In this document: piece by piece, positions 1 through 64,000 of the stretch
How the letters are laid out: every line of letters starts with the position of its first letter
How positions within the stretch are numbered: position 1 is the first letter of the stretch
Sequence record: NC_101838.1
Direction: 5' to 3' (one strand)
DNA length: 64,000 bases
DNA from: a phage
The notes under the pieces: generated by a model
Database searches by the model: none
Seen by the model: the letters and a program-made list of their open reading frames with translations, nothing else
What the model was told of the DNA's origin: nothing
Program-made: the position numbers and the translations under genes

Positions 1-2
1 CT

Positions 3-1214
3 AAATCATCAGGTACCTGCCAGTTGACAATCAACACAACTGTGCCGTACAATATGATTTATGATTCCAAAACTTATACGCTAGACAGTGGCAACTTTGT
101 TCTTAGCAACGATGTGCAAGTAGCAGGGAATCTTATTGCTCACAGAATAAATGCTCCAGACCTAAGGATTGGGAAATACAACTTCCAAATTACCAACCAG
201 ACAGATGGAAGTATCAAAACAAAAAGCCTGGTTTTAACAGATAAGTCTCTGGACTCTTCTGATTTGCCAAGCTTTTACGGAGAGATTAAGCAATTCATTG
301 TCGATAATACAACCCTGTTGAACGACGATTTGATTCAGATCGATATGTTGACAGGAACGTTGTGGATAGGGTACAATTCGAATCTTGATCAAGTTGGACT
401 TAACAGCAGGGTAGATTTCAGAGTATCCCCGATTGTAGGGGAAAGAACTATCACACTGGATGTTATCGCTAACGAGGCTGGTGAGCTGTCAAGAGAGGCA
501 GAAACCGTGACAACAATGTCACCTACTCCTAGTGGATTTATCAAGCTTACCAACAGAGAAAGATTCAATGAGGGCAGGGATGTTGAGAAAGACTCAGAGT
601 ATCGCTTAAGAGCTTCCAGCACAAAACAGTTAACATCTAAGGCTACCCGTCCTGCAATCCTTAGCGCTGTAAGCGAGGTGAAAGGTGTTGAGAAAGTGAG
701 AGTGTTCTCCAACAACACCGATAAAACTGATGCTAAAGGTATACCTCCTTACAAGTTCCAAGTGGTTGTGTTTGGTGGTGCAACGGAGGACATTTGCCAG
801 GCACTTTACCAAACTATAGCTTGTACGAACAGGACTTATGGTAATATTTTCTACGATGTCACTACATCTGACGGTCAAACTGAAAGAATTTATTACTCCA
901 AGGCAAATACCTACCGCCTAGATGTAAGAATTACCTACTCCGGTGCTGCGCTTTCTACAACCGAAAAAGATGCCATTGTAGAGGCTCTTTTGCAGGTTGT
1001 TAACGGACTGGATGTTGCAGATACGTTGTATAATATCCAATTGGTAGGTGCTGCATCTGCTGCTGTGTCAATAGGTAGATTTAATAGACTGGTAATTCAA
1101 GTTAAACCAGTAGGGGCTTCTGATGAAGCTTACACTACAAACGATATTGTTGCGAACATGACCGAGGTGTTTGACCTCGACGAAAGTAATATAACTTTCC
1201 AACAAACTATTTAA
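3..1214 (+). CDS. tail/baseplate structural protein, probably 5'-truncated at window edge
   Basis: Frame of ORF 24..1214 stays open to position 3; the first in-frame start is TTG with no SD; co-oriented with downstream tail genes. Confidence 0.45.
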   Translation, partial: KSSGTCQLTINTTVPYNMIYDSKTYTLDSGNFVLSNDVQVAGNLIAHRINAPDLRIGKYNFQITNQTDGSIKTKSLVLTDKSLDSSDLPSFYGEIKQFIVDNTTLLNDDLIQIDMLTGTLWIGYNSNLDQVGLNSRVDFRVSPIVGERTITLDVIANEAGELSREAETVTTMSPTPSGFIKLTNRERFNEGRDVEKDSEYRLRASSTKQLTSKATRPAILSAVSEVKGVEKVRVFSNNTDKTDAKGIPPYKFQVVVFGGATEDICQALYQTIACTNRTYGNIFYDVTTSDGQTERIYYSKANTYRLDVRITYSGAALSTTEKDAIVEALLQVVNGLDVADTLYNIQLVGAASAAVSIGRFNRLVIQVKPVGASDEAYTTNDIVANMTEVFDLDESNITFQQTI

Positions 1215-1225
1215 GGCGGCGAGAT

Positions 1226-1912
1226 ATGGCAGAGATTAAGTCGGATGTTAACCACATCCACACTCTGCCAGATTTTGTTCAGGGAGGTCTTGACTACCTA
1301 CCTGGAGATTTTCTGGCTGAGAAGGTTAATTTAGTCACATTCTTAACCGTATACCTTAAAAGGTTGGAGGATGTTGATAAGATGCTGGTAGGTTTGGCTG
1401 AAGGAAGATTGCTTAACAATGCCAGCGGAAGATACCTTGACGAAGTTGGTAATCAACTTGGTATTCTTAGGAATGGACTTTCAGATGCTGATTTTCGTGC
1501 CACACTAATTATTCAGCAGGCCGCAGCATCAAGGGGCGGGACTCGCGAAGATGTCATCTCCACCTTGCGACAATTGTTCGGAAGAGACAATTTCGATACG
1601 TGGAAAGGAGACAACTTCAGGTTTGACATAAATATTAGAAAAACTTGCTTTGACATATTGCAGTCTATCGATCAGATCTTAGATATGCTACCATTGCCTT
1701 GTCATTTGCGTCTTACAGAATCGCAAGGGCAAGCTTTTGGTTTTGAAGGGGACTCTACAGCTCTGGGCTTCGGATCAGTGTGGGAAGAAAACCAATTCGG
1801 AGTTGGTGGGCTGGCTACTTTGCTATATGTTCCTGACGTAAGACCTGATTGGGACACCACAACCATTTATTGTGAAAGTATTACAGTAAACGCAACTAGA
1901 CAGGAGGGTTAA
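1226..1912 (+). CDS. hypothetical tail/baseplate protein (228 aa)
   Basis: ORF track; tightly packed in structural operon, stop overlaps next start. Confidence 0.5.
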   Translation: MAEIKSDVNHIHTLPDFVQGGLDYLPGDFLAEKVNLVTFLTVYLKRLEDVDKMLVGLAEGRLLNNASGRYLDEVGNQLGILRNGLSDADFRATLIIQQAAASRGGTREDVISTLRQLFGRDNFDTWKGDNFRFDINIRKTCFDILQSIDQILDMLPLPCHLRLTESQGQAFGFEGDSTALGFGSVWEENQFGVGGLATLLYVPDVRPDWDTTTIYCESITVNATRQEG

Positions 1913-3984
1913 TGGCAACAGCTGTTTTTAAACCTTACCGTGATTACTCTACAATGGCTGCACAGTTTCATTACCGCACAGTTCAGGATACTGCCGTTCC
2001 TGGTAGAGATTATGATCATGTTGAGGGCGATGTAACTATCCCAGTTGGGGCAACCAGTATTGAGATCCCAGTGGAAATTGTTGACAAATTACCCAACAGG
2101 TTGCCAAGAAGCTTCTTTATGGAGTTTTCATCAAAATCTCAAGGAGTGATGATTGGAACACAAAGGGCGAAATGTACAATAGTTTCAGATGAGAATCTTG
2201 ACAGGATATCTTGGGATACTGTTGAGGAGAGAATGTTTCACCCAAGATATTGGGTTACAACCACTCAGCAGACTGAAAGTACCTGTATTGTTGCAGATAA
2301 CAACTGTTGTATTAACCGTTTAGTGTCAAGAACATATGGAGGTATGGCTGGGTGCATTTGGGAAACAGTTGACAAGTATGACCATTTCGGTATTGGGTTT
2401 GATGATCACTATGAGATGAGAAACACCAAGCTTTGGTTCAGAATGTCAATAACCAACGCCAGCAACTTCTCCACTCCTGAAAAGATGATTATGACTGTAG
2501 ACCTTGTTGATGGCACAATCATCTATGTTCCTTTAGCTCAATATGCTGTCAGCATCTCAGAGGATAAAAATGTTGCAGAAATTCATATTGATTTTGAGGA
2601 CTGCGTCGGGATGGACCAGAACAACAACATGATGGGTGTTGATCCTCGGCAGGTGAGAAGGATTTTAATACCACTTATGCCTAAAGACTGGGTAAGTAAT
2701 AGCACAGATCCAAGAACGGAAAATGTAGAGTGTGAGTTGCGCCTAGATCTGCTTCAGCCAGACACAGGCTGGAAAATGATGCAACTTAATAATATCCAGG
2801 TGAGAGAGCACGACGTTGGGATCTGCACCGCATATGACGATATGTGGAACGTGTCCCCTTTAAGGGTGTTGAACAATATCAAGCGTCTGGGCTATACCGG
2901 AACCATAAACCATTATGTTGGTATGAGTCATTATTATGACTACACATGGTCAGGAACCCAATGGTCTATAAACAGAACAGGAGCGCTAAACGCTGCAGCT
3001 TATAAATGGCATGATGATTTTATGTACAATGCCAAACGACATAACTTCGACGTTATGCAATCTGTAAGTTTTGAGCTTTTCAGCGATGCCTGCCCGTTGG
3101 AATGGACCCAAAGAGACTGGAACGATAACTACGCTAAAACAGGGTATACACCTTGTAGCTACCTCCTGTCTCCAACCATTGAAGAGGGTATGAATTTCCT
3201 TACTGCAGTATTTAAGAATTTTGCATCAGCCGCTATGAGAAACAACCTGCCAGTGATTATGCAGGTTGGTGAACCGTGGTGGTGGTACAATACCGATACT
3301 CGTAGACCTTGTATTTATGATTACCCTACAAAACAGGCGTTTTATGATGAGACAGGCGAGTATGCATTAGATATTGGGACTATTGACGATCCTAAAACTG
3401 GCGGTGTTTACGATAAGTATGTAGCATTTTGTCGTGGTAAGCTTGGCGCTCGTATTGCTGCTATTTCAAAGGCAATAAAGGCACACGCTGCATCAGCTCA
3501 GATGACAGCTCTGCTGTTTTTCCCAACCATTATGGAAACCGAGCTTACGCAAAAGCTTAACCTTGCTGACCAATATAAAAAGGAAGCAGGTGCTCTTGAT
3601 TTCTTCTGCACCGAGTGCTACGATTGGGTGATGCAGGGAGGTATTGAAAAGGCAAAAGAGTCTGTAAACATACCTATCGTTAAGTTAGGTTGGCAACCGT
3701 CTGAAATACAATACCTTGCAGGGTTCGTTCCTAGTAAAGAGCTTGCTCCGGTATATGGTTACGACCCAACTAGGAATTACCAAGAATTTTTATGGAGATG
3801 TATTTGCGGAAACATGGCAACTATAGAGTATAGATACCCTGAGGTAAAACAGTATGTGTGGGCATACCCGCAAGTAATGTCTGACAGCATCACTGTTACC
3901 GCTAGAGATTCTACCGTGCTTCATATGGGGCAGGTTGCTCTGAAAGGGTATGTAGAAGATGTTGTCCCGCCAGACTTCTCATAA
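1912..3984 (+). CDS. hypothetical tail structural protein (690 aa)
   Basis: ORF track; AGGAGGG SD before ATG; lies between baseplate-like and tail fiber genes. Confidence 0.5.
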   Translation: MATAVFKPYRDYSTMAAQFHYRTVQDTAVPGRDYDHVEGDVTIPVGATSIEIPVEIVDKLPNRLPRSFFMEFSSKSQGVMIGTQRAKCTIVSDENLDRISWDTVEERMFHPRYWVTTTQQTESTCIVADNNCCINRLVSRTYGGMAGCIWETVDKYDHFGIGFDDHYEMRNTKLWFRMSITNASNFSTPEKMIMTVDLVDGTIIYVPLAQYAVSISEDKNVAEIHIDFEDCVGMDQNNNMMGVDPRQVRRILIPLMPKDWVSNSTDPRTENVECELRLDLLQPDTGWKMMQLNNIQVREHDVGICTAYDDMWNVSPLRVLNNIKRLGYTGTINHYVGMSHYYDYTWSGTQWSINRTGALNAAAYKWHDDFMYNAKRHNFDVMQSVSFELFSDACPLEWTQRDWNDNYAKTGYTPCSYLLSPTIEEGMNFLTAVFKNFASAAMRNNLPVIMQVGEPWWWYNTDTRRPCIYDYPTKQAFYDETGEYALDIGTIDDPKTGGVYDKYVAFCRGKLGARIAAISKAIKAHAASAQMTALLFFPTIMETELTQKLNLADQYKKEAGALDFFCTECYDWVMQGGIEKAKESVNIPIVKLGWQPSEIQYLAGFVPSKELAPVYGYDPTRNYQEFLWRCICGNMATIEYRYPEVKQYVWAYPQVMSDSITVTARDSTVLHMGQVALKGYVEDVVPPDFS

Positions 3985-3996
3985 TCAGGAGATAAA

Positions 3997-5037
3997 ATGT
4001 CAAAACCTAGTTTTCCATTAGAGATTTGGGCAGAGGAGGATCAGGTTCTGCCTAACACCCACAGACAGAACAGGCTACGCCCGATTGATGATTTGTGGAG
4101 AAAAGGTTGGGATCTTGGTCAAAAGCCCTCATGTGAAGAACTTAACTATATTTTCAATATGCTCGGAACTTGGGCAAAATACATTGCTGACGAGCAGATC
4201 CCCGCTCAAGAAGGCCGTTATCTGGTACGTGATAATAACTTGAGTGATCTTTTGAACATTCCTGTTGCCCGTAGAAACCTTGGGATTATTACTAAGGAAG
4301 AGGCAGACGCCAGGTATGTAAAAGTTACAGGTGATACAATGACAGGCCCATTGGGTTTGCAACGTATCAACTTTAAAGCTGCAGAGACAGATAAGGCTTG
4401 GATAGAGACAACTATTGGCCCAGATAAGACAACTCTCGACTTTGGGTTAAGTGATAATACTGGTTCGTTTGATGATGGTGGTACATCTACGGTAGATGCG
4501 TTTCGTTGGAGATTCCAGCCAACTCAGCCGGATATTAATCCAGAGTTCACTTTGATGTACCTTAACGCGATCACGGCTAACCGTGCGCTGTTGAAAGTGG
4601 TAGGCAATGTTGAAGTTGTCGATAACATGAGGTGCAATAACCTTACTATCAGCAATACAGCAACATTCACCAACTGTAATGTGGCTAGTCAGTTGACGGC
4701 TGGGTCAGTATATGTTAATGGTGGTGCAAGTTGTGACAGTATGGTTGTAAGAAGCCAGCACTGTGTTGTCGGTAACAGAAATGTGGTGCGCTCCGTGAAT
4801 GGAGTGACGGCTAACGGTAACGGTGATGTAACGATCACTATCCCGCAGACAGGTGTGCAAGACATCAGAATCGGTGCAAGACTTGTGGACGGCGTTTCTG
4901 AGTCTCCAATCCGCAACGGCTACGTTGTCACAGGCTGGCATTTCGGTGACAAAAAAGAGATGCGTGGTTCAACTTACTGGGCAGGACCTTTACAAAAACT
5001 TGTAAACGGTCAATGGATCACTGTTAATTATGCATAG
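3997..5037 (+). CDS. tail fiber protein, P2 gpH-like C-terminal domain
   Basis: C-terminus GWHF...LQKLVNGQWITVNYA resembles the P2 gpH tip (GWHF...IQKYINGTWYNV); conserved N-terminal PLEIWA...GW motif shared with the 6049 paralog; AGGAGA SD. Confidence 0.7.
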   Translation: MSKPSFPLEIWAEEDQVLPNTHRQNRLRPIDDLWRKGWDLGQKPSCEELNYIFNMLGTWAKYIADEQIPAQEGRYLVRDNNLSDLLNIPVARRNLGIITKEEADARYVKVTGDTMTGPLGLQRINFKAAETDKAWIETTIGPDKTTLDFGLSDNTGSFDDGGTSTVDAFRWRFQPTQPDINPEFTLMYLNAITANRALLKVVGNVEVVDNMRCNNLTISNTATFTNCNVASQLTAGSVYVNGGASCDSMVVRSQHCVVGNRNVVRSVNGVTANGNGDVTITIPQTGVQDIRIGARLVDGVSESPIRNGYVVTGWHFGDKKEMRGSTYWAGPLQKLVNGQWITVNYA

Positions 5038-5051
5038 ATCGGAGGACTAGC

Positions 5052-5636
5052 ATGAAAATACTCCAAGAGTTTAAACTTTACCAACCGGGATCTGGCGAAT
5101 ACCACGCCAACAAGGAAACCAAAGAGCTGACCCCTCAAGAGGTTGAGGACTACACCGCATACACTGGGTATTTTTTACGTAATGATGATGGCGATTGGTA
5201 TGTGCAGTCAAGAACATTACGACAAGAAAATCCGGGTTGTATCTTCCTACTTGTTGACGAAAAGGGAATTCTTAAGACATCTACAGAAGAACCTGATGCC
5301 TTATGGCCTGCTCCAGGTCTTCGTGTGGTTATCGCCAAAAAAGAAGAGGTACCAGAAAACATTATGCTTCACCACGACGCTTTGCGTTTAGTTGGTGATG
5401 AATTTGTCACAGACAATGAATTCTTTGTTCAACAGGCAGAGGGTGTCATAGAGACAGAACTTGCTTGGGCTACTGCTAGAATTGGTGCCTATCAAGACAT
5501 GATTGACCTTGAATATGATCTTACTGATGACCAGAAACGTAACATCAGAGATTTGAAAATGTACAGGGTAAAACTTCTTGAAATAGATACATCTAAAGCC
5601 CCTGACATTTTCTTCCCGGAGCGACCTACCCTCTAA
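5052..5636 (+). CDS. hypothetical protein, possible tail fiber assembly chaperone by position
   Basis: Immediately downstream of tail fiber gene; GGAGGA SD; no motif recognised. Confidence 0.4.
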   Translation: MKILQEFKLYQPGSGEYHANKETKELTPQEVEDYTAYTGYFLRNDDGDWYVQSRTLRQENPGCIFLLVDEKGILKTSTEEPDALWPAPGLRVVIAKKEEVPENIMLHHDALRLVGDEFVTDNEFFVQQAEGVIETELAWATARIGAYQDMIDLEYDLTDDQKRNIRDLKMYRVKLLEIDTSKAPDIFFPERPTL

Positions 5637-5647
5637 GAGGAGGTGTT

Positions 5648-5962
5648 GTGGAGTTGGATTTGGCGGCATTGTACGGTATCTGCATGGGTACCGTTGTCCC
5701 GATCTGTGTATGGGCTTTCAACCAGTGGCACACCAAATGGAAAGGCATTTCCAAGAGGTTGGATGAGCTGGAGAAAGACCTCATCTTAGTGAAAAACAGT
5801 ATGGTTACAAAAGATAAACTTGATTCCGTTATAGAGACCCGGTTAAGCAAGCTAGAGGCCGATATTAACGACCTTAAGCAGGATGTCAGGACAGATGTCT
5901 CCGGCATCAGAGCCGATGTACAAAAGATTTTGCACATGCTCGTAGAGCATAGTAAAAGGTAA
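5648..5962 (+). CDS. small membrane-anchored coiled-coil protein
   Basis: N-terminal hydrophobic segment then heptad-like charged region; GTG start after GAGGAGG. Confidence 0.4.
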   Translation: MELDLAALYGICMGTVVPICVWAFNQWHTKWKGISKRLDELEKDLILVKNSMVTKDKLDSVIETRLSKLEADINDLKQDVRTDVSGIRADVQKILHMLVEHSKR

Positions 5963-6048
5963 ACAAAGGTCAGAACGGAAAGGACTCCGTTCTTGCATTT
6001 TGTTCCCTAAAGTGTTAAAATAGTCCTAAGGAATTTTCTCAGGAGAAC

Positions 6049-7095
6049 GTGATGACTAAACCAGTTATCCCTCTTGATATTTGGGCCAATCAGGATGTTG
6101 TGCTTGAAAATACGGGAGAGTTGAATAAGTCTCAACCAAAAAAAGAAGAGAGATTGAAAGGTTGGGATATGACACAAAGAGTGGCATGTGAAGTTGTTAA
6201 CTTTGAACTTCACATGCTTTCTGCGTGGTTAAAGCATTTAACAGAAGATGTTGTCCCGGGATGGGATAATAGATTCTTAAGGGTCACTAATAATCTAGCA
6301 GACGTTCCAGACAAAGCTGCTGCACGTCAAGTTCTCAATGTATACTCGCCTGAAGAAATGGACGATCTATATATTGACAAGTCTGGAGACATAATGACTC
6401 AGACTCAAACTTTAGGTCTTCAAAGAATCGAGTTTGCATCTGCGTCAACAGACAATGCGGCAATATATACCACCATAACTCCAGACAAGACGACGATGGA
6501 TTTCTGGATTATGGACAACATCGGTGGTGCTGACGGCACAGACCTTGATGATCCTTCTCACCAAATAGACGGGTTCCGTTGGAGATTTCAACCTTCTGGT
6601 GGGCAGCCTGTGTTTTCGGCTATGAAGCTCAATGCTATAACTGCCAACCGTGCAAGACTGGCTATCCAAGGGAATCTTGAATGCAACGATGCAAAAAGTT
6701 CCTCTGCAAATGCCAATGCGGTCACGATACCAAGAGCCACTATTAATGGACAACAATCCTGCGGAAGCGCTCAAATAGGTGGAAGAGTTGATTGTAACGA
6801 TGAAACCGTCAGGGGCCAATACGCAACAGTTGGTGGAAGAAACGTGGTCCGCAGGGTAAATGGTAACGGCGCAGACAGTAGTGGTAACCTTACTATTCCT
6901 ATGCCTAGCAGAGGGGTTGATGATGTAAGGATAGCAAACCGTTTCAAAACCACCTACAGAGAGTCAAGAGTCTACCCTGGGCATGTGATGTGCTCTGGTA
7001 ACTACGCTTATAAACACCCTTATCAAGGTGACTACTGGACAGGTGCTATCCAAAAACTTGTAAATGGTCAATGGATCACTATATCTTATGCTTAA
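6049..7095 (+). CDS. tail fiber protein paralog, P2 gpH-like C-terminal domain
   Basis: Shares N-terminal PLDIWA...GW motif and C-terminal IQKLVNGQWITISYA with 3997..5037; central region divergent; ATG at 6052 after AGGAGA. Confidence 0.7.
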   Translation: MMTKPVIPLDIWANQDVVLENTGELNKSQPKKEERLKGWDMTQRVACEVVNFELHMLSAWLKHLTEDVVPGWDNRFLRVTNNLADVPDKAAARQVLNVYSPEEMDDLYIDKSGDIMTQTQTLGLQRIEFASASTDNAAIYTTITPDKTTMDFWIMDNIGGADGTDLDDPSHQIDGFRWRFQPSGGQPVFSAMKLNAITANRARLAIQGNLECNDAKSSSANANAVTIPRATINGQQSCGSAQIGGRVDCNDETVRGQYATVGGRNVVRRVNGNGADSSGNLTIPMPSRGVDDVRIANRFKTTYRESRVYPGHVMCSGNYAYKHPYQGDYWTGAIQKLVNGQWITISYA

Positions 7096-7106
7096 AAAGA
7101 GGGTAA

Positions 7107-7373
7107 ATGAAACTAACTCAGTTTTTATGGGGACTGGTTGCGGCATCTGATGACCCTACGAAAGTGTCCCAAACTAAGCTATGGTCGAACATAGGCATGG
7201 CGGTGATGACTGGGGTGTTTATTCATATGGGGTATAATGATACGCTTCCTGAATGGTATGCGTGGATATACGCGCCTTCAGTAGCTTGCCCCCAGCTTAT
7301 TAGCAAATTCATCTCGCTCCGGTGGGGTTGCCAGCACCCTGACCACGTTAAAAACGAAGAGCAAAAAGCTTAA
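7107..7373 (+). CDS. hypothetical small protein (88 aa)
   Basis: ORF track; SD-like AAGAGGG upstream; hydrophobic stretches. Confidence 0.4.
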   Translation: MKLTQFLWGLVAASDDPTKVSQTKLWSNIGMAVMTGVFIHMGYNDTLPEWYAWIYAPSVACPQLISKFISLRWGCQHPDHVKNEEQKA

Positions 7374-7382
7374 GGAGAAATC

Positions 7383-9128
7383 ATGGCGCAAGACATGACA
7401 AGCTTTGAGCAGGCGGTAGATCAAGTAATTGTTGATTCTGAACGTTTGCACTTGGTTGTCAACGGTAACGCTGTGGATGAAGTTGTCGTAGAGGATGGAA
7501 CCACCATCCCTACGGTACGAAAAGCCATGCTTGACAACCTTTATTTTAAAACGCCACCGATCCCTTGGGCGTATGGTGCATCCACAACAGTTTTTAACCA
7601 GCTGTACGAGTTTAAAGGGGACACAGGCCCTCAGTGGTGGTACGCTCCCGCAGCATCAAAATCTAACCCGGTTAGAATGCCAGCAGATCCTTCACAATCT
7701 CCAAACTGGAGATTATATACCGACTCTGCAGTAATGGCAAAATACTACGCAAAACTTAACAGCCCGAGGTTCGAAGGTGACCCACGAGTACCTACACCTC
7801 CAATGGACGATAAGTCAGAGTCCATAGCAAACACAGAGTTTGTTGTTGACTATGTTGATAGCATATTTAAAGCCATGGAGGGGATGAAAGTTACTGTAGG
7901 GTCTTTGGTGGTAAAAGGTCTTACAGAACTCGCTAACACTATAGTTGGTGGCACCCTTACCTTACATGGACCTGTTAATGGGGCAGATTCTACTGCACGC
8001 TTTAGGAATCTAATCCTCACGGCAAATACTTCTACACTTACTTTTGCGTGGAGCGATCCTAAGCATGCAGACTGGAGAAGTACAGAGCTGCAACCTCATG
8101 AAGTGTCCACCCACAGGGTTATAGCTGACACTATAACTTCTGGGAAACCAGTGGCTAATAATAACGATGTGCATTTTGATGGTCTGGGTAATAACTTTTT
8201 TGACTACGTGTACATTCGTGGTAATGCCATGAAGGCAGCAACCGAACCGACATTGCAGGTCGATGGGACCACCAGGGTTAAGAACCTTGAGGTAACAGGT
8301 ACCGTTACAGGGATAACATACTCTGTCGATGGCACCATGATCTACCCTAGCTATATTGAAAGCACGGGTGATGCATTGATAAATGGCGATTTGGAGGTTG
8401 GCGGGTCTGTAGTTATTCGAGGTACAGCCTCTATCCAAAATATAGCTCTGAATACTCTAAGAGTCAATGAGCGTGCAACTTTTGAAGGAGAAGGGCTTAC
8501 AGCCAATAAAGGTACAATTACCGAGCTAACCACCACCACTTTAACTGCAACAACTGCAAACTCTGAAAACTGCAACATTACCAGAAACTTGCAGGTAAAT
8601 GGAGATGTTAGTTTAAACGCCGCAGGGACTGGCACCACCTACCTTCACAACCTTGAAATATCTGGCACAGTGACCGGGTGGCTGCCAGACTTCTCTAATG
8701 TCAACTTTGTCTGTAATGGCATTAACTCCAGTGGTAAGATAACCACCTCTCAAGAAATTGAGGCGGGTAAAACCATTACTGCCCCTACTTTCCACACAGG
8801 AAAGGTAGATTTTGACTTAGAGGAGGTTGACGCGTCCAGTGGGACATGGACACCTAACGGGCAGGCCAGCATGTATGTTGTCCACGCGAAAGGGGATTTT
8901 ACAATAGGACAGTGGCCTGGGACATCAGCGGAAGATAAACCTTATCCATTCACTGCAGTTATCTATGTCATTCAGGATGCTGTAGGTCACAACGTGACTT
9001 TGCACGATAAGTATGCTATCCTGTCGGCAACACCTGTTATTAACAACAAGGCTAACAGTGTTACCTTGCTGCAATTAACGTATTGTGGTGTTGGTGATAT
9101 TGTAGACGTAGTAATTGCACAACGTTAA
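7383..9128 (+). CDS. tail fiber / tailspike-like protein (581 aa)
   Basis: AAGGAGA SD; Gly/Thr/Asn-rich repeats typical of fibers; followed by intrinsic terminator. Confidence 0.55.
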   Translation: MAQDMTSFEQAVDQVIVDSERLHLVVNGNAVDEVVVEDGTTIPTVRKAMLDNLYFKTPPIPWAYGASTTVFNQLYEFKGDTGPQWWYAPAASKSNPVRMPADPSQSPNWRLYTDSAVMAKYYAKLNSPRFEGDPRVPTPPMDDKSESIANTEFVVDYVDSIFKAMEGMKVTVGSLVVKGLTELANTIVGGTLTLHGPVNGADSTARFRNLILTANTSTLTFAWSDPKHADWRSTELQPHEVSTHRVIADTITSGKPVANNNDVHFDGLGNNFFDYVYIRGNAMKAATEPTLQVDGTTRVKNLEVTGTVTGITYSVDGTMIYPSYIESTGDALINGDLEVGGSVVIRGTASIQNIALNTLRVNERATFEGEGLTANKGTITELTTTTLTATTANSENCNITRNLQVNGDVSLNAAGTGTTYLHNLEISGTVTGWLPDFSNVNFVCNGINSSGKITTSQEIEAGKTITAPTFHTGKVDFDLEEVDASSGTWTPNGQASMYVVHAKGDFTIGQWPGTSAEDKPYPFTAVIYVIQDAVGHNVTLHDKYAILSATPVINNKANSVTLLQLTYCGVGDIVDVVIAQR

Positions 9129-9135
9129 TATATCT

Positions 9136-9161
9136 AACCGCTCCTGACGGGGCGGTTTTCT
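9136..9161 (+). terminator. intrinsic terminator
   Basis: Stem CCGCTCC / GGGGCGG with tetraloop TGAC, followed by TTTTCTT. Confidence 0.55.
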
Positions 9162-9176
9162 TACCTGGAGAACACA

Positions 9177-12100
9177 ATGCTTCCAATCCCTTTGCTAAAA
9201 CTTGGTCGTCATTTCCTCGATAAGAGGGGTGGAATTAAGGAACTTGCTGTTCTGTCATACCCAATAGACAACAGTGATGGTACAAGCAACACAGTATCCT
9301 ATGTAAATAGCTTAGCTATACTTTTTGATGATGGTCAGCTTAATATTACTGGCTATAATAGGTTCGGAGAGTGTCGGACTGGAGATCTTGATACAATAAA
9401 CTATCCTAATGAGGCAGCTTAGAACGTAGACCATGTTTGGAGAGCTGACCGTGCATTTGTAATCCGCACATTCGATAATAAATTTTTCTATATTGGTTGC
9501 ACAGCTGGTCTTATCGGATCGGAGGCAGCAGGTGGAAACGATGTTTGTGTCAGAGAGTGGACACCTTTGCCGGAACAGATCGTAACAGGGTTGCATTTGG
9601 ACACCCATCCTGAGAGACTTGTTGAAGTAATGGGTGGCGTAAACAATACAGTGTGGGTAATTGCTGCACCAGAGGCTGATGGTATGCTTCACCTGTACGG
9701 CTCTGGCAATAATACTTACGGCTCTCTTCATGTTGACAAAAGTCAACACGCTACTCCAGTTAAGATCGGTGAAACATCTGAAAGTCCAGAGACAGGTCCT
9801 TGGAAAAATCCAAGAATTAATTGTGAAGTTCATGACAACTCGGTTATTTTTGGTGGTCCTAACGGATTCTGGATTGCAGGTTACGATTTCTTAAGAAATA
9901 ACAGCAAAAACACACTAGTTTATCCAGCCGAGCATGTGACTCTTGACCAGTTTAAAGGCATCCCGGTGGGCGAGACATGGAAAGGGTTCATGTGTGGACC
10001 TAATGGTGCAATTATAGCCACAGAAAGGATGCACAAACCTGATGACCAACAGCTTGTTAACGTATTCTACGGGCAAGACGTCTGGGGAGATGACACATGG
10101 CGTTCCTTAAATATCACCTACACCCATGAGGTGATAATGGCTCGTGGATACGGCACAAGTGGCATTTTCTTCAATAATGGCACCAAACAGTATCGTGGCT
10201 TCTCTCGCAATCTGTGCAATGATATTGGTGCACAATCTGCAAACAACAGTCCTAGGGCTAATTTTATTCACTATCAGGCTCTGGCTACGGCTAAATACGT
10301 CGAGCAACGGATGCCAGTAAGCTGGACAGAAAGTGTTTATTTCCAGGGTATCCACAGAGAAGGTTTCTTAGGGACCTTTACTGTTGTTAATGGCAAACTT
10401 TGGTGGTCAGGCATCCCAAGGGGAAGTTTTGCAGGCTCTAATAACCTGTTTGGCGGCAGACTTAATAGTCAGGGGTTCACAGAGGTTCCTGAGAATTGGT
10501 ATAAAAATGTCCCAGTAGACAGTTGGGGCGTTGATGATATTTTCGACGTTAATGGTGTTAGTAGTGTTAGCAATATCTACATTGGTGACACGGTCAAGAT
10601 GAAATTGAAGCCTCAGCCAGAGGGGGCTACGTTCATTATTGACAAGATTGAGTTGGTAAATGCTGCAGGTACGGTTGTTACAGATGCAAATTACCAATTC
10701 TCCACCAACTGGAACCACGGTGGGGCCAACGAAGTTGTTGTTACCCAGTATAACAGAAATGTTAACAGACGTGGCCTGTACTCTGTAAAAATAACCTATC
10801 ATGACAAGCATGGCACAGGCAGAACCCATACGACAAGAACTTTGAACTGGAACACCATAGTTCCTGCGTATCCGTCCAACGGCAAGTGGCATACTGTCGG
10901 TAGAAACAAACAGTTCCATGTCAACGATACTGTATACTTCGGGCTTAACGCAGCTCAACCTGTTGTAGAAGGCGATACATCGTATATGGTACGACTCCAT
11001 AGAATGGATGCCGGGTCTGTAACCTACGATGTGACTCAAGAGATCTACGATCAGAGACGTACCACGTATGACAATGTTGTGAAAACACAAGCCTTGTGGG
11101 AGTTCAACCCTAACGGCAGAGGCGGTAAAATGTTGCAGGTCAACGAGCAAAACGGAACATCGTTGACTGTCCATGAACATCCAGATCCTTGGCCTGATCC
11201 TGGAAAACCTAACTCTGGGGCTCGTACACTGAAAATTGTCAGCCATGATGCAGGATATTTCGGAATACGCTGGGAAGCTACAGTAAGATATGTCGACGGG
11301 ACAACAAACAACATAGGGATTACACTTGGCGGCACTAGTGAAGATAACTCGCTGAAAATTGCCTACACGCCCAGAGGTATCTCTATTGATAATATGGATG
11401 TTGTTCGCAATGGTTACGGCGATGTGAATGTCAAAGTTACTCTTGGCGAACATCTTGGTGGGGAAAGGATCATCATGTATGCCTTTGATCATGATCCACG
11501 CACCAATGGAACTTATGCAAATCAGGCATGGAGTTACCTGATAAATGCACCTGAGCCGAATACTAAAGAGTTCTACTATGGTATGAAGCGAGATGTGTGC
11601 AAGAAAACAGGAACACATGACTGGATTGCTATCTGCGTTAAAGATGAGCGCACAGCTTGGGATGAACCTGTTAACAGATGGTTCATAGGTATTCCTACCA
11701 GAAGTGATAAGTATGTCGCAGAATATATTGTATGCATGGGTGGTACCAACCTGAACATGTGTTGGAACGAGGATGCAAACAAATACTCTGATTATGACTA
11801 TATGAGGGATTACTCTTGTAATCAGTGGTTTAACCAATCAACAGGATACCCTCCACGTCAGGCGAGAGTAAACCCTGCAATCTTCACAGATACGCAGGTT
11901 TTCTTGACAAAACAGGCCAACGAGGTTCAGACCTTCAAGAATAAATACGATCCTAACAAGTGGTTCTACAACTGTTACGGCGCATTTTTCTGGGGACCTG
12001 GTGAGTTACCTGGTGGAGGATCTTGCTTGAATGAGGCAACTTACGCCAGTGACTACATCATGGGGCAGGTCAAGAAGTATAAGATAATCCCCGGTCCTGA

Positions 12101-14804
12101 GACTCTGGGCAATGCCGTTGACCCTTATATCATCATGACTGCACTGAGATCAAACATGGACGGGACATCCATGTCTATGCAAATTCCGGTAACAAACGGG
12201 TACAAACGTGTTGTGATGATCATTAAGTGCGACTTAATAGGTAAACAAGTTCTTGCAGAAAACGGGACATCCACACATCCTTTTGAGATTGCTCTGCACT
12301 ATCAGTTTGCTGACTCGCCTTTTGCAGGTGATAAGAGAATATCTGATACAGATACACAGCGTTGTAAGAAAGTATTGTTGGGTGCAGGTTGGTGGTGGTA
12401 TGAGTTTGATTTAACAGACAAATTCACCGACACATCTAAAGTTGTAACAGGACTTCGTCTAGACCTTGGCGAGAACATGCACAAAGCTGTTTGTGATGGC
12501 ACCTATGGTGACCCTACAATATACCTAAAATATATTTCTTTTGAGCATCCGGAAGATGTTGTCTATGGTCCAAAACTGAGATTGTTTGGCAGTTGGATTG
12601 CAAAAGATAGGGTAGGCATGGGTAAGAAGGTAAGAGGGTTCTTGGTTGATGCAGGAACAGAAGACATGCTGGTTAATGCAGTATGGCCTGAATTACCTGG
12701 GACTCAGTGGGACAACTCAGCCAAATCTATAAACTGGTTTAACATTCATAGGGCCATGTGGACCACTAACTGCTACTTGTGGAGAGAGCTTAACGATCAG
12801 GCCTTTGGATTCAGCGATGGTAGAAGGATGGCGATCATTTGCTGGACAACACTGCAAAGATGTTATGACCATGACTATGAGATTGGGGGCAGGGCATGGA
12901 AAAATATCAGAGATAGAATCATAACCAATTTTGCAGACGACAACGGTGGTGGAGCACATAACTTTGGCACAAGCCGACTCATCCATTTGAACGGATCCTC
13001 AGCCTACAAGAAAGAAGGTTACTCTGGGTCTATGATCGAGTGGGGTCTGGTGAAAGATGCTCGTGTATTGATGGGCCAGCAACTTGCTGCTGCAATAGGT
13101 CCTAGTGCAGTGCAGTCTGCTAAACCAGCGTGGTTCGATATCCCATTATGGTCCTCTGGAACACCAGGGGCTGCTGCAATCAACCCTACCACTGGGGATC
13201 TGGAAATCTCCTGGGAAGACCTGAAGCAGGTCGGTGGCTGGGATAAGACCGGGTACCAGGTGCAGTGGTGGAGGGCTGACGGATCTTTAGCCGCTGATGA
13301 GTTTGTTAAGGACAATTTCTACACTATGTCCTCTGCAAAAGCACAGGAATTGTTCGGTCAGGCAACTCCGTCAACGATCACCATGTCTATGTGCTGTAAA
13401 GACAACAGGACTGGAGCTTTGGGGCCAAGGGTTGCTAAAGTTTTCTCAGGTATTAAATGGAATCTACCTGTCCAAAGTATTTCATGGAAGCAAATAGGTG
13501 ATAACAAGCTGCTGGTTACCCCTGCCTGTCAGTTCAACGCAACTCTTAACGTTGATCCTGCTGTTGCGGCAAACTCAGCTAAAGCTTCTGACTTCTCTGT
13601 GTCTAACACTGCTATGGCAGATGTGAGGAAGATTGACACGCTGAACGCCAGAATTACCTGTAAAAACACTTATGGCACATTCCAAATCATCAACAACTTC
13701 ACAGATGCTGATTCTAAGGTAGTGAGGACAGCAAGCCAGACTCTGAGTTTAGGAACTCTGGCCTATGCGGCCCTGATCACCGAGCAGTCGGCAACACTCC
13801 AAGGAGGTGGTGTAGGCAAGTCCATTGCAACACCTGTGTGGAAGCCAAATGAGTGGGTTGTGTTTGATTTGACTGTGGACTTCTCCAGCGATAATAACTG
13901 GACATGGGTAAGGAATTGTTTGTCACAATTGATGGGCGGTCCAAGCTCCGTTAGTGATAGTCACGACTCTACTGACCCGAGTGTGTTCCAGGTAGGTAAA
14001 ACTCACCCAGAGACTGGAGAAACGTTGCCTGACAGGAAGTATGCGTTGGTTTGCATCTCTTACGGGAAGGCAGATGTCACATTCTCAGGGACACACACTT
14101 ATAACGGAACTTACAACTTCTCAAGGAAGTATAGTCTCAAAGCAGGGAACATTATAGACGAGGTCGGTGTGCTGTATAATCCGGGCAACGGCATAGGGAT
14201 TGTGGGCGGTAAACTGCAGATGCAGGAACCTTCTATCACCCCTTCCAACGTATCCGGGATTAGAAAGACTTGGGAAAGTAGTAATACCAACATTGCAACA
14301 GTGGATGCCACCACAGGGCTGGTAACATTTAAAGCTACTGGGAATGTCACCATAAAGTTTGTAGTTAGAGATGATGCAGGCCGCAAAACGTCTTCAACAT
14401 CGTTTACTGTCAGACAGATGGCACCTCAGTGGTTTATTTGGGAAGGAAATCCTCTTGACGGGGCTTACCCTAGACCTGCAGGAACGTCCAATATGAGGGT
14501 CTTTACCGGTCCGGTCATGAACAATCCGACCACAACCACCAACCCTACATTTTTTGGTGCTTACATACCTGAAATTATTGGCCTACCAAGGAACCAGATA
14601 CAACTGCTTTTCGGAGCAGGTGTTGATGGTCTAGCCACTTTTGGGTACAGTGACAACATTGATGCAGCCAGAAGCTCGGGTTGGATTGGATTTAAGTTTC
14701 AGTGGAACCCTGGTGGTAGAACATTAGGTGTTGCAAGCATAGGTGTTATGCTACCTGGTAACCAGCAATACCATCTCGAAGCTTATACAAACTTCCCTAG
14801 TTAA
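9177..14804 (+). CDS. giant RCC1-like-repeat adhesin / host-range protein, interrupted by in-frame TAG at 9420-9422
   Basis: ATG at 9177 with GGAG SD; ORFs 9177..9422 and 9567..14804 are in the same frame with a single TAG and no other stop between; RCC1-like Gly repeats on both sides; ORF-track start at 9567 is TTG without SD. Confidence 0.5.
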
Positions 14805-14816
14805 CAGGAGGCAAAT

Positions 14817-14846
14817 AAAAAGGGGCCAGACGGCCCCTTTCTTTTT
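14817..14846. terminator. bidirectional intrinsic terminator between convergent genes
   Basis: AAAA-GGGGCC-AGAC-GGCCCC-TTTCTTTTT; A-run upstream and T-run downstream. Confidence 0.6.
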
Positions 14847-14850
14847 ATAA

Positions 14851-15051
14851 TTAGTAATATTCCCAACACGACCCATCTTCAGACGGCTGGACACGTTTAC
14901 CTTCATGATCGACATAGGTGTAACCACAGCCTTCACAGATAACAGGGGCCGCATAACCTTCCTTCCACTGGTCCTCTGTGATCAGTCCTTTCAGATCTCC
15001 GCAGTCACGACCAAACAACTCTTCAGAACAATCTTTGCAAAAATCAGCCAT
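14851..15051 (-). CDS. small Cys-rich zinc-ribbon-like protein (66 aa)
   Basis: CxxC ... CxxC pairs in translation. Confidence 0.45.
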   Translation of the reverse strand: MADFCKDCSEELFGRDCGDLKGLITEDQWKEGYAAPVICEGCGYTYVDHEGKRVQPSEDGSCWEYY

Positions 15052-15054
15052 TTC

Positions 15055-15501
15055 TCAGTCCTCGCATTTAACAAATTTTTCTACAGATCCACCAAGCACA
15101 GCTTGTTGTTTAATGGCACTTTCTTCATCATAGTGGATAGATTTATGTTCCGTACCTCCAAACTTACCTGTGTGGAAGGTGTGCACCCAAATCTCTTTAG
15201 GAAGGGATTTATTCTCTTCCTCCACCAACTCCCACATACCCCACAAGTGATCTGCGATATCTCTGATGAAATATCCCTCACCGAGGTTTGTATTCACACT
15301 ATAAGCTGATTCGTGATCTCCGCAAATATAACGGAAGGCAGTGTACTCTTTACCTGGTGTGAAGTGAGTGTCCATTAGTATAGCTGTTAAAGAATAAGGG
15401 TCTCGAAAGCCTAAGAACTTTAGTTTAACAATTTCGACATTTACATCCGCAAGATTATCCATGACGATCTCCTCTGTTCGGTTGGTGAGATAATCATACA
15501 T
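15055..15501 (-). CDS. hypothetical protein (148 aa)
   Basis: ORF track; tight spacing in leftward operon. Confidence 0.45.
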   Translation of the reverse strand: MYDYLTNRTEEIVMDNLADVNVEIVKLKFLGFRDPYSLTAILMDTHFTPGKEYTAFRYICGDHESAYSVNTNLGEGYFIRDIADHLWGMWELVEEENKSLPKEIWVHTFHTGKFGGTEHKSIHYDEESAIKQQAVLGGSVEKFVKCED

Positions 15502-15626
15502 AGATCTGGTGTTGGTGTCAAGTTTAATTTTAAGCGATTCTGGGGAGGTATTTTGTTCAGGAGGGTAATCACACAGGGTAGGGCAATTTATGAAGGCACA
15601 GGCCTCGTTTGAGGCCTTAAAATAGG

Positions 15627-16007
15627 TTATGACGCTTTGACGTAGCGCTCTGACAAAGCTGGGAAGCCAAAAGCAGTACCTATACTACCGTATGCTACCC
15701 ACCATTGAAGTTCATCGTGACACCATTTTCCGATCAGGAAGGTGCTGGGGTAGCGGGTCAGTATTTTGGCATAAGCTTTAGGGTCTGCATCCTCTGGGAT
15801 AATGATACTTGGAACATCTTTGTTATGACCACAGCAGCAGTTTAGAGTTTTCAATCCTGCCGCCCATAGACTCATGATAGGCTTAGCCATGCACTTATCA
15901 AGGCACACACGTTTTTTGCCGTCACGGAGCTTTTTAGGCACATCAACGATAACATTTTGATGCTTGGCACCTTTCACTTTCCAATTATAGGATTTACACT
16001 TGCACAT
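15627..16007 (-). CDS. hypothetical Cys-rich protein (126 aa)
   Basis: GGAGAC SD 9 nt upstream of ATG on minus strand. Confidence 0.45.
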   Translation of the reverse strand: MCKCKSYNWKVKGAKHQNVIVDVPKKLRDGKKRVCLDKCMAKPIMSLWAAGLKTLNCCCGHNKDVPSIIIPEDADPKAYAKILTRYPSTFLIGKWCHDELQWWVAYGSIGTAFGFPALSERYVKAS

Positions 16008-16037
16008 TTAATCAGTCTCCATCTAGAAAGCAATACT

Positions 16038-16208
16038 TTACTTAAAATCTTTGTCACCTATTACGATTGCACGAATCCACTCATTGTGATGTTCAATGGC
16101 GGTAAGGTGTAACATAATGCAGTGATTGTCATTACCAAACACGGTGCGGTAAGCTTTAGCAGCACCATGATATAACTTCCACATCAGGTAATGATATCTT
16201 CGCCTCAT
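16038..16208 (-). CDS. small hypothetical protein (56 aa), not in ORF track
   Basis: ATG overlaps stop of upstream HAD gene (ATGA overlap), consistent with translational coupling; open for 56 codons. Confidence 0.3.
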   Translation of the reverse strand: MRRRYHYLMWKLYHGAAKAYRTVFGNDNHCIMLHLTAIEHHNEWIRAIVIGDKDFK

Positions 16209-16684
16209 GGCTCTTTCTCCGGTTCAGGATCTGGGTAATCTTCAATAATAAAGGGCCATCCGTTCCGCTTAGCCTCAGACTTGTACTCAATCTCCTTCAT
16301 TGCAAACTCTAACTGATTTTTAGCCGGAATACATGCCGGAGAATCATCAACCCAGATATCTGGGTAGATATCAAACTGCGCCAGGTAGGCTGCCTTCTGA
16401 ACACCGCCAGTATAAAACACACCAACATCGAGCTCCTTGCGCCAATACTCAATGTCCACATTGTCTTGAGTAATGAATCGGAAAGTCACAAGGTACACTG
16501 TCCACCCCTCCTTCTTCAGGTCCCTGATCAGGCGGGAGAAGATGAAAGGGCTCGCATTAAACGTTCCATCAAAGTCAATGGCAATGATGTGTGTGCCGTG
16601 GCGAGTCTCGTATGGATTGCTTGTGGTAAGATTACTGTAGTTAAAAGGAACTTCTTCCCCGCAGTAGCTGTAGTCCATATTCAC
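16205..16684 (-). CDS. HAD-superfamily phosphatase / nucleotidase-like
   Basis: HAD motif I IAIDFDGT near N-terminus, later Thr and WVDD motifs. Confidence 0.6.
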   Translation of the reverse strand: MNMDYSYCGEEVPFNYSNLTTSNPYETRHGTHIIAIDFDGTFNASPFIFSRLIRDLKKEGWTVYLVTFRFITQDNVDIEYWRKELDVGVFYTGGVQKAAYLAQFDIYPDIWVDDSPACIPAKNQLEFAMKEIEYKSEAKRNGWPFIIEDYPDPEPEKEP

Positions 16685-16956
16685 ACCTTCTCGTTGATAA
16701 ATTTACGGGCGGTTTGGTGGGTTGTTTCTGCTGTCTTCAGAATGATATTAATTTTATTGTCAAGATCATTCATCTCTGCAGTTAGTTCAGGAATCTCTCC
16801 GGCATGCATAGTGAAATCATACATAGACATGCCCAGAATCTCATTGATGCGACGGTTGCATTCTGCAGCACGCTGGTTCATTTTCCAAGCTAACACCAAA
16901 GCCTCCTGCGTAGCCTCTAGTGCAAAATCTAATACGTCGGCCTCTTCTTTCGTCAT
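16681..16956 (-). CDS. hypothetical protein (91 aa)
   Basis: ORF track; overlapping stop/start with neighbours. Confidence 0.4.
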   Translation of the reverse strand: MTKEEADVLDFALEATQEALVLAWKMNQRAAECNRRINEILGMSMYDFTMHAGEIPELTAEMNDLDNKINIILKTAETTHQTARKFINEKV

Positions 16957-17014
16957 CTCAGTCTCTCCTGTTGTATTGTTGGTAGGTGTATGAATACCTT
17001 ATAACTCACCTTTT

Positions 17015-17581
17015 TTATTCAAACTGCAATAGTAAGTCCACCACCGCGCTAGGTCTGTCAACAAATTCCCCAGGTCCACATGCCCACAGAGGGTATCCGT
17101 CTACATACCGCCAAATCCAACCTGCGGTGTGGAGTTCGAGCAGGGCAGTGCCGTCCTTACTGTCAACCACTCTTTCCCACAGTGTCGGGCAGCGAAGCTT
17201 GAGGACCGGATCACCTCCCTTATACCCGCCCATGTAGATACCCATTGCAAAGTTCAGCATCATCTTTTTGTGCACTGATCTCTTACTGAGGGTGCTCATC
17301 ACTTCCTCTTTGTGAATGTTTGTAAGCTTCTCTTTGGCTACCCGCAGATCGTTGCAACCATTGTTCAGCAGATCTTCCAGACACTTGATCCGAAGGTCGT
17401 GAATGTCTTTGTCGTGTACCGTTGGCACAGGGTCGTAGCGGTATAGCACTGTTGATACAAGGTTGCTCGGGTGTGGGTCTGACAGCAACCCATAACCCCA
17501 ATACTCTTCTGTATCTGAAAGGACAAGACACCCAATGTCTCTGTCAAGCTTTCCTGTGTTGTAAGCCACATTGACCGCCAT
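17015..17581 (-). CDS. hypothetical protein (188 aa)
   Basis: ORF track. Confidence 0.45.
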   Translation of the reverse strand: MAVNVAYNTGKLDRDIGCLVLSDTEEYWGYGLLSDPHPSNLVSTVLYRYDPVPTVHDKDIHDLRIKCLEDLLNNGCNDLRVAKEKLTNIHKEEVMSTLSKRSVHKKMMLNFAMGIYMGGYKGGDPVLKLRCPTLWERVVDSKDGTALLELHTAGWIWRYVDGYPLWACGPGEFVDRPSAVVDLLLQFE

Positions 17582-17583
17582 GA

Positions 17584-17829
17584 CTATAGCTCCACTAGCA
17601 AAGTGCTTTCAAAGTGCCGTTCATGCAGACCGTTGTAAGGGACCACTTCCACAACGCCATCACGGACATACGGGGCCATCATGGTGGCATAATCTCCAAA
17701 CGGGTTGGTATTGTCACTAACCACAACCACCTTCTGCCCTTCCTTGGCAGAGTGCCAAATAGATCTGCACTTCATCAGGTGTTCGAGAGCTCCAGGTAAA
17801 ATTTTGTTACGTTCTTTACGGGTCTTCAT
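17584..17829 (-). CDS. hypothetical protein (81 aa)
   Basis: ORF track. Confidence 0.4.
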   Translation of the reverse strand: MKTRKERNKILPGALEHLMKCRSIWHSAKEGQKVVVVSDNTNPFGDYATMMAPYVRDGVVEVVPYNGLHERHFESTLLVEL

Positions 17830-18275
17830 AACAGATATAGCTCCTTATGAAAGTGGTCTTTTAATTTCTCGCTGAGAAACTTCTTGATACCTTCCTCTAA
17901 AGTGTTTTCGATGTAGTCCAGCTTAACTGCTTCGATGGACATATCATAGATCGCCAGCTCTAAGCTGTCAAGTCCCATCATAGCATGAACCATAAGATTT
18001 TCATCTTCAGATACATTCAGAGGACTTCCTATAACATCTGTAGGTAGGATAGTTTCCCAATTATTCTGGGGGGTGGTTCTCCCGCCATCCACTTTACGGC
18101 GCAGTTCGAAGGTGTTCTTAGTGTAGAACACTTCATAAGAAACGATACGACTATCGCTCTCATAATAAACGAAGTTCAGGTAGGAGCCTAGCCGCAGTCG
18201 GCAAACTTCTACCCCAAACCATTGTTTCTTATAAGAATTCAGGCTAATGCTGTCGCATTCACGCTTGCTCAACAC
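17826..18275 (-). CDS. hypothetical protein (149 aa)
   Basis: ORF track; 4-nt overlap with downstream gene. Confidence 0.45.
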   Translation of the reverse strand: MLSKRECDSISLNSYKKQWFGVEVCRLRLGSYLNFVYYESDSRIVSYEVFYTKNTFELRRKVDGGRTTPQNNWETILPTDVIGSPLNVSEDENLMVHAMMGLDSLELAIYDMSIEAVKLDYIENTLEEGIKKFLSEKLKDHFHKELYLL

Positions 18276-18291
18276 GGCTATCTCCTTTTTG

Positions 18292-18525
18292 TTAATCTTC
18301 GTAAATCAGGATTTCTGCTTTAGGTTTTCGTGCTTTCAAGTCCAGCTCTATCCAGTGCACCATAGCTGTTTCAAGAAAAACAGCTTGGATGCATCCGTCC
18401 TCAGCGTGCCCCACCAACATAACAAGATCTTCACCTTCGTCATCTGCATCACGAACATACAGAATCTCTCCAGATTCAAAGTCTTTCACAACCTGATTGC
18501 TGGATAATTTACGAATTTTTGCCAT
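18292..18525 (-). CDS. hypothetical protein (77 aa)
   Basis: ORF track. Confidence 0.4.
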   Translation of the reverse strand: MAKIRKLSSNQVVKDFESGEILYVRDADDEGEDLVMLVGHAEDGCIQAVFLETAMVHWIELDLKARKPKAEILIYED

Positions 18526-18526
18526 A

Positions 18527-18790
18527 TCAGAAACCCTCTAAAAAGCTTTTGTAGAAAATAATTTCAGTGTCCACACCTGTCACGATCTTATCGTTTCGGA
18601 TCTCATCTGTGAGGTAGGTATCGAAACGTAGTACTTGTGTGGTATTGTCACACATCCACTCAGCTGTGACCATTGCGAAAATCTTAGCATCTTCATTATC
18701 TGGTGTGAATGTTACCACCTCGCCGCACTTAAACTTTTCGATAGGTTGAGTGTTAGCTTTCGGTTCTGCGATAGTGATTTTCGTGGTCAT
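18527..18790 (-). CDS. hypothetical protein (87 aa)
   Basis: ORF track. Confidence 0.4.
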   Translation of the reverse strand: MTTKITIAEPKANTQPIEKFKCGEVVTFTPDNEDAKIFAMVTAEWMCDNTTQVLRFDTYLTDEIRNDKIVTGVDTEIIFYKSFLEGF

Positions 18791-19056
18791 TACTCTTCCT
18801 CCATAGTTTCACCAAATACTTCGATACGAGCATCGAGCTCGGTTGCTTTCAGCTCCCCAACAAAATCTTTTAGTTCTTTCTCGTCCAGATCGTAAGCCCA
18901 CACACAAGAAGAACATGCAGATTTCACAATCAGCAGCGTAGATACACGACCTGACTCTGTGATCATGCTCACAATGGTTCCCACAGGGAACGTGTTGATA
19001 GCTTTTTTAACTGGGCGTTCAGCTTTAATTACTACCTCTGTTGCCATAAATAACAT
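18790..19056 (-). CDS. hypothetical protein (88 aa)
   Basis: ORF track. Confidence 0.4.
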   Translation of the reverse strand: MLFMATEVVIKAERPVKKAINTFPVGTIVSMITESGRVSTLLIVKSACSSCVWAYDLDEKELKDFVGELKATELDARIEVFGETMEEE

Positions 19057-19062
19057 CCTCTC

Positions 19063-20544
19063 TTACTTAGCGTACTCGATTAATTCCACAGTTTTCCCAA
19101 AGCTCGGGATATAATTTTTATTATACCCTTCGGTGAGAACCCATAAAGTATCGTACTTTTTCCACTTGTTGTCAACAGCCTTTTGTTCAAAGTTATGCTC
19201 AAAGTAGAGGTCGGTAAGGACGATGACATCTTTTGCATTCGGTATGTTAGCATCCAGATACTCGAACACGCAGGCGGCTGTTGTGCCCCATGTTGAGTGG
19301 ACCTCATAGTTAATCATCTCATCGATGTTACCGCGAGTGTATACTTTAACCTCTCCAACCTCCGTTGACCAACAGAACATAGTAACCTTAAACTCTTTAT
19401 ACAAATTGCACAACCCGGTGATCTCATTGAACATTTTCTTTAAAGTTCTTTGTGAGATCGACCCAGAAACGTCTAAAGCCACTACAATATCTATAGTGTT
19501 TTCCGGATTACGACCAGGAACAATAACGTGTTGATTCTTGTTTATAGCTCCAACTTTTCGCATTGTGGTGGTCAAAGACCCAGATCGGCGACCAGGTTTT
19601 CTGTAGGTTAACTCAGCCTTTCTTTTAGATAACATACGTTGCTTAATAATATCTATATAATTGATTACAGGCTTGCCTCTGTTTTTGACAAACTCGCGCA
19701 CCGCCTCGGGACAACGACCTCCTGAAGCTTGCATTGCTGCTTCCAACATGTCACCAGAGTCCTGCATGGCCTGATCTTTGTCAGATTGACTGATTACTGG
19801 TTGCGGCTGATCATACCCCATAGCCTTTCCAAGATCATCACTAGTGCCACCGTTCCCGCTCATGTGATCATCGGTTTGTCGTTTATCTCCTTGGGAGTTC
19901 TCACCTTTACCGTTCTTACTTTTACCGCCATTCTGATCTCTTTGTTTATCAAGAACTGCATAGACGTTCTCAGCAATCCATCCATGAAACCTCATGTCGC
20001 AGTAGCAATTAGCTAAGAAGCCAAAAGGCTTACCTTTTACGAACTCAGTGCTTTTCCCCTTCGGGAAGAAAACACAAGGAGGCTTGCTAAAGTCAACCAC
20101 AAGACCTGTGTTGATAACGTGATCACAAGCAATATTGAACAGTTCCGGCTCAAAGCTTTTACCACGGACCAGATGATCACAGATAATATGCCCCACCTCA
20201 TGTGACAGAAGAAAGGCCACCTCTTTCACAGATTTTGGGGAATAGAAAACCTCAGCCATCTCAAACTGCTTGTCAGTCAGAGATGCTTTAAGAATGGTTT
20301 TACGCTCATCCGCCAACCCCATAATGAACTCAGGGCTGTAGTAGATGCGTTTATGGTCGGTTGCCATGGTGGAGCACCATGTGTGGTTTTCTACGAACTG
20401 CAACCCTGACAGTAGTGTGCCATAAAACGGCAGCTTTTCAAGGAGATACATACGTGCAGCCTGCAACATTCTCAGGGCATCATCTTTCTGCGAGGCAATG
20501 ATTTCTGAACTTCTGCTATCCATTAAAACTCCAGAAGGGGCCAT
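19063..20544 (-). CDS. VWA-domain protein with N-terminal metallopeptidase-like HExxH region (CobT/DUF2201-like partner of MoxR ATPases)
   Basis: HEVGHIICDH motif in N-terminal half; MIDAS-like VVALDVSGSIS in C-terminal half. Confidence 0.6.
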   Translation of the reverse strand: MAPSGVLMDSRSSEIIASQKDDALRMLQAARMYLLEKLPFYGTLLSGLQFVENHTWCSTMATDHKRIYYSPEFIMGLADERKTILKASLTDKQFEMAEVFYSPKSVKEVAFLLSHEVGHIICDHLVRGKSFEPELFNIACDHVINTGLVVDFSKPPCVFFPKGKSTEFVKGKPFGFLANCYCDMRFHGWIAENVYAVLDKQRDQNGGKSKNGKGENSQGDKRQTDDHMSGNGGTSDDLGKAMGYDQPQPVISQSDKDQAMQDSGDMLEAAMQASGGRCPEAVREFVKNRGKPVINYIDIIKQRMLSKRKAELTYRKPGRRSGSLTTTMRKVGAINKNQHVIVPGRNPENTIDIVVALDVSGSISQRTLKKMFNEITGLCNLYKEFKVTMFCWSTEVGEVKVYTRGNIDEMINYEVHSTWGTTAACVFEYLDANIPNAKDVIVLTDLYFEHNFEQKAVDNKWKKYDTLWVLTEGYNKNYIPSFGKTVELIEYAK

Positions 20545-20556
20545 TGGCCCCTGTCA

Positions 20557-21534
20557 TTATTTAACGTGTTTGAAAATACCTGCCAACTCGGTCATTGTCA
20601 TGCGGGTGGTCTTCATAAGATCTGTCATAGCTTTCTCCATAATTGGAGATACTACCATAAAGTTTCCTTTAGTGAAACCTTTATTCCAGTCGGTCACCAA
20701 CAGGGGTTTAAGTCCAGCTCCAAGACGTTCACCAGTTAAAGCACAGCATTTGCGAATATACGAACTCTTAAATTGGCTGAATGACAGATCAACTTTCATA
20801 CCTACATCGTAGAACGTTTGACAATAGAAAGTGTAAGCTTTGGCAATCTCAACATCATCAGGTAGTGCAGGAACCTCTTCTGTAAGCTCCTCTTCGACCT
20901 CCTGAGTCTCTTTTTCCTCTTCATGCACCTGTTGCGTCATTTCTTCAATCTCTTCTGTGATAGGCTCGTTTACAATGTCGGAAATGTGCTTCTTGGGTGC
21001 ACGATAAGTAACTTTAGACATCGGTAGCATATCTTCCTCCTCTTCTTCGTCAAAGAGTGCTAGTTTATCCTCTTCCGTTCCATATTGCAAGATGAAATCT
21101 TCAAAAGTATAATCACCTTTCAATTTCTCCATACGCTCTTCGCTCAGGTGGAGCATCATCTGCTGGACAATTTTTCGATCAGTTTCGTCTTTAATCAAGA
21201 CTGCAGTCTTTTTATCTACCAGACAGTCCTTTAGAGAGTTGCATCTCAATCCCACCACACAACAGTTATCAACCGCATAAGGACCTTCATCATCTATCCG
21301 CTCCAGGGATGGGTAGAAAGGATTCCCCAGCCCGTTTTCATCTGTGTGCATGTCAAAAGGTATAAGGGTATAGTCGCATACTCCATCTCCTAAAAGTTTT
21401 TTACCAAATAGGAGGTATTCTTCCCATGACAGGTCGAACTCTATATCTCGTTTCCGTGCGTTATTCTGTTTGCGTCTATATTTTTTGAGCAAGCGCTCTA
21501 ACTCTTCTGGTGTATAATATTTTTCAAGATTCAT
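20557..21534 (-). CDS. hypothetical protein, N-terminal region with possible HNH/His-Me-finger-like nuclease motif
   Basis: ORF track 20557..21600 begins with TTG without SD; ATG at 21534 follows GAGAGA and a TTGACA-17-TACGAT promoter; motif CxY...SLERIDDEGPYAVDNC...N.LK; contains the 27-bp repeat at 20998-21024. Confidence 0.45.
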   Translation of the reverse strand: MNLEKYYTPEELERLLKKYRRKQNNARKRDIEFDLSWEEYLLFGKKLLGDGVCDYTLIPFDMHTDENGLGNPFYPSLERIDDEGPYAVDNCCVVGLRCNSLKDCLVDKKTAVLIKDETDRKIVQQMMLHLSEERMEKLKGDYTFEDFILQYGTEEDKLALFDEEEEEDMLPMSKVTYRAPKKHISDIVNEPITEEIEEMTQQVHEEEKETQEVEEELTEEVPALPDDVEIAKAYTFYCQTFYDVGMKVDLSFSQFKSSYIRKCCALTGERLGAGLKPLLVTDWNKGFTKGNFMVVSPIMEKAMTDLMKTTRMTMTELAGIFKHVK

Positions 21535-21565
21535 GAGTCGTCTCTCGTGCTCTGTAAGTGAAGAA

Positions 21566-21594
21566 ATCGTATCAATTGTCTCAACAGATGTCAA
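21566..21594 (-). promoter_or_regulatory. sigma70-like promoter for leftward block
   Basis: Minus strand TTGACA - 17 nt - TACGAT upstream of ATG at 21534. Confidence 0.35.
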
Positions 21595-21607
21595 CATCAA
21601 AAACGTG

Positions 21608-21636
21608 TTGACTTTACTCTAACTCCACAATATAGT
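21608..21636 (+). promoter_or_regulatory. sigma70-like promoter for rightward block
   Basis: TTGACT - 17 nt - TATAGT, 40 nt upstream of ATG at 21677. Confidence 0.45.
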
Positions 21637-21676
21637 GCACCCATTCGAAAGAAAACTAACATAGGAGCACTTACTT

Positions 21677-22576
21677 ATGGCAAATCTTAACAGTTTTAGT
21701 ACGCGGTGGAAACAGGACATAACAACCAATCTTTCAGCTGGGGACATCCTTTCTGCAATTTACGAGGCTTTAGATGATAAAGCTACTTCAAAAGCGGTTT
21801 GTACCAACCCATTAATTCCTATAGTGATGAAGGTTATTGAGCGTAGATTGGTATCTGGGTCTGATAAGTGGACATATTTAGATAATGAAGGACACACCTA
21901 TTCCAATGGGTATGTCGATATAAAAGTAGAATACGCGGTATCATACCGCCGGAGCGGTTCTGTAACTTTCAACTTCTCTGGAGGTTTTCGATCTCTGGCC
22001 ACCTCACCTTTTGTTTCCTCAGAGGAGAAGTATGAGCTGCCATTTCTTTGGATGATGGCTAACGCGACAGGAAAAACCCCCGTTAGCATCCGAGTAAAAT
22101 ACAACTACAACGGATCTAGTAAGATCTATGCCGAAAGTGTCTCAGCAAGTTTTTATTTTGTGATGGGGGATGGAATCCTCAAACATATAAAGATGTGCGA
22201 TATGCATGATGTTATAAATGAAGTGACTGATAAGAATGTTCTAGTGAAAGACCTCAACAATTTTTATACACCCGGAGACTATTACGTCAGCCGTCCACTG
22301 TGCATCTTTAATGCCGCACACCCTCTAGGTGAGTATTTGATCGCCAATAGCGATATTGCCAATAACCGCTTCGAGGTAGCAAGAGTTCAGAATGAGGTAT
22401 TGACATCTTGCAAGAGCGGTGATAAGTTTACCGAAGAAGAGATGGGTGTTTTAGAAATGATGGGATATAAGTGTAGCCTTTGGGTAGATGAGGTGTTCAA
22501 TGATTGCATCTATGGACAGGATATTTACCCATTAAAGAAGTATACTGATTCCAGTTTAATTTACGCGGAGATTTGA
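21677..22576 (+). CDS. hypothetical protein (299 aa)
   Basis: AGGAG SD; ORF track. Confidence 0.5.
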   Translation: MANLNSFSTRWKQDITTNLSAGDILSAIYEALDDKATSKAVCTNPLIPIVMKVIERRLVSGSDKWTYLDNEGHTYSNGYVDIKVEYAVSYRRSGSVTFNFSGGFRSLATSPFVSSEEKYELPFLWMMANATGKTPVSIRVKYNYNGSSKIYAESVSASFYFVMGDGILKHIKMCDMHDVINEVTDKNVLVKDLNNFYTPGDYYVSRPLCIFNAAHPLGEYLIANSDIANNRFEVARVQNEVLTSCKSGDKFTEEEMGVLEMMGYKCSLWVDEVFNDCIYGQDIYPLKKYTDSSLIYAEI

Positions 22577-22851
22577 CTATGATGAAGTCATGTGGTAGTG
22601 TATATTATGTTGGTGAGAATGTTCAGGCAGATAGTGTGTGGAAATCCATTAAGTCCACCACCGATGATGCCTTTCTGAGCGGGTTATGTTTTCCCAGCCC
22701 AGGGGACACTCTCCCTTACCCTGGAGATTTTGTTGTCAACAAGATGGACGGTTATACCGTGTGCCTGATGGTTGAAAAAATCTTTTTAGACACTAGACAC
22801 AATCACCGTCTTGTGTTAAAATTTCAAGAATGTAAAATGACAATTGCCTAA
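22573..22851 (+). CDS. hypothetical protein (92 aa)
   Basis: ATGA overlap with upstream gene. Confidence 0.45.
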   Translation: MTMMKSCGSVYYVGENVQADSVWKSIKSTTDDAFLSGLCFPSPGDTLPYPGDFVVNKMDGYTVCLMVEKIFLDTRHNHRLVLKFQECKMTIA

Positions 22852-22864
22852 GGAGACCTTGCCG

Positions 22865-23221
22865 ATGTCTAAAGTTACTTATCGTGCAGCTATTTACTGC
22901 AATGAACACCCAATCAATAATGATGGTCACTGCCTTTTTAAAGAAAATCAATTGGGCTGTATTGTCCTCCCTGATGAAGGGGAAGGTTATCTGATTGCGT
23001 TGACAGGGTTTGAACCTGAAGCTCTGGAAGCCAATCTTGACTACCTGGTAGAGGAGGGTGCTGCAGACCTGGTTGCCAATGGCCTCTCCATAAGCCTTGA
23101 CGAAGTGGAGCGCTTCATGGGCAATTACCGTGTAGTGCGTGAGTTTACTATCGAGGTGGAAACTCCAGAGTGGGGTAGCCATGAAACTAATGCCGAAGAA
23201 AAAGAAGAGGAGGTAGAATAA
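22865..23221 (+). CDS. hypothetical acidic protein; start lies inside the 27-bp repeat
   Basis: AAGGAG SD 10 nt upstream of ATG at 22865; ORF-track start 22844 is TTG. Confidence 0.5.
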   Translation: MSKVTYRAAIYCNEHPINNDGHCLFKENQLGCIVLPDEGEGYLIALTGFEPEALEANLDYLVEEGAADLVANGLSISLDEVERFMGNYRVVREFTIEVETPEWGSHETNAEEKEEEVE

Positions 23222-23478
23222 TGAAAGTGCAGATCTTGACTAATGCCGAGAAGATGTTTATTGAAGATACACCTTTTGAAGCTGGTGAGCTACAGTTCAT
23301 TTATTTTGTTGACTTAGATAAGGTGTTCCCTGCACTGAATCTTGGTCTGGATGAAGTTCCTCATAAGGTTTTGTGCCAAGTTGTTCGTGCATTAGCGGCA
23401 GATGGGGAGTTCCACACCCTTGAAGATGTCCAGACCTACGGGTATCTTGAACTACAACGAGAAGAAGAGGTGGACTGA
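23221..23478 (+). CDS. hypothetical protein (85 aa)
   Basis: ORF track; overlapping stop/start. Confidence 0.45.
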   Translation: MKVQILTNAEKMFIEDTPFEAGELQFIYFVDLDKVFPALNLGLDEVPHKVLCQVVRALAADGEFHTLEDVQTYGYLELQREEEVD

Positions 23479-23480
23479 TA

Positions 23481-23861
23481 ATGGCCCAGTGGAAGACAAC
23501 AGTTGACCTTCATGATCAGTGGTTAGGACGCATCACTGAAGACGGGAAGCTAGTGGAGTGGGACAATAAGCATGTTAGCGAGTTGGCAAGTATTGTAGCT
23601 GGCAAGTTACGCTCCAAGTTCCCTGAACAACTGGATCCTGATAGTTCAAAGTTCGATCCTGAGTTAGAGGATGTTGTATACTACTTCGACACCGTTGATG
23701 ACTACGACGCGTGGTTTGCAGCACGGGAGCTTTACCCACAAGGCTCTGCTATGCGCCAGATGGAAGAAGATTATCCTCCGTGCGAGCAATTTAATAGCGC
23801 AATGACTTGCCTCTACGATTGGGCAGATAAGAACCTTGTCTGGATTCGGACTGCATTCTAG
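23481..23861 (+). CDS. hypothetical protein (126 aa)
   Basis: ORF track. Confidence 0.45.
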   Translation: MAQWKTTVDLHDQWLGRITEDGKLVEWDNKHVSELASIVAGKLRSKFPEQLDPDSSKFDPELEDVVYYFDTVDDYDAWFAARELYPQGSAMRQMEEDYPPCEQFNSAMTCLYDWADKNLVWIRTAF

Positions 23862-23875
23862 CAGGTGGGGCAAGG

Positions 23876-24169
23876 ATGCCACTTAAAAGAGTAATAAACA
23901 TGTTATACCAGAAACACGAACTTTGTGCAGAAAAAGAGTTAAATTTTGACAAAGTTATCCACAGATATTGTTATGGAAAAACCGGAAGACAATTAAGAAG
24001 ATGCACTCCAGCATTCTTTCACCCCAGCAGGCGACTAAGCCCTGAAGAAGCAACAGCAGAAAGGGTTGCATACAACTGGGAAGTTGTGTACGATATTGAC
24101 AGATCCGATGTGACATCTGTTTTGGAAAACTTTGAAAACACTTACACACAAGTAGAGGACTTTTACTAA
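23876..24169 (+). CDS. hypothetical protein (97 aa)
   Basis: ORF track. Confidence 0.4.
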   Translation: MPLKRVINMLYQKHELCAEKELNFDKVIHRYCYGKTGRQLRRCTPAFFHPSRRLSPEEATAERVAYNWEVVYDIDRSDVTSVLENFENTYTQVEDFY

Positions 24170-25353
24170 TGTCAAGAAACGTATTTGAAAGTGGTCAAAT
24201 CACTGTCCGTGAGTTGCCAGCCATCATTCAGTTTGCCCAGCGTCATAACCGATCTGTCCTGATTTTAGGACCAATGGGCGTGGGGAAGAGCCAGGTGATG
24301 AAGCAGATCGCTGATAATATGTTCGGTGAGCGAGATGACAACCTGGTTGACGTGCGGCTGTCAGATAAAGATCCTGCCGACTTATCTGGGCTACCTATCC
24401 CTGTAGAAGCGGATGGAACTACACGTACAGTGTTTGCAATTCCAGAATTTTGGCCTGCAGATCCGGACTGGAGCGGAATTATCTTTCTGGATGAGCTCAC
24501 TCATGCAGATAACTATCTGCAAAAGGTTGCAATGCAGATTATGCTCGACCACAAGTGCGGCACCTATGCATTCCCTAAAGGCTCTGTTTTTGTGGCTGCG
24601 GGTAACCGTTCTACAGATGGTGCGGTTCTTTCGGCGCTCGAAGCCCCTCTGGCTAACCGTTTTATCATTGTAGAAGTTACAAGCAATGCAGAGGTGTTTA
24701 TTGAGGACTACGCATTCCTCAATGGGGTGCACTCCTCTGTAATTGGGTATCTGAAAAGAGTTCCATCAGCTATCGATAATTATGAGGCTATGGCTGAGAT
24801 TAATTGTCCATCTTTTGCCACACCGCGATCTTGGGTTGCTGCATCTGACATCTTGCACGATTTTGACAGCGGTATTATTTCTGACGCTATGGCCCGTGTT
24901 CTTCTGCAAGGTGCTATTGGTCACACTGCAGCGGTAGAGATCTGGACCTACCACACCAAGAAACGCAACTTACCGGAAATCGGTCGGATTATGGCAGGGG
25001 GTTGCAAAGAATACATAGGTCCTAAACAGCCAGACATCTTGTGGATTCTTGGGTCTGAAGGTTGTATCGCTATTCGTAATATGATGGAAAATGCAAGTAT
25101 CTCCGACGAAGATCTTGTTAGCTGTGTAGCAAACTTCCTCGATTTCCTTTGGGAAAATTTCAAGGACGAGAACCGAGATTTTGTATTCTCAGTCTTTATG
25201 GCGATGATGAAACCTAATGCCTTAGGAAATGCCTTGCTTATCGGTAAAGGGCGTGACAAGATCGTTGCTCAACTGATCAAAGCGTACCCAAACCTGATGA
25301 AGATTGTAAAAGAGTTTGGTGAAGAGTTTAGCGCCATTTTAGCTAAAGCTTAA
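24169..25353 (+). CDS. MoxR/CobS-like AAA+ ATPase
   Basis: Walker A GPMGVGKS, Walker B IIFLDELT, AAA_5-like spacing. Confidence 0.7.
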   Translation: MSRNVFESGQITVRELPAIIQFAQRHNRSVLILGPMGVGKSQVMKQIADNMFGERDDNLVDVRLSDKDPADLSGLPIPVEADGTTRTVFAIPEFWPADPDWSGIIFLDELTHADNYLQKVAMQIMLDHKCGTYAFPKGSVFVAAGNRSTDGAVLSALEAPLANRFIIVEVTSNAEVFIEDYAFLNGVHSSVIGYLKRVPSAIDNYEAMAEINCPSFATPRSWVAASDILHDFDSGIISDAMARVLLQGAIGHTAAVEIWTYHTKKRNLPEIGRIMAGGCKEYIGPKQPDILWILGSEGCIAIRNMMENASISDEDLVSCVANFLDFLWENFKDENRDFVFSVFMAMMKPNALGNALLIGKGRDKIVAQLIKAYPNLMKIVKEFGEEFSAILAKA

Positions 25354-25362
25354 GGGGGTTGT

Positions 25363-25743
25363 ATGGCTAAAGTAGGTAAGCGGGGAAATTACCGGGTGGT
25401 ATTGACCGAGGAGCCGGAGAAGGAGTACGAATGCAGCTCCACTTGCGTGATCGATATCCGAGAAAAAGATGTAGATGAAATCTGGTTTAAAATATTAGAC
25501 GCTTGCGACAGCAGTGATTATTTCTTCATCTATGTCAACGATAAGGCTGGATTCTTCCATGACGACGGAGAGTTGCCGTATGAAATCTATGAACTTGTAG
25601 AGGCTTGCCATCGTGGAGATGCGGAGTTGTTTGGCCTACGGCTGAAAAGCGGTAAATTCTTCTATCAAGATGAGTGCATGAATCTTCATAACTTTGTAGA
25701 GGGAACTTGCAACGATGGAGAGATTTTGGCACACTACGATTAA
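25363..25743 (+). CDS. hypothetical protein (126 aa)
   Basis: ORF track; followed by strong terminator. Confidence 0.45.
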   Translation: MAKVGKRGNYRVVLTEEPEKEYECSSTCVIDIREKDVDEIWFKILDACDSSDYFFIYVNDKAGFFHDDGELPYEIYELVEACHRGDAELFGLRLKSGKFFYQDECMNLHNFVEGTCNDGEILAHYD

Positions 25744-25755
25744 TTTCTAAGACCT

Positions 25756-25779
25756 CCCCCGCTTCGGCGGGGATTTTCT
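25756..25779 (+). terminator. intrinsic terminator
   Basis: CCCCGC-TTCG-GCGGGG stem with UUCG tetraloop, followed by ATTTTCTATTT. Confidence 0.6.
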
Positions 25780-25792
25780 ATTTGGAGTCATT

Positions 25793-26293
25793 GTGAAAAT
25801 TAAGATCTTTGCTATTATTTTGAGCGCACTTTTATCGCTGCCTGTTGTTGCAGCACCAAAACAAAAAGTATATCATACTTGCAAGCCATCAGATACTAAG
25901 GAAAACATTCTGGCATGCAATATCTACAGGGAAGCTAGAGGAGATGGCACGATGGGTATGCTGGCATCTGGGTTTGCCACACTAAACAGGAAATCCCACC
26001 CTAAATACCCAGACACTATAAGAAAGATTGTCTACCAACCTAACCAGTTTTCGTGGACAAACCACGGCAAAACTTTTAAGGTGACAGAAAAAGATTCATG
26101 GGATCACGCTAAAAGTCTTGCAAAGATGCTTCTAAAGGTCTATAATAACAACCATGTTGCATACATGGCTATGGATATAACAGGTGGAGCAACACACTAC
26201 CATACAACCAAAGTACGACCGAAGTGGGCAAAAAAGATGCAGAGGACAGCTCAATTCGGGAGTCATATCTACTACAAGGAGCGCAATAAATGA
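25793..26293 (+). CDS. secreted SleB-like cell wall hydrolase
   Basis: N-terminal signal peptide MKIKIFAIILSALLSLPVVAA; motif YREARGDG...LNR...YQPNQFS typical of SleB/Hydrolase_2 family; GTG start after GGAG. Confidence 0.65.
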   Translation: MKIKIFAIILSALLSLPVVAAPKQKVYHTCKPSDTKENILACNIYREARGDGTMGMLASGFATLNRKSHPKYPDTIRKIVYQPNQFSWTNHGKTFKVTEKDSWDHAKSLAKMLLKVYNNNHVAYMAMDITGGATHYHTTKVRPKWAKKMQRTAQFGSHIYYKERNK

Positions 26294-28272
26294 TTGTAAA
26301 CAGTAATGAAACTAAAGCGGTACTGACCGGGAATATGGAGGTCACCAGGGGCTCAATTTCTCTGAACAAAGAGACTTTTGGGCTAATCATTAAAGGGATT
26401 TACGAAGACAAGGTGCTGGCAAGCTGCCGTGAACCAATCTTCAATGCCGTGGACTCTCATGTTGAGTCTGGACGGGGTGATGTACCGATCATCATTCACT
26501 CTCCTACAGACCTTGAACCATACTTCTTTGTGCAGGACGTTGGATTGGGCATGTCAGAAGAGATGGTCCGCAACACTTTCATGAACCTCGGGGAGTCAAC
26601 CAAGCGCAACAGCAACGCTCTGGTAGGTAATAAAGGTGTTGGTTCAAAGGCTCCGTTCAGCATGGTGGACACTTTCGATGTTATCAGTGTGCACAATGGT
26701 GTTGAAAGCACATATCTATTGTTCTTGGATCAGGGTATCCCAAACGTTACCAAGATCCGTGAGCGGAAGACTGAAGAGCACAACGGGGTAAAAGTTCAGT
26801 TCCATGTTAAGAAAGAGCATGTCCTGAAATATCGCACTGCTATTGCATCGTGCTTACGCTATGCGAAGTTTCCGTTCATCGTCACCGATCCTATGACCAG
26901 TAAGATGTTAGAAGGTGACAAGGTTGAGGCACAGTATCATTACGAGAAGGATGGCTGGAAAATGACCATCCTGAAAGGTTATACCAGTTCTGATGAGAGC
27001 CGTGTTGTGATGGGTCACCAACCTTACCGCTCCAAGTTCCTGGAGACATTGACCGATTACCCTGCAATCTGCGTGGAAATTCCTATTGGGGATTGCAATA
27101 TTAACCCTGGGCGTGAATGGACCATAGAGGGCCATGACGACGGTGGATTCCAGGATCGCCTGGAGGCCTTTGTCAAAGAAGGTATACGTCTTCGCGGGGC
27201 AGAAGTTGTTGCAGAACTGGAGACGGCAAAAACCTCCGCAGAAGCACGTGAAATGATGAAGAATAGTGGAGTGTTCGGACACATCTTCGGCAAAAACTTT
27301 ATGTGGAACCGTTGGGAAGAAACAGGGCTTGGCGACTTAGGCGATTGTGAAATTTTCGCTGGCGGCTTAAATAAAGGCCGCATAGGCTATGCTCGTTACG
27401 GAAAGTCGGAGTTCTTACGAGGTGTATACCTTGTATTTAACGACGGAGACGGCAAATATAACCGGAATAAGTGTAACTACTTAAGCGAGATCACCGGACG
27501 CAACGTTTTCTATTGCCGGAACACGGATCTGGTGAAAGAGTTTAAAGAGGCGGCACACCATCCGTTCTTTGCAGATACGGTCAAATTGTTATCGGAGCTT
27601 CCACGCCGACCTGCGAAGAAAGGTGAAACCAAAACTCGTTACGAGCCAGGCTACTGGGTTAAGAAGCTTAGAGAGGATGGCTACTTCCATCGTGAGCGCC
27701 TCACGAAGGCAGAGTTCAAGAAGATTAAGCATTGCATCCCTTATGAGGGGGATATCCAACGGGGAAGCTGCTGGCTGGGCCAGATGAGTAACATCTACCA
27801 GCAAAATTATGACCGTGTGCGTGCTGCACTCCAGATTCCTGAAGGTGAAGATCTGTACCTGGTATCAGAATCTCGTCTGCTTTGGACTGATCCTGATTGC
27901 CAGTATGTTACAGAGAAGAATGTGGAACATTTGTTGAAAGAGGATGCTTGGAAATTCTTACTGACTCGCGCAGCAAATGAAACTTCATATGACAGCCTGT
28001 ATAGACAATTAGGGAAAATTATCCCCATGCAGGATTTTGGAAATTATCGGCCACATTTCCACAAGTGGGAAGGTAACACCGCGTGGAAGCACAGTGAGCT
28101 AAATCATCGTGCCAAAATCTTAATCGCCAACCGGGTTAAGTGCGGGAAGGCCTATATTGCAAGATTGGAAAAGAAATATCCACTTTTGAAGCATGTGGGC
28201 TTGAAATATTGGGACACTCCTGCTATGATTGAATACCGTGAACTGATTGATACAAAGAATAACATCAAATAA
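26290..28272 (+). CDS. rIIA: rIIA-like protein with GHKL ATPase domain
   Basis: GHKL N-box IFNAVDSH, G1 DVGLGM, G2 GVGSKAPFSMVDTFDVIS closely matching the T4 rIIA motif GLGSKSPFSYTDTFSITS; followed by rIIB-like gene. Confidence 0.65.
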   Translation: MIVNSNETKAVLTGNMEVTRGSISLNKETFGLIIKGIYEDKVLASCREPIFNAVDSHVESGRGDVPIIIHSPTDLEPYFFVQDVGLGMSEEMVRNTFMNLGESTKRNSNALVGNKGVGSKAPFSMVDTFDVISVHNGVESTYLLFLDQGIPNVTKIRERKTEEHNGVKVQFHVKKEHVLKYRTAIASCLRYAKFPFIVTDPMTSKMLEGDKVEAQYHYEKDGWKMTILKGYTSSDESRVVMGHQPYRSKFLETLTDYPAICVEIPIGDCNINPGREWTIEGHDDGGFQDRLEAFVKEGIRLRGAEVVAELETAKTSAEAREMMKNSGVFGHIFGKNFMWNRWEETGLGDLGDCEIFAGGLNKGRIGYARYGKSEFLRGVYLVFNDGDGKYNRNKCNYLSEITGRNVFYCRNTDLVKEFKEAAHHPFFADTVKLLSELPRRPAKKGETKTRYEPGYWVKKLREDGYFHRERLTKAEFKKIKHCIPYEGDIQRGSCWLGQMSNIYQQNYDRVRAALQIPEGEDLYLVSESRLLWTDPDCQYVTEKNVEHLLKEDAWKFLLTRAANETSYDSLYRQLGKIIPMQDFGNYRPHFHKWEGNTAWKHSELNHRAKILIANRVKCGKAYIARLEKKYPLLKHVGLKYWDTPAMIEYRELIDTKNNIK

Positions 28273-28282
28273 GGAGACCAAG

Positions 28283-29488
28283 ATGATTTTCATTTACGAA
28301 CACTTCAAAACTCGTAAAGAAGCACGTGACCGCCGTGCAGAACTTGAGAAGAAGGGTTTCACATGTGCCATTGAGAAAGGTGACACAACCTGGACACTGG
28401 CAGTGGGTGCCCCAGAGTTGTTCGATCCTGACCGTGACAGCGTCTGCTACACCCGTGAGGATTTTGAAACCCGTGAAGAGGCCCGTTTATTTCGATATGG
28501 GCTGGAAGATAACGGTAAGTACGCCATGATCTTAGACTTGGGCGAAGGTTCCGTTAAACGTTGGGGCGTGGTATACCCACTGTGTGTTGTTCACGGTGTG
28601 GGGTTCACTGGGGTGGCAATCAAGTCAGAAGAACCTTTAGTAGAAGTCAAAGATCCGGTGCTGGAGGTGGTGAGCAGTGTGTCTCAGCAACAGACTCGAA
28701 GCATCGAGCCTTTAGTAGTTATTTGTGGAGAACTCCTCCAGATCACCTGCAACGAAGGTATTTTTGAAATTCGCCGCAGTGAAAGTGAGGAAGTTTACCA
28801 GAAAGTCTTCGACCATATCTCTGTTCAGGAATATGACGAGGCAATTGGTGAAATCCTTGTCTGGGTGGAACGCAAGAATGAGTTCACCACACTTGCAGAC
28901 AACCTGATCATGAAGGATGGTAAGCTCTACTACTACGGTGTAGAGATGCGATCCACCATTGCAAAGAAAATTGAGAAAGATTATGCAGACGGAACACTGG
29001 ATGACCGCTATGTGAAATTCCTAGTTCGCCTGCTACGCAATCCTTCTGCAAAATCTGTAAACATGCTCTACGATTTTATGCAGGCCAACGATATCCAGAT
29101 TGCAGAAGATGGTCGAATCATTTGCTACAAAGGGGTTCAGTTTAACGGCAGCAAGTGGGTGGATTGGCACAGTGGTAAAGTTCCACAATACCAGGGTGCT
29201 TTTGTATCCATGCCTCGTAACTTTGTAGAGGATGATCCGGAAGCTGCGTGCTCCTATGGCTTACACTGCGCCAGCAAAGAGTATGCAAAGAGCTACGGCA
29301 CTGTAATGACTGTTATGGTTGATCCTGCAGATGTGGTTAGTGTGCCATACCAACACAATAGCGCTAAGTGCCGTGCATGCCGCTATGAGATTGTGGTAGC
29401 TCCGGAAGCACGCAAAGATGGAGACCCTATTGAATATGTAGTTGATCGTGACGGCAACACTATCGACATTCTTTACGAGGAGGCGTAA
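28283..29488 (+). CDS. rIIB: rIIB-like protein
   Basis: C-terminal region matches T4 rIIB pattern DI.I.EDG...MPR..V.DD...CS.GLH..SK.Y...V.V.V.P.DVVS.P...N.AK.R.C.YE.V; AAGGAG SD before ATG 28283. Confidence 0.65.
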   Translation: MIFIYEHFKTRKEARDRRAELEKKGFTCAIEKGDTTWTLAVGAPELFDPDRDSVCYTREDFETREEARLFRYGLEDNGKYAMILDLGEGSVKRWGVVYPLCVVHGVGFTGVAIKSEEPLVEVKDPVLEVVSSVSQQQTRSIEPLVVICGELLQITCNEGIFEIRRSESEEVYQKVFDHISVQEYDEAIGEILVWVERKNEFTTLADNLIMKDGKLYYYGVEMRSTIAKKIEKDYADGTLDDRYVKFLVRLLRNPSAKSVNMLYDFMQANDIQIAEDGRIICYKGVQFNGSKWVDWHSGKVPQYQGAFVSMPRNFVEDDPEAACSYGLHCASKEYAKSYGTVMTVMVDPADVVSVPYQHNSAKCRACRYEIVVAPEARKDGDPIEYVVDRDGNTIDILYEEA

Positions 29489-30858
29489 TGGAAAAAGGGC
29501 AGTATGATGTAGGCACAGATGCTGCCCTCGTTGCAATCATGAGCGGTGAGAATGTCTTCGTTTCAGGACCCGCAGGTTGTGGGAAGACGTACCTCATCAA
29601 CATGATCCAGTCAATGTATGGAGACTCTTGCATAACGGTTGCCCCGACAGGGGTTGCCGCTTTAAACGTTAATGGAGCAACAGCACACCGAACCTTCGAT
29701 CTTGCAGCAGGTGTGAGCATGGAGTCAGACTGGACTGCAATAAGGGCAAAAACAGCAAAGCCTTTGAAAAGCAAGGCATTTACCATCCTAATTATCGATG
29801 AAATCTCTATGATCCGTGCTGATAAGTTTATAGAGATGGATAGGAAACTCCGCTTCCTTCGAAAAAATGACAAACCTTTCGGAGGCATACAGGTCATATT
29901 GTTTGGCGATTTTTACCAGGCACCTCCTGTTGTCTCTTCTATGGAGAAGGAGGCCTACTTCAACTTCTACCACACAGACCTATGTTGCTATACCGAATCT
30001 TGGAAAGAGCTGGACCTTCACAACATAGCCCTAATAGACCAGTTCCGACAGGAGTCTATTCGATTTGCCACAATGCTCAACTGTGTTCGTGAGGGTCGTC
30101 GCATAAAAGAGGTTGTAGCAGAACTTAATGCTCGCTGTTACAAAGGCGGTGTACCAACAGACGCTCTCACAATTTGCGCCACCAACAAACAAGCAGAGGA
30201 AGTGAACAGAAGGTTCTATGATGCCATCAACGCCCCAGAGAAGGTATACACTGGTGAAATGAAGGGTAAGTTTCCCTCCACCCTGCCAGTTGAGCAGGAG
30301 ATGAAGTTGAAAATTGGCATGAAAGTTATGATAACCGCCAACGATGTTGACCCGACGCACAAAGTACCTTATTATGTTAACGGAACACGTGCCACAATTG
30401 TTAAATTTAAGAACAAGGCGGTGGTGGTAGAGCTTGAAGATGGAACACAGGTTGACATAGAGCAGAGGTTGTGGGAAAATAACGAGTATAAGCCATCTCA
30501 GAGATACAACATTGCAGAAAGGAAGATGGAGAAGTTTATAGAGAGGGTAGTGATTGGGTCATACAGGCAACTTCCTCTGAAATCTGGGTATGCCGTAACA
30601 TCTCATAAAAGTCAAGGACTTACGCTAGATTGTTACAACCTGGACCTTGGAAAGAACGGAGCTTTCTCTCCTGGGATGACGTATGTTGCTTTGAGTCGGG
30701 TTAAGACAATACAAGGAATAAACTTGTTGCGTCCACTAAGAGAAGTTGACATTATTGTTGACCCGCGAGTCGTAGAGTTTTACAATACAACATTCCCTGA
30801 CTTAGACAAAATTGTCAGGAAAGATTTTGAAACCAGAGCTGAAGAGGGGGACGTATGA
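29488..30858 (+). CDS. Dda/Pif1-like SF1B DNA helicase
   Basis: Walker A GPAGCGKT, Walker B IIDEISM, motif GGIQVILFGDFYQ.PPV. Confidence 0.7.
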   Translation: MEKGQYDVGTDAALVAIMSGENVFVSGPAGCGKTYLINMIQSMYGDSCITVAPTGVAALNVNGATAHRTFDLAAGVSMESDWTAIRAKTAKPLKSKAFTILIIDEISMIRADKFIEMDRKLRFLRKNDKPFGGIQVILFGDFYQAPPVVSSMEKEAYFNFYHTDLCCYTESWKELDLHNIALIDQFRQESIRFATMLNCVREGRRIKEVVAELNARCYKGGVPTDALTICATNKQAEEVNRRFYDAINAPEKVYTGEMKGKFPSTLPVEQEMKLKIGMKVMITANDVDPTHKVPYYVNGTRATIVKFKNKAVVVELEDGTQVDIEQRLWENNEYKPSQRYNIAERKMEKFIERVVIGSYRQLPLKSGYAVTSHKSQGLTLDCYNLDLGKNGAFSPGMTYVALSRVKTIQGINLLRPLREVDIIVDPRVVEFYNTTFPDLDKIVRKDFETRAEEGDV

Positions 30859-31196
30859 GTTTGTGGAGAAATATAGTTAACTACGTGTGTGGCAATCCAA
30901 CTCCTGAAGAGAAGGATGTTGTGATTCACGATTTTACTAAAAGATCTCGTGAAAAAGATCTACTGCTAACAAAGGTGACTGATAAAGATCCTGCAGTAGG
31001 GGACTGGGCAGGTTTTGCGTTCACATCGGACAAATACACCTTTAACAAAGGTGACTATCTTGTTGTGGATTTTAACGAGGACATCGAGGGTGCTGAACCT
31101 TACTATCAGACCCTTATTGTTGCAGGGTGTGTTGATCTCTCTGCAGGCATGCACAGTTTGATTCTTTTTGAGCTTGACTCTGAAGACCTTCAGTAG
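30855..31196 (+). CDS. hypothetical protein (113 aa)
   Basis: ORF track; ATGA overlap with helicase gene. Confidence 0.45.
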   Translation: MSLWRNIVNYVCGNPTPEEKDVVIHDFTKRSREKDLLLTKVTDKDPAVGDWAGFAFTSDKYTFNKGDYLVVDFNEDIEGAEPYYQTLIVAGCVDLSAGMHSLILFELDSEDLQ

Positions 31197-31258
31197 TAAG
31201 ATGTGAGTATAAAGGGGAGGCACTCCTCCCCACAAAAAACTAGGGAGAGCACCAAACG

Positions 31259-32584
31259 ATGAGCAAAACCAAATTAGAACTAACCTGGATAGGTAAAAAC
31301 GAGCGCAAAAAGTTAGAGCCGCACATTTTGTTAGAAGATTCTAGCAAGTCTTACCACAGCCAGAAAGTGACCGAAAACGATATTTTTGATAATAAACTGA
31401 TTTTTGGAGATAACTTATTAGCATTGAAGGCGCTAGAGCAAGAGTATGCAGGCAAAGTGAAGTGTGTTTACATAGACCCACCATTCAATACTGGAAGGGC
31501 TTTTGAGCACTACGATGATAGCCTAGAGCATTCCATTTGGCTGGGCTTAATGAGGGATAGGTTAGAAATAATTCGTAATCTTCTAAGTGATGATGGGGTA
31601 ATATTCGTTCACTTAGATGATTGCGAAATGGCGTATTTAAAAGTTTTGATGGACGAGATTTTTGGTCGTGCAAATCAGTTAAATACCATATCGATGACCA
31701 CAAATTCCCCTTCGGGATTTAAGGCAACAGGAGCCACAGTTTTCTCCACAGCAAACTTTTTGCTCGTATATGCAAAAGATCGCACCCAGAAACCGCTTAA
31801 CAAAATCTATATACCTAAAGGGTATGATACAGGATATAACAAATACCTATTAAACCCGGATGACCATTATAAAAATTGGACGTGGTGCGGTATTGCCGAT
31901 GCGTTTGCAAAGGCCAATGGCTATAAAGATGCAAAAGAAGCCAAGAAAAAACTGCCTGACACATTCGATGATGAATTAGCACAATTCGCAATTGATAATG
32001 CAGAACGTGTATTTCAATCTGTTGCAATTGGTGGTGGTGCTAAAATAAAGAGAAAAGAAACTATCGAGAAGTCAAAGAAAGATAGGGATAAGGTCTATGT
32101 ACATCCAAATGAGGATATTGAAGGATTTTATATCGCAAATGGTAGGCAAATGGTCTTTTACTCCAATAGGCTTTTGGAAATTGACGGGAAAATGCAACCT
32201 GCGGAACTAATAACTGATGTTTGGACAGACATTAGTTGGAATGGAATAGCAAATGAAGGCGGCGTTAGTTTCAAAAATGGGAAAAAACCAGAAGCGCTTT
32301 TGAAGCGGATTTTCGAAATGTGTACGCGAGAAGGTGATTTGGTATTGGATTCATTTGGTGGTTCGGGAACTACTGCTGCTGTAGCTCACAAGATGAAAAG
32401 ACGTTGGATCTCAATCGAGCTAGGTGATCATTGTCATACCCATATTATTCCGCGCTTGGAAAAAGTGATCGATGGTGAAGATCAAGGTGGTATTTCTAAG
32501 TCTGTAAACTGGCAAGGTGGTGGTGGTTTCCGTTATTACAAACTTACCCCGACCTTAATTGCGAAAGATAAGTCTGATCAATAA
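31259..32584 (+). CDS. DNA methyltransferase, N6-adenine/N4-cytosine class (Mod-like, orphan)
   Basis: Catalytic motif IDPPFN and SAM motif DSFGGSGTT; no adjacent restriction subunit. Confidence 0.7.
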   Translation: MSKTKLELTWIGKNERKKLEPHILLEDSSKSYHSQKVTENDIFDNKLIFGDNLLALKALEQEYAGKVKCVYIDPPFNTGRAFEHYDDSLEHSIWLGLMRDRLEIIRNLLSDDGVIFVHLDDCEMAYLKVLMDEIFGRANQLNTISMTTNSPSGFKATGATVFSTANFLLVYAKDRTQKPLNKIYIPKGYDTGYNKYLLNPDDHYKNWTWCGIADAFAKANGYKDAKEAKKKLPDTFDDELAQFAIDNAERVFQSVAIGGGAKIKRKETIEKSKKDRDKVYVHPNEDIEGFYIANGRQMVFYSNRLLEIDGKMQPAELITDVWTDISWNGIANEGGVSFKNGKKPEALLKRIFEMCTREGDLVLDSFGGSGTTAAVAHKMKRRWISIELGDHCHTHIIPRLEKVIDGEDQGGISKSVNWQGGGGFRYYKLTPTLIAKDKSDQ

Positions 32585-32597
32585 AGAGTACAATCAA

Positions 32598-32903
32598 ATG
32601 ATGAAACGTTATAAACCATACACTTTTGAAATCGATTTCGAACTTGACGATATGTTCACTGTGGAAGCTCAGGCAGTTGTCCAGTTGCCAGACCCAGAGT
32701 GCCGTGATTCTGATGTTGACTATTATGGATTTAGACAGATCACTGATGTACATGTTTACCACAACGGCGAAGAGATTGACTTCCACCAACTGCCAAACGC
32801 TGTGCGCCACTCAATTTACAAACGTGCAGCCCGTGAACTAGAGTCCTATCTGGATGCAGCTACAACAGCGGCTGCATTTGCTGAAGAAGTAGGAGGTTTC
32901 TGA
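32598..32903 (+). CDS. hypothetical protein (101 aa)
   Basis: First ATG in ORF 32559..32903. Confidence 0.4.
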   Translation: MMKRYKPYTFEIDFELDDMFTVEAQAVVQLPDPECRDSDVDYYGFRQITDVHVYHNGEEIDFHQLPNAVRHSIYKRAARELESYLDAATTAAAFAEEVGGF

Positions 32904-33298
32904 TGATTACAGGTGTGAAGGTTATCCAATACCACTTAACCAAATTGGAAGATGCTGAAAAAGAGCTTGCAGAAGTTCTGAACAGCGGGTATACTTTTCT
33001 ATCATGCGCCTGCTCAGACACCTACGTTGTGTGGACACTTATCCGGAAGGAAGAGCCTGCAGGGATCTTGGTGCCAAATCCTAAGATTATTAGTGAGGTG
33101 GATGACTACTCTCAGGACGGCCTGCCAGAAGGTTGGGAAGTATGGGAAGGTGGTGAAAACCCTGCACCAGGTAAGTGGGTAAAATACAAACTACGTAGCG
33201 GTGCACAGTACGCTGACTACTCTGATGACCTAGACTGGAGTCATTCTTCACCAGGATCATCTGCAAGTTCATATGATATCGTAGCTTTTCAGGAATAA
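32903..33298 (+). CDS. hypothetical protein (131 aa)
   Basis: ORF track; GGAGG SD. Confidence 0.45.
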   Translation: MITGVKVIQYHLTKLEDAEKELAEVLNSGYTFLSCACSDTYVVWTLIRKEEPAGILVPNPKIISEVDDYSQDGLPEGWEVWEGGENPAPGKWVKYKLRSGAQYADYSDDLDWSHSSPGSSASSYDIVAFQE

Positions 33299-33310
33299 GG
33301 AGAAGAAGGT

Positions 33311-33793
33311 ATGTCAGATTTTATGTGGAAAGTAGGTTACGCAACCCCTGAAATGTGTGAGGCTTGCTTTGTTAAAATAGGCCGCGAGGATATCGACAAA
33401 GTGATCCTTAAGTTTCGTGATGTGGCTGTGATCGGCAACCGAGTGCTTAAGCACTTAAAGAATCTGAAGCTCACCAAAAAGAAGTTCTTCGGACTTTTCG
33501 AAGAGAAGGTTGATGCTTGGACTCATTGCATTCAGGAAGCCAAATCCCACTACAGTGCCATCGTTACTCCAGAACGGGTAGCAAAGATGGAAGGATTCAT
33601 CAACAGCACAGAATTTGAGTGCCTAAAGGCTGCCCTTGATAGCTATCCAAAGTGCCTCAAACACCTTGACAAGTATGCAGAAAAGGATGGTGAAATGTAT
33701 CTCACCCTGGACGCATATTATGAGATGCAAGAAATTTTAAATTTAGATTTGACATTGGTATCCACCGAGTATACAATAGGTATCCGGGTTTAA
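33311..33793 (+). CDS. hypothetical protein (160 aa)
   Basis: ORF track; AGGAGAAG SD. Confidence 0.45.
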   Translation: MSDFMWKVGYATPEMCEACFVKIGREDIDKVILKFRDVAVIGNRVLKHLKNLKLTKKKFFGLFEEKVDAWTHCIQEAKSHYSAIVTPERVAKMEGFINSTEFECLKAALDSYPKCLKHLDKYAEKDGEMYLTLDAYYEMQEILNLDLTLVSTEYTIGIRV

Positions 33794-33798
33794 CACTA

Positions 33799-33827
33799 GG
33801 CCCTGCCCGAAAGGGTGGGGCTTTTTG
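33799..33827 (+). terminator. intrinsic terminator (copy 1 of a repeated hairpin)
   Basis: GCCCTGCCC-GAAA-GGGTGGGGC with GNRA loop then TTTTT; identical hairpin at 43934. Confidence 0.55.
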
Positions 33828-33844
33828 CATTAGGAGACAGCAAA

Positions 33845-34609
33845 TTGAAATTTATCTACAAAGAACACTACCACAAAGGTGTTGTGTGGAGTCTATTTGA
33901 CGGGTCTGGTGGTGCAGTCATTGACTGGGCAAAAGCTGGGTACCTGTGCCTGTGCTTTAATGCAGAAGGTGCTGATCACGGCAGTTATGCAGAGGTTATA
34001 ACCGATCATCCCAACATTCACTATGTGGATTATTGGATTGACCCATGGTTCCCTCAGGAAACTTTTTGCATGTACCCAGCTCCAGACTTTATTCTTGCAT
34101 TTCCTCCGTGCACGCATTTAGCGGTATCAGGTGCTGCACATTTTAAGAAAAAGCTGGCTAAGGACCCCATGATCCAAATTAATGCTGTAAAGGATGCTCG
34201 GGTTGCGGAAGAGCTGGGAGAGATTTACGATTGCCCGTGGCATGTAGAGAATCCTGTGGGTGTTATGTCCACACTGTGGCGTAAACCTGATTACCGTTTT
34301 CATCCTTCTGACTATGGTGGGTATTTACCGGAGGATGATGTAAACCCTTGGTTTCCTGAATTTATAGCTCCACGTGATGCCTATCCAAAAATAACTTGCG
34401 GCTGGATAGGTAATGGATTTATAATCCCGCCCACAAAACCTGTCCCGCAAATAGTTGACGCGGTTAGCGGGTATTCCATGCAACACGCCAAGCTGGGTGG
34501 GAAGAGTGCAAGAACGAAGATGATCCGAAGCCTCACACCACGTGGCTGGGCAAAAGCTGTATTCTTAGCAAACGAGCCTGTAGTAAGGAGCAGAATTAAT
34601 GGGAAGTAA
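33845..34609 (+). CDS. DNA (cytosine-5)-methyltransferase-like protein
   Basis: Motif I LFDGSGG, motif IV FPPCTHLAVSGA (PCQ-like with catalytic Cys), motif VI VENPVG; probable TTG start 7 nt after AGGAG (ORF-track start 33815 lies in the terminator stem). Confidence 0.5.
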   Translation: MKFIYKEHYHKGVVWSLFDGSGGAVIDWAKAGYLCLCFNAEGADHGSYAEVITDHPNIHYVDYWIDPWFPQETFCMYPAPDFILAFPPCTHLAVSGAAHFKKKLAKDPMIQINAVKDARVAEELGEIYDCPWHVENPVGVMSTLWRKPDYRFHPSDYGGYLPEDDVNPWFPEFIAPRDAYPKITCGWIGNGFIIPPTKPVPQIVDAVSGYSMQHAKLGGKSARTKMIRSLTPRGWAKAVFLANEPVVRSRINGK

Positions 34610-36677
34610 ATTTATGGCATCTGCATACAACCGTTTCGGTGAGCCAAACCCGAAAGCAACTAAGTATAAAAGCGGGGGAAGTGTGAAACGAGACTATCGT
34701 GATGAAAAAGAAGTTGAAACTGTAGAGACTGTTTTAGAAAATACTAAAATTGTCCCTGTCCCACAACAAAATATCGGTCTGATGGCTGCACAATATTTTG
34801 GTGTGCGATCAGCATTGTCCCAAGAAGACGGTGTGACAGTCACTGCAACATATTTCCCATATTACGACCGCTACGGAAATCTGTCCGGTTTCAAAAAGCG
34901 CGACTGGACGATTCCTAAAGAGCAAAGGGGCCATTTCTCCGTTGTTGGCATAGTAAAGGCTAACTCTCAGATGTTTGGTCAAAAGCTGTGTGCATCTTCC
35001 AACAACCGTAAGCAGATTAACGTTTGTGAGGGAGAAGGTGATGTTATTGCAGCATGGCAGGCTGCATATCAGATACAAGTAAAAGGGATTCTCACCAACG
35101 CTAAAGCCCCGGCAAAGGTGAAGCAGTGGGCTAAAGAGGTCCAGGACGGGATCGACGCAGTTATCAACGGTGGTGATCTGGCAGGAAAACCCTGCCTGCC
35201 TTTTGTTGGAATTAACTGTGGATGTGCAAACGCAGTAGATACTTTTGCAAACAATGAGAAGTTTATCCGCAGCTATGGAACAGTTGTGCTGGCAATGGAT
35301 AACGATGCAGCTAACGAGGTAGAGAAGCAAAAACACGTCATTAAAGGTGTTGAGGCCACGCACAATATCGCAGCATTTTTGATGGCTGATAACGTTTACC
35401 ACGTAGAATACCCTGGTGAAGTAAATGACCCTGACGGGGTAAAAGATATCCGTGACATGCTGAAGGCTAAAAAGCTGGAAGATATTGTCAACATGTTCCG
35501 GCACCCTGTTAAATATGTGCCTGATGCTGTGTCGGATTTAGAAGACTTCTCTATCGAGTCTTTGCGGAAAAAGACTTCCAACGGGGTAGATATCAGCGCA
35601 GAGTTCCCAAAACTGCAAAAAATGCTAAAAGGCTTGCACAAAGGGACACTCGTAATGCTTACAGGGCCATCAGGGGGCGGTAAAACAACTGTAGCTAAAA
35701 AACTGGAACATTGTATTGCAAGATACCTAATGGACCCGACATGCCCGAAGGCTGATGACTATGAAGAGGATGATCGTCTATGTATGATCCATCTTGAGGA
35801 GGACCCAGAGGAAGCAATTAACTCCTTGTATGCAAACCAGTTAGGGTTTGATGTTAAAGAGTTTGTTGAAGATCCTAGCCAGTTTTTAACTGATCAAGAA
35901 CACGCAGAGATTCACCAATCATGGGCAAAAGCTGGAAAAATCAAAGTGTTCAAACATTTCGGATCTATTCCGGTGGACGAGTTGATTACCAAGCTTAAGC
36001 AAATGGTTTGCCTGTACCATTGCCGTTATATTGTGCTGGATCACCTGTCCATGGTAATTTCAGGGCTTAATGTTAAGGATGAGCGAAAAGAACTGGACAT
36101 GGCTATGACTCAGCTGGCTGCGTTTTGTAAGCAGTTTAACGTGTTTATCTTGGTGATCGCTCACCTCAAACGTACAGAGATTGTGCCTCCTAAGGACAAG
36201 GATGGTAACCCGTTACCTTTCTGGTATCCTGTGCGAAAAGAGAATTTGCGAGGATCGGCGGGGCTTGAACAGTTGAGTTGGGTAGTCATAGGTGTCGAGG
36301 CCGAAGAAATGGTGGATCGTTCTCGTGGACGTGTCCGTCTGGTAGGTCTTAAAAACCGTCCAGCAAAAACTCTAGGTATTGCTGACACTTTGGTTATGGA
36401 CCCGCACACAGGTAAGTTCCATGATGCCAGTAATTGGTACTGGGACAAAGAAATGCAAATGTTTACAGACGGAGAAGGTGGGGAGGTTGTTTGGAGACCT
36501 CAGGCTATGTTTGAGGATCAGGAGCATGCAGTTGTAGAAACACCTATGGGCAAGGTTGTGGCTGATAAGGTTGTAACTCCTACTGTTAAGCCTGTTGACA
36601 CGCAGGAAGACCTCCAGTACGATGATCCATCCTCTGACCCGGTCCCTGGTTTTGAGGATGATGAAACGCCTTTTTAA
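34599..36677 (+). CDS. DNA primase-helicase (TOPRIM + DnaB/gp4-like helicase)
   Basis: TOPRIM VCEGEGD; Walker A GPSGGGKTT, Walker B YIVLDHL; AAGGAG SD. Confidence 0.75.
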   Translation: MGSKFMASAYNRFGEPNPKATKYKSGGSVKRDYRDEKEVETVETVLENTKIVPVPQQNIGLMAAQYFGVRSALSQEDGVTVTATYFPYYDRYGNLSGFKKRDWTIPKEQRGHFSVVGIVKANSQMFGQKLCASSNNRKQINVCEGEGDVIAAWQAAYQIQVKGILTNAKAPAKVKQWAKEVQDGIDAVINGGDLAGKPCLPFVGINCGCANAVDTFANNEKFIRSYGTVVLAMDNDAANEVEKQKHVIKGVEATHNIAAFLMADNVYHVEYPGEVNDPDGVKDIRDMLKAKKLEDIVNMFRHPVKYVPDAVSDLEDFSIESLRKKTSNGVDISAEFPKLQKMLKGLHKGTLVMLTGPSGGGKTTVAKKLEHCIARYLMDPTCPKADDYEEDDRLCMIHLEEDPEEAINSLYANQLGFDVKEFVEDPSQFLTDQEHAEIHQSWAKAGKIKVFKHFGSIPVDELITKLKQMVCLYHCRYIVLDHLSMVISGLNVKDERKELDMAMTQLAAFCKQFNVFILVIAHLKRTEIVPPKDKDGNPLPFWYPVRKENLRGSAGLEQLSWVVIGVEAEEMVDRSRGRVRLVGLKNRPAKTLGIADTLVMDPHTGKFHDASNWYWDKEMQMFTDGEGGEVVWRPQAMFEDQEHAVVETPMGKVVADKVVTPTVKPVDTQEDLQYDDPSSDPVPGFEDDETPF

Positions 36678-36735
36678 TGTTTAACAAAGAGTGGGAGGGG
36701 TAGTACAACCGCCTCCCCTTTAAGGAGAACTGTAT

Positions 36736-39513
36736 ATGAGTATGTGGTCTTTCGATTTTGAGTCATCCGGTTTGCTGGAAGACCCAGATCTTTATTATCA
36801 CTGCGGTCTGTTTAAAGAGCTGAATAAGAACCGTTTTATGCTGTTCCTTCCTCTAAATGACCGCACACACTACTCCGAGGAGGATATAGAAAAGGCTAAG
36901 AACTTCATTCTGGCAAAGAAAACTCTTTATAAAGATTTTGAAGTTCGCATAGCAGATTTTTCGGAGTTGGAAGGTTGGCTTACAGGCAATTCTGACTGGT
37001 CACCAACAGCTTTGAACTGCCATAACTGCTACAGTTATGACTTTATGCTAATGGAAAGATTATCCGGTATTCATTTTGATATGTTCCGTGATCCTAAATG
37101 CATGGGGACTATCAACGACCACCAGGTTAACCTGTTTGATACGTTGGCGATGAGCAGAATCTTGTGGCCTGATCGCCCTTTACCAAAAGGTTGTCCGGAC
37201 TCTGTATTCAACCCGGTTACTAAGAAAATGCAGCCTGTTGGTCCTCACGGCCTTATGGCATGGGGCTACGCCCTTGGTAACCAGAAAGTTCAAATTGATG
37301 ACTGGCGAGATCTTCCGTTGTGGAAGTATGTGGATCGTGTATTCGAGGACGTTATCATCCAGGAGCTGCTCTGGAAAGAGCTGGTAGCGGAATCAAAAGG
37401 TGTATTCTACGGCAAATCTGACATGCAGAACTTTATGTACGATCCAGCCAAAGAGAAGCCGAAAGGGTTCAAGAAAATCACCTGGAAGAACGCATTACGC
37501 CGAGGCATGCTGCAGCACTTCCTGATGGAGCTGCAGGCCCGTCAGGGTGTGTATTTCGACATAGATGGGGCTATTGCTTTACGTGACCGTTGCGATGCGT
37601 GGATGAAAGAGATCGCTGATCGTGTTGAACCTCAACTTCCTTTAAAAGAGTTGTCAATGTCTCAGCGGCCCAAGTTCCCTGAAAAGCCGTTTAACCAAGA
37701 TGGGACAATCTCCAATAATGGTTGGAAATGGTTAAAAGATAAGCTTGGCTATCCTGTAGACATGAGCGCTTTAGAATTCAAAGCCCCGCCTAAGCGAGCA
37801 TTTACCTCCACAGGAGATGTCAGCAAGATGGGGATAAAATGGTGCGAAGAGATGGGCTGCAAAGACCCCGACAAGATGGCTGATTTCTTGAGAGGTTATA
37901 TTAAGGGCACCTCCACACCACAACCTTTACCTAAAGAGCTGATGGATCAGGCAATAAGTGATCTGCAGCAGAAGCGAATGCCTGACTGCAAGATACCTAT
38001 GAAAATCAGCAATCAGGACGACATTAAGCGATACCTGATCAGTGCTGGTTGGCTTCCGACAATGTGGAGAACTAAGGATGTAACTAAGGACAGCAAGAAG
38101 AAAGCTCTACCTGATGCAGATGTTGATGCACGAGTATATGCATACATGGACGAGCTTTTAGAGTCAGAGTATTGTGACCTAATTATCAACTTCTGGAACA
38201 AAACTGATGCTAAGTTTCAGACAACAGTGCACAAGTTCCGAAGCTTTCCTAACTCCGAAAGGATTAAAAAGGAAGTGTTCGGGAAAATACGCAGAAAAGC
38301 CAGGGCACTTATTACTTCTCCGCAACTGAAAGATACGTTTGGACACCTATGTCCGAATCTTGAAAAATTGAACGGAGAGATGGCTAAAGATATCGTCTTG
38401 TGGTTATCATTGCGAAACCGCAGATCGGTCCTTGATCCAATCAAGGAGGATAAGGTTGATACTGGTCTTCTTAATCACCCACGTTTGAAGATTGACCATA
38501 AGCTTCCTGCTAAAAGCTCTGGATTAACAAACACTTCCCGACAGAAACACAGTATTTGTGCAAACATGCCTAAACCATCTCCTAAAGTGGTTATGGGTAA
38601 AGAGATGCGTAGCTTGTGGGGTGTTCCTCCTGGATATTTTGAGATCGGTATTGACGGGTCCAACTTAGAGCAGCTTATCGGGGCTTGGGGTGCCTTTGAG
38701 TTCGACAACGGCTTGTACTATGATGTTGTAAGTAACGGAGACGCACACCAAAACAATGCTGAGGCATATACAAAAGTAGCAGGCAGAGAGGTGTCTCGTA
38801 ACGACGGTAAACCTATCACGTATGGGGTTATGTACGGGGCACAAAAAGATAAAGTTGCAGATATGCTGGATATCTCCCCAGAGTTGGGGCAAAGGGTGAT
38901 CGATGCACTTTGGGATGCCAACCCCGGTCTTAAGGGGCGCAAAGAGGATCTGGAGAAATTCTGGGAAGCAACAGGTAAGAAGTTTATCTACTCTTTTGAT
39001 GGTCATGCTATCTGGACCCGATCTAAACACTCTTTACTTAATGCATACCAACAAAATGGTGGTGCATCGCTGTGTGACTTAGTTGGGATACTCATGCACC
39101 ACCAAATGGTGAAGCGTGGGTGGTACGATGAAGGTGTCCGTCGTATTATCTATTACCATGACGAATATCAGCTTCAAGTGCCTGACACACCGAAGTATAA
39201 GACTGTGTACACCTTCGACACAATTGAAGAACTGGAAGCATTTAAGGCAGAGCAGGAAGCCAAACTTCATGTGTTCGACGGTCATAAGTACAAAAAGGCA
39301 CGCAAGGATGAGGACGGAAACGAAGTGGTTGACAGAGACGGAAACACGGTGTACGATCCTATCCTGAACGATGACGGAAAGCTTGAACTTATCTGGAGCC
39401 CTGTGGGTGAAATGGTGGTGCATTGCTTCTGGCAAGCTTCTAAAATGATGGGAGTCCCGTTCCAGATCACAGGTGAATACTTGTGTGGTCGTAACTGGGG
39501 TGATTGTCACTAA
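36736..39513 (+). CDS. family A DNA polymerase with 3'-5' exonuclease
   Basis: Exo I FDFESSGL; Pol A motif A GIDGSNLEQL, motif B RNDGKPITYGVMYG, motif C YYHDE. Confidence 0.8.
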   Translation: MSMWSFDFESSGLLEDPDLYYHCGLFKELNKNRFMLFLPLNDRTHYSEEDIEKAKNFILAKKTLYKDFEVRIADFSELEGWLTGNSDWSPTALNCHNCYSYDFMLMERLSGIHFDMFRDPKCMGTINDHQVNLFDTLAMSRILWPDRPLPKGCPDSVFNPVTKKMQPVGPHGLMAWGYALGNQKVQIDDWRDLPLWKYVDRVFEDVIIQELLWKELVAESKGVFYGKSDMQNFMYDPAKEKPKGFKKITWKNALRRGMLQHFLMELQARQGVYFDIDGAIALRDRCDAWMKEIADRVEPQLPLKELSMSQRPKFPEKPFNQDGTISNNGWKWLKDKLGYPVDMSALEFKAPPKRAFTSTGDVSKMGIKWCEEMGCKDPDKMADFLRGYIKGTSTPQPLPKELMDQAISDLQQKRMPDCKIPMKISNQDDIKRYLISAGWLPTMWRTKDVTKDSKKKALPDADVDARVYAYMDELLESEYCDLIINFWNKTDAKFQTTVHKFRSFPNSERIKKEVFGKIRRKARALITSPQLKDTFGHLCPNLEKLNGEMAKDIVLWLSLRNRRSVLDPIKEDKVDTGLLNHPRLKIDHKLPAKSSGLTNTSRQKHSICANMPKPSPKVVMGKEMRSLWGVPPGYFEIGIDGSNLEQLIGAWGAFEFDNGLYYDVVSNGDAHQNNAEAYTKVAGREVSRNDGKPITYGVMYGAQKDKVADMLDISPELGQRVIDALWDANPGLKGRKEDLEKFWEATGKKFIYSFDGHAIWTRSKHSLLNAYQQNGGASLCDLVGILMHHQMVKRGWYDEGVRRIIYYHDEYQLQVPDTPKYKTVYTFDTIEELEAFKAEQEAKLHVFDGHKYKKARKDEDGNEVVDRDGNTVYDPILNDDGKLELIWSPVGEMVVHCFWQASKMMGVPFQITGEYLCGRNWGDCH

Positions 39514-39562
39514 TGTAAACTATCAGCACAGGGAGGTGCTGTTGAGCAAAGAGGAGACTTTT

Positions 39563-39847
39563 ATGGTAGTAGAGCCAACAAAAACATTTACATCCATGAC
39601 CATTCCTGTTATTATGCAGGTGGAGTGTGTTCAGGTATCTCAAGTGTGGCCTGGCACCAAAATCCCAACAGGGCCTGATTTCTTTCAGGTTGGGAAAGTG
39701 TACAATGTCTGGAAGGCACCAGATTGTTACCCTTTCATTAAAGATGACCGTGGGATGCTGTGGTATCTTGGAAATGACTTGACACTGCACCTTGGGAATG
39801 CTATTATTGCAGTATTCAGACTTAACAAGAAGGAGACCGATCAATGA
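39563..39847 (+). CDS. small paralog-family protein A
   Basis: ATG after AAGAGGAGAC; motif FFQVGKVYNVW...IKDDRGMLWYL shared with next two genes. Confidence 0.45.
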   Translation: MVVEPTKTFTSMTIPVIMQVECVQVSQVWPGTKIPTGPDFFQVGKVYNVWKAPDCYPFIKDDRGMLWYLGNDLTLHLGNAIIAVFRLNKKETDQ

Positions 39848-40071
39848 CGACTTTGGTTAAAGCTACCTTTGTAGAAGAAAAGATGACAGACCTGTCATTC
39901 TTTAAAGAAGGAAAGACCTACGAGGTTTATTACGATAAAGCTCGTGCAAACAAAATGATTAAAGACGAGGAAGGGGTTGCCTGGTATATCTCTCACCTGG
40001 CAAACGGTGAGTATCATATCTACGGAACCACTTTGCTTGCCAAGTTTGTAGTTGTTGAAGAGGACCTATGA
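39844..40071 (+). CDS. small paralog-family protein B
   Basis: Motif FFKEGKTYEVYY...IKDEEGVAWYI. Confidence 0.5.
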   Translation: MTTLVKATFVEEKMTDLSFFKEGKTYEVYYDKARANKMIKDEEGVAWYISHLANGEYHIYGTTLLAKFVVVEEDL

Positions 40072-40262
40072 AAGTAAAGTATCTTGCTGAAGGTATGAAT
40101 AGGTATTTTACCCTTGGGGAAGAATATTGGCCCTTTACAAACAACGGTGATGTCTACGTGAAAGATAATTTCGGCACGCCGTGGTTTCTGCACTCTAATG
40201 GGCTGGGATACTCCATTTACTGCGGTGCAGTGAACAACACAACTCTTGCAGAGTTCGTTTAG
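40068..40262 (+). CDS. small paralog-family protein C
   Basis: Motif YFTLGEEYWPF...VKDNFGTPWFL. Confidence 0.45.
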   Translation: MKVKYLAEGMNRYFTLGEEYWPFTNNGDVYVKDNFGTPWFLHSNGLGYSIYCGAVNNTTLAEFV

Positions 40263-40272
40263 AGGAGGTAGG

Positions 40273-40644
40273 ATGTTAGTAAAAGGTACCCACACAGTCA
40301 AACAACGTATTGAAGTTGAGATTGATGATTGTGAGCTGAAGCATATTTTACGGTCATGCTCCAACGTTTTGCTCCTTAGTATTCTTCAGGAGCGAGCGGA
40401 GAACGAGTTCTTAAATGCATTGGCAGGCCGTCCCGGTGACTTCTGTGTGCGTAAGCGTGGTGACAACAAGTCATGGTTGTGGGAAATCGATGCCGACTGG
40501 GATTACCACAAAAATGAAGGTATAGATGAGCCTATTCGTGAACTGACTGACAAAGAGATTCAGATGTACAATGAAGTTTGTCATTGGGCAACACGCCAAC
40601 AAATTTACCTAGACCCTGTGTGGCTGATTGAAAATAGCCATTGA
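40273..40644 (+). CDS. hypothetical protein (123 aa)
   Basis: ATG 7 nt after GAGGAGG. Confidence 0.5.
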   Translation: MLVKGTHTVKQRIEVEIDDCELKHILRSCSNVLLLSILQERAENEFLNALAGRPGDFCVRKRGDNKSWLWEIDADWDYHKNEGIDEPIRELTDKEIQMYNEVCHWATRQQIYLDPVWLIENSH

Positions 40645-40720
40645 CAAGAAGTAAGATTAGATATAAGATGCTTCGCACAAACAGAGTGTTGATTTTTAAA
40701 TAACTAAGGAGACTGCTAAG

Positions 40721-40975
40721 ATGAAAATTACTTTGAAGTCAGAATGCGTTGCAAATGACCGAGCTTTTAAAGATTGCACAGTCGGTGCAATTTATGAAGC
40801 AGAGTTTTGTGAGAACCCTCTGGTAAAAGCCCTCCTGGAAGAAGGGGCCCCTTTATCACAAGAAGAGATCGATGAGCTGGAAAACTCAGCACAGTGCCTT
40901 ACCTTTAAAGATGATGAAGGAGACTCTGTATGGTGCACTGTTAATGAAGTAGTTTTTGTAAAACCTGAACATTAA
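40721..40975 (+). CDS. small paralog-family protein D
   Basis: AAGGAGA SD; motif DRAFKDCT...DDEGDSVWCT shared with next gene. Confidence 0.5.
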   Translation: MKITLKSECVANDRAFKDCTVGAIYEAEFCENPLVKALLEEGAPLSQEEIDELENSAQCLTFKDDEGDSVWCTVNEVVFVKPEH

Positions 40976-40977
40976 TA

Positions 40978-41006
40978 CTTGACAACAGTGATGGGGCCTA
41001 ATATAA
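40978..41006 (+). promoter_or_regulatory. sigma70 consensus promoter inside the gene array
   Basis: TTGACA - 17 nt - TATAAT directly after the stop of the upstream gene. Confidence 0.5.
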
Positions 41007-41038
41007 TGGCCCTATCAAAACGAAAGGGGACCACAGCA

Positions 41039-41299
41039 ATGACCAAACAATACCAACGAATTAAAGCCAAGGTTAAGCCAGACTATCTGGAGAAAGACTC
41101 TGCTTTTCGGGACTGCACAGCCGACAAAGTTTACACAGGGACTGTCCTGTTGAACGATAAACTTGAAGTAGATGTGCTGGGTAAAGAGGCCGTTATCGAG
41201 GATGACAACGGTGACTGTGTTTTCTGCACCACACGGGAGCTAGAAGTCTTAGAATACTTCGGTGAAATCTTCAACTCTTTAGACGACGAGGAAGCGTGA
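41039..41299 (+). CDS. small paralog-family protein E
   Basis: ATG after AAAGGGGA; motif DSAFRDCT...DDNGDCVFCT. Confidence 0.45.
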   Translation: MTKQYQRIKAKVKPDYLEKDSAFRDCTADKVYTGTVLLNDKLEVDVLGKEAVIEDDNGDCVFCTTRELEVLEYFGEIFNSLDDEEA

Positions 41300-41688
41300 T
41301 GAAAAATATTTGGGATATTGATATCTTTGAAGCCTCTAAGCTTGACGGTGCTGATGGAGTTATTATGGTGTCTGATGGCAAGGCAACACTAACTTCCGGA
41401 GATATCATCTATGCCTTGGACGAGCTGGCGCTTCTGAAATCTACCGGTAACACTTTAGAGGAGCGTCTTCAAGGCTTCGCCTTCAAAGAAGGTACAAATA
41501 CCGCCATGATGTGCACCACACGGACAGTTCAGGTTGGTAACGGTGTCTATATGATCATTGCGGTGTGTTATAAATTCAGCAACGTCAATAAAGATGATGC
41601 TGACGCTGTCAACGATGTGGTTGTTCTCTTCGTAGGTGACGCTATGGCAGACCTGATGAATGCAGGAGAAGCGGCAAATGAAGACTGA
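41296..41688 (+). CDS. hypothetical protein (130 aa)
   Basis: ORF track; ATGA overlap. Confidence 0.5.
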   Translation: MMKNIWDIDIFEASKLDGADGVIMVSDGKATLTSGDIIYALDELALLKSTGNTLEERLQGFAFKEGTNTAMMCTTRTVQVGNGVYMIIAVCYKFSNVNKDDADAVNDVVVLFVGDAMADLMNAGEAANED

Positions 41689-41980
41689 AAACATTACCCC
41701 AGCAGGGTTCTTAAAAGTATACCGTGAACTGCTATATACTACAGAGGACAGTGTTCTAGAGTATCCAGAATATCTTTTGCTGTATAAGTATCTGCAGGAG
41801 GCTGGTGAAAATCTGCCAGTTAGTGCAGAAGGTGGTCCGAACTGGATATACAGCGCATGGAGAAAGGTTGACATTCTCCCAGATCCAGGTAAAGATATGG
41901 TAGTTTGGCAGCTTATCAACAACATTGGGATTCCAATCTTTGATGAAGCTGTTAAAATCTATTTTGAACTTGACGATTAA
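41678..41980 (+). CDS. hypothetical protein (100 aa)
   Basis: ATG after AGGAGAAG within ORF 41660..41980. Confidence 0.45.
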   Translation: MKTENITPAGFLKVYRELLYTTEDSVLEYPEYLLLYKYLQEAGENLPVSAEGGPNWIYSAWRKVDILPDPGKDMVVWQLINNIGIPIFDEAVKIYFELDD

Positions 41981-41997
41981 TATCAGGAGACCTTAAG

Positions 41998-42243
41998 ATG
42001 ACTGAAGTAGTTGCTCGCGCAGGACAGAAAGTACGTTGTGTTGAAGTAGGTTTTGGTGGCAAAGGGTGTCAAAACTTGACTCAAGGTAAGGAATACGCTG
42101 TTATTTCTGGTGGTGGCGACGAAAGTATTGTGTTCGAGGGCCACATCCTGGATGCTGAAAACTTTGAAATCTTTGACGACGATGGGGATCCAATCACCTG
42201 CCTGCTGGACGGGAATTGGGGAACTTTCGAAGTGATTGGCTAA
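41998..42243 (+). CDS. small paralog-family protein F
   Basis: AGGAGAC SD; Gly-rich beta-like motifs similar to A-E. Confidence 0.5.
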   Translation: MTEVVARAGQKVRCVEVGFGGKGCQNLTQGKEYAVISGGGDESIVFEGHILDAENFEIFDDDGDPITCLLDGNWGTFEVIG

Positions 42244-42326
42244 CAAATACCTATTGTAATTTGCAGAAGGGGATGCTAAAATAGTGTCTCCTTCTATGTT
42301 GTTCAAATAAAATCGGAGATTCCATA

Positions 42327-42692
42327 ATGGAACAAATGAACGATCAAGCGTCGGTTGCGATGAACGAGCAAGAACAACCTCAAGAATTTTTCTTAGGGTT
42401 AAGTAAAGATCAAGTGTCTCTTCTACTAGTGCTTTCTTCTTTCATGGGAAGACTTCAGGAGCTCACACAACAACCAGAGGCTGAACAATTATTTCAAGCT
42501 CTGCGTGAAGAAGAAAAATATCGTCGTTTGGACTATGCCTTAGGTTGGGTAGCTCAACAACGAGATATGCTGATGGCCCTCTCTGGGACCACAAGTTTTG
42601 CAATGGGGCTGTTGGCTCAAGTTCAGGACAAATTAATTCAAGCAGGGTTTGCACACACGGCAAACACTAACGAAGAACAAGGAGACAAATAA
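42327..42692 (+). CDS. hypothetical protein (121 aa)
   Basis: ORF track. Confidence 0.5.
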   Translation: MEQMNDQASVAMNEQEQPQEFFLGLSKDQVSLLLVLSSFMGRLQELTQQPEAEQLFQALREEEKYRRLDYALGWVAQQRDMLMALSGTTSFAMGLLAQVQDKLIQAGFAHTANTNEEQGDK

Positions 42693-43918
42693 TGAGCGTT
42701 ATTCAACAATTCGCTAACCCGATGAATCCGCGTGAAACTGTTTTACTGGCTCACGGCATGATTAAACGTGTCAGCATCAAGCCTATCAAAGGTGCTGATC
42801 CTACAACAGGTATTAAAACCACTGTGTGGCAAGGTAAGAAAATTGAATCCAGCCACACCATCTCTTTACTGATTTCTGAACTGGATTCCTCTGATAACCT
42901 GCTTCAAGGTGGTGAAGAAGTTTGGATCAGCATGGGTGATAAGCTGCTTAAACCTGGTCATCAAGACTCTGTCTCTGTTAAAATTGATGACAAGTGGGAA
43001 ACCGTAACGCCGGGATGGATCGTAAATATCCCTTTGAAGGCAAACGAGCATAACGGTAAGACCTATTACAAAGGCTCACTGGCTAAGATGGTCAAGCTGG
43101 GTGCAGGAGAGGCTCCAGCAGCGACTCAGCAGCAAAAACAGCAACAAGGTGCACAATCACAAGGCCAGAAGCAGAAACCTCAGCAGAATGCCAATCAGGA
43201 CGTTTTACGCATCTATGGCGATGTGACTCAGATTGTTGGCAACGTGGTTACTGTTAATGACCACAAGATTGGCGAAGGTGCTATGGTTGTAACTGATGAG
43301 CAGCTTAAAGACCTGGTGGTAGGTGGTCGTGTTGCAGCCATTGTTGACAAAGACACCGGAAACATTATCAGTGGTTTCAAAGCCTATCCCCCTAAGGCAG
43401 AGAACGGCACTCAAGGCTCCGGTGGCAAGCGTAAATCCTCTTACGACCCTATCGGTGTGGAAACGGGGCATAGCATCAATGCGTTGCAGATCATCCTGGA
43501 TCGCGGGTTTAAGGTAGACGACCCACTGGGCGTGGCTAAAACACTGCACGTAGTCACCATTGAGCTTAAGAAAGAGTATGCTCAAGCCACCAACCGAACT
43601 GAAGATGAAGTAGGTGCCAGTGTCGGTAATGCGGTGTTGAACGCTTGTCGCCGTATTGACAAGAAAACGAAAGTTGATGATTTTGCAGCGGCAATTACTG
43701 CAGAAGCAAAAGATGTCTTGACTAATCTGGCTGAACCGTTGTACGATTGGATCAAGAACGGTGCTGGGTCAACTGACTATCAAGAACCCCAGGCTGCCAA
43801 ACAGGAAGCAGCTCCACAGCAAAACACTGTAGACGCTCCTCCTGTAAATGATGAGGAAGATGACCCAATGGATCAGAATCCAGCACAGTACACCTTTGAT
43901 GATGACATCCCTTTTTAA
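42692..43918 (+). CDS. single-stranded DNA-binding protein-like, with SSB-type acidic C-terminal tip
   Basis: C-terminus ...YTFDDDIPF matches the bacterial SSB tail DDDIPF; Gln/Pro-rich linker precedes it. Confidence 0.55.
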   Translation: MSVIQQFANPMNPRETVLLAHGMIKRVSIKPIKGADPTTGIKTTVWQGKKIESSHTISLLISELDSSDNLLQGGEEVWISMGDKLLKPGHQDSVSVKIDDKWETVTPGWIVNIPLKANEHNGKTYYKGSLAKMVKLGAGEAPAATQQQKQQQGAQSQGQKQKPQQNANQDVLRIYGDVTQIVGNVVTVNDHKIGEGAMVVTDEQLKDLVVGGRVAAIVDKDTGNIISGFKAYPPKAENGTQGSGGKRKSSYDPIGVETGHSINALQIILDRGFKVDDPLGVAKTLHVVTIELKKEYAQATNRTEDEVGASVGNAVLNACRRIDKKTKVDDFAAAITAEAKDVLTNLAEPLYDWIKNGAGSTDYQEPQAAKQEAAPQQNTVDAPPVNDEEDDPMDQNPAQYTFDDDIPF

Positions 43919-43933
43919 CATCTAGTTAACATA

Positions 43934-43961
43934 GCCCTGCCCGAAAGGGTGGGGCATTTTT
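43934..43961 (+). terminator. intrinsic terminator (copy 2 of repeated hairpin)
   Basis: GCCCTGCCC-GAAA-GGGTGGGGC followed by ATTTTTG; same hairpin as 33799. Confidence 0.55.
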
Positions 43962-43980
43962 GTATAAGGAGATCTGAAAA

Positions 43981-44397
43981 ATGACATTAGAAGATATCAT
44001 TGTTAAGCCTGAGAACTATGACCAATACAACCTGTCAACTCAATCTGTAGACCTTGGATGCGCCACGGTCAGTGCGTGGCTGGTTAACGGAAAAGAGCTG
44101 GATAAATGCTTAGAAGCTCACATGTCTATTAACAAGTTTCTGGATGAAAATACTCACTGGCTTGAGGGTGCAGGCGTATATGCTTCATGGTTGGATAGTA
44201 TGGGATTCGACTACCAATCTGAAGAGGGGTGGTGGAGCTATTTAGCTATCTGTCCAGAGACGCTACAATGCTTCATGAAATATTCTGAAGATTTGGAGTA
44301 CCGGGCGGTGGTTGATAGTGCTATTGCCCGTTATAGCCGTAAACCTTTTTCCCACGACATTAAAACTGTGGAAGAATTTGTTGAAGTTTTCTGTTGA
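43981..44397 (+). CDS. hypothetical protein (138 aa)
   Basis: AAGGAGA SD. Confidence 0.5.
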   Translation: MTLEDIIVKPENYDQYNLSTQSVDLGCATVSAWLVNGKELDKCLEAHMSINKFLDENTHWLEGAGVYASWLDSMGFDYQSEEGWWSYLAICPETLQCFMKYSEDLEYRAVVDSAIARYSRKPFSHDIKTVEEFVEVFC

Positions 44398-44493
44398 CAC
44401 AGATTGAAAGGTGTGCAATTATAACTTCATAGAACGGGAGGACGTGATGAACGAAGAAAACTGGGATGTATAACTAACAGGAGGCCACTGCCC

Positions 44494-44691
44494 ATGATTT
44501 ATCGAATCCGTGTAAGAGAAGATGCACCAGGCTGTTACTTTGACTGGCGTGGGTGGTGGTTTATCCACCCAATGGATGGACTCACAGATAGAATGCTGGA
44601 TGCTGCCCTTTACACAGATACCGACATAGAATATAATCTCTATCTGAAGGACGGTATAGATAACGGCCTGTTTGAAGCAATTCCTGTGTAA
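44494..44691 (+). CDS. hypothetical protein (65 aa)
   Basis: AGGAGG SD. Confidence 0.4.
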   Translation: MIYRIRVREDAPGCYFDWRGWWFIHPMDGLTDRMLDAALYTDTDIEYNLYLKDGIDNGLFEAIPV

Positions 44692-44759
44692 GAGACTGTG
44701 ATAGCTATGTTTTATGATCTTCCTGTAGCGCCACCACCTGTTGAACCAGGAGAACTAAG

Positions 44760-45185
44760 ATGATCTATGAAATGCCAAAACTGATTCGTGACGATGCCCA
44801 AAACGCTCACACCATTATTATGGGCAAACGCATGGATATTATTTGTCATAAAGATTTCTGGGAAGGAAGTTACTTCACAGAGTATTTTGGTAAACTGGAC
44901 AATGGTCTGCTGATCCAGTTCTACACCGATGCGGAAAACAACATTCCCTGGGAGTTCGAAACTGAAGATGTCCATAAACTTTTCACCTTCCTCGGTATTA
45001 AGGTTAAGGCCAAGTTTGAAGAAGGTGAGTGCGACGATTGTGGATTTTATGAGGTAACAGATTTCTACCTTCCTAGCGGTAAGAACCTTTACTATGAAAG
45101 CCACTTCGGTAACTCCAATATGCCACAGTGCTGGACTGAGTTTTTTGAAATTGCGGAAGAGGAGCTGGCTTACCGTGATTATTGA
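44760..45185 (+). CDS. hypothetical protein (141 aa)
   Basis: ORF track. Confidence 0.5.
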   Translation: MIYEMPKLIRDDAQNAHTIIMGKRMDIICHKDFWEGSYFTEYFGKLDNGLLIQFYTDAENNIPWEFETEDVHKLFTFLGIKVKAKFEEGECDDCGFYEVTDFYLPSGKNLYYESHFGNSNMPQCWTEFFEIAEEELAYRDY

Positions 45186-45633
45186 TACTGTAGAGGGAGA
45201 TTTAATCTCCCTTTTTAAGAGCGGTGCTGGTCACCTGATCCACGGTTGTAACTGCTTCCACACAATGGGCAAGGGTATAGCAAAACAGATTGCCCGTGAG
45301 TTTCCTCAAGCACTGTCAGCCGACAAAGAGACTAGATACGGTTGCCTAAGTAAACTGGGTGCGTTCTCCCGATGGGAGCACTTATCTCCGGTAGGTATTG
45401 TCTACGGAATCAATCTATATACCCAGTTCTACCCAGGACCTAATGCTGAGTATTTCTCAATCCTGAAAGGCTTTGAGCTAGTCAATGAAGTATTCAGCGG
45501 ATCGACTTTACCATTCTACATCCCTAAGATCGGGTGCGGCATAGGCGGTTTGAAGTGGGAACACGTAGAGGACGTTATTAACCTTGCCACTTTCGACATA
45601 GATATTGTCGTGGTGGAGTACAAAAAGTGTTGA
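45175..45633 (+). CDS. macro-domain protein (ADP-ribose binding/processing)
   Basis: Motifs GDLIS...HLIHGCNC...MGKGIA and IGCGIGGL typical of macro domains; GTG start 10 nt after GGAAGAGGAG, overlapping upstream stop. Confidence 0.6.
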   Translation: MIIDTVEGDLISLFKSGAGHLIHGCNCFHTMGKGIAKQIAREFPQALSADKETRYGCLSKLGAFSRWEHLSPVGIVYGINLYTQFYPGPNAEYFSILKGFELVNEVFSGSTLPFYIPKIGCGIGGLKWEHVEDVINLATFDIDIVVVEYKKC

Positions 45634-45884
45634 CGACCATCTTCTGAGGTGATATAGTTTCCACGACAACTAAGAGAGGAGAGCACTGTGGAGACTAAAA
45701 TCTTAATTCTTGCTGTGGTAGATACAACCGAAGGAGCTATATTCGAATCTGCAGGAGGGTATTTCTACCTACCATACGGAAAAAGAACTTCCGAGCCAGG
45801 TAAAGATTCAATCCTCAAAGTGTTCCCGTGTGCTTTCTGGCTGGAGATTTTGGTATAAGATTGCAGAGGATTTGGGAGAGAATT

Positions 45885-46079
45885 ATGAGAAACAAGAAAG
45901 AACTTTACTCCGGTGAGTGGATCAACGATCAACAGGTGGGAGAGGTAACCTGCTTCCGATGTTTTACCAGGTACAATCTTAAAACTGCACCAAAAAGTGT
46001 TCCAAAGACTGACGGTTACTACATAAAAGAACCTCATTGCCCAAAATGTAAATGCCGATTGTACTGGAGCAATCTGTAA
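45885..46079 (+). CDS. small zinc-ribbon-like protein (64 aa)
   Basis: ATG after GGGAGAG; CxxC ... CxxC pairs. Confidence 0.4.
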   Translation: MRNKKELYSGEWINDQQVGEVTCFRCFTRYNLKTAPKSVPKTDGYYIKEPHCPKCKCRLYWSNL

Positions 46080-46142
46080 GAGGTTGACATCTGAAAACTG
46101 CAGTGTATAATATACGCATAAACTAACAGAGGGTGATGTATT

Positions 46143-46334
46143 ATGGTAATTTTTAACCGGGATGGTATCATAGTTAGACAGCACCCGTTCCTTGAATACT
46201 ATCAAATTGAGCAATGGTGCTACGGGGATTGCAGTCACTCCTATGGGCAAAGTTGGGGATATCGTACAGTTTTTGAATCCACAGACCTTGACAAAGTAAA
46301 ACAGAAAGTTTTAGAACTTCTTAACAACAAGTGA
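46143..46334 (+). CDS. hypothetical protein (63 aa)
   Basis: ORF track. Confidence 0.4.
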   Translation: MVIFNRDGIIVRQHPFLEYYQIEQWCYGDCSHSYGQSWGYRTVFESTDLDKVKQKVLELLNNK

Positions 46335-46344
46335 GTATCGTGCC

Positions 46345-46677
46345 ATGGTAACATTGGAAAGACGTAAAGCTATTGCCGCCACACTGGCAGACATCTTTTG
46401 GGATTGTAATTTAAAATCTACCCGAAATTGTGGTGCATCTGTAGATGTATTATTCCCACGGCCTACTATTGTTGCAATGGGCAACCTGCTCGATGTGGTA
46501 TATGGAGCATGGGACAAGGAAGGTGGATTCTATATCTGGCAACCTGACTACGGGACTTGGAAAGAGGTTAGTGGTTCTTCGGACTTCACTCCTGCAGTGG
46601 CTAAAATGGATGGCTGGAAAATCTATGTCGGTAACGACATGGAACTGAAAGGCGAAATTGTTTACTGGTTACCTTAA
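46345..46677 (+). CDS. hypothetical protein (110 aa)
   Basis: ORF track. Confidence 0.45.
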   Translation: MVTLERRKAIAATLADIFWDCNLKSTRNCGASVDVLFPRPTIVAMGNLLDVVYGAWDKEGGFYIWQPDYGTWKEVSGSSDFTPAVAKMDGWKIYVGNDMELKGEIVYWLP

Positions 46678-46698
46678 GAAAGTCCAGGAGATAAAGTT

Positions 46699-46944
46699 AT
46701 GAACAAAGGGTGGACATTTGTAGACGGCGTTAAAAACATGCCTCTAGGAAAGTATATTGTAGCCATGGCAGATGAGAATGGCAAGGTTGATTTCGGAGTT
46801 TGCGAGGTTGTTCTTGCAGGATCTGGTGACTATGCTCACAAAACTGGGATAATTAACGGTCATTTCTACTTTGATTACAACCCTGTTGTGGCGTATATGG
46901 CTATGCCAGAGTTCGAGCTCCCAAAGGAAGGTGCAGATGTTTAA
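46699..46944 (+). CDS. small paralog-family protein G
   Basis: CAGGAGA SD; Gly-rich motif similar to 39.5-42.3 kb family. Confidence 0.45.
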   Translation: MNKGWTFVDGVKNMPLGKYIVAMADENGKVDFGVCEVVLAGSGDYAHKTGIINGHFYFDYNPVVAYMAMPEFELPKEGADV

Positions 46945-47134
46945 GCTTAAATCTGCATGGAACATCGCTGTGGGGGACGAGATCCGTATCCCAGGTGGAA
47001 AGACCATTATGAAAATATCTCGTATCGAGTACGAAGGTGATCGTGTATTTCATATCTTTGCAGAAGATGGTCGAGAAATTTATATACAGGCAGGCTCTCA
47101 CATCTATATTCGTAAGAAAGGGGAGGACAAATGA
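46937..47134 (+). CDS. hypothetical protein (65 aa)
   Basis: ATG after AAGGAAGG, overlapping upstream stop. Confidence 0.4.
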   Translation: MFKLKSAWNIAVGDEIRIPGGKTIMKISRIEYEGDRVFHIFAEDGREIYIQAGSHIYIRKKGEDK

Positions 47135-47460
47135 CAGAGATCATCATTTCAACTGCAGGGTATGTATTCCTGACAATCATTGCGCTGGCTATTCTGGTGG
47201 CGGTGTATGGATTTGTTATCCTTCCTATCCTTGAGACATTTAGTTTGTGTCGGTGTTGGAGAAAAGCTTACGGTCCACAACCATGGAAGGACTGGCCCCA
47301 CCTGGTGCGCTTAGCGTTCTCTTATGCTTACGATCACTCCAGTAGTGCATGCATAACCGGATACCACGCCCACAACTGGAGCTGGGAAGGGTTGAGGAAA
47401 TGGAATGTTACAAAGACCATACCTCTGCGCATGTACAAACCTAAAAACAAAGACAACTGA
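47131..47460 (+). CDS. small membrane protein (109 aa)
   Basis: ATGA overlap; N-terminal transmembrane segment. Confidence 0.45.
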   Translation: MTEIIISTAGYVFLTIIALAILVAVYGFVILPILETFSLCRCWRKAYGPQPWKDWPHLVRLAFSYAYDHSSSACITGYHAHNWSWEGLRKWNVTKTIPLRMYKPKNKDN

Positions 47461-47499
47461 TACTTGAAAATTCCTGGCATATCAAGTATAAGGGGGATT

Positions 47500-47960
47500 T
47501 CTAAAATGGATTTCCTCCTTTTGATATTTCACCGGGCTGGATATTTTAAAATTCTTAGAAAATCAGAAAATGGATCGAAAACTAAAATGGATTTTTCAGA
47601 GTAGGCGCGACAAGCTGAATAACTCATCCTATCGTTTGCACCATATTCCAGGCCACCATTATAGATTTCCCACACATGCTAACCTCCCTCTACTAGAACT
47701 TCCTCCACTTACCCTTGACCTTCTATGGTAACAATCTAACCGCTATCTTGAAGTTGCGGTGCAGCTTTCCAGGTACTCGATCTACTTTTCATTTCAGGGC
47801 TTGGATTTTCTGAAAATTTTTCTCGATAAATTTCTCAGTACTCGATCTGTTTTTCGTTTTCTGAATCGGATTTTCTGGAAATCGTTCCGGCTCTCAACCT
47901 GAAATTTTTGGGGACGAAATCGATTTTTCGTTTTCAGAAATGGATTTTTAAAATTTCTAT
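47500..47960. repeat. non-coding iteron-like region: at least 5 copies of TGGATTTT(T)C plus a 30-bp direct repeat
   Basis: AAATGGATTT(T)C-type motifs at about 47505, 47570, 47585, 47795, 47870, 47940; CAGGTACTCGATCT...TTTC repeated at 47770 and 47836; no ORF. Confidence 0.5.
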
Positions 47961-48063
47961 ATGGGAATATTTTAGTGGATACTATTTTATAGTAAATTGT
48001 TACGGAGGGTAATTAGCGTGCTAATTAAATTTATTAAATGCGAGGAGTTCTCATTTAGAATCT

Positions 48064-48290
48064 TGAATGATAATCATTCTCGTTTGCAGAATAACGGGCA
48101 GGCCCGGTGATTGTCTCCCGGCCCCTGTTGCCCCGGCTTGTTATTATAGTATCACACAGGACAAAGAAAGCAAGGATTTTTTGCATAAATTTTTAAATGA
48201 TAATGATAACCGTTCTCATTTTATGCAGCGCTCATCCCTGGTGGTTGTCTCCCCCGTCACCGGTGCCTGCCGTCCTTTCGATAGGTATAT
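48064..48290 (+). repeat. two tandem degenerate units, each ending in a GC-rich element containing TTGTCTCCC
   Basis: AATGATAAT...GCAG then CCCGGTGATTGTCTCCC (48103-48119) and GGTGGTTGTCTCCCCCGTCACCGGTGCCTGC (48241-48270). Confidence 0.45.
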
Positions 48291-48473
48291 TGTGCCACCT
48301 GTCGGGGCCGCTGTCAACACTTTTCAAAAAATTTTTCTAACCTGATGCGCTAACCGCTGCAACCTGGCGGGGCCAGCCTGGCAGGACCTAACTGACCAGG
48401 TGGGAGAGGGTGAAATCTTGCAAACCTGGTAGGCCCATGCTGTAGGGTAAACAATTGAAGAGGAGGTACAAAA

Positions 48474-48611
48474 ATGAAAGGTAATGCTACTCACCTGGGA
48501 AATGTAGTGATTAATGATACAGAAGCGCGGGAACATAAAGAAGAGTACGAAAAAATGGTGGTTAACCTGGCGGGGGGGCGGCAGGTGGATTCTATCATAA
48601 AAATAATTTAA
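48474..48611 (+). CDS. small hypothetical protein (45 aa), not in ORF track
   Basis: ATG 7 nt after GAGGAGG; open for 45 codons. Confidence 0.4.
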   Translation: MKGNATHLGNVVINDTEAREHKEEYEKMVVNLAGGRQVDSIIKII

Positions 48612-48619
48612 AATAATCG

Positions 48620-48647
48620 TTGACAACAAGGTTAATCATGGTATTAT
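48620..48647 (+). promoter_or_regulatory. sigma70-like promoter
   Basis: TTGACA - 16 nt - TATTAT. Confidence 0.4.
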
Positions 48648-48697
48648 TACCCTACAAGGTGAACAACACCGCACTAACCAGTAAAGAGGATAAATTT

Positions 48698-48895
48698 ATG
48701 AACGCATACGGGATCAAAGTACGTCGCAACACTCGCCAGGTGGTCACCGATCAAATGGTTTGCCAGGTGGACGTAACCATCAACAACGGGCAAGGCCTTT
48801 ATAAATTCCGTCGCGGTCAGAGCTATACCCGGCAACAGCTTAATCGTTGCGCCCTGACAAAAGGACAGATCAACCACTGGTTTAATAAAAAATAA
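48698..48895 (+). CDS. hypothetical basic protein (65 aa)
   Basis: ATG after AAAGAGGA; within ORF 48620..48895. Confidence 0.5.
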   Translation: MNAYGIKVRRNTRQVVTDQMVCQVDVTINNGQGLYKFRRGQSYTRQQLNRCALTKGQINHWFNKK

Positions 48896-48898
48896 GTA

Positions 48899-48927
48899 TT
48901 GACATATAGTCCGACACCAAATACACT
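48899..48927 (+). promoter_or_regulatory. sigma70-like promoter
   Basis: TTGACA - 17 nt - TACACT. Confidence 0.45.
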
Positions 48928-48959
48928 AAAAGCACAAAAGACACTAAGAGGATAAAATC

Positions 48960-49358
48960 ATGAAAACCACTACCTTTAATTTTGATAATGCGGACTTTTC
49001 TTTTTCTGATGTCAAGAACTGCCGCCGTGATCGTGGATTTTACAAGGCTTATAATCTGGTGGGCCTGGACGATGACAATAATTTGCACGAAGTAGCTGAG
49101 ATCCGGTATTATGCCGCCGTCAGCGGGAACACTCACTACTGCGTGTTTTGGATTCACGACAACAAGAACAATAAGTACGGTTATACTGGCGGCAAGGCGA
49201 GCGGTCACGGTTACGATAAAGCTAACGCAGCACTTGAGAGCGCATTAAATGCTATGGGGATCACTGCCGACGGCTGGATCTACGAAGAAGAGTTTTTGTC
49301 GGCACTTGCTGACCACCTGGGCTATAAAAAACACATTGTAACATGCGCCCACGAATAA
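48960..49358 (+). CDS. hypothetical protein (132 aa)
   Basis: AAGAGGA SD; own promoter. Confidence 0.55.
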   Translation: MKTTTFNFDNADFSFSDVKNCRRDRGFYKAYNLVGLDDDNNLHEVAEIRYYAAVSGNTHYCVFWIHDNKNNKYGYTGGKASGHGYDKANAALESALNAMGITADGWIYEEEFLSALADHLGYKKHIVTCAHE

Positions 49359-49364
49359 AAATCA

Positions 49365-49392
49365 TTGACACGCTGCAAAATTTAAGTAAACT
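49365..49392 (+). promoter_or_regulatory. sigma70-like promoter followed by 5' leader hairpin
   Basis: TTGACA - 16 nt - TAAACT; GGCGGGAA-TGT-TTCCCGCC hairpin at 49403-49421. Confidence 0.45.
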
Positions 49393-49440
49393 AGACACAA
49401 AAGGCGGGAATGTTTCCCGCCAGCACAAAGGAAAAAGATC

Positions 49441-49836
49441 ATGAATAAGAACGTACGCCGCATCATGAACGAACTGGCAAACGATGAAAAAATTATTGAT
49501 ATGCATTTGGTCAACATTTGCCGCCGTTGTGTAACATATAACAACCGCGCCGCAAAAGCGCGTGAGATGAACGCAAAAGGCACCTTAAAGCCCTTTCAGG
49601 TGGTTGTAAAATCTATAACTAGCGCAGCAGGCCAGGCGCAGGACCACAACAACGAGAGCGCTAATATTGATCCGTCTTACGTAATGAAACGGATCCGGAC
49701 TTGCAAGAATAAAGAGCAGGTATATAACGTCATAGATTGGCTGGACTCCCTGGGCGATGTGGTTTACAATAGGTTTTCTGCAGCTATCGAGATCCAGCTT
49801 GACAGATTGGACGGGAAAGTACTAAAAACTTATTGA
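49441..49836 (+). CDS. hypothetical protein (131 aa)
   Basis: AAAGGAAAAAG SD-like; ORF track. Confidence 0.55.
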   Translation: MNKNVRRIMNELANDEKIIDMHLVNICRRCVTYNNRAAKAREMNAKGTLKPFQVVVKSITSAAGQAQDHNNESANIDPSYVMKRIRTCKNKEQVYNVIDWLDSLGDVVYNRFSAAIEIQLDRLDGKVLKTY

Positions 49837-49838
49837 GT

Positions 49839-49883
49839 TTATTTTTAGATGGCCTTGACACCAGGGCCATCAATAAAGTAAAC
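49839..49883 (+). promoter_or_regulatory. 45-bp conserved element copy 1 (palindrome GATGGCC-N10-GGCCATC with TTGACA in loop)
   Basis: TTATTTTTAGATGGCCTTGACACCAGGGCCATCAATAAAGTAAAC; near-identical at 50460 and 54194. Confidence 0.5.
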
Positions 49884-49916
49884 TAACCACAGTTGAGCGG
49901 AAAAGGAGGCTTAAAG

Positions 49917-50036
49917 ATGAGCACTACACGCCAGCACACAAAGGTAACCATCATCGTTTGCATCATTGGGTACATCCTGGCGCAAATGTTGATGGGTAGC
50001 GCCAACGGTGTCGCAAAATTTTTCTTAAACTTTTAA
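49917..50036 (+). CDS. small hydrophobic protein (39 aa), not in ORF track
   Basis: ATG 6 nt after AAGGAGG; predicted single transmembrane helix. Confidence 0.4.
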   Translation: MSTTRQHTKVTIIVCIIGYILAQMLMGSANGVAKFFLNF

Positions 50037-50064
50037 TTGACAAGCTAACTTAAATCGATATAAT
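50037..50064 (+). promoter_or_regulatory. sigma70 consensus promoter followed by 5' leader hairpin
   Basis: TTGACA - 16 nt - TATAAT; GGGAA-AAC-TTCCC hairpin at 50077-50089. Confidence 0.6.
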
Positions 50065-50115
50065 AAGCACATAAACGGGAAAACTTCCCAGAACACACAA
50101 AAGGAGAAAAACACC

Positions 50116-50457
50116 ATGACTACTATGACCGCCTCAGAAAAAGCTATGCAGATCGCTGAACTGAAAAAACAGATCGCAGACCTTGAGAATAAGATCGATA
50201 ACTTTGAAATCGACGAGGACAAGTACGACGAAAACTATGATGAATGGTTAGACGAGATCTACGGCGAAATTATGATCGGAAACATTTCTTTTCTTCCGTC
50301 GCGTATCCTCAAGGAGCTAGATCCTATCGCTTACCGCTGCGGATTTAGCGACTACATCGACAGCCTGGATATTGAGGACGATGAAGAATACCAGGAATTA
50401 CAGACAGAGTTAGAAGAAGCAAAAGAAGAGCTTGCGGAGCTGGAAGAAAACGAGTAA
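50116..50457 (+). CDS. highly acidic small protein (113 aa)
   Basis: AAAAGGAGA SD; roughly 30 percent Asp+Glu, predicted coiled coil. Confidence 0.55.
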   Translation: MTTMTASEKAMQIAELKKQIADLENKIDNFEIDEDKYDENYDEWLDEIYGEIMIGNISFLPSRILKELDPIAYRCGFSDYIDSLDIEDDEEYQELQTELEEAKEELAELEENE

Positions 50458-50459
50458 GC

Positions 50460-50504
50460 TTATTTTTAGATGGCCTTGACACCAGGGCCATCAATAAAGT
50501 AAAC
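50460..50504 (+). promoter_or_regulatory. 45-bp conserved element copy 2
   Basis: Identical to copy 1 across about 44 nt. Confidence 0.5.
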
Positions 50505-50546
50505 TTTATACTGTTAACACTGAACTAATGCATAGGAGTTAAAACC

Positions 50547-50792
50547 ATGGCAGCACTAATCACCAAATATTATGCCCCTACCAACACCAAAAGCGCCCGT
50601 ATCATGGTAAAAGGCTTCGGACGTAAAAAGGTGTACACCTGGGATTATGCCTTAGACATGGAAGACAACTACACCAACGCAATGACCGATTTTATTAATG
50701 AACTAAATAAGCAGATCTTGACAAGTTATAAAGTGACCGATATTGCTTATATAGGTGAAGGCGGGATCTGTTTTGTAGGCATTGTGAAATAG
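50547..50792 (+). CDS. hypothetical protein (81 aa)
   Basis: TAGGAG SD. Confidence 0.5.
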   Translation: MAALITKYYAPTNTKSARIMVKGFGRKKVYTWDYALDMEDNYTNAMTDFINELNKQILTSYKVTDIAYIGEGGICFVGIVK

Positions 50793-50866
50793 TTATTTTT
50801 TCGGTGGTCCTGGCTGCAGGGCCATCTATAAAGATAATTTATCAACACCATGAAAGGAGAAAGTAC

Positions 50867-51220
50867 ATGATCAGCGGGGCTAGTTTTATTATTGGCGCTA
50901 TTGCTACGGCTTTAATTGTAAACAAGATCCAATCTAAAAACGAAAAAGATAGCAACGCGCTCACAGAATACCCATTTTGGGTATTCAACGACAACGAAGA
51001 CTACATAATCAAGTACAAAGATGAGAGAGGCGACCAGGTAACACCGCGACCGATCCCAGCTTACAAGATGCAGGAAACACTATACCGCCTAAAGGCCGGA
51101 GGCGCAAAGATCGTAGACTTTTGGGGATATGATTGCAAGGATCAGGAGGTCATAAAACGTCGTATCCGGGCGATTCAGGCAAATATTGAAATTAGTAAAG
51201 GGGAAATTTATGAAAATTAA
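50867..51220 (+). CDS. membrane protein (117 aa)
   Basis: ATG after GAAAGGAGAAAG; N-terminal transmembrane helix. Confidence 0.5.
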   Translation: MISGASFIIGAIATALIVNKIQSKNEKDSNALTEYPFWVFNDNEDYIIKYKDERGDQVTPRPIPAYKMQETLYRLKAGGAKIVDFWGYDCKDQEVIKRRIRAIQANIEISKGEIYEN

Positions 51221-51407
51221 TTTCGAAAAAATTGTAAAGCGCCCCCACGATTCCGAAGAGCTGCCGGAACGCCGCCAGCGTAACAATAAACTGAATAAAC
51301 CGAAAAGGTTCGGGAAGATCTGGAGGAATCACTATGATCGCAAATTACCGGGCCTGCTTTTGGAACGTGAACGACAGGCGGAACGATACCGCCACAAAGG
51401 CAAATAA
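51210..51407 (+). CDS. small basic protein (65 aa)
   Basis: ATG after AAAGGGGA, overlaps upstream gene end. Confidence 0.35.
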   Translation: MKINFEKIVKRPHDSEELPERRQRNNKLNKPKRFGKIWRNHYDRKLPGLLLERERQAERYRHKGK

Positions 51408-51415
51408 CAACCAAC

Positions 51416-51442
51416 GCCCCGCCATTGTGCGGGGCTTTTTAT
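51416..51442 (+). terminator. intrinsic terminator
   Basis: GCCCCGC-CATTGT-GCGGGGC followed by TTTTTATTT. Confidence 0.55.
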
Positions 51443-51577
51443 TTCTATCCTACGAATAGCGCCCCTGGTTGGCCCCACAAACGCCACAAAAGCCCCTACC
51501 TATGCAATCCCCTTTCTTAGCCTGAAAACATCACCCAGGACCGTTTTATGGTGTTAAAAATATCTTTTATTTAAAGC

Positions 51578-51606
51578 TTGACACCTTGGAATCGCCTGGA
51601 TATACT
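51578..51606 (+). promoter_or_regulatory. sigma70-like promoter
   Basis: TTGACA - 17 nt - TATACT. Confidence 0.5.
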
Positions 51607-51641
51607 AACCACATCAAAGCAAGAAGAAAGGAGTAAACGCC

Positions 51642-51902
51642 ATGCGTAAATTAAAAAATTTTGATAAAGTCGATGTTGTCCTGAATAATTTTTACTACTG
51701 CAATAATAAGGCCGTTTGGTGGCGTGATAGTTCCACCGATAAAGTTAAAGCGCGCTTTCTCCAGGGGCACTGGCAAGGCCGCCCAGTGATTAAGATCCGG
51801 GGGCAATTGGTAGCGTTTAAAAATTGCCGCCGTGTTGATGACGTTGAAGAGATTCTAAACATTTTACGCCACAATAATTTAAAAAATAGTGTTGACAAGT
51901 AA
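51642..51902 (+). CDS. hypothetical protein (86 aa)
   Basis: AAAGGAG SD. Confidence 0.5.
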   Translation: MRKLKNFDKVDVVLNNFYYCNNKAVWWRDSSTDKVKARFLQGHWQGRPVIKIRGQLVAFKNCRRVDDVEEILNILRHNNLKNSVDK

Positions 51903-51919
51903 GCCTCAATAAGTATACT
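51892..51919 (+). promoter_or_regulatory. sigma70-like promoter followed by 5' leader hairpin
   Basis: TTGACA - 16 nt - TATACT overlapping upstream stop; GGCGGGAA-AAC-TTCCCGCC at 51930-51948. Confidence 0.5.
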
Positions 51920-51976
51920 TAAACACACAGGCGGGAAAACTTCCCGCCACTAACAAAGAAAATAGGAGAAAATATC

Positions 51977-52600
51977 ATGACCACCGTTAACATTACCGCA
52001 GGTTACAATTTATCTTTCGACGTGCTGACCGACGAACAAAAAGAAAAAGCCGTTGAAATGGTCCGCGAAAGAGAAGAACACAGCGGGGATAACTTTTTTG
52101 CAGAAAGTGTAATTGAATACTATAAAGAATATGTTTTTCCAGAGTATGGCCTTGAAGATACCGAAGTACATTGGTCAGGCTTTTGGTGCCAGGGTGACGG
52201 CGCGTCAATCAGTGCTGAAAACGTGGATTTAGAAAAATTTTTGCGTAAAGTAAAGGCCCTGACCAAGTTCCGATCAATTCGTCACTTGTTCGGCACAATG
52301 CACGATGGCGAGTTATCAGCCAGTGTTGAGCGTGATCCATATAGCCGCTATAGTCACGAAAACACTGTAAGCGGATACATTGATACCACCTGGCTAGATC
52401 TGACCGCCAAACAAGAAAACAAAGTGGAAGACCTGGAAGAGCTGATCACCGAGACGGTACGGGAGCTATCCCGCAAGGTTTACGTAGACCTGGAGGAGGC
52501 CTATCTTGAACAGTTTACTACCGAAAACCTGATCGGCCTTATTGAGGCCAATGATTGGCGGTTTGATGTGGATGAATATGGCGAGATGACTTTTTCATAA
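51977..52600 (+). CDS. acidic hypothetical protein (207 aa)
   Basis: ATAGGAGA SD; ORF track. Confidence 0.55.
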   Translation: MTTVNITAGYNLSFDVLTDEQKEKAVEMVREREEHSGDNFFAESVIEYYKEYVFPEYGLEDTEVHWSGFWCQGDGASISAENVDLEKFLRKVKALTKFRSIRHLFGTMHDGELSASVERDPYSRYSHENTVSGYIDTTWLDLTAKQENKVEDLEELITETVRELSRKVYVDLEEAYLEQFTTENLIGLIEANDWRFDVDEYGEMTFS

Positions 52601-52608
52601 ATAAAGTG

Positions 52609-52636
52609 TTGCAATAACCTAAAAACCTGCTATATT
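52609..52636 (+). promoter_or_regulatory. sigma70-like promoter followed by 5' leader hairpin
   Basis: TTGCAA - 16 nt - TATATT; GGGGCAA-GACGT-TTGCCCC at 52647-52665. Confidence 0.45.
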
Positions 52637-52689
52637 AAAACTCAAGGGGGCAAGACGTTTGCCCCACACAAAACAAAGAGGAAAACATT

Positions 52690-53070
52690 ATGAAAAACAC
52701 TACCAAGGCTATTGACACCGTTATGTTTAACCTGGTTACATTCCGTGAAGATATGAAAGATCTTCCACGTGAAACAGTGTGCGATCACATTGAAAACTAT
52801 CGCAAACTAATCAAAGAGTTGCCCCTAAAACGTGACCAGTATGCGGCTAACGCTATGCTCAACGCCATGATCAAAAAGATGATCCAGTGTGATTTAACCC
52901 TGGCCTATGACTATGCGGGTGGTCGTTTTGCAGTATACAATCAGCCCGTGCCTGGTATGGGCACCACCGAAGAATTGCACGCGCTCAATCTAAAACAAGA
53001 CGTATGGGATAACATGCCCCGCGTGGTGGTGTGGGCAGAAAGCGGAAAGATTTACGGCGATAATTTTTAA
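52690..53070 (+). CDS. hypothetical protein (126 aa)
   Basis: AAAGAGGA SD. Confidence 0.55.
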   Translation: MKNTTKAIDTVMFNLVTFREDMKDLPRETVCDHIENYRKLIKELPLKRDQYAANAMLNAMIKKMIQCDLTLAYDYAGGRFAVYNQPVPGMGTTEELHALNLKQDVWDNMPRVVVWAESGKIYGDNF

Positions 53071-53079
53071 TCAGGTAAC

Positions 53080-53106
53080 AGGCGGCAAATATGCCGCCTT
53101 ATTGTT
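53080..53106 (+). terminator. putative intrinsic terminator
   Basis: AGGCGGCA-AATA-TGCCGCCT followed by TATTGTT. Confidence 0.45.
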
Positions 53107-53134
53107 AAACAGAACTGCAAAAGAGGTACATAGA

Positions 53135-53506
53135 ATGGAATTTATTATTTTGGCTGTAGTAGTTGCCTTGTTCAACGCCTGGATCGCTGGCAAGATGGGT
53201 AGATCCGCCTTTTTATGGTTTATTATATCTATTTTCCTGGGGGTGGTTGCAACTATTGTACTTGTTATCCTTGCAATTGTTGACAAGGGGAATAATAGAA
53301 AGGGTAAAGTATTTTCAGACCTGTACGACGCTCAAACGTTTGTCAACGCCTATTATAGTGATCTTCCAGTCTCCCTACGCTGCAGCCTGGCACAACAAGT
53401 TTTCGATGAGGCTAAAACCAGAGATCAAGCCCATGAGATATGTTTAACTGAGGCGGATCGCCTATTTGAGAGGAATAGAAAATATGTGGGCCAACCGTTT
53501 AAATAA
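53135..53506 (+). CDS. membrane protein (123 aa)
   Basis: ATG after AAAGAGG; two hydrophobic helices. Confidence 0.5.
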   Translation: MEFIILAVVVALFNAWIAGKMGRSAFLWFIISIFLGVVATIVLVILAIVDKGNNRKGKVFSDLYDAQTFVNAYYSDLPVSLRCSLAQQVFDEAKTRDQAHEICLTEADRLFERNRKYVGQPFK

Positions 53507-53725
53507 TGCCACGTTAATTAATCCCTTTAGTGAAGATTTGAAGCCAGCCGCCTGGCGTGATGGATTCAATAACGAACGCTTTATTTTCAAGCCTGATCTT
53601 GAGGAATTTTATAACAATGGATCGAACAACGACAGAGATAATTTTTCTTGTGGTGTGCGTAGTGATGGTACTCCTGGGGGCCATTGTAAACCACGTCACT
53701 ACTAACAGGGGGAAAGGGGGAGACG

Positions 53726-53845
53726 ATGACACCCAAGGATAAGCCCCGCACCGATAAGGCGCGCCGTGTTATGGTATGGCTTGAGATCATCGCCCTTGAA
53801 ATATTGTTAGGGGTAGGGATGTACTTTATCGCTGTAAGTAACTAA
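53726..53845 (+). CDS. small membrane protein (39 aa), not in ORF track
   Basis: ATG after GGGGGAGACG; hydrophobic C-terminal half. Confidence 0.35.
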   Translation: MTPKDKPRTDKARRVMVWLEIIALEILLGVGMYFIAVSN

Positions 53846-53849
53846 GAAC

Positions 53850-53878
53850 GGCCCCCCGATCATGGGGGCCTATCTTTT
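53850..53878 (+). terminator. intrinsic terminator
   Basis: GGCCCCC-CGATCAT-GGGGGCC followed by TATCTTTT and an A14 tract. Confidence 0.55.
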
Positions 53879-53905
53879 AAAAAAAAAAAAAATTCTTCCG
53901 GGGTG

Positions 53906-53934
53906 TTGCAATCCGGTCCGGAATGTGGATAATA
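53906..53934 (+). promoter_or_regulatory. sigma70-like promoter followed by leader hairpin
   Basis: TTGCAA - 16/17 nt - GATAAT; GGGGA-GCTAA-TCCCC downstream. Confidence 0.4.
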
Positions 53935-53989
53935 ACAATCAACGGGGAGCTAATCCCCACCACCACAAAAACCAGAAAGGAGAAACAAA

Positions 53990-54190
53990 ATGAGCAACAA
54001 TATCCGCGTTATTAACTTCAAAAAAGAAGAAAAAATTGCCGTGCTGATTGACGGTCAAGAAATCTTCAAGGGCGACTATGAAGATCATCAAACGGCGATT
54101 AGTATCACTCGCGTGATTGGTTACCATAATTTTTACCCCCAAGGCGCTGAGGCAGCGGTTAAACGAATCAAAGAGATTGTAGGCCTGTAA
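53990..54190 (+). CDS. hypothetical protein (66 aa)
   Basis: AAAGGAGAAA SD. Confidence 0.5.
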   Translation: MSNNIRVINFKKEEKIAVLIDGQEIFKGDYEDHQTAISITRVIGYHNFYPQGAEAAVKRIKEIVGL

Positions 54191-54193
54191 AAT

Positions 54194-54236
54194 TTATTTT
54201 TAGATGGCCTTGACTCCAGGGCCATCAATAAAGTAA
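54194..54236 (+). promoter_or_regulatory. 45-bp conserved element copy 3
   Basis: TTATTTTTAGATGGCCTTGACTCCAGGGCCATCAATAAAGTAAA, one mismatch to copies 1 and 2. Confidence 0.5.
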
Positions 54237-54284
54237 ATTTAAACCCTGTTAAAAATACCACGCAGTTAACAAGGAGTGATAGAC

Positions 54285-54584
54285 ATGTTTATCCAGGCTA
54301 ATAATCTTTATTTCTTTGATGGTCAGATCGTAGACGGTGTGGAAGTGGAGATCACCGGGTGCCCTGGCGGTCAGGCTATGACTTTTCGGAATAATGCCTT
54401 TGATGATTCTCATATCGTTATGAGAATGGAAGTTACGAAGCTGGACGACAAGAAAACACTTATTGACTATTCTGTGAAAGATCATCCAGACTACCGCATG
54501 ATCCATGGCGATTTGTGCATTGTTGACCGTGACAAGGTGGGCGGCATTGTGATCGCTATTGTGAACGATGTTTTCTCAAACTAA
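54285..54584 (+). CDS. hypothetical protein (99 aa)
   Basis: ATG after AAGGAG. Confidence 0.5.
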   Translation: MFIQANNLYFFDGQIVDGVEVEITGCPGGQAMTFRNNAFDDSHIVMRMEVTKLDDKKTLIDYSVKDHPDYRMIHGDLCIVDRDKVGGIVIAIVNDVFSN

Positions 54585-54601
54585 TTTCAGCAGGTGATTT
54601 T

Positions 54602-54952
54602 ATGAAAGTCAAACTATATTACCTTAATGAGCTTAACCCCCTTGCCCAGGTCCGCGCCCTAGCTAATACCTTGATTTGTGAGAAATCTGCATATTGTGTT
54701 GAGCTTAACGCCATGCGTGAACGTCTCAAAGGGGGTTACTTTGACATCCATGCTGCAATCAACGGCCTGAATATGGAATTTATACGCTTACGTAACAGCC
54801 GCCGGAATCTGGCAAGAATGGAACAAGATCCGGCCCACCTTCGTAAGCTGGTTATTGAAAATCATCTGATGTTTAATGCCGAGGGTGATTATTACCATTT
54901 TCACCGCAAACGCTGGTACCGTGGCGGCAATACAGGCAAGAATGCAAAATAA
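54602..54952 (+). CDS. hypothetical basic protein (116 aa)
   Basis: ORF track. Confidence 0.5.
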   Translation: MKVKLYYLNELNPLAQVRALANTLICEKSAYCVELNAMRERLKGGYFDIHAAINGLNMEFIRLRNSRRNLARMEQDPAHLRKLVIENHLMFNAEGDYYHFHRKRWYRGGNTGKNAK

Positions 54953-54987
54953 GGCCCCAGGCAGGGCCTGCAGCGATATAATCACAT

Positions 54988-55021
54988 AAAGGCTATGCGG
55001 TTGCATGGCCTTTATTATTTT
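54988..55021 (+). terminator. putative intrinsic terminator
   Basis: AAAGGCTATGC-GGTT-GCATGGCCTTT followed by ATTATTTT. Confidence 0.45.
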
Positions 55022-55072
55022 AGCGTTACAGCGGCCCCAAGGCGCTTAAAAAAAAAATTTTTAAAGAAGTAC

Positions 55073-55101
55073 TTGCATCAAGTCCTACAATATGGATAAT
55101 A
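55073..55101 (+). promoter_or_regulatory. sigma70-like promoter followed by G-rich leader hairpin
   Basis: TTGCAT - 16/17 nt - GATAAT; GGGGGGCGGCCCCC downstream. Confidence 0.4.
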
Positions 55102-55157
55102 GGACGTGTCAGGGGGGCGGCCCCCAATCATTAACCGGATAGATAGGAGTTAAAATC

Positions 55158-55442
55158 ATGACTATTGTCACCGTTGGCGATGTAGTGGAAATGGAAGCAA
55201 AATACTTAAAAGCGGGTATGCATATCCTACGGAATGATCAAGAATTGTTATTAACGATGGTAGACTATAATCCCGGCCAGGATTATCCAAGCATCGACTA
55301 CTTTTTTGAGTATGTTGATGAAGAATTGAAAGAGGATGAGGCTTATCAGGGTGAATTCTGCAATTTCTTTTGCCCTGATGAGGTTGTAAAAGTTATCTAT
55401 CAACCTGGAGTACCTTTCCCGCTGCACGCTATCAATAAATAA
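55158..55442 (+). CDS. hypothetical acidic protein (94 aa)
   Basis: TAGGAG SD. Confidence 0.5.
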   Translation: MTIVTVGDVVEMEAKYLKAGMHILRNDQELLLTMVDYNPGQDYPSIDYFFEYVDEELKEDEAYQGEFCNFFCPDEVVKVIYQPGVPFPLHAINK

Positions 55443-55496
55443 ACCTGGTGGGGCCGAAAAGGCCCCAATTATGAAAATAAAGAGAGGTAAATCATC

Positions 55497-55730
55497 ATGA
55501 TGGAACAAATTAAACGCGCTGAGTCTATTAATGGCAATGTGATCTATTTTGTCAGCAAAAACGAAAAAGGCGTACCATATGCGGCGGTAATAGTACAACC
55601 TGACGGCGATTATTGGTTTACTGTATACGGATCTTATTCTTTCGGGCGTCCGGTTCATGATAGAATTTTGAAAGTAGCAAATCCGACCGGGAAAAATATC
55701 ACAGCAGAAAAATTTTTTGAAAATAGTTGA
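55497..55730 (+). CDS. hypothetical protein (77 aa)
   Basis: AGAGAGG SD. Confidence 0.5.
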   Translation: MMEQIKRAESINGNVIYFVSKNEKGVPYAAVIVQPDGDYWFTVYGSYSFGRPVHDRILKVANPTGKNITAEKFFENS

Positions 55731-55754
55731 CATGACCATATAAGACTGTAATAT
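55727..55754 (+). promoter_or_regulatory. sigma70-like promoter followed by G-rich leader hairpin
   Basis: TTGACA - 16 nt - TAATAT overlapping upstream stop; GGGGC-AACAA-GCCCC downstream. Confidence 0.5.
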
Positions 55755-55807
55755 ATAAATCAAAGGGGGGGCAACAAGCCCCACCAACCACAAAGAGGAT
55801 AAAAATC

Positions 55808-55987
55808 ATGGCTATTATTGCAAAGACTGAGATCGTAGGCTTAGATTCTATTCTCCTCGCATATGAGGAAGCTATAGAAATGTATGTGGTTTCCTATGGT
55901 GAGTATATTCGTGAATATAAATCTATTGATCTGGCTTTTGAATGTTATATTCGCCAGGTTAATAAAGCGTACGATGATTATCGTTAA
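55808..55987 (+). CDS. small hypothetical protein (59 aa), not in ORF track
   Basis: ATG after AAAGAGGA; open for 59 codons. Confidence 0.4.
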   Translation: MAIIAKTEIVGLDSILLAYEEAIEMYVVSYGEYIREYKSIDLAFECYIRQVNKAYDDYR

Positions 55988-56077
55988 AATAGTTTGACAA
56001 CAAACAACCATCTAACAAAGCATAATACATAAGGCGGTGGAATGGTCCGCCACCTGGAACAAGAAGAGGAAAACAAG

Positions 56078-56182
56078 ATGAAACAGAAATTAATTGATGC
56101 GGTGATCCTGGTTATTGCCCTGGGTATTGGCCTGATTGCAACCATGGCTAATATGATCTTGTCTTCCAACGGTATCGGGTGA
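56078..56182 (+). CDS. small membrane peptide (34 aa), not in ORF track
   Basis: ATG after AAGAAGAGGA; single hydrophobic helix. Confidence 0.3.
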   Translation: MKQKLIDAVILVIALGIGLIATMANMILSSNGIG

Positions 56183-56191
56183 GGTTGGCAA

Positions 56192-56407
56192 ATGATCACT
56201 AACAAAACAGGCAAAACAGAATTTTTACGCAACTTACAGATCGGTAAGTCTGAGATCTGGTATTGCACTAAAACACCCCGTGACGAAATGAAAGACTTCA
56301 CCGCCACGCTGCAACGGGTAAAGATATCCATCACGCAGAAAAAGGCCTTACTAGTGGTGGAAGGTGAGATCCCCCAAACCGTTGTTATAGTTGAGCGTAC
56401 AGCATAG
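56192..56407 (+). CDS. hypothetical protein (71 aa)
   Basis: ORF track. Confidence 0.45.
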   Translation: MITNKTGKTEFLRNLQIGKSEIWYCTKTPRDEMKDFTATLQRVKISITQKKALLVVEGEIPQTVVIVERTA

Positions 56408-56498
56408 TTTAATTTATACAGATACCTTAAAATTAACCAACAAAGCATAAACAGGCGGTTACCGCCGCCTTAAACGTAGCAGAAAGAGGATAGACACA

Positions 56499-56783
56499 AT
56501 GAAAAAGATGATCGCAGTTGTTGCCCTGGTTGTTGGACTTAATGCGCCTGTAATGGCTAAAGAGCTGGCAAAAGAGGTTAATCTAACGGATATTCATGCC
56601 GTCAATCAAATAGGGGTTACTTATCGCTTATGCCTTGCCGCTAAAACTTTTAAGGACGGCACAACAGAGTACTACGGCTTCGAGGGTGTCCGGTGCGGTG
56701 AACTTGCTCGCGACCTTAAAGAAGATCCAGACCTGGAAGATCTGCCCATCACCGTAAATGGTAAAGCTTACGTAAACCGTTAA
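56499..56783 (+). CDS. secreted/periplasmic small protein (94 aa)
   Basis: Signal peptide MKKMIAVVALVVGLNAPVMA; AAAGAGGA SD. Confidence 0.5.
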   Translation: MKKMIAVVALVVGLNAPVMAKELAKEVNLTDIHAVNQIGVTYRLCLAAKTFKDGTTEYYGFEGVRCGELARDLKEDPDLEDLPITVNGKAYVNR

Positions 56784-56785
56784 CC

Positions 56786-56920
56786 ATGAGAAAGATAATC
56801 ATCACCTTGGGGATTGTGGCGGGATCGCTGGCGCTCTTTCTCCTTATGGTTAGGTATGTGCTGATCGGTATTGTCCTGGTAGTCAGCGATCTGTTGGAAA
56901 CGGTTGGCACCTTGTTTTAA
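56786..56920 (+). CDS. small membrane protein (44 aa), not in ORF track
   Basis: ATG 2 nt after upstream stop; hydrophobic. Confidence 0.3.
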   Translation: MRKIIITLGIVAGSLALFLLMVRYVLIGIVLVVSDLLETVGTLF

Positions 56921-56932
56921 AGAGCGGTAAAA

Positions 56933-57124
56933 ATGAATATCGAACAAGTTAGAAAGGTATTGGCGGTACTGCGTTATCATAATCATAGAAAGGTCATAGA
57001 CGATCCTGATTATGTCGATTCAAGCCTGGAAGGGGATACACTACAAGCCATAAGTAACATGCAAGAATTGCTAAAGCGCATGACAGAGAAAAACCGACCG
57101 GACTACATAGGCGAAAAAATATAA
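56933..57124 (+). CDS. hypothetical protein (63 aa)
   Basis: ORF track. Confidence 0.45.
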   Translation: MNIEQVRKVLAVLRYHNHRKVIDDPDYVDSSLEGDTLQAISNMQELLKRMTEKNRPDYIGEKI

Positions 57125-57138
57125 TCCTTATAAACTAC

Positions 57139-57168
57139 AAAACAGGGCTTGCAATGGTCCTGTTTTTT
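57139..57168 (+). terminator. intrinsic terminator
   Basis: AAAACAGG - 12 nt loop - CCTGTTTT followed by TTTGTTA. Confidence 0.5.
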
Positions 57169-57185
57169 GTTATACTTGTTTCACG

Positions 57186-57233
57186 GCAGGCACCTGGCGA
57201 CGGGGGGGGGAGACAATCACCGGGTGTGCCTGC
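57186..57233. repeat. GC-rich inverted-repeat element with G9 tract (inverted copy of the 48.1/48.25 kb elements)
   Basis: GCAGGCAC...GGGGGGGGGAGACAATCACCGGG...GTGCCTGC; its reverse complement matches 48103-48119 exactly over 17 nt and 48243-48270 closely. Confidence 0.5.
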
Positions 57234-57255
57234 TATATAAAAACTATAAAAACCG

Positions 57256-57284
57256 TTGACATCTGCCAGGTGGTGGGGTAGCAT
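57256..57284 (+). promoter_or_regulatory. sigma70-like promoter
   Basis: TTGACA - 17 nt - TAGCAT; G-rich leader hairpin follows. Confidence 0.35.
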
Positions 57285-57339
57285 TTATCTCGAAGGGGGC
57301 AAAAGCGCCCACACAACAACTGGAAGAGAGGAAAACGCC

Positions 57340-57612
57340 ATGTTAAGCTGGATTAACCAAGAAGTTGAATCACGTTTTAATGCTATTTGGGATCTCATCG
57401 AAAAAGAGGACGGAACATCAAGCCCTTATCTCAATAATCTTGAATTCCATTTCGTGGAAGCGATGAACGCAGAACATGATCACGAAGGTGGTGCGGATGA
57501 ATTCGCTAAAGGATATGGCTTCAACAATGCCAACGAAATGATCGAGGCGGTTGTACTCCAGGCTGAGGAAGATTATCAATTAAAAACGCTTGAATTCTGC
57601 CGCCGTAAGTAA
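57340..57612 (+). CDS. hypothetical acidic protein (90 aa)
   Basis: ATG after GAAGAGAGGAAAA within ORF 57256..57612. Confidence 0.5.
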   Translation: MLSWINQEVESRFNAIWDLIEKEDGTSSPYLNNLEFHFVEAMNAEHDHEGGADEFAKGYGFNNANEMIEAVVLQAEEDYQLKTLEFCRRK

Positions 57613-57674
57613 TAAGATAATGACACGGGCCAAAAGGCCCACTAAACAAAAACCACATAAAGAGGAAAAACATC

Positions 57675-57938
57675 ATGAAACGCCTTGATCAGCTCAAATT
57701 AGTTCAATATATGGCTTATCGTGTTCTTGAAGTCCAGAAAGGTAGCAAAAAAGAGGTTTGCGAGAAAGCTTATAAGATCTTCACTCGCAAAAAAGATGAC
57801 TGGATGCTGCGCCAGACTAAAAAGGCTGACATCTTGGGGTACCTGGAAGAAGAGATCCGCCTTGAAGAGCAAGAAGAGATCCGCCGTAGTGAGGCAGATT
57901 ATCAGGCAGCTTGGGAAAACTGGATGAGCAACAAATAA
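57675..57938 (+). CDS. hypothetical protein (87 aa)
   Basis: AAAGAGGAAAA SD. Confidence 0.5.
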   Translation: MKRLDQLKLVQYMAYRVLEVQKGSKKEVCEKAYKIFTRKKDDWMLRQTKKADILGYLEEEIRLEEQEEIRRSEADYQAAWENWMSNK

Positions 57939-58003
57939 TACAACAAGTTACGGTCAGGGGGTAATAAAGCCCCTTGATCACATAAAAATTATGCTATCCC
58001 TGG

Positions 58004-58032
58004 TTGACAGGGATCGGCAGTTTTGCTATATT
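58004..58032 (+). promoter_or_regulatory. sigma70-like promoter
   Basis: TTGACA - 17 nt - TATATT. Confidence 0.5.
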
Positions 58033-58081
58033 CTTTTTTGAAGGGAAGTTGTAAGAAAATTAACTAAGAGGTAAAAACACC

Positions 58082-58501
58082 ATGAACATTAAATCTAATA
58101 ATCCGGCATATAGCTTTGATAACGCTTTTTGTCACGGTCCGGCGGCGAAAGGATTCGAAATCGATGGTAAACTAATTATTGTCAATGTTGACGGGGAAGA
58201 GGTTGCAGTATATCCGGTGGCAGACGTAAAAAGCCGTTTACAATGCCGCATGGATGTTACCGCCTATCAGCTTGATCCGGTTCGCATAGTTGCCCTGGTC
58301 CTGGAAGAAGAAATTAAAGCCATGCACCATAGCAACAGGTTTATTGGTGACGCTCAGGATAATATGAAGGTGTGCCGCCATAAAGTTAATGAAGTGCTTA
58401 AAGAGTACGGCTATAAAGATCTTATGATCAAACGTGATGAAAAATTCCGCTACCGTAACGACCTGGCAAATCGGATTTTTGAAATATACGAATCATTATA
58501 A
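58082..58501 (+). CDS. hypothetical protein (139 aa)
   Basis: TAAGAGG SD. Confidence 0.55.
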   Translation: MNIKSNNPAYSFDNAFCHGPAAKGFEIDGKLIIVNVDGEEVAVYPVADVKSRLQCRMDVTAYQLDPVRIVALVLEEEIKAMHHSNRFIGDAQDNMKVCRHKVNEVLKEYGYKDLMIKRDEKFRYRNDLANRIFEIYESL

Positions 58502-58519
58502 TTTTTTAACTGAATTATC

Positions 58520-58545
58520 AAGGGGCTTAGCCCCTTTCTTTTTGT
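58520..58545 (+). terminator. intrinsic terminator ending the rightward small-gene module
   Basis: AAGGGGC-TTA-GCCCCTT followed by TCTTTTTGT. Confidence 0.6.
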
Positions 58546-59149
58546 CTGCTCTTCCCCCTACCATAAACGGCCCTACCTGGAAAGTGGAATAATTGACGAG
58601 CCATCAATCCCACACACTGTACAAACATACATGTAAAATAGCTATTGCATAACCTTTCATTGTGTGGTAGCGGTGCTATTTTTTACCAGTTTTCCTTCCA
58701 AAATTGCACGTAATGCAGCTATTGCATAAATTTTAACCTGATGCATATCTTCAATATCTTGTCAACAAATAAAAATTCTTATAAGTCATACACTTATACC
58801 CCCACAAAAGCGTTCTCTACGTGAAAAATCGGGCATAACTATAGCCGCCAGATCTCAGAATTTACGTACGCTCGCCATTCTATAGCCTGCTAAGTATTTA
58901 TTCCAACCATAGAATAATGGAATAGTCAATACCTGAATAAAATAATTATTCGTTTAAACTGCATAACATAAATCAGCTCAGGTGTCAACATTTTTCGTAA
59001 ACAGTCTTAAATTGTCACTGTGAGTTATCATAAACAGAGAAATCTTTAGTCGTCTAATGTTTACTGTACGTTACTATACTGACTGGAATCATTAGATGAC
59101 TAATAGAAAGATAAGAAATAATTAACGATACAATTATTTTACCTGTAAC

Positions 59150-59400
59150 AATAAGGCAACTATGCAAACGAATGGCATGGCGCGACGGAGTCGCGACATA
59201 ATATAAAAGCAGTAACCATCACCCCCGTGATAGTTTGTCTGCAAACTATTAATCAGATCATAGTTGCCTTGTATTTAGTTAATCATGACATAACAAGCAA
59301 GGCAACTATAGATCTTCTAATAGTTGCCCTGCTTTTATATTATGTCATGCTAATTATAATCAGTGCGATTATTGTCATGCAAACGAATGGCATGGCTTAT
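59150..59400. repeat. non-coding region of nested direct and inverted repeats
   Basis: 20-bp direct repeat ATGCAAACGAATGGCATGGC at 59162 and 59377; 18-bp inverted repeat GACATAATATAAAAGCAG at 59195 / 59329; GGCAACTAT in alternating orientation 4 times; palindrome CGCGAC-GGA-GTCGCG. Confidence 0.5.
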
Positions 59401-59458
59401 CATCTCTGTGTAAACAATCTATGCGTGAACAGTGAAACATGAAATAATAACAGTCGTT

Positions 59459-59515
59459 ATTGTGTCAAGTATTCCGATTGTGTCACCATTGTGTCTAAAG
59501 TGTCATATTGTGTCA
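59459..59515. repeat. iteron array: 5 copies of (T/A)TTGTGTCA at about 10-bp spacing
   Basis: TATTGTGTCA 59459, GATTGTGTCA 59477, CATTGTGTCT 59487, AAAGTGTCA 59497, TATTGTGTCA 59506. Confidence 0.5.
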
Positions 59516-60089
59516 GACAAGTTTTTCTCCTCTTTGTCAAGTGCTGCATGAAAAATTTACAAACTGGTATGGTAGCATTTTTGCGGACCTGTTTACATTC
59601 AGGAGTGTATGTATAATCCTTGTTGTGTGGGCGTTTATACGTCTGGACGGTCAGAAGTCTGCAGGTTAATATCTAATCTATTGGCTGCTAACTATATCCC
59701 ACACAAATGATAAGAAATATAATTGTTATATGCGTAAACTGTAACTCATGTTATCAATCCCTGTATGGATCGCCAGTGGTGCGCATAATGGGTATTATGT
59801 TAAATTGCCCGTAATGATAAAGGTTCTCACAATGATAGGTATTCTCATTCACCCTCACAAAATAGATTGCAAATGTTGTGCCACTGTGTGAACGGCCTCA
59901 CCTATTAATTTGCCTCACTGCCTCGATATTTGAGAATTATTATAAGAATGAGAAGTATTCCCATTCCGTCCGCCTGGCAGCACTCCTGTAGGTCCTGCAA
60001 GGACTCTAGCTTTCAGCTAGACCCTTCGGGCCTCCCTGTAGGTCAGGTCAAAATCGGGGTAGAATTGGGCCTATTCAGATATTTCTGGC

Positions 60090-60330
60090 TGACTCTTCAG
60101 GTCTGTGTGGGAAAAGCCAACCTCTCCGGCGGGGCAGGGGGATATCTGCGGGAAAATTGCAGGTCAATTAAAAAATTTACGTGGTATATGAAGCGCTCTT
60201 CAGGTAAGGCATGTATTATGGGATGAAACCCTCTTCAGGCAATGATATTTGTGGGTGTGATATTTGCTGGAAAGCCAGATATGACGGGACTCCCGGCGGG
60301 GCAGGGGTGGTACAGACAGGGAAAATATGA
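60090..60330. repeat. two degenerate tandem units carrying CTCTTCAGG and CCGGCGGGGCAGGGG motifs
   Basis: CTCTTCAGG at about 60095, 60197, 60232 (and 60645); CTCCGGCGGGGCAGGGGG at 60124 and CTCCCGGCGGGGCAGGGG at 60291. Confidence 0.4.
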
Positions 60331-61005
60331 AGGATGTGGTTGGGTAGATTGATCAGACAGGTAGAGTATGGAATATGTTACAAGTATGTTAAATATGGAG
60401 GTTGAATATCTGTAGGATTTGTGTGTAAAATCAAAGACTTAAGTGGTGTTGTGGTATTTTCTATAAATAATTCAAGTTTAATAGGCAATATTTGTCTCTA
60501 TCCGCTTTGTGTGGTAAACAGATTCAGATTAGATTGGTTTACAAGTGTATACATAATATACAAATTAAAGATACAAGAAACCCCCCCTCCCCCCTTCGGC
60601 TACCATTCACCTTTTCCTCTGACTGGTACTTAAACACTTATTCAGACTCTTCAGGTTATCACCCATATATCATATGGCAGTGACTGGTGTCCTCCGGCCC
60701 CTCTTTCGTCACCCGTCCGCTTCGCCATGCTAATGCCATAGCTAATGGTTCGGTTGTTCACCCTGTTCACTCAGGTGTATCTCTATACCCCTTCAAACCG
60801 AAGAGAACAGAAAACCCGAATTACTCGGTAAAAGAAAAGAGAAGAACTTAATTTTATCAGGATAGGCAAGAATGTCAAGGTATGACTGCTCACTAAACAA
60901 GCAAACAGTCATGTGTGGGAGGTAAGTGATTGTGGTGGTAGGAAATTTAGTTGAAAGATGTGTTATAGGTGCTTCCAGCACTTTAGCCGGGCAGCTAATT
61001 GTGTG

Positions 61006-61221
61006 TCAGTCCAGCGGTTCATCCTCTACTTCACTGAAATCAATGTTCATGGTCTCTTCCCAACCATCGATCTCAGCACAAGAGTGGAGTTCTTTAGGGT
61101 TTACTCCCAAAGCCTCAGCAACAGAGTCTATATTTAACACCTCTGGCAGGTATGATTCATCGAATTCAAGGTAAATCAGGCCACGAGTGTTGTCAGCTCC
61201 ACCAAATATCTCTATCTTCAT
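61006..61221 (-). CDS. hypothetical acidic protein (71 aa)
   Basis: GAGGAG SD upstream on minus strand. Confidence 0.45.
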   Translation of the reverse strand: MKIEIFGGADNTRGLIYLEFDESYLPEVLNIDSVAEALGVNPKELHSCAEIDGWEETMNIDFSEVEDEPLD

Positions 61222-61342
61222 AAAATCTCCTCTGGGAATGAAAGTGTGAACAGGGTTTTATACGTTCTAATGCACAGGAATTATACACGTTTGCCTCTTC
61301 AGGCCATGCTTTAGCATGAGGAACCTGTGTGGGCTCGGTGCT

Positions 61343-61555
61343 TCATAGTCTACCACCTCTGAACTCTTCGTGCTCAGGCATAATAGAGAACCAGATATCT
61401 ACGATGTCTTCCCACGTTAGGTCATCAGCCTCAGGATCTACCTGGAGCGAAGATGGAGAATCTTCAGAATCTAAGTTTTCCTCTTTCACTGGCTCAGCCA
61501 AGGGACATATAGTCACTCCTTTGGATGTCTCTTCAGATGCATGTGTGTTTATCAT
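61343..61555 (-). CDS. hypothetical acidic protein (70 aa)
   Basis: ORF track; start uncertain. Confidence 0.35.
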   Translation of the reverse strand: MINTHASEETSKGVTICPLAEPVKEENLDSEDSPSSLQVDPEADDLTWEDIVDIWFSIMPEHEEFRGGRL

Positions 61556-61687
61556 GTTCCACCCGTGAGTATTCCGGCAACAGCCGCTATGGACGTAATG
61601 ATCATCAGGATCACCACTAAAACTTCGGACAATGTTCTCATTGTGTACTCCATATTCTACAAACTATGTGTGGATACTATCACTGGA

Positions 61688-61723
61688 TCGGTAATGTGTC
61701 AACAGTCGGTAATGTGTCAACAG
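61688..61723. repeat. perfect tandem duplication of 18-bp unit TCGGTAATGTGTCAACAG
   Basis: Two adjacent identical units; core TGTGTCA shared with the 59.46 kb iterons; intergenic between leftward genes. Confidence 0.5.
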
Positions 61724-61933
61724 AAACGCCGCGAGGGTTTGGTTAAAATCCGAGCGTATGGTGATTTGGGTCAAAACGGACGTGCGTTCTCGCTACGCTC
61801 GAAATATGGAGTTGTTTGTAGGGAGCTCTTAAACGCTCTGTAATGAGATTAACTGCCCAAGGTATGCAATCGTGCACCAGATAAAGAAAAGGACGCCACA
61901 GAGCGTCCTAGGTGTCTTAAATTTGATATTTTG

Positions 61934-62245
61934 CTATACCCACGAGGGCTTATCAAGGTTGGAGTAGCTGAAAGGTGTCAAAAGGTGACTGTCAAAATCT
62001 CTCAAACTATCCAAATCTTTTTCCTCGTCCTGACACCATCTGTGCCTACATTTGTTGTTGTAGTGCATGGAATGCATAGCGTTCTGCAACTTAACAGGCA
62101 CAAGTGATTCAGGAGTAGATAGTATTGTTGGGTATGCCAGAACCACCTCAAACAGTGGAAACACATCGAAACTAAAGTCTACCTCTGCAGAGGTTGATGG
62201 CATGTAGGAGTATTTAGCCGCCTTTGTAGACATAATCCACCTCAC
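61934..62245 (-). CDS. hypothetical protein (103 aa)
   Basis: ORF track. Confidence 0.4.
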   Translation of the reverse strand: MRWIMSTKAAKYSYMPSTSAEVDFSFDVFPLFEVVLAYPTILSTPESLVPVKLQNAMHSMHYNNKCRHRWCQDEEKDLDSLRDFDSHLLTPFSYSNLDKPSWV

Positions 62246-62574
62246 ACAGGTTTGATAATACCTTCACCGAATAGCTCTTCGTATCTAATCTTGTCCGGAT
62301 CCCACTCCTGGATAATTTCGAAGACAATATCCAACCCAGGGACAATCACTTCTCCAGTGTCAAGCTTAGCAAGAACAAAACCGGAAGGTTGAATGGTTTC
62401 CCAGTTACGGCGATCAGAATAAAATACTTCGAAAATATCACCAACCTCAATCCGTTTCTGTTGCTCAAGATGCTCAAGGTTCTCTTTCATACGGATGCAG
62501 CGTATTTTTCGTGCAGGCCATAGACCACCTGCATCACGTTCATTCAATTCTTTTACAGTGATCGGTATACCCAT
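62242..62574 (-). CDS. hypothetical protein (110 aa)
   Basis: ORF track; 4-nt overlap with downstream gene. Confidence 0.45.
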   Translation of the reverse strand: MGIPITVKELNERDAGGLWPARKIRCIRMKENLEHLEQQKRIEVGDIFEVFYSDRRNWETIQPSGFVLAKLDTGEVIVPGLDIVFEIIQEWDPDKIRYEELFGEGIIKPV

Positions 62575-62629
62575 CTCAAATCTCCTTCATAGATAGTAAA
62601 AAGAGGGGCCCAAGCCCCTCTATTTGTCA

Positions 62630-62935
62630 TTATTCTACAGAGCGTTTGAACAGAATGTCTGCCTCGGACATGTGCTCAACCTCTTCTTCGATTTTAGCTC
62701 GACGTTTTTCAGCCTCATAGCGAATATCGAACTCGGTAGCCACCAGAGATTTGATGAATTTAGGAGAATACAGGTGATCCTGCTTCTCAACGAGAATGAT
62801 ATCCTTAATGGCATCTTTCAGATCTTTAATCTGAAGTTGGAGTTCCACCAGTTCTTCGATTGTCTTGCGAAGGCGATCACGCTCTGCAGTGTCAGAAGGA
62901 AGAGAGGTGAACAGTTCAACTTTAGATTTAGCCAT
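62630..62935 (-). CDS. hypothetical coiled-coil protein (101 aa)
   Basis: ORF track. Confidence 0.45.
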   Translation of the reverse strand: MAKSKVELFTSLPSDTAERDRLRKTIEELVELQLQIKDLKDAIKDIILVEKQDHLYSPKFIKSLVATEFDIRYEAEKRRAKIEEEVEHMSEADILFKRSVE

Positions 62936-62963
62936 AGTAAGAGTCTCCTTATGTTGTTTTAAA

Positions 62964-63281
62964 TTAACGTTCTACAAAAATACCGTTCAGTTCAATAACC
63001 AGGAATTTCTGGTCTTCACTGTCGTCTCGTGCCAGCACCTCACAGACGTATCGGTCATCTCCATCATCATCGCAGTCAAATACAAGACTGAGGACTTTAT
63101 CATGATAAACCTTCGCCACTACCGCCTCGTAAGTATTGCCGATTGTGAATCCAAGATAATCTCCGATGCATTTGACAACAACATGGTCGCCAGCATTCAA
63201 GTCAATCTTCGTCATTACTGCGCTCCTTGGGTAATAATACTGTATGTAAAACTTTAACCAGAGATGTGAATAACGCCCCAA
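62964..63281 (-). CDS. hypothetical protein (105 aa)
   Basis: ORF track. Confidence 0.45.
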   Translation of the reverse strand: MGRYSHLWLKFYIQYYYPRSAVMTKIDLNAGDHVVVKCIGDYLGFTIGNTYEAVVAKVYHDKVLSLVFDCDDDGDDRYVCEVLARDDSEDQKFLVIELNGIFVER

Positions 63282-63370
63282 AACACACCGATAGCGCTAA
63301 AACAGACAAGGCCATCATTAAAGCTTCAGTAAAATCAGTCACTCCTCACCTCTTGTTAGTCACTATACTG

Positions 63371-63634
63371 TCATTTATCCTTGCCGTCAAGAACTTTTTT
63401 AAATCTTTCAGGGATATCGCCTGTTCTTAGATAGCTCATGACCTCACAAGGTTCCCACTTGAATTTCTTACAAAGCAGGGCGGCTGAGATTGTTTCATTG
63501 CGAAAAGAAAGGATATTAATATCCCATTCTGAGAACCCCAACTTCCGAAGGGTAGCTACAGAAATCCTCACCGCAACCCAGCAGCAAAAACATGCAACAA
63601 ACGCCACTGCTATAACCCACATCAGGATGTTCAT
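63371..63634 (-). CDS. membrane protein (87 aa)
   Basis: Hydrophobic N-terminal helix; ORF track. Confidence 0.4.
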   Translation of the reverse strand: MNILMWVIAVAFVACFCCWVAVRISVATLRKLGFSEWDINILSFRNETISAALLCKKFKWEPCEVMSYLRTGDIPERFKKVLDGKDK

Positions 63635-63723
63635 ACAAGCACCTCACTGAAATACAAGACACAGTGTTAAGGTTACAGACCAGCAAATAATTAACAGTGC
63701 CGTTGCAACCTTGGCAAGATTTA

Positions 63724-64000
63724 TCATAGTGCCTCTAAGATTTCATATCCTTCGGGTCGGAATACAAGCCACTCCGTGGCTCCGTTTGGTCGATACGCTT
63801 TATACAGAACAACCTGATCTCGGCACATGCACATAGCTACATAGTTTTCATCCACACCTGCAGCCTGCATTGCAGCTTCTTCTCCGGCAACTGCTTTGCT
63901 TACAACCTCCTTAGTAGGCAGGTGTGCGATCAGCTCGTCACCATCATTAATTCCAAAATGGCTGAGTTCTCCATTGGTATCTTTAATCTTAATCTTAACC
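63724..64000 (-). CDS. hypothetical protein, 5'-truncated at window end
   Basis: Minus-strand frame open from window end to TGA at 63726-63724 (92 codons). Confidence 0.4.
   Translation of the reverse strand, partial: VKIKIKDTNGELSHFGINDGDELIAHLPTKEVVSKAVAGEEAAMQAAGVDENYVAMCMCRDQVVLYKAYRPNGATEWLVFRPEGYEILEAL

Follow-up and report, generated by a model that had tools for sequence, protein, structure and literature searches.

A premature amber codon probably inactivates a lateral tail fiber gene in Escherichia phage nomine

Escherichia phage nomine (MN850649), an rV5-like E. coli myovirus of the genus Vequintavirus, carries a 5.6-kb gene for a predicted lateral tail fiber whose reading frame is interrupted by a single in-frame TAG at codon 82. 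It is likely that this stop is genuine and recent, a change of Trp82 to amber that abolishes a fiber needed only under certain conditions, and hence an ordinary loss of function with no signal of recoding. Nomine thus has a pseudogene here, or an allele that is null conditionally, and nomine_39 and nomine_40, which appear in GenBank and RefSeq as two hypothetical proteins, are one nonsense-disrupted tail fiber gene. The interrupted gene reveals no new mechanism of gene expression.

The Interrupted Gene and Its Surroundings

Positions refer to the window, i.e., the whole stretch of 64,000 nucleotides of nomine DNA that was analysed, and features lie on the plus strand unless stated otherwise. 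The frame of the fiber gene spans 9177–14804 (5628 nt), opening with an ATG at 9177 and extending over 1875 codons, with the TAG at 9420–9422 as its sole internal stop, just as the initial annotation had described. A Shine-Dalgarno motif, GGAG (9167–9170), is separated by a 6-nt spacer from the ATG (9177–9179) and is identical in all eight aligned relatives. Directly upstream lies the rho-independent terminator of the preceding fiber gene (9136–9162), composed of a hairpin (9136–9157) and a U-run, so that the initial placement of the start codon behind a GGAG and a terminator holds in both respects. This terminator is conserved across all relatives and is annotated in the records of HdK5 and Alma; its hairpin was missed by a pattern-based terminator scan and confirmed by folding (dG −16.7 kcal/mol, z −3.9). 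On the 3′ side, the fiber gene is followed by a bidirectional terminator hairpin (14819–14846, assigned to neither strand) and then by convergent minus-strand genes, and therefore the premature stop has no polar effect.

Codons 1–81 (9177–9419) correspond to nomine_39 in GenBank (81 amino acids) and are expected to be the only part of the gene that is translated efficiently. Codons 83–1875 plus the terminal stop (9423–14804) form an intact frame that is cut off from its native start. The GenBank protein nomine_40 (1745 amino acids) is called from a TTG at 9567, which is the first in-frame start past the TAG, 145 nt after the stop, and which, in agreement with the first reading of this region, has no GGAG upstream. 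The sequence around the stop, GCAGCT-TAG-AACGTA, is non-repetitive and is not a homopolymer. The other CDSs in the window (about 85) are intact, and an in-frame TAG is confined to the fiber gene; as a normal terminator, TAG is used by 6 of 80 genes in the window.

Orthologs and the Ancestral State of Codon 82

The gene is orthologous to gp27 of rV5, for which the BASEL collection uses the name "lateral tail fiber protein with intimin domain." PHROG 15684 matches the ortholog over residues 1–1874 (E = 0) and also matches the 81-residue fragment (E = 6.5e-47), and the gene is present in about 120 phage records. Given this full-length match and the number of records, the frame at 9177–14804 is no chance ORF. 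Its position is also conserved, being the last of the fiber operon, behind a gp28-like fiber gene, with a terminator and then convergent genes on its far side. In relatives, the gene is a single CDS that begins at the equivalent of the ATG at 9177, with residues 1–165 nearly invariant; none of the aligned homologs starts near 9567, and the true start is therefore the ATG at 9177 rather than the TTG, as had been proposed. The likeness to rV5 gp27 and to its BASEL counterparts in WalterGehring (bas51_0041) and MaxBurger (bas54_0041) comprises full-length orthology, position, terminator, Shine-Dalgarno, ATG and the Big_2 domain. They differ at codon 82, which is TAG rather than TGG in nomine, and the uninterrupted frame of about 1875–1878 codons that is typical of PHROG 15684 is consequently absent from this phage.

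Codon 82 is TGG (Trp) in eight of eight aligned relatives, including FV3 with only 84% nucleotide identity. When a 61-nt probe centred on the TAG was used, all 62 matching phage records (62/62) were one mismatch off and none was identical; the TAG allele was found in none of them. The nearest ortholog, bas51_0041 of WalterGehring, differs at 7 of 5628 nucleotides (99.9% nucleotide identity), and these differences amount to three synonymous changes, two missense codons and the one nonsense codon. A recent nonsense mutation, which was one of the options considered initially, is what the TGG of the relatives and this small distance point to, and the mutation appears to be very recent because there is no other decay in the gene.

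Other searches contributed little. No match to the gene was found in the E. coli genomes that were searched, and a homolog search of the protein set gave two proteins only. Scanning contigs from viruses, genomes and metagenomes for the exact pattern recovered no TAG allele and is uninformative, since the viral and metagenome sets lacked the wild-type pattern as well. Two candidates were set aside. A contig with an exact match to the 81 residues (L014) does not represent a second TAG allele, for it ends in "...GCT TG," with the wild-type G, and the TPA protein HCN3189136.1 does not come from the same genome but is an intact close relative in which three further residues differ.

Domain Composition of the Fiber

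The full-length product, of roughly 205 kDa, is predicted from sequence to be a lateral tail fiber or adhesin of the virion, the largest of nomine, with an RCC1-like N-terminus, a long unannotated middle and a C-terminal Big_2 domain. The N-terminal module (9309–9884, about residues 45–236) is a diverged RCC1-like beta-propeller, and codon 82 falls inside it. PF25390 matches residues 45–199, across the stop, at 20 bits where the cut-off is 150, and the score for PF13540 is 13.5 where 22 is required; the protein itself is thus sub-threshold for both. However, hhalign aligned residues 47–236 to the RCC1 blades of P0047, which itself matches PF25390 at E = 1e-103, with 92% probability (E = 6.7e-7), and among homologs of this module, seven score above the threshold of PF00415. 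The AF2 models were too poor to assign a seven-bladed propeller fold with confidence (pLDDT 38.7 from the single sequence and 43.5 from eight sequences), and the top 17 Foldseek matches in the PDB are RCC1-like domains, with TM-scores of only 0.16–0.28 for a low-confidence model. On this profile, homolog and fold evidence the RCC1-like module is real but diverged, and RCC1-like sequence does lie on either side of the stop, as had been noticed.

Compared with known RCC1-like propellers (PF00415, PF13540 and PF25390; e.g., RCC1, UVR8 and the RLD of HERC2), the protein resembles them in the alignment of residues 47–236 to their blades, whereas its own Pfam scores lie far under the thresholds and only about three to four blades are recognisable. 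The term "RCC1-repeat adhesin" in the initial annotation is therefore apt for about residues 45–240 of 1875 and not for the rest, the whole being a lateral tail fiber with a Big_2 (intimin-like) Ig domain at residues 1682–1733 (14220–14375). A sequence search of the PDB with the protein gave marginal Ig-domain matches only.

Alternative Explanations for the Stop

The most serious alternative, albeit an unlikely one, is that the consensus is wrong, with the phage population being in reality TGG or mixed, due to a sequencing or assembly artefact or to polymorphism within the lysate. Phage nomine originated from wastewater, in sample 23A from Lemvig, and went through two overnight liquid enrichments on E. 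coli K-12 MG1655 (Olsen et al., 2020, PMC7552041), and the lysate that was sequenced had not been plaque-purified, which would leave room for a mixed population, as would the G found at the equivalent of 9421 in every relative. Errors are also conceivable elsewhere in this gene family, given the homopolymer indels that split the copies of naswa and YP-6 and one split copy in an assembly that is noisy throughout. However, nomine was sequenced by Illumina at 255x coverage (PMC7552041), and consensus substitution errors at such depth are very rare; the TAG does not lie in a homopolymer, and the roughly 85 other genes in the window are free of defects. The sequencing error that was initially offered as an option is accordingly improbable.

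It is more doubtful still that the TAG is functionally suppressed, with a phage or host tRNA, or the codon context, yielding a useful amount of full-length fiber. The downstream frame is perfectly intact, as such read-through would predict, but this is equally the expectation for any very recent mutation. The nucleotide following the TAG is A, and an A after UAG is a context that favours suppression. Further, relatives encode a tRNA-Tyr (GUA) that a single change in the anticodon would convert into an amber suppressor. On the other hand, the TAG is unique to nomine, and thus no read-through signal can have evolved around it; TAG also ends genes normally in this phage, and no second gene with an in-frame TAG was seen. 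The tRNA search of the window found no tRNA and hence no CUA anticodon, the five tRNAs of nomine being encoded outside the window, while the whole genome of the closest relative has the anticodons tct, gta, tga, tgt, cat and tgg as well as a single odd tRNA, with no CTA. The isolation host MG1655 is not known to carry a suppressor. The initial suggestion that a suppressor tRNA reads through the amber codon finds no support in these results.

A division into two real genes, with the 81-residue product and a 1745-residue product re-initiated at TTG 9567 both functional, follows the GenBank annotation and seems very improbable. The missing Shine-Dalgarno at the TTG and its distance from the stop argue against it, as do the homologs, in which a single CDS includes the nearly invariant N-terminus, and a start at residue 131 would drop part of the RCC1-like module. 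Finally, a phase-variable locus, with host range set by a stop that comes and goes, would suit a host-range determinant with inactivating lesions in many lineages, but it has a negligible probability, since a point substitution in non-repetitive sequence offers no hypermutable tract and the other lesions, at ten positions and of varied types, bear the signature of random loss.

Consequences for the Phage

We return to the null mutation as the preferred explanation. A G-to-A transition at 9421 has turned Trp82 (TGG) into amber (TAG), so that translation from the native Shine-Dalgarno and ATG would end after 81 residues, within the N-terminal propeller. The 1793 codons that follow would go untranslated, save for traces of natural read-through or for inefficient re-initiation, which would leave out part of the N-terminal module, and nomine virions would be devoid of the gp27-type fiber. 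The mutation may have been present already in the wastewater, or the two overnight rounds of enrichment on MG1655 may have fixed it.

Such a loss would be compatible with viability because Vequintaviruses have several alternative fibers, the fiber is not needed on K-12, and no gene stands behind this one in its transcription unit. In MaxBurger, bas54_0041, which we verified to be the ortholog of the nomine gene, tolerates disruptive transposon insertions on K-12 (bioRxiv 10.1101/2025.11.20.689424). There are clinical isolates on which fiber genes of Bas54 are essential conditionally. A comparable case is lambda PaPa, a laboratory phage that lost its side tail fibers through a frameshift in stf (Hendrix and Duda, 1992, as cited in PMC12617516). 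Both cases involve an accessory fiber that is unneeded for plaques on K-12, one small mutation, and a phage propagated on K-12. They differ in that nomine lost its frame to a substitution that creates a stop, and not to a frameshift, and that nomine is a myovirus with several alternative fibers; a laboratory origin or an advantage of the nomine mutation would be conjecture.

Expected to lack one receptor-binding fiber, nomine may have a narrower host range than nearly identical relatives such as WalterGehring. The frequency of broken fiber genes is relevant to the choice of broad-host-range Vequintaviruses for typing, biocontrol and therapy.

Broken Copies in Other Vequintaviruses

Gp27-type orthologs have been hit independently in at least nine further assemblies, namely ECP26, phita32, ime, naswa, Alma, YP-6, APECc02, V18 and the Logan contig SRR22133733_6753. 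They comprise three clean nonsense mutations (W558* by TGA, Y617* by TAG and Q1439* by TAA), four frameshifts and two genes with large deletions (V18 and APECc02), although some of the splits are homopolymer indels and hence possibly sequencing errors (naswa and YP-6). These copies resemble that of nomine in being inactivated independently and differ from it in where they are hit, the lesions in these other phages being spread over ten positions and varying in type.

Among 46 annotated Vequintavirus records sampled, eight have a broken fiber gene, and in a single liquid-enrichment study on K-12, 3 of 12 Vequintaviruses have a lesion (nomine, ime and naswa). The rate of broken copies in the fiber gene exceeds that in control genes by a ratio of 2.8 (p = 0.07), or 4.9 (p = 0.03) when V18 is left out, an excess that is only suggestive. 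The control-gene surveys are partly confounded by control genes that overlap their neighbours by a few bases, for which two features are the baseline.

With at least ten independent lesions, three of them among the 12 phages of one K-12 study, fiber loss could be adaptive on hosts that lack the receptor. We put forward only tentatively, and with more doubt than belief, that Vequintaviruses grown on rough laboratory E. coli preferentially lose the gp27-type fiber and that its loss is adaptive where the receptor is absent. If so, fiber status would mark domestication and would be a concealed reason why therapeutic phages that are nearly identical differ in host range.

A TAG at codon 102 in SRR22878019 was not retained as a firm lesion, the assembly being noisy throughout. 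An 81-residue product also occurs on a V18-like allele in an 85-kb contig (P0006), and this could even be a recurrent hit at codon 82.

Structure of the Disrupted Fiber Gene

The frame that opens at ATG 9177 on the forward strand comprises 1875 codons and ends at 14804, with a single internal stop at codon 82 (TAG, 9420-9422). Translation and folding bear out the initial annotation, which had described a frame open save for this TAG, preceded by a GGAG Shine-Dalgarno sequence just past a terminator: GGAG (9167-9170) lies 6 nt before the ATG, and a hairpin with a U-run (9136-9162; dG −16.7 kcal/mol, z −3.9) lies just 5' of it. A mechanical ORF list cuts the region into 9177-9422 (81 amino acids) and 9567-14804 (1745 amino acids), and the TTG start of the latter, 145 nt 3' of the stop, has no upstream GGAG, as was also claimed. 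The two products match exactly nomine_39 (QHR76207.1) and nomine_40 (QHR76208.1) of Escherichia phage nomine (137,991 bp; MN850649). GenBank already displays the split, with both parts labelled only as hypothetical proteins, and it was known that this fiber is dispensable, as were the gene family and accessory-fiber loss in general. The new part is modest: the recognition that nomine_39 and nomine_40 together form a single fiber gene disrupted by an amber codon, and a catalogue of independent lesions among its orthologs.

A match to PHROG 15684 spans residues 1-1874 of the protein. The sole Pfam domain above threshold is Big_2 (residues 1682-1733), and a PDB sequence search returned marginal matches only, to intimin and an S-layer Ig domain. 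The similarity to PF25390 is far below threshold (20 bits over residues 45-199; cut-off 150). In an exhaustive HMMER search, residues 1-200 correspond to a module also found in proteins of about 850 amino acids, seven of which exceed the PF00415 threshold. A further match, the protein P0047, is a textbook seven-blade RCC1 protein, to which the module profile aligns with 92% probability (E=6.7e-7, residues 47-236 aligned). The structures predicted by AF2 were of low quality (pLDDT 38.7 and 43.5), yet the top 17 Foldseek PDB matches were all RCC1-like domains. Taken together, these profile, homolog and fold matches place Trp82 within a diverged RCC1-like module. The term "RCC1-repeat adhesin" used in the initial annotation is only partly apt, as it fits no more than roughly the N-terminal eighth of the protein.

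Origin of the Stop Codon

The phage is an rV5-like myovirus of the genus Vequintavirus, and more than 110 phage records match the window at 80-99.9% identity. In rV5, HdK5, JeffSchatz and WalterGehring the ortholog is one CDS of 1875-1878 codons, annotated as "Ig-like domain-containing protein" or "lateral tail fiber protein with intimin domain," and it starts exactly at the equivalent of ATG 9177, not near 9567, as the refuting case named in the initial annotation would have required. Residues 1-165 are near-invariant among the aligned relatives, and the terminator, Shine-Dalgarno sequence and ATG are kept in every one. Codon 82 is TGG (Trp) in eight of eight, including FV3 and EduardKellenberger, which share just 84-87% nucleotide identity with nomine in the aligned stretch. 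When 61 nt centered on the TAG were used as a probe, 62 phage records matched, each at 98.4% identity (one mismatch), and none of these 62 carries the identical allele. Over 5628 nt, the closest ortholog, bas51_0041 of WalterGehring, shows 7 differences. Three are synonymous, two codons carry missense changes (A1060T at 12354 and G1451C at 13527-13529, nomine relative to WalterGehring), and a G-to-A change at position 9421 creates the stop. These comparisons favor a recent nonsense mutation among the options initially listed; judged from sequence, the TAG is most simply a derived point mutation, and the lesion is apparently very young, because the 1793 downstream codons show no decay yet. A1060T is likewise a G-to-A change.

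We consider it likely that the TAG is real and that Trp82 mutated to amber only recently, leaving a null allele of a lateral tail fiber gene that is conditionally dispensable. The rivals follow in descending order of likelihood. Nomine was recovered from wastewater through two overnight liquid enrichments on E. coli K-12 MG1655, and the lysate was sequenced without plaque purification (Illumina Nextera XT, 255x coverage; PMC7552041). The missing purification step lends some weight to a consensus error or a polymorphism at codon 82, but a substitution error at such coverage is improbable, and we regard this explanation as unlikely.

Functional suppression or read-through, initially proposed to involve a suppressor tRNA, is more doubtful still. 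ARAGORN found no tRNA in the window, nomine's own cluster of five tRNAs (PMC7552041) lying outside it. The complete WalterGehring genome encodes anticodons tct, gta, tga, tgt, cat and tgg, along with a single aberrant tRNA call; CTA does not occur among these. Of 80 genes in the window, 6 use TAG as their natural terminator, and among about 85 WalterGehring CDSs compared with the window, the fiber gene alone is interrupted by a stop within the aligned region; the Trp codon shared by all eight relatives also argues against a programmed stop. MG1655 is not known to carry an amber suppressor.

Re-initiation yielding two real genes is very improbable, given the lack of GGAG before TTG 9567 and because a product begun at residue 131 or later would miss part of the RCC1-like module. 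Phase variation, also suggested initially, can practically be dismissed: the site is neither a homopolymer nor a repeat, and for the same reason a typical sequencing error of the indel type does not apply.

Tolerance of the Loss

In the BASEL paper, Vequintavirinae are said to carry three sets of lateral tail fibers and were suggested to be effectively monovalent on K-12, with ECA as primary and the LPS core as terminal receptor (PMC8594841). In a HIDEN-SEQ transposon study of Bas54 (phage MaxBurger), disruptive insertions were tolerated in bas54_0026, _0027, _0028, _0031 and _0041, and these genes are therefore dispensable for K-12 infection and infective virion formation, while some Bas54 fiber genes turn conditionally essential on clinical isolates (bioRxiv 10.1101/2025.11.20.689424). 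We verified bas54_0041 as the ortholog of the nomine gene. The latter closes the fiber operon, followed by convergent genes and a strong bidirectional terminator hairpin (14819-14840); since it is last in its transcription unit, premature termination would be without polar consequence. If the Trp82-to-amber mutation is a null allele, the 81-residue stub would be the sole efficiently made product, virions should lack this fiber, and nomine should stay infectious on K-12 via its other fibers. The closest paradigm is laboratory lambda, whose side tail fibers were lost, according to the statement in PMC12617516 citing Hendrix and Duda (1992), by an stf frameshift, whereas the lesion in nomine is a nonsense substitution.

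Recurrent Inactivation

In an even sample of matching phage records, the gene is split in 8 of the 46 that are annotated. Aligned each to an intact reference, the split copies show Y617* (TAC to TAG) in ECP26, Q1439* (CAA to TAA) in phita32, a 2-nt deletion at codon 1052 in ime, 1-nt deletions at codon 762 (within a G-run) in naswa and at codon 207 in Alma, a 1-nt insertion within a T-run at codon 396 in YP-6, a 1-nt insertion at codon 114 plus a 2956-nt deletion in APECc02, and several deletions in V18. The K-12 enrichment study that yielded nomine was also the source of ime and naswa. A 61-kb contig of the Logan assembly collection (SRR22133733_6753) carries W558* (TGG to TGA) in an otherwise open frame, and a cluster of short N-terminal fragments adds three frameshifted variants and P0006, an 81-residue product on a different allele.

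Among controls, a 2.07-kb fiber gene had no splits, a 2.08-kb primase/helicase gene at most two, and another dispensable fiber gene of 3.8 kb two. Breakage per kb is suggestively higher in the target gene (ratio 2.8, p=0.07; 4.9, p=0.03 with the generally degraded V18 left out). Sequencing errors may account for some of the catalogued indels, but hardly for the four clean nonsense substitutions. That loss of this fiber is adaptive and recurrent on laboratory hosts is a tentative idea, which we think somewhat unlikely.

P0006 (two Logan contigs, the longest 85,227 bp) has a V18-like allele and ends exactly before Trp82. It could represent a second stop at codon 82 or a contig-end artefact, as in another contig that ends at the wild-type "GCT TG"; recurrence at this codon would be unexpected, because 517 codons of the gene lie a single step from a stop.

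Related Records and Other Features of the Window

HCN3189136.1 (TPA, "Escherichia coli") is intact at 1875 amino acids and differs from nomine only by W82, V136I, E266K and T1060A; it lacks A1060T, yet has Cys at 1451 in common with nomine. Its source contig, reported at 137,991 bp like the nomine genome, looks like a Vequintavirus genome within an E. coli isolate assembly. The 15-18 MG0656xx records named "Campylobacter phage" (host C. jejuni) share 92-99% identity with E. coli Vequintaviruses over the locus and are probably mislabelled or contaminant genomes. A 318-residue "hypothetical protein, partial [Eggerthella lenta]" (P0002), 99% identical to part of the fiber, is likely contamination of that assembly.

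In the WalterGehring tRNA cluster, which lies outside the window (41706-41993 of that record), a tRNA-Lys annotated at 97 nt corresponds to a 99-nt ARAGORN call, "tRNA-???", whose anticodon has four bases (atcc); ARAGORN also adds an unannotated tRNA-Ser (tga). Three WalterGehring homing-endonuclease genes (bas51_0076, _0078 and _0090) are missing from the window, at 36677-39560 and ~43915-43980, so that introns and homing endonucleases appear to be lacking from its DNA polymerase region. Two paralogous short tail fiber genes (3997-5034 and 6052-7092; ~42% identical) flank a tail-fiber chaperone gene, an arrangement like that of rV5 gp30 and gp33. A CDS-poor stretch of about 2.4 kb (~58500-61000), with short non-ATG ORFs only, separates oppositely transcribed gene blocks and corresponds to a ~2-kb intergenic region in Bas54 that yielded no transposon insertions, which suggests an essential non-coding function (bioRxiv 10.1101/2025.11.20.689424).

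Follow-up and report, generated by a model that had tools for sequence, protein, structure and literature searches.

The window analysed here (sequence record NC_101838.1, 64,000 nt) comes from a Vequintavirus, an rV5-like phage infecting E. coli, and encodes a MoxR-class AAA+ ATPase and a von Willebrand factor A (VWA) protein with a putative zincin metallopeptidase domain. On comparative sequence evidence the two families really are partners, their adjacency is the ancestral arrangement, and the split found in this phage is a derived, lineage-specific state. The two genes probably encode two subunits of one ATPase-VWA-protease machine, split but still co-expressed, and perhaps directed at a host or early-phase target. 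The split itself and the linkage of the VWA gene to an Srd-like anti-sigma gene appear not to have been described before.

The VWA/zincin gene lies on the minus strand at 19063..20523 and corresponds by position to rV5 gene 12, one after the Srd homologue gp11. Its open reading frame extends to 20544, but the start is most likely the ATG at 20523, giving 486 aa, rather than the ATG at 20544. A GGAG is located five nt 5' of the ATG at 20523, and this start agrees with GenBank and with the database cluster. The in-frame ATG at 20544 falls in the loop of a GC-rich palindromic hairpin (20536..20552) between the Srd-like gene and the VWA gene. Both open reading frames of the preliminary description were recovered at its coordinates, and this start is the sole correction to them. 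GenBank names the product 'putative metallopeptidase' or 'VWA-like domain containing protein'. It also matches phrog_1314 (8.9e-123), whose label 'HNH endonuclease' is wrong and is the name by which PHROG-based annotation routinely misnames this protein.

From N- to C-terminus the protein consists of a DUF2201_N putative metallopeptidase domain, a low-complexity linker and a DUF2201 VWA domain. Both Pfam families were matched above their cut-offs: PF13203 (DUF2201_N) at residues 95-321 with 100 bits (cut-off 23.2; 2.3e-28), and PF09967 (DUF2201) at residues 353-488 with 43.7 bits (cut-off 26.4; 3.6e-11). PF13203 was found in all 65 database homologues and PF09967 in 64 of them; the exception, P0180, has PF13203 only. 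The putative zinc-binding and catalytic motif HEVGHIICDH is encoded at 20173..20202 (minus strand; H115, E116, H119 and H124 in 493-aa numbering). The VWA domain (19075..19497, minus strand) has a complete MIDAS, namely D358-x-S360-x-S362, T421 and D445, with the core DVSGS (D358-S360-S362) at 19459-19473 on the same strand. Both motifs had been claimed from the letters alone. They were located as described. Neither the HExxHxxxxH residues nor any of the five MIDAS residues varies in alignments of 34 and 62 sequences with identity down to ~20%, and all are present in each of the 104 full-length homologues from the fetched loci. A basic motif, TYRKPGRRSG (19579..19608, minus strand; family consensus TYxRPxRR), directly precedes the VWA domain on its N-terminal side. 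Its residues R319 and R320 are almost invariant in the alignments, and the motif may serve to engage the ATPase or in processing.

In an AF2 model of the protein (pLDDT 81; residues 207-234 disordered) the Rossmann-like VWA fold was borne out. The best Foldseek match was NorD within the NorQ complex, and the BchD VWA domain was matched as well. Foldseek returned no solved structural neighbour for the N-terminal domain, and in profile comparisons this domain resembled minigluzincin and M48 peptidases only weakly. Its 'peptidase' label thus comes from the name of its Pfam family and from the invariant motif, and hydrolysis is what the invariant HExxHxxxxH domain indicates.

The ATPase gene (24169..25353, plus strand) encodes a 394-aa homologue of rV5 gp4, with a helical C-terminal extension past the AAA+ lid. 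The Walker motifs reported for it proved to be conserved: Walker A (GPMGVGKS, 24268-24291, plus strand), Walker B (IIFLDE, 24478-24495, plus strand), AGNR, R164 and R220 are invariant in alignments of 29 and 74 sequences. They make up the AAA+ core of Walker motifs, sensor 1, arginine finger and sensor 2. The protein scores below every Pfam and NCBIfam cut-off (AAA_5 with 16.7 bits against 22 in Pfam), and its homologues at E ~1e-45 and 34% identity carry PF07726, PF07728 and, in some cases, PF20030. Membership in the MoxR class (AAA_3/AAA_5, helix-2-insert clade) is therefore transitive, with structural support from CbbQ and NorQ as the closest solved folds, ahead of those of other AAA+ clades. 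It was as a MoxR ATPase that rV5 gp4 had already been named in 2013.

These folds, together with the NorD and BchD VWA matches, leave room for a chaperone of the CobS/CobT, NorQ/NorD or BchI/BchD type that inserts a metal or loads a cofactor and would activate a metalloenzyme, for example one of phage nucleotide metabolism. Cyanophages carry cobS, which also favours such a role. We consider it extremely improbable, however, since no CobS, CobT, CbbQ_C or NorD family match was found in either protein or in the listed homologues, and HExxHxxxxH is invariant throughout the family, whereas the descriptions of NorD and CbbO, which act on a metalloenzyme or on rubisco, mention no zincin HExxH domain. 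Identity between the window proteins and the NorQ-NorD and CbbQ-CbbO pairs is only 9-19%, and family signatures of NorD, CbbO and CbbQ_C are absent from the window proteins. CobS/CobT shares the general logic of a MoxR-related AAA+ ATPase with a VWA partner; to our knowledge, CobT has no HExxH peptidase domain. A CobS/CobT identity found no support, as such a family appeared neither in the Pfam and NCBIfam scans of the two proteins nor among the Pfam domains of 185 homologues. Of the initial label, a MoxR/CobS-like ATPase with its partner, the MoxR part holds and the CobS/CobT part is not supported.

Other known systems were compared as well. Midasin/Rea1 also combines an AAA_5 ring with a MIDAS domain, but in one polypeptide; this eukaryotic protein is one 550-kDa chain in which six AAA modules are fused, acts in ribosome biogenesis and is devoid of a peptidase domain. 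The MoxR-vWA ternary conflict system (VMAP/iSTAND/FtsH/beta-propeller; Kaur et al. 2020) was rejected, as no conserved third gene was found and the flanks of adjacent loci differ. PF20030 (bpMoxR) is present in a few distant homologues of the ATPase, but no propeller protein was seen here, and PADLOC gave no match above noise. Bacterial DUF2201_N + DUF2201 proteins with an upstream AAA_5 ATPase (for example in Sulfurivermis fontis, locus L005) share Pfam families, invariant motifs and the ATPase->VWA order. They are 22-25% identical to the window protein, stand in a chromosomal housekeeping context, and have neither the insertion of ~40 residues nor the long Gly/Asp/Lys-rich linker seen in the Vequintavirinae proteins.

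Within the window the two genes are divergent, on opposite strands and 3624 nt apart, in agreement with the distance of about 3.6 kb first reported. The first gene of the minus-strand unit, directly upstream of the VWA gene, is annotated in GenBank as an 'anti-sigma factor' (20557..21534, minus strand; 325 aa from the annotated start). It is the rV5 gp11 homologue and is Srd-like, with matches to phrog_3118, phrog_4592 'decoy of host sigma70' and phrog_1400 'Srd anti-sigma factor'. Back-to-back sigma70-like promoters were predicted at 21566..21636 by a consensus scan, which returned 32 sites against 22 expected by chance. The predicted minus-strand promoter reads TTGACA-17-TACGAT with an extended TG (21594 to 21566), the plus-strand one TTGACT-17-TATAGT (21608 to 21636), and their -35 boxes make a palindrome at 21590-21612. 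In rV5, bidirectional promoters were reported between genes 10 and 11 (PMC3606486). Six plus-strand genes (21677..24169), a 'putative 1-3 fucosyltransferase' (phrog_12338) and five small ORFs, separate the promoter from the ATPase gene, and the last of them overlaps the ATPase start in TAATG. As each of the two genes lies downstream of one of the predicted promoters, co-expression has probably been preserved.

The preliminary description also placed the two genes on either side of a perfect 27-bp inverted repeat. The position is right. One arm (20998-21024, minus strand) is inside the Srd-like gene and encodes PMSKVTYRA; the other (22862-22888, plus strand) encodes P+MSKVTYRA, including the N-terminus of a plus-strand gene starting at 22865. 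The arm was found in about half of the Vequintavirus records and is missing from L001, L007 and L008. The repeat is a polymorphic coding repeat, outside the ATPase/VWA module and unrelated to the split.

A tblastn search of 50,697 phage records found a relative of the VWA protein in 624 and a relative of the ATPase in 812, the latter probably including unrelated AAA+ proteins. These relatives span Vequintavirinae, N4-like phages, jumbo phages and one cyanophage. The expectation that such pairs are usually adjacent was borne out for this family: in 91 of 112 distinct loci the VWA gene follows the ATPase gene on the same strand, at a median distance of 119 nt, and every sampled adjacent form consists of co-directional neighbours, in contrast to the unlinked and divergent genes of the window. 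The same adjacent, co-directional order occurs in one bacterium and in 9/10 MAG loci. The other 21 loci, 3.5-5.3 kb apart on opposite strands, all belong to the rV5/Seunavirus/Mydovirus-type clade, and the VWA identity is at least 39% in every one of them. Certrevirus PBES 02 and Septuagintavirus A73, from the same subfamily, keep the adjacent form. Synteny in relatives, proposed earlier as a check, thus shows a common adjacent form and a split confined to one clade.

Such a rearrangement might have left the two proteins functionally uncoupled, with the VWA-zincin protein acting by itself or together with the Srd-like protein, and the ATPase by itself or with some other partner. The old linkage is indeed lost, with the genes at least 36 kb apart in one split-clade relative; a Srd-like->VWA linkage, kept throughout the split clade (seen as synteny in L013, L014 and L025), took its place, and split and adjacent forms show no homology in their flanking regions. 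Uncoupling is nevertheless very unlikely, given that both genes are intact, with catalytic and MIDAS residues kept, in every split-clade genome examined, and that no further gene of the VWA family or the MoxR class was noticed in the scanned ORFs of the window. The two proteins also diverge in step (Spearman 0.50, as is expected of any two vertically inherited genes), and the divergent promoters put both in the same predicted temporal class. That both genes stay intact despite the unlinking speaks for selection on a pair that works in trans.

The function of the pair was initially described as not established, and this stands: the literature searched gives one prediction (PMC7824862) and no experiment. 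That prediction comes from Iyer et al. (2021), who reported in jumbo phages of group 2.2 a MoxR AAA+ - vWA pair with the vWA domain fused to an N-terminal metallopeptidase, the same two-protein architecture as here. Drawing on the MoxR-vWA system that Acidianus two-tailed virus requires to develop its tails, they proposed that the pair acts in assembling and processing the virion. By tblastn, homologues of both window proteins were found in the jumbo phages phAPEC6, Ecwhy_1, Serratia BF, fEgEco12 and PA5oct; the phage analysed here is by comparison a 137-kb Vequintavirus.

A virion-assembly chaperone/protease, which would help to build the head or tail while its metallopeptidase processes structural proteins, is unlikely, though it is the only published proposal for this architecture. 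MoxR-vWA pairs generally serve the maturation of protein complexes (PMC7159879; PMC3893208), and in the window the minus-strand block with the VWA gene adjoins the tail-fibre region. However, both genes follow sigma70-like predicted promoters in an early region, among Srd-like, cell-wall hydrolase, rIIA/rIIB and helicase genes. The candidate late-promoter motif of rV5 was derived from upstream sequences of genes 27-66, treated as late (PMC3606486). In other phages the pair adjoins a 5'-3' exonuclease and thymidylate synthase genes. The virion proteins named for rV5 (PMC3606486) include neither of the two, although a chaperone need not be packaged.

For the machine that we favour, the MoxR-class ATPase would form a hexameric ring on which the C-terminal VWA domain would dock, its MIDAS metal gripping an acidic residue of the target protein. 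The N-terminal zincin domain (HExxHxxxxH) would then cut the captured or remodelled target. A physical ATPase-VWA interaction would be expected by analogy with NorQ-NorD, CbbQ-CbbO and RavA-ViaA; a finger of the NorD VWA domain goes into the NorQ pore (PMC13036017), and the general MoxR-vWA logic has been laid out (PMC7159879). Proteolysis by the zincin domain and the nature of the target are likewise inferred. The VWA gene would have left its place downstream of the ATPase gene in the common ancestor of the Vequintavirus, Seunavirus and Mydovirus-type phages and would then have been joined to the Srd-like anti-sigma gene. The predicted back-to-back promoters would drive transcription of the resulting Srd-like/VWA cassette to the left and of the ATPase unit to the right, and through this divergent transcription both products should be present together early in infection. 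The weakest step is the target. The Srd-like and rIIA/rIIB context here and the DNA-metabolism genes beside the pair in other phages suggest a host protein or an early/replication-phase protein more likely than a virion protein. It is quite improbable that the relocation was an adaptive, not a neutral, rewiring in which the Srd-like sigma-factor decoy became a substrate adaptor passing host sigma70/sigmaS or RNA polymerase to a phage-encoded, ATP-dependent MoxR-VWA protease; if true, this would be a host-takeover protease built from unlinked genes.

Little of this is new, as the MoxR call for rV5 gp4, the GenBank labels and the architecture of Iyer et al. (2021) all precede it, and the accepted view of how MoxR-VWA systems work is unchanged by the present findings. 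The module is nonetheless among the more widespread uncharacterised two-gene systems of large virulent phages. The rV5-type clade offers a natural experiment, in that the unlinked genes lie 3.5-5 kb apart in most members but tens of kb apart in one. E. coli phages such as rV5, EdH4 and the BASEL Vequintaviruses would therefore be convenient for deleting either gene on its own, free of polar effects. For the function of the pair, the early-region context and the Srd-like linkage provide an alternative to the published virion-assembly hypothesis.

The gene for the VWA protein (19063..20544, minus strand) and the gene for the MoxR-class AAA+ ATPase (24169..25353, plus strand) are both present in the window as noticed in the preliminary description. 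They are divergent and 3624 nt apart, which matches the distance of about 3.6 kb reported there. A MoxR-class ATPase gene is located directly upstream of a gene encoding DUF2201_N and DUF2201 domains, on the same strand, in uncultivated phage contigs as well as in the Sulfurivermis fontis chromosome. We collected viral loci around two anchors, the VWA protein (39 loci) and the ATPase (80 loci), and located both genes with HMMs built from alignments. A total of 112 distinct loci contain both genes and serve as the denominator for the arrangement counts. The ATPase gene precedes the VWA gene on the same strand in 91 of them, with a median gap of 119 nt; the gap is at most 250 nt in 76 loci and exceeds 1 kb in only two. 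Almost all ATPase-anchored loci without a VWA match are contigs ending within about 200 nt of the ATPase gene, the exceptions being two loci (L064 and L111) in which 1.1-1.6 kb is available downstream and yet a VWA match is absent. Nine of ten MAG loci share the adjacent form; this sample is small because the search pattern was tailored to the phage subfamily.

The two genes lie on opposite strands in the other 21 of the 112 loci, spaced by 3496-5251 nt. All of these fall in a single clade with VWA proteins 39-99% identical to that of the window; by tblastn it includes Vequintavirus, Seunavirus (4MG, PVP-SE1) and Mydovirus-type Klebsiella and Proteus phages. The nearest outgroups, Certrevirus (Cronobacter phage PBES 02) and Septuagintavirus (phage A73), are members of the same subfamily and have the adjacent form, at 33-38% identity and with gaps of 67-80 nt. 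The earlier remark that such pairs are normally adjacent is borne out for the DUF2201-type family, and synteny in related phages places the exception in a single clade. The split is therefore a derived, clade-specific character. The mirror-tree correlation between the ATPase and the VWA protein (Spearman 0.50) was given no weight as evidence of interaction.

In Pfam, the 493-aa minus-strand ORF scores above the cut-offs of both DUF2201_N (2.3e-28; 'putative metallopeptidase domain') and DUF2201 (3.6e-11; 'VWA-like domain'). The HExxH and MIDAS motifs first seen by inspection were found as HEVGHIICDH (H115, E116, H119, H124) and DVSGS (D358, S360, S362). Both motifs, together with T421 and D445, show no variation in alignments of 34 and 62 members down to about 20% identity, and the zincin and MIDAS residues are kept in 104 of 104 full-length homologues extracted from the fetched loci. 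A direct sequence search against PDB chains gave zero matches, no solved structural neighbour was found for the N-terminal domain, and the profile of this domain matched minigluzincin and M48 zincins weakly; the putative 'peptidase' label thus derives from the name of the Pfam family and from the invariant HExxHxxxxH motif. A literature search on 'DUF2201' returned incidental mentions only. A PHROG-derived 'HNH endonuclease' label is attached both to the VWA-zincin (19063-20544; phrog_1314) and to the neighbouring Srd-like protein (20557-21600; phrog_3118), and now appears in many RefSeq and GenBank phage records; neither protein matched an HNH family in the Pfam scan.

Translation of the VWA gene probably begins at the ATG at 20523 (486 aa), because GGAG lies five nt upstream and this start agrees with GenBank and with the database cluster. 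A perfect palindromic hairpin rich in GC (AGGGGCCATTGGCCCCT, 20536-20552) lies in the 33-nt gap between the stop codon of the Srd-like gene and the likely VWA start, and the alternative ATG at 20544 falls in its loop. The hairpin has no strong T-tract on the minus strand, and it may therefore serve in RNA stability or processing instead of acting as a terminator.

In the 394-aa ATPase, the Walker motifs recognized earlier were confirmed as GPMGVGKS (Walker A) and IIFLDE (Walker B), and these, AGNR, R164 and R220 are fixed across 29 and 74 homologues. The protein alone scores under every Pfam and NCBIfam cut-off, and its direct match to PDB chains is confined to the surroundings of the P-loop (ClpB/ClpC). 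Three further lines of evidence place it in the MoxR class, among them the Pfam AAA_3 and AAA_5 domains, and in some cases bpMoxR, of homologues at about 34% identity (E ~1e-45), and Midasin as the best solved relative of the family profile (7e-10). The MoxR part of the original MoxR/CobS-like label agrees with these matches. Its CobS/CobT part is unsupported, since no CobS or CobT family was matched by either protein in the Pfam and NCBIfam scans or found among the Pfam domains of the homologues. A PADLOC scan for a defence or anti-defence identity gave only noise-level P-loop matches.

The 6.4-kb region with the ATPase and VWA genes has 121 matching phage records at 90-99% identity, nearly all of them rV5-like Escherichia phages of the genus Vequintavirus. 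Sixteen unannotated 'Campylobacter phage' records (e.g. MG065646.1, MG065647.1; host Campylobacter jejuni) are 95-96% identical to it, which probably reflects coliphage contamination or wrongly assigned hosts in that submission. In MaxBurger/Bas54, an annotated relative, their counterparts carry the labels 'putative metallopeptidase' and 'ATPase (MoxR ATPase)' and are separated by an 'anti-sigma factor', a 'putative 1-3 fucosyltransferase' and five hypothetical genes. The ATPase there is followed downstream by a cell-wall hydrolase, rIIA, rIIB and a helicase. Right after the ATPase gene of the window, 25363-25743 (plus strand) encodes an acidic small protein of 126 aa, whose rV5 counterpart gp3 is homologous to the hypothetical protein T5.083 of phage T5 (PMC3606486, Table S3). 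Farther along, 25793-26293 (plus strand) encodes a SleB-type cell-wall hydrolase (Pfam Hydrolase_2, 2.1e-19) that looks secreted, with an N-terminal hydrophobic signal-like segment; it is located in the early region directly upstream of rIIA and overlaps the rIIA start. The lysin of rV5 is gp89, encoded elsewhere in the genome (PMC3606486).

The 27-bp inverted repeat described between the two genes is real and perfect, with arms at 20998-21024 and 22862-22888, and is unrelated to the split. Both arms are coding and specify PMSKVTYRA, the first in the middle of the minus-strand Srd-like protein and the second as the N-terminus of the gene that begins at 22865 on the plus strand. The arm in the Srd-like gene is polymorphic, being present in about half of the Vequintavirus records and missing from the closest relatives of the window, e.g. 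MaxBurger. We rejected the repeat as mediator or mark of the split on account of this coding nature and polymorphism and of the position of its arms between the two genes; the split, unlike the repeat, is common to phages down to 39% protein identity. The distribution of the Srd-gene copy suggests that the repeat is a polymorphic scar of gene conversion or recombination. The 1.8 kb enclosed by the arms, bidirectional promoter included, could in principle invert.

The Srd-like 'anti-sigma factor' (20557-21534, minus strand) has about 325 aa, of which only the N-terminal ~130-240 residues match Srd, sigma70-decoy and endonuclease-VII-like PHROGs; an acidic Glu-rich region and a C-terminal part follow. 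Since the phrog_3118 model has only 287 positions, the allele of the window has extra sequence around PMSKVTYRA. Throughout the split clade the VWA gene is found 0-2 genes downstream of the Srd-like gene, so that its former linkage to the ATPase is replaced by a new one. A third arrangement occurs in an uncultivated relative of rV5 that had no megablast match among named phages, the contig IMGVR_UViG_3300045988_163358 (L014/L128), where the VWA gene at ~103-105 kb and the ATPase gene at ~4-5 kb are on the same strand, at least 36 kb apart even if the map is circular. Tail-fibre genes lead directly into its ATPase-rIIA-rIIB block, and the Srd-like and VWA genes lie elsewhere, beside further genes that are minus-strand in the window. 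This shows that the Srd-like-VWA block moves as a module, because it was relocated as a whole and has the same orientation as the ATPase block. Inverting the minus-strand genes of the window once in place would leave ~13 genes between the VWA and ATPase genes and would not make the two adjacent again. When ORFs of four adjacent-type loci (L026, L027, L126, L127) were compared with all window ORFs by blastp and phmmer, only the two genes matched, and no homology was detectable between the flanks of the adjacent and split forms.

A consensus scan of the 142-bp divergent intergenic region predicted two near-consensus sigma70 promoters arranged back to back: on the minus strand (21566-21594) TTGACA-17-TACGAT, which has an extended -10, and on the plus strand (21608-21636) TTGACT-17-TATAGT. 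In the leftward unit the VWA gene comes second. The ATPase gene comes seventh in the rightward unit, its translation being coupled to that of the preceding ORF (TAATG). Given these positions and the predicted promoters, early co-expression of the two genes would be plausible. Our literature search found no published Vequintavirus transcriptome, and in the CRISPRi-ART paper EdH4 was targeted only at capsid and rII.

By analogy with characterised MoxR/VWA systems, the ATPase would form a hexameric ring on which the VWA domain docks, as in NorQ-NorD, where a finger of the VWA domain goes into the pore (PMC13036017). The MIDAS site may then grip an acidic residue of a client protein during ATP-driven remodelling (PMC7159879), and the invariant zincin domain fused to this adaptor suggests that the client would be cleaved. 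Group 2.2 jumbo phages have the same architecture according to Iyer et al., who proposed a role in virion assembly and proteolytic processing (PMC7824862). This is the main rival for the phages studied here, and we consider it rather unlikely. The contexts point instead to an early or middle function, the weakest link of the proposal: sigma70-type promoters with Srd-like, rIIA/rIIB and helicase genes nearby in the window, and a 5'-3' exonuclease and thymidylate synthase in other phages. Both genes and their motifs are intact in every split-clade genome examined; that the ATPase and the VWA protein have become functionally uncoupled is given little credence, well below assembly, and a metal-insertion role of the module is least probable of all.

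The components already carry annotations in public records; rV5 gp4 received the name MoxR ATPase in 2013, and a description of the module followed in 2021. Three points appear undescribed in the searchable literature: that the 'metallopeptidase' and 'MoxR ATPase' of Vequintavirus are the two halves of this module, that their separation is a derived character of one clade within Vequintavirinae, and that the VWA gene became linked to the Srd-like gene. The split is a sound and modestly interesting observation of comparative genomics and does not amount to a new kind of system. In practice, the observation sets right the widespread mislabel 'HNH endonuclease' for the VWA protein (phrog_1314), and it draws attention to coliphages amenable to genetics, from which either subunit can be deleted with no polar effect on the other.

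Follow-up and report, generated by a model that had tools for sequence, protein, structure and literature searches.

The 64-kb stretch of DNA that was analysed (sequence record NC_101838.1, hereafter the window) belongs to a Vequintavirus, an rV5-like coliphage with 97-99% identity to JeffSchatz and DrSchubert. It carries two stand-alone DNA methyltransferases in a 3.4-kb stretch, differing in origin, within a replication module that reads, in order, helicase, N6 methyltransferase, three small open reading frames (ORFs), Dcm-like gene, primase/helicase and polymerase. The features are as follows, with coordinates given for the whole window.

31240..31258, plus strand: left junction of the apparently captured mod cassette, with its ribosome-binding region (seen on aligning the phage with E. 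coli and MAG sequences, and against the empty site of phage LL12)
31259..32584, plus strand: putative N6 (possibly N4) DNA methyltransferase, 441 aa, a type III Mod without the C-terminal Res-docking domain
31475..31486, plus strand: motif IV DPPF, the amino-methyltransferase catalytic motif, residues 73-76 of the N6 protein
32354..32374, plus strand: motif I FGGSGTT, S-adenosylmethionine binding, residues 366-372 of the N6 protein
32568..32603, plus strand: out-of-frame remnant of Mod codons ~443-454 (…INKEYN…), the right cassette junction (DNA alignment, sequence strings, tblastn)
32601..32903, plus strand: phage ORF, 100 aa, phrog_4240
32903..33298, plus strand: phage ORF, 131 aa, phrog_11995
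33311..33793, plus strand: phage ORF, 160 aa, phrog_12900
33749..33777, plus strand: sigma-70-like promoter match, TTGACA / 17 nt / TACAAT (11 of 12 positions; a consensus match only)
33798..33823, plus strand: terminator-like element (GC-rich hairpin, then a T-run) separating the 160-aa ORF from the Dcm-like gene
33832-33837, plus strand: Shine-Dalgarno sequence AGGAGA of the C5 gene, 5' of its TTG start
33845..34609, plus strand: putative compact Dcm-like C5-cytosine DNA methyltransferase, 254 aa, TTG start, phrog_757
33896..33913, plus strand: motif I FDGSGG (family consensus F-D-x-S/T-G; aligns to SLFDG of DNMT3A)
34100..34117, plus strand: motif IV FPPCTH with Cys89 (aligns to PCN of DNMT3A and to PCQ, Cys81, of M.HhaI; equals C82 of K42 Dcm)
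34247..34261, plus strand: motif VI ENPVG with Glu135 (aligns to ENV of M.HhaI and DNMT3A; equals E128 of K42 Dcm)

A preliminary description of the window had placed two methyltransferases of different classes here, and both ORFs and their motifs lie where it put them, one protein being beta-class and type III Mod-like and the other possessing a C5-cytosine fold. Part of this picture is already known: in relatives the two genes are annotated as "putative N6 adenine" and "Dcm-like C5 cytosine" methyltransferases, the pairing of N6A and C5 methylases has been published for the Vequintavirinae, with HHpred support (PMC7344957, PMC11370258), and the PCT motif of the C5 protein is a trait of its family.

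The N6 protein matches Pfam domain PF01555 (N6_N4_Mtase, E 3.4e-42), the match being split by an insert of ~110 aa, and the PADLOC profile MTase_III (E 1.4e-204), of which positions 2-444 of 575 are covered, and its best PDB matches are type III Mod subunits (E 1e-28 and 2e-24). As DPPF precedes motif I, with the recognition domain between them, the protein has the beta-class order, and it retains the N-terminal, methyltransferase and target-recognition domains. Two phage copies of the gene differ with a dN/dS of 0.06 at a dS of 0.36, indicating strong purifying selection. The Asp in DPPF favours adenine N6 as the target. N4-methylcytosine is the product of some type III systems, according to work cited within PMC11069274. 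The gene counts as derived from Mod rather than as a component of a type III system, because the phage possesses no res gene, whereas the bacterial homologues adjoin one.

As to the origin of this gene, 24 of 5,426 complete E. coli genomes possess a chromosomal gene with 94.9% DNA identity to it over nucleotides 1-1318, and similarity to the E. coli mod locus starts ~15-20 nt 5' of its ATG. When compared with the Mod of E. coli 2014C-3011 (WP_024226319.1, 568 aa), the phage protein is identical at 423 of 439 residues (96%; Mod residues 2-440), and ~4 of the substitutions, most of them conservative, fall within residues ~180-340, the approximate recognition-domain stretch as inferred. The E. 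coli locus encodes, in order, an HTH protein, a DrmD-like SNF2 protein, Abi_2, a hypothetical protein, Mod (568 aa) and a ResIII helicase-nuclease (912 aa), and it adjoins tRNA-Sec and an integrase (selC island). The order SNF2-(cargo)-Mod-Res is also found in ~19 bacterial loci, whose Mods are of 538-665 aa. The N6 gene appears to be a captured, shortened Mod of a type III-like E. coli restriction system.

The stop codon of the phage gene is created by an 11-nt frameshifting deletion, homology to E. coli mod ends ~25 nt further on, and the host homologue runs ~127 residues beyond the end of the phage protein. As judged from a weak local alignment (6.1 bits), the truncation maps near residue 521 of EcoP15I Mod, a position between the end of the methyltransferase domain (516) and the C-terminal domain (539-644). 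EcoP15I Mod dimerises via its N-terminal and methyltransferase domains, the dimer is active as a methylase by itself, and the C-terminal domain contacts Res, Res being touched by the C-terminal domain of only one Mod protomer (PMC4490356). Two phage lineages show truncation at the same 'KDK' domain boundary with different 3' junctions, a pattern that could have arisen by truncation on separate occasions or by recurrent exchange with alleles of the host. When the cognate E. coli Res, SNF2, Abi and Mod C-terminal domain were searched for by tblastn in the whole 64-kb window, no match better than E 0.16 was found, and the JeffSchatz annotation contains no restriction partner either, which bears out the early statement that the phage lacks a nuclease partner. 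The word orphan, used in the same place, needs a qualification: it describes the N6 gene correctly in cis, yet this enzyme would be a truncated host Mod, and its apparent cognate partner, Res, exists in the host species, in some E. coli.

Among related phages, the mod cassette is found in 85 of 116, and ~30 are without exactly ~1,344 nt (1.34 kb), with the empty site intact; in these cassette-less phages the ATG of the 100-aa ORF (phrog_4240) directly follows a hairpin and a ribosome-binding site. JeffSchatz and DrSchubert are among the carriers, LL12 and navn among the phages without it. As phages without the cassette are otherwise 95-97% identical, it is dispensable. Of 117 related phages, about 116 carry the Dcm-like gene. 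The N6 gene is thus an accessory cassette of about three quarters of the sequenced relatives, and the Dcm-like gene belongs to the core of the genus.

The last 11 nt of the C5 gene overlap the primase/helicase start. A longer ORF, starting at GTG-33815, is unlikely to be used, its start falling inside the hairpin. The C5 protein matches phrog_757 with an E value of 4.3e-87 (residues 10-261 in the numbering of the 264-aa GTG-33815 ORF, profile positions 3-226 of 247) and carries all of the signatures of this family: PPCT[D/H/N], ENP, RDAY-K-T and R-S-x-T-P-x-G. The family is large: a set clustered at 90% identity contains more than 3,500 homologues, a separate 50%-identity library contains 1,027 representatives, and the family is found in 1,504 phage records. 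In motif I it conserves only F-D-x-S/T-G, like FDGIATG of DNMT3A. At the motif II position the C5 protein possesses Asn39, as does the K42/KarlJaspers homologue, versus Asp in 51 of 61 members. Cys89, Glu135 and Lys182 are present in the C5 protein and in at least 59 of 61 family members (Cys89 in 59; in motif VI, Glu in 60, Asn and Pro in all 61). Candidates for motifs VIII (Y-x-K-x-T-C-L-W-x-G-N) and X (I-R-S-x-T-P-R-G-F-A-x-A-V) are found in the family. Motif IX and a target-recognition domain are not recognisable in the C5 protein, and profile alignments stop after motif VI. The protein has no Pfam match at all, PF00145 included, even at E 0.1, and only 2 of 61 family members reach PF00145 at E 1e-4. 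Its fold is that of class I methyltransferases with the C5-methyltransferase topology, closest to DNMT3, and hhalign aligns it to DNMT3A over motifs I-IV (E 2.3e-4). By fold and motifs the C5 protein is a member of the M.HhaI-DNMT superfamily, though it falls outside Pfam PF00145 as modelled. Selection on this gene is also strong (dN/dS 0.02 versus FV3), the dS of both methyltransferase genes being ~0.36-0.39.

The preliminary description considered the PCT motif non-canonical and suggested that its Thr could mean altered chemistry. The former is true only versus the textbook PCQ, because Thr is the rule in phrog_757 (53 of 61 diverse members). The latter finds no support in the sequence, which gives no sign of altered chemistry. 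Besides the family consensus, DNMT3A, a bona fide 5-methylcytosine (5mC) enzyme, possesses PCN at this position (sequence checked and aligned), and the C5 protein is 54% identical over its full length (E 1e-87) to the KarlJaspers Dcm, bas06_0055. The orthologue of the latter, K42 Dcm, raised 5mC in msDNA as measured by LC-MS, and the rise was lost in a C82A/E128A/K175A/K176A mutant (preprint; bulk 5mC, dcm+ host); in the same preprint CCWGG specificity was assumed, not mapped. It is very improbable that PCT would make the enzyme transfer a non-methyl group, such as carboxymethyl from Cx-SAM, as CmoX does, or act on a non-DNA substrate, given that a family of thousands has PPCT[D/H/N] as its consensus and that 5mC is the reported product of a homologue with 54% identity and identical Cys/Glu/Lys spacing. 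CmoX itself (PDB 8YF3), a Cx-SAM-dependent cytosine C5-carboxymethyltransferase, differs in being 372 residues long with a complete recognition domain, and its motif is SPPC versus FPPC in the C5 protein, a family member of which yields 5mC. In CmoX, Arg replaces Asn304 of M.HhaI, a place where Arg228 or Ser229 could sit in the C5 protein. Most CmoX candidate contigs also carry a phage cmoA (4,257 cmoA versus 5,615 CmoX), the ligase being found in fewer (2,251); cmoA is absent from JeffSchatz as annotated.

We consider it probable (roughly 0.7) that both enzymes pre-modify progeny DNA against particular host restriction systems, one as a captured, truncated Mod and the other as a DNMT3-like C5 methyltransferase. 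The phage Mod dimer would methylate the asymmetric site that the host system uses, with N6 of adenine as the likeliest target, and would be unable to recruit Res; progeny virions would then look 'self' to strains with the cognate system. In the C5 enzyme, Cys89 of PPCT would serve as the nucleophile and Glu135 of ENP would protonate N3, with S-adenosylmethionine as the methyl donor and 5-methylcytosine as the predicted product. That both genes are under purifying selection (0.06 and 0.02) fits a role in self-protective modification, as had been proposed from the start. The benefit would be narrow at most, because the Vequintavirinae were found to be 'exceptionally susceptible' to EcoKI, EcoCFT_I, EcoRI, EcoRV, EcoP1_I and EcoCFT_II in the BASEL study (PMC8594841), and the cognate SNF2-Mod-Res system is outside that set. 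No report on methylation of rV5-like virion DNA was found in the literature searched. A more specific proposal, that rV5-like phages took the methylase of the DrmD-like SNF2/Mod/Res island and that selection then removed precisely the Res-docking domain, producing a 'Res-blind' Mod, is tentative, at somewhat less than even odds.

Other explanations of the same data need to be weighed. The truncated Mod might act mainly as a dominant-negative decoy, forming mixed dimers with the host Mod that dock Res poorly and so disarm the host complex. The domains that dimerise in EcoP15I Mod are indeed kept while the Res-contacting domain is gone, and the host Mod is similar enough (96% identity) for heterodimers to form. 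We find this unlikely, as a pure decoy would not need DPPF, FGGSG and the whole recognition domain to be conserved under a dN/dS of 0.06, as a mixed dimer could still bind Res if, as in EcoP15I, one protomer makes the contact, and as the N6 gene is found among replication genes rather than immediate-early ones. The position of both genes inside the replication module, with the Dcm-like gene overlapping the primase/helicase start, agrees with a role in the biology of the phage itself (replication, packaging, expression control), with little tie to restriction, and so do the core status and the dN/dS of 0.02 of the Dcm-like gene and the broad restriction sensitivity of the Vequintavirinae. However, the N6 cassette, missing from ~30 near-identical phages, is dispensable, its near-identity to a restriction-system Mod points to a defence-related role, and orphan phage methylases are generally seen as anti-restriction devices (PMC12707154), making such a role about as doubtful as that of a decoy. 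Least credible of all is that one or both genes are inactive, decaying remnants, the N6 gene a broken Mod pseudogene and the C5 protein too small for DNA recognition. While the frameshifting 11-nt deletion and the lack of a recognisable target-recognition domain and motif IX could be cited in favour, they are countered by strong purifying selection on both genes (0.06 and 0.02 at a dS of ~0.36-0.39), by catalytic motifs intact in both proteins, by the maintenance of the same-boundary truncation in two lineages with different 3' junctions, and by the reported activity of K42 Dcm, a homologue of the same size.

Overall, the origin of the N6 gene ties an accessory gene of a phage to a specific, uncharacterised host defence island, and it presents a clean natural case of domain-precise truncation in a captured methylase. 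If the selective loss of Res docking is true, then the phage enzyme would write the mark of the host system without arming it, and presence or absence of the cassette should predict the plating of rV5-like phages on strains bearing the island. This is a directly testable host-range prediction for rV5-like phages, which are often considered for phage therapy and biocontrol. The C5 enzyme, in turn, may be a liability on retron-bearing hosts, because retron Eco1/Ec86 is known to be triggered by this family, the K42/KarlJaspers Dcm having been reported as such.

In comparison with known systems, the C5 protein shares with the K42/KarlJaspers Dcm the phrog_757 family, the spacing of Cys, ENP Glu and motif VIII-like Lys, FPPCT and CFN…ADHG. 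The latter, however, come from Drexlerviridae siphoviruses rather than a Vequintavirus myovirus, the lengths differ by 18 residues, and K176 of K42 Dcm corresponds to Ile183. The likeness to the catalytic domain of DNMT3A/3B is more distant (identity of only 13-15%, TM-score ~0.5), the phage protein possessing no recognisable motif IX and no regulatory domains, and its family having a conserved 45-residue segment of its own (WRKPD…F-P…YGGY…RDAY-K-T) between motifs VI and VIII. With the Mods of EcoP15I, EcoP1I and H. pylori, the N6 protein has in common DPPF before FxGxG, the inserted recognition domain and the N-terminal helical region, and it differs from type III Mods by the lack of the ~127 C-terminal residues, the Res-docking domain, and of a res gene in the phage. 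Its closest relative, WP_024226319.1 of strain 2014C-3011 and 23 other complete genomes (96% protein and 95% DNA identity, recognition domain included), is the 568-aa Mod of that system, flanked by a DrmD-like SNF2 helicase (with Abi cargo) on one side and by the 912-aa ResIII helicase-nuclease on the other. As to earlier cases of capture, the lactococcal phage phi50 reportedly acquired the methylase domain of LlaI. In the Campylobacter phage CPt10, exchange of a type III Mod has been described (PMC11069274). In both cases a virulent phage gained a piece of a host restriction-modification methylase by recombination. The case described here differs in that the sequence reveals which family donated the gene, where both junctions lie, what the empty site is, that the C-terminal domain was lost and under which selection regime the gene stands, and the origin of the N6 gene is a new result, adding one instance to phage capture of host methylases, from a system of an ordinary kind.

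Positions 31000-35000 of the window matched 117 phage records in a megablast search, the best of which were those of the Escherichia phages DrSchubert and JeffSchatz (99.6% identity, and 97-98% over the entire window), Vequintavirus (rV5-like) myoviruses of the BASEL collection, in which the two genes in question are annotated as “putative N6 adenine methyltransferase” and “Dcm-like C5 cytosine methyltransferase”:

31259-32584, + strand: N6 gene, encoding a truncated type III Mod-like methyltransferase (441 aa)
33845-34609, + strand: C5-like (Dcm-like) gene, encoding a compact C5-cytosine methyltransferase-like protein (254 aa)

Both genes are located within the replication module, in the order rIIA/rIIB, Dda/PIF1-like helicase, 113-aa ORF, N6 methyltransferase, three small ORFs, Dcm-like gene, primase/helicase, and DNA polymerase. 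The N6 protein matches PF01555 (E 3.4e-42), with DPPF at residues 73-76 followed by FGGSGTT at residues 366-372, the motif order of the beta-class, and the C5-like protein carries FDGSGG, FPPCTH and ENPVG where the preliminary description had placed them. Its view of both enzymes as orphans also stands: the annotation of 50 kb of JeffSchatz includes no restriction partner, and the Res, SNF2 and Abi proteins and the Mod C-terminal domain of the cognate host system were all unmatched in the 64-kb window (tblastn). That Vequintavirinae encode both an N6A and a C5 methylase, the latter with HHpred support, is already in print (PMC7344957, PMC11370258), and the finding is therefore real but ordinary. 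The small ORFs on either side of the N6 gene (30855-31196, 32601-32903, and 32903-33298) have weak PHROG matches (E 1e-4 to 1e-6) labeled ‘DNA methyltransferase’ (phrog_1573, phrog_2060) or ‘DNA ligase’ (phrog_10936, phrog_10384), and their best families (phrog_4240, 11869, and 11995) are all without known function.

The C5-like protein had no match in Pfam, NCBIfam or PADLOC, and matches to PDB sequences were marginal both for the protein alone and for a 61-sequence family profile (M.HaeIII, E 0.036; DNMT2, E 0.15); phrog_757 was matched at E 4e-87. Homologs number more than 3,500 among 90%-identity clusters and 1,027 representatives in a separate 50%-identity library, and the family was found in 1,504 phage records, with Escherichia, Klebsiella, Salmonella, and others as hosts. 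The gene is present in approximately 116 of the 117 related phages, with a dS of 0.385 and a dN/dS of 0.02 between the window and phage FV3. Near-identical host copies were also sought, and no close DNA relatives were present in 5,426 E. coli genomes. Translation starts at a TTG (33845), seven bases 3' of an AGGAGA Shine-Dalgarno sequence; the alternative ORF from GTG-33815 is longer, with its start inside a GC-rich hairpin (33798-33823). Upstream of this Shine-Dalgarno sequence and TTG, within 33749-33844, no more than 20 nt separate a strong sigma-70-like promoter match (11/12 positions) from a terminator-like hairpin downstream of it, an arrangement that could represent an attenuator or a stabilizing 5' hairpin.

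The Thr of the PCT motif had been read as unusual and as possibly pointing to altered chemistry, and this part of the preliminary description is not supported. The 120 closest homologs have PPCT (117) or PPCD (3), Thr is dominant and Asp and Glu are minor in the 87 of 150 more distant representatives that showed the motif pattern, and the third position in the 61-sequence alignment is occupied by Thr in 53, Asp in 3 and Glu in 3 sequences. PCT is thus what the family usually has, rather than a change peculiar to the window protein. Where the family has this Thr, DNMT3A, whose standing as a 5mC enzyme is undisputed, has Asn, and the two have in common the unusual forms SLFDG (motif I), PC-x-DL (motif IV), and an R-S pair in a motif X-like segment. 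In a profile comparison with DNMT3A (the sequence used being 100% identical to PDB 5YX2 on checking), the alignment spanned motifs I to IV (E 2.3e-4) and paired Cys89 with the PCN cysteine. With M.HhaI, whose sequence was likewise checked, hhalign aligned only motifs IV-VI (E 0.12), a forced global alignment being unreliable past motif VI.

The one lead toward a different chemistry is CmoX, a Cx-SAM-dependent C5-carboxymethyltransferase of phages in which Arg replaces Asn304 of M.HhaI (PMC12783734); the “IRSLTP” segment of the window protein's family has a near-invariant Arg228 followed by Ser229. If this segment is set in register with G-R-S of DNMT3A, Arg228 would be the match, but DNMT3A, with its G-R-S, uses SAM, and in the other register, R-[S/N]-x-T-P against the canonical G-N-x-V-P, it is Ser229 that occupies the Asn position, some members having R-N-A-T-P; the alignment placed neither residue firmly at the position of M.HhaI Asn304 and CmoX Arg350. 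The trigger of retron Ec86 was reported to be a 711-bp dcm gene of phage K42, whose expression raised 5mC in msDNA as measured by LC-MS, while a C82A/E128A/K175A/K176A mutant caused no rise; the CCWGG specificity quoted for this Dcm was taken over from E. coli Dcm by assumption, without mapping (preprint 10.1101/2023.08.16.553469). K42 is 95% identical to KarlJaspers/Bas06, and KarlJaspers bas06_0055 shares 54% identity with the window protein along its whole length (E 1e-87), with C82, E128 and K175 of K42 aligned with Cys89, Glu135 and Lys182. Because 5mC was reported for K42 Dcm, the window motif is FPPC rather than SPPC, and no cmoA is annotated in JeffSchatz, we consider altered chemistry very improbable. 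The CmoX gene itself was absent from the 50 kb of Synechococcus phage S-B43 examined. We conclude that the C5 gene probably encodes a functional 5mC DNA methyltransferase, core to and belonging to the phage lineage. Word statistics of the window were uninformative as a guide to the specificity of either enzyme, neither CCWGG (148 sites, O/E 0.89) nor GATC (318 sites, O/E 1.0) being avoided. Several GC-rich 6-bp palindromes are depleted versus Markov expectation (CGATCG, 0 vs 9.7; TGGCCA, 1 vs 9.6; GGCGCC, 0 vs 5.6).

The N6 gene presents a different history. The best PDB matches of its product are the Mod subunits of type III systems (H. pylori, E 1e-28; EcoP15I, E 2e-24), and the PADLOC type III methyltransferase model is matched at E 1.4e-204, over only positions 2-444 of 575. 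A scan of bacterial genomes uncovered 108 relatives, and in the approximately 19 loci inspected the Mod homolog is of 538-665 aa, part of a conserved operon in which a SNF2 helicase (~950-990 aa) is followed by one or two variable genes, by Mod, and by a protein of ~900-950 aa. Of 5,426 complete E. coli genomes, 24 have a chromosomal gene that shares 94.9% DNA identity with the phage gene (nt 1-1318 of 1,326), and in E. coli 2014C-3011 this chromosomal gene is part of an island adjoining tRNA-Sec and integrase remnants. The gene orders in this island and in the locus of a gammaproteobacterial MAG (L008) are as follows:

E. coli 2014C-3011: MADS1-type HTH, SNF2, Abi_2, hypothetical protein, Mod (568 aa), ResIII helicase-nuclease (912 aa)
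L008: DrmD-like SNF2, AbiD/Abi_2, AIPR/AbiU, MTase_III (572 aa, full profile), REase_III/ResIII

Over the first 440 residues of the 2014C-3011 Mod, the phage protein agrees at 423 of 439 positions. Of the substitutions, ~4, most of them conservative, fall in the approximate recognition domain, whose boundaries are inferred (residues ~180-340). The SNF2 protein of this strain is DrmD_b-like at 697 bits, under the NCBIfam cut-off of 950. The slot between SNF2 and Mod is variable, holding Abi_2 and AIPR in L008 (3147-5943), Abi_2 and a hypothetical protein in bacterial locus L087 (7354-8943), and an OLD-like AAA_15 ATPase in bacterial locus L012 (4331-6004), where a DUF3584 protein also follows Res (10486-13323). 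The small HTH gene preceding the operon is labeled MADS1 by NCBI, and the system as a whole fits no named defense system. Matches to the phage N6 protein of 95% in the marine Catenovulum agarivorans DS-2 and 92% in the unrelated MAG (tblastn; 404 of 439 residues identical when the MAG protein is compared directly) suggest that the entire SNF2-Mod-Res island is mobile between distant Gammaproteobacteria. Outside Vequintavirus, phage homologs were found only in Campylobacter myophages (37-42% identity) and in the N-terminal part of P1 Mod, and exchange of type III Mod sequences between Campylobacter phages and their hosts has been reported (PMC11069274). At least 16 GenBank MG0656xx records named ‘Campylobacter phage’, with C. 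jejuni as host, show 96-97% identity to window 31000-35000, as against the 37-42% of the Mod-like gene in genuine Campylobacter myophages; these records look like mislabeled or contaminating coliphages.

The phage gene is truncated close to a probable domain boundary. Similarity to E. coli mod begins 15-20 nt upstream of the ATG, and at the right junction an 11-nt deletion directly 3' of AAAGATAAGT shifts the frame, ending the protein in …KDKSDQ-stop, followed by ~25 nt of out-of-frame Mod sequence and then by the next phage ORF. That this small ORF is the lost C-terminal domain of Mod was ruled out, only a 12-residue out-of-frame remnant being in common. In a weak but collinear alignment the truncation point is near residue 521 of EcoP15I Mod, in which the methyltransferase domain closes at residue 516 and residues 539-644 form the C-terminal domain, the latter making, in one protomer, extensive contacts with Res; dimerization is via the N-terminal and methyltransferase domains, and the Mod dimer is a stand-alone methylase (PMC4490356). 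By this domain map the phage Mod retains the parts for dimerization, site recognition and methylation, without the Res-recruiting part. FV3-type phages (~10 records) have another right junction, …KDKF|DSEEDLE-stop, beyond which ~95 nt of phage sequence recur as a diverged duplicate, and the two lineages reach a protein end at the same boundary through different sequence routes. The duplicate (4290-4400 of the FV3 locus, L088, vs window 31160-31260) covers the upstream ORF end, hairpin and ribosome-binding site, and its right-hand copy in FV3, ACACAAGATAAGGAGAACACCGAATAATGA, resembles the 5' UTR of E. coli mod, ACACAAGATAAGAGCACAGAAATGATGA.

The cassette is accessory, being carried by 85 of 116 related phage records, and ~30 phages (LL12, navn, SophiaRose, and others), with flanks 95-97% identical, lack exactly this stretch of ~1,344 nt, the empty site of LL12 having hairpin, ribosome-binding site and small-ORF ATG all intact. 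It is under purifying selection (dN/dS 0.06, dS 0.36, window vs FV3). As the flanking phage genes have dS of 0.19-0.79 in the same comparison, a single old capture with later rearrangement is as good an explanation as two captures. The E. coli gene lies at dS ~0.20 from either phage copy, and the figures agree as well with one old capture, in which the host copy evolved slowly and sits close to the midpoint, as with repeated exchange.

As to function, the truncated Mod would methylate the recognition site of the host system on progeny DNA, and virions from any host would thereby be pre-protected against strains carrying the island, which fits the general view of phage orphan methylases as protecting DNA to be exported (PMC12707154). 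In tests of the BASEL collection (PMC8594841), the Vequintavirinae proved exceptionally sensitive to six restriction systems, and neither phage methyltransferase therefore gives broad protection; the cognate system is not among the six, so that this sensitivity does not contradict a protective role. The truncated protein might instead act as a dominant-negative decoy, but since its catalytic motifs and recognition domain are conserved, we rank this below methylation. Our literature search, of incomplete coverage, recovered no report of a methylome of rV5-like phages, nor any of a host origin for the N6 gene or of its truncation at a domain boundary. In terms of known systems, the captured and truncated N6 gene is a fresh instance of an already known sort of counter-defense.

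Follow-up and report, generated by a model that had tools for sequence, protein, structure and literature searches.

We analyzed a 64,000-nucleotide stretch of phage DNA (NC_101838.1; hereafter, the window) and found that a small gene on its plus strand (45175..45633) encodes a macrodomain protein of 152 amino acids, which is a candidate ADP-ribosyl hydrolase of the Tk.4/AdfM type. We propose that this protein is a stand-alone ADP-ribosyl glycohydrolase that would remove the ADP-ribose that DarT2 adds to thymidines in single-stranded phage DNA, and so would counter the DarTG2 defense. We put the probability of this reading at roughly 0.6. The source phage is a Vequintavirus, that is, an rV5-like myovirus of E. 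coli. The 3 kb around the gene are 99.9% identical to the Escherichia phages naswa, magaca, and nomo, and 115 phage records cover most of these 3 kb at 90% identity or more. Several GenBank/RefSeq records of near-identical phages already annotate the gene as "macro domain protein" or "phosphatase," and a counter-defense role for the family has been published. The protein is thus genuine, but it is an expected addition to a counter-defense family that was already known.

The sequence-only reading of this DNA had described a protein of 152 residues with the motifs HGCNC, MGKGIA, and IGCGIGG and a start codon that overlaps the upstream stop codon. This description was accurate in every motif and coordinate. 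H23-G-C-N-C27 is encoded by nucleotides 45241-45255, M31-G-K-G-I-A36 by 45265-45282, and I119-G-C-G-I-G-G125 by 45529-45549. The gene begins with GTG and ends with TGA (45631-45633), and it overlaps the upstream open reading frame (44760..45185, plus strand; 141 amino acids; PHROG 8157, function unknown; TGA at 45183-45185) by 11 nt. Because the upstream stop codon sits 11 nt inside the macrodomain gene, the two genes are probably translationally coupled. An AGGAG motif that lies 10 nt before the GTG (45160..45164, plus strand) resembles a Shine-Dalgarno sequence and would act as one.

The same reading frame offers an earlier ATG, at 45094, which would give a protein of 179 amino acids. We favor the GTG because it is the annotated start of the 459-nt gene in the Vequintavirus orthologs from APECc02, JeffSchatz, and isim (RefSeq/GenBank); because the homolog from Krischvirus GEC-3S has an ATG at the aligned codon; and because T4 Tk.4 and 60 or more other homologs share their first residue with the product that starts at the GTG. 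The 27 additional residues that the ATG would add are found in no homolog, and the orthologs that we checked are annotated from the GTG or align to it. Among Vequintavirus orthologs, dN/dS is 0.10-0.15, which shows that the protein is maintained under purifying selection.

The similarity to macrodomains is far beyond chance. The protein matches Pfam's Macro family (PF01661) at 28 bits, above the gathering cutoff of 22 (E = 2.2e-6), and it matches PHROG 335 (E = 1.9e-59). The DarG models of PADLOC and NCBIfam match with E values of about 1e-12 to 1e-13, and DarG is the top match both in the defense library and in NCBIfam. With a profile built from 21 homologs, macrodomains from the PDB were matched at E values of about 1e-15. 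An AlphaFold2 model (with 68 homologs as input) has a mean pLDDT of 96.7 and shows the three-layer alpha/beta/alpha macro fold; when this model was compared to known structures with Foldseek, TARG1, Poa1p, and DarG matched with TM scores of 0.74-0.78. The macrodomain assignment, which had originally been made from motifs, therefore stands, as both profile and fold searches match clearly. In both sequence and structure, the protein is nearer to TARG1, DarG, and SCO6735 than to the MacroD, viral, PARG, or macroH2A types, and it belongs to the TARG1/DarG/SCO6735 group of macrodomains. (The paper on SCO6735, PMC9411070, refers to these macrodomains as the ALC1-like class.)

Among phage proteins, the key relative is Tk.4 from phage T4. 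The two proteins are 39% identical (E = 2e-41; residues 1-150 versus 1-152), are similar in size (152 versus 155 amino acids), and can be aligned end to end. They share the motifs H-G-C-N-C-F-H-T-M-G, N-L-Y-T-Q-F, and I-G-x-G-I-G, a start codon that overlaps the stop codon of the gene upstream, membership in PHROG 335, and the label "phosphatase." They differ in that one is from the Vequintavirinae and the other from the Straboviridae, in that the upstream neighbor in the window is not Vs, and at position 33, which is lysine here and serine in T4. A closer relative is BN201_0092 from Krischvirus GEC-3S, which is 69.5% identical over its whole length. In GEC-3S, the gene (2501..2956 of the stretch that we compared) lies directly after vs and between regB and tk, the same slot that tk.4 has in T4. 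Given the full-length homology to Tk.4 and the high identity to BN201_0092, we assign the macrodomain protein to the Tk.4 family, and from its sequence it would best be filed as a Tk.4-type AdfM. Although GEC-3S has a T4-like genome, its protein is far closer to the Vequintavirus protein than T4 Tk.4 is. Such high identity across unrelated phage lineages suggests lateral transfer between Vequintavirus and T4-like phages. In a translated search, 2781 of 50,697 phage records had homologs, and most of these are from phages of enterobacteria, Pseudomonas, Vibrio, Acinetobacter, or Aeromonas.

Relatives are also found outside of phages. A bacterial homolog that is 42% identical (on a contig from a metagenome-assembled genome, 5001..6696) is encoded just upstream of a 406-amino-acid Exo_endo_phos protein, amid housekeeping-type genes. 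We looked for a DarT partner in the neighborhood of this one locus and found none, so orphan cellular relatives with the glutamine site (described below) do exist outside of toxin-antitoxin loci.

The function of Tk.4 has recently been studied genetically. A transposon screen that challenged T4 with a DarTG2 host yielded tk.4 as its sole significant hit, and a clean deletion of tk.4 makes T4 sensitive to DarTG2 (bioRxiv 10.1101/2025.11.20.689424, preprint). The authors named the protein AdfM; their evidence for Tk.4 is genetic, and they proposed hydrolysis rather than showing it. (The same preprint used a library of Bas54, which belongs to the Vequintavirinae, on clinical isolates.) The name AdfM has also been given to gp104 from PhiKZ, a chimallivirus macrodomain protein that strips the ADP-ribose added by DarT2 from DNA in vitro, protects against DarTG2, and is imported into the phage nucleus (Cell Rep 2026, PMC13309987). 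Like the Vequintavirus protein, PhiKZ gp104 consists of a macrodomain by itself, and it falls broadly into the same class, but the two are only about 20% identical (E = 1e-4), and gp104 retains the DarG-type F-P-T-K with its catalytic lysine (K78) where the Vequintavirus protein has Y-T-Q. Given this low identity and the contrast between a lysine-type gp104 and a glutamine-type Tk.4, the two proteins named AdfM appear to belong to different branches.

We then compared the active site to those of characterized macrodomains. Across 68 homologs, G24, N26, G34, A36, N80, Q84, P117, and G120 are invariant. The Vequintavirus protein also has the MG-x-G-I-A loop. According to HMMER and MAFFT alignments, N26 (codon at 45250..45252, plus strand) corresponds to Asn22 of DarG and Asn27 of SCO6735. 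In DarG from T. aquaticus, catalysis uses N22 and K80, and N22 is needed for activity (PMC13309987); similarly, Asn27 of SCO6735 is needed, and changing it impairs activity (PMC9411070). In the IGCGIGG phosphate-binding loop (plus strand), G120 and G122 correspond to G126 and G128 of SCO6735, whose G128E variant has lowered activity (PMC9411070). N26, G120, and G122 are thus kept, but the lysine of DarG and TARG1 is replaced by the invariant Q84 (codon at 45424..45426, plus strand). By the same alignments, Q84 occupies the position of K80 in DarG and of K84 in TARG1, where K84 and D125 form the catalytic pair (PMC9411070). Q84 lies within N-L-Y-T-Q-F, which aligns to N-F-P-T-K-K in DarG, M-F-P-T-K-D in PhiKZ gp104, and Y-L-I-T-K-K in TARG1.

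A glutamine at this position does not imply a dead enzyme. T4 Tk.4 has the equivalent glutamine, and so do SCO6735 from Streptomyces coelicolor (Gln85) and BT1257 from Bacteroides, within N-M-I-G-Q-H. In SCO6735, Gln85 is essential: both Q85A and Q85E are inactive (PMC9411070). Furthermore, SCO6735 cleaves thymidine-linked ADP-ribose off DNA faster than DarG or TARG1 do, and it rescues E. coli from DarT (PMC9411070). Since SCO6735 carries the glutamine and loses activity when it is mutated, the site in the Vequintavirus protein would be a variant active site and not a dead one. The portions of the two AdfM papers that we searched do not describe this difference between glutamine and lysine types, and the T4 preprint (bioRxiv 10.1101/2025.11.20.689424) mentions neither glutamine nor SCO6735.

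Is the protein a member of one of the characterized subclasses? It is not DarG proper. It scores 46.7 bits against the DarG model (NCBIfam NF048014, PADLOC DarG), versus a cutoff of 250, and it covers only positions 3-141 of the model's 338. The catalytic K80 of DarG from T. aquaticus and M. tuberculosis is replaced by Q84, and the 152 residues comprise only the macrodomain, without DarG's C-terminal DarT-binding domain. There is also no adjacent darT, as the neighboring open reading frames have no match in Pfam. (The DarG structures that we compared were 5m3i from M. tuberculosis and 5m31 and 5m3e from T. aquaticus.) Nor does it have the Lys84/Asp125 pair of human TARG1 (OARD1), as the corresponding residues are Q84 and G124.

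The subclass of SCO6735 and BT1257 (PDB 5e3b, 2fg1, and 2afc) is more similar at the active site, where Q84, N26, G120, and G122 each have a counterpart among the SCO6735 residues that mutagenesis showed to be required for cleaving thymidine-linked ADP-ribose (PMC9411070), but overall identity is just 24-26%. This subclass was defined by a loop that is five residues longer than the loop of DarG or TARG1, and Lys89 and Lys93 in this mobile loop of SCO6735 were proposed to help with DNA binding (PMC9411070). The insertion follows the glutamine in both SCO6735 and BT1257 and is missing, along with the two lysines, from the Vequintavirus protein and from T4 Tk.4. In addition, the position of Val25 in SCO6735 (Val or Ile) is the invariant G24 here, although only the backbone oxygen of position 25 is invoked in the model for SCO6735. 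Overall, our alignments place the protein in what appears to be a glutamine-type, short-loop branch of DarG's macrodomain class, distinct from DarG itself. Because it has neither the catalytic lysine nor the lysine-rich loop of SCO6735, activity on DNA cannot simply be transferred to it from DarG and TARG1 or from SCO6735.

We propose the following mechanism. In a host with the DarTG2 toxin-antitoxin defense, DarT2 would attach ADP-ribose to thymidines of single-stranded phage DNA. The macrodomain enzyme, probably made early and from a host-type promoter together with the small protein encoded upstream, would strip off the ADP-ribose so that replication of phage DNA proceeds. Its chemistry would follow SCO6735 rather than the pattern of DarG and TARG1, with N26 and Q84 orienting the distal ribose as well as a water molecule and no catalytic lysine involved. 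That the protein reverses host immunity based on ADP-ribosylation had been suggested from its motifs, and this suggestion gains support from the full-length homology (39% identity) to T4 Tk.4/AdfM and from the phenotype of the tk.4 deletion; these are also among our grounds for predicting a role against DarTG2. In favor of this prediction we further counted the in vitro activity of PhiKZ gp104, the active-site residues shared with SCO6735, the top matches to DarG, the purifying selection, and the gene's location downstream of, and in the same direction as, the replication module, as well as a distant homolog that is encoded right behind a primase gene. Against it, we set the purely genetic, preprint-stage evidence for Tk.4, the 39% identity to Tk.4, the missing catalytic lysine and long SCO6735-type loop, the lack of a DarT-binding domain, and the possible dispensability of the gene (see below).

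We considered several other functions. The protein might remove ADP-ribose from protein or RNA instead of DNA, and so counter another defense or toxin with ADP-ribosyltransferase activity, or it might trim modifications that arise during infection. SCO6735 and TARG1, which are in the same macrodomain class, also act on modified proteins (PMC9411070), and the phage family lacks the lysine-rich loop that was proposed to help SCO6735 bind DNA. But the only known phenotype in the family, that of T4 Tk.4, concerns DarTG2, which modifies DNA, and T4, despite its Tk.4, remains strongly restricted by the mRNA ADP-ribosyltransferase CmdTAC (PMC11618068). Also, no ADP-ribosyltransferase is encoded by the neighboring open reading frames that we scanned. 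We consider a protein or RNA substrate unlikely. It seems somewhat less probable still that the protein acts on a metabolite, either as an ADP-ribose-1''-phosphate phosphatase like yeast Poa1p or as an O-acetyl-ADP-ribose deacetylase, and has no direct role in immunity. Poa1p, whose substrate is a metabolite, is among the top matches by both sequence and fold; it shares I-H-x-C-N-C with the Vequintavirus protein, including the position of His23, which is mutated in PDB 6lfs; and both RefSeq and PHROG label the family "phosphatase." However, this label derives from the name of the family and not from an assay, and DarG, BT1257, and TARG1 are at least as close as Poa1p is. The specific DarTG2 phenotype of the T4 homolog also argues against a metabolite, and we see no reason for 2781 phage records to carry a housekeeping activity of this kind.

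Alternatively, the protein could neutralize DarT mainly by binding to it, as a mimic of the antitoxin, rather than by hydrolysis. Catalytically dead macrodomains of SCO6735, DarG, and TARG1 still inhibit DarT in vitro (PMC9411070), and AdfB from phage ICP1 works by direct interaction (PMC11481870). We find this quite improbable, as active-site residues that are invariant in 68 diverse homologs point to catalysis, and the 152-residue protein has no counterpart to the C-terminal DarT-binding domain in the 338-position DarG model. Finally, the sequence-only reading had raised the idea that the protein might bind or degrade immune signals derived from ADP-ribose, such as those of Thoeris. The macrodomain of ThsA from type II Thoeris does bind His-ADPR, but our literature searches gave no support for a role in Thoeris or in degrading signals, and we set the idea aside as very improbable. 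The removal of ADP-ribose from DNA as a counter to DarTG2 remains our preferred reading.

The macrodomain gene is part of a long co-directional run of small open reading frames downstream of the replication module. This module includes genes for a Pif1-like helicase (29488-30858), a DNA methylase (31259-32584), a DnaB-like helicase (34599-36677), and a family A DNA polymerase, which is a single open reading frame of 925 amino acids (36736..39513, plus strand). In APECc02, the polymerase gene is annotated as fragments with a gene for an HNH endonuclease between them, and in phage Alma it is annotated as two polymerase open reading frames, so the polymerase gene appears to be variably interrupted among close relatives. 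For ten open reading frames that flank the macrodomain gene, every PHROG match is to a family of unknown function and Pfam gives no match; ten more downstream have no matches above our cutoffs. The open reading frames that we scanned, which cover part of the window, include no ADP-ribosyltransferase, no NADAR protein, and no DarT-like partner. We also asked if the upstream open reading frame (44760..45185) might be the counterpart of T4 Vs, but there is no similarity (E = 34).

The macrodomain gene and the gene that it overlaps may form an early unit that is transcribed by the host's RNA polymerase. This suggestion comes from a terminator-like hairpin (43934-43955), which would close the preceding unit, and from a candidate sigma-70-like promoter at 44609..44637 on the plus strand (TTTACA, 17 nt, TATAAT; 11 of 12 consensus positions), both of which are consensus matches only. 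Farther downstream, a perfect sigma-70 consensus (TTGACA, 16 nt, TATAAT; 46084..46111, plus strand) occurs just before a small open reading frame at 46143. Overall, 42000-48500 contains 20 promoter-like sites, about double the 11.5 that occur in shuffled sequence.

The gene before the hairpin (42692..43918, plus strand) encodes a protein of 408 amino acids that belongs to PHROG 4477 (unknown function) and has no match in Pfam or the PDB. It has a middle region that is rich in glutamine and proline, and it ends with YTFDDDIPF. E. coli SSB has the same tip, DDDIPF, on its C-terminal tail. The 408-amino-acid protein could be a phage SSB, or it could mimic the SSB tail and recruit, or compete for, the host proteins that interact with SSB.

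The macrodomain gene varies among close relatives. Between the window and JeffSchatz (Bas55), nucleotide identity is 96-100% in both flanks, yet it is only 73-86% over precisely the stretch that the gene occupies (45175..45624). Because the drop in identity is limited to the gene and lies between near-identical flanks, it indicates that the allele was replaced by a recombination event that appears confined to the macrodomain gene. The differences from JeffSchatz are mostly synonymous (dN/dS = 0.11). The window's type of allele and the type in Bas55 and Bas59 are 82-83% identical. The protein database also contains two clusters of alleles, at 98% identity (P0001) and at 83% identity (P0002). 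There are also shortened versions of 92-121 amino acids (P0017, P0019, P0037, and P0052) with identities of up to 88% across roughly half of the length. These are encoded on long contigs (about 135 kb for P0017 and P0052), so the gene may be dispensable, and some Vequintavirus genomes may carry it in a disrupted or split form. As an aside, this region is also matched, at nucleotide identities of 90% or more (96% for C12), by 16 records under the name "Campylobacter phage" (host Campylobacter jejuni), which looks like mislabeling or carry-over of an rV5-like coliphage.

A broader and more tentative idea, which we doubt more than we believe, is that Tk.4-type macrodomains, including this one, would form their own branch of the TARG1/DarG/SCO6735 class, with the active-site glutamine of SCO6735 and a loop as short as those of DarG and TARG1. 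Such enzymes would remove ADP-ribose from DNA with neither a catalytic lysine nor a lysine-rich clamp, and the exchange of alleles would reflect the matching of alleles to different DarT variants in hosts. If so, then the two proteins named AdfM (T4 Tk.4 and PhiKZ gp104) would have reached the same counter-defense by different chemistry, as the difference in catalytic residues between the T4/Vequintavirus proteins and the PhiKZ protein would predict. Also, Tk.4-type proteins might then have a broader range of substrates (DNA plus protein or RNA). The replacement of lysine by glutamine would allow two routes to the same counter-defense to be contrasted in simple tests.

Our analysis leaves the current understanding of these proteins unchanged and extends a function that was first reported in 2025-2026 to another group of phages. 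If the proposed function is correct, then rV5-like phages carry a ready-made enzyme against DarTG2, which would help to account for their host range among strains with this defense and to predict it. This would be of practical interest because rV5-like phages are broad-host-range E. coli phages that are used in work on therapy and biocontrol. And given the size of the family (2781 of 50,697 phage records), DNA ADP-ribosylation of the DarT type would be a major selective pressure on phages.
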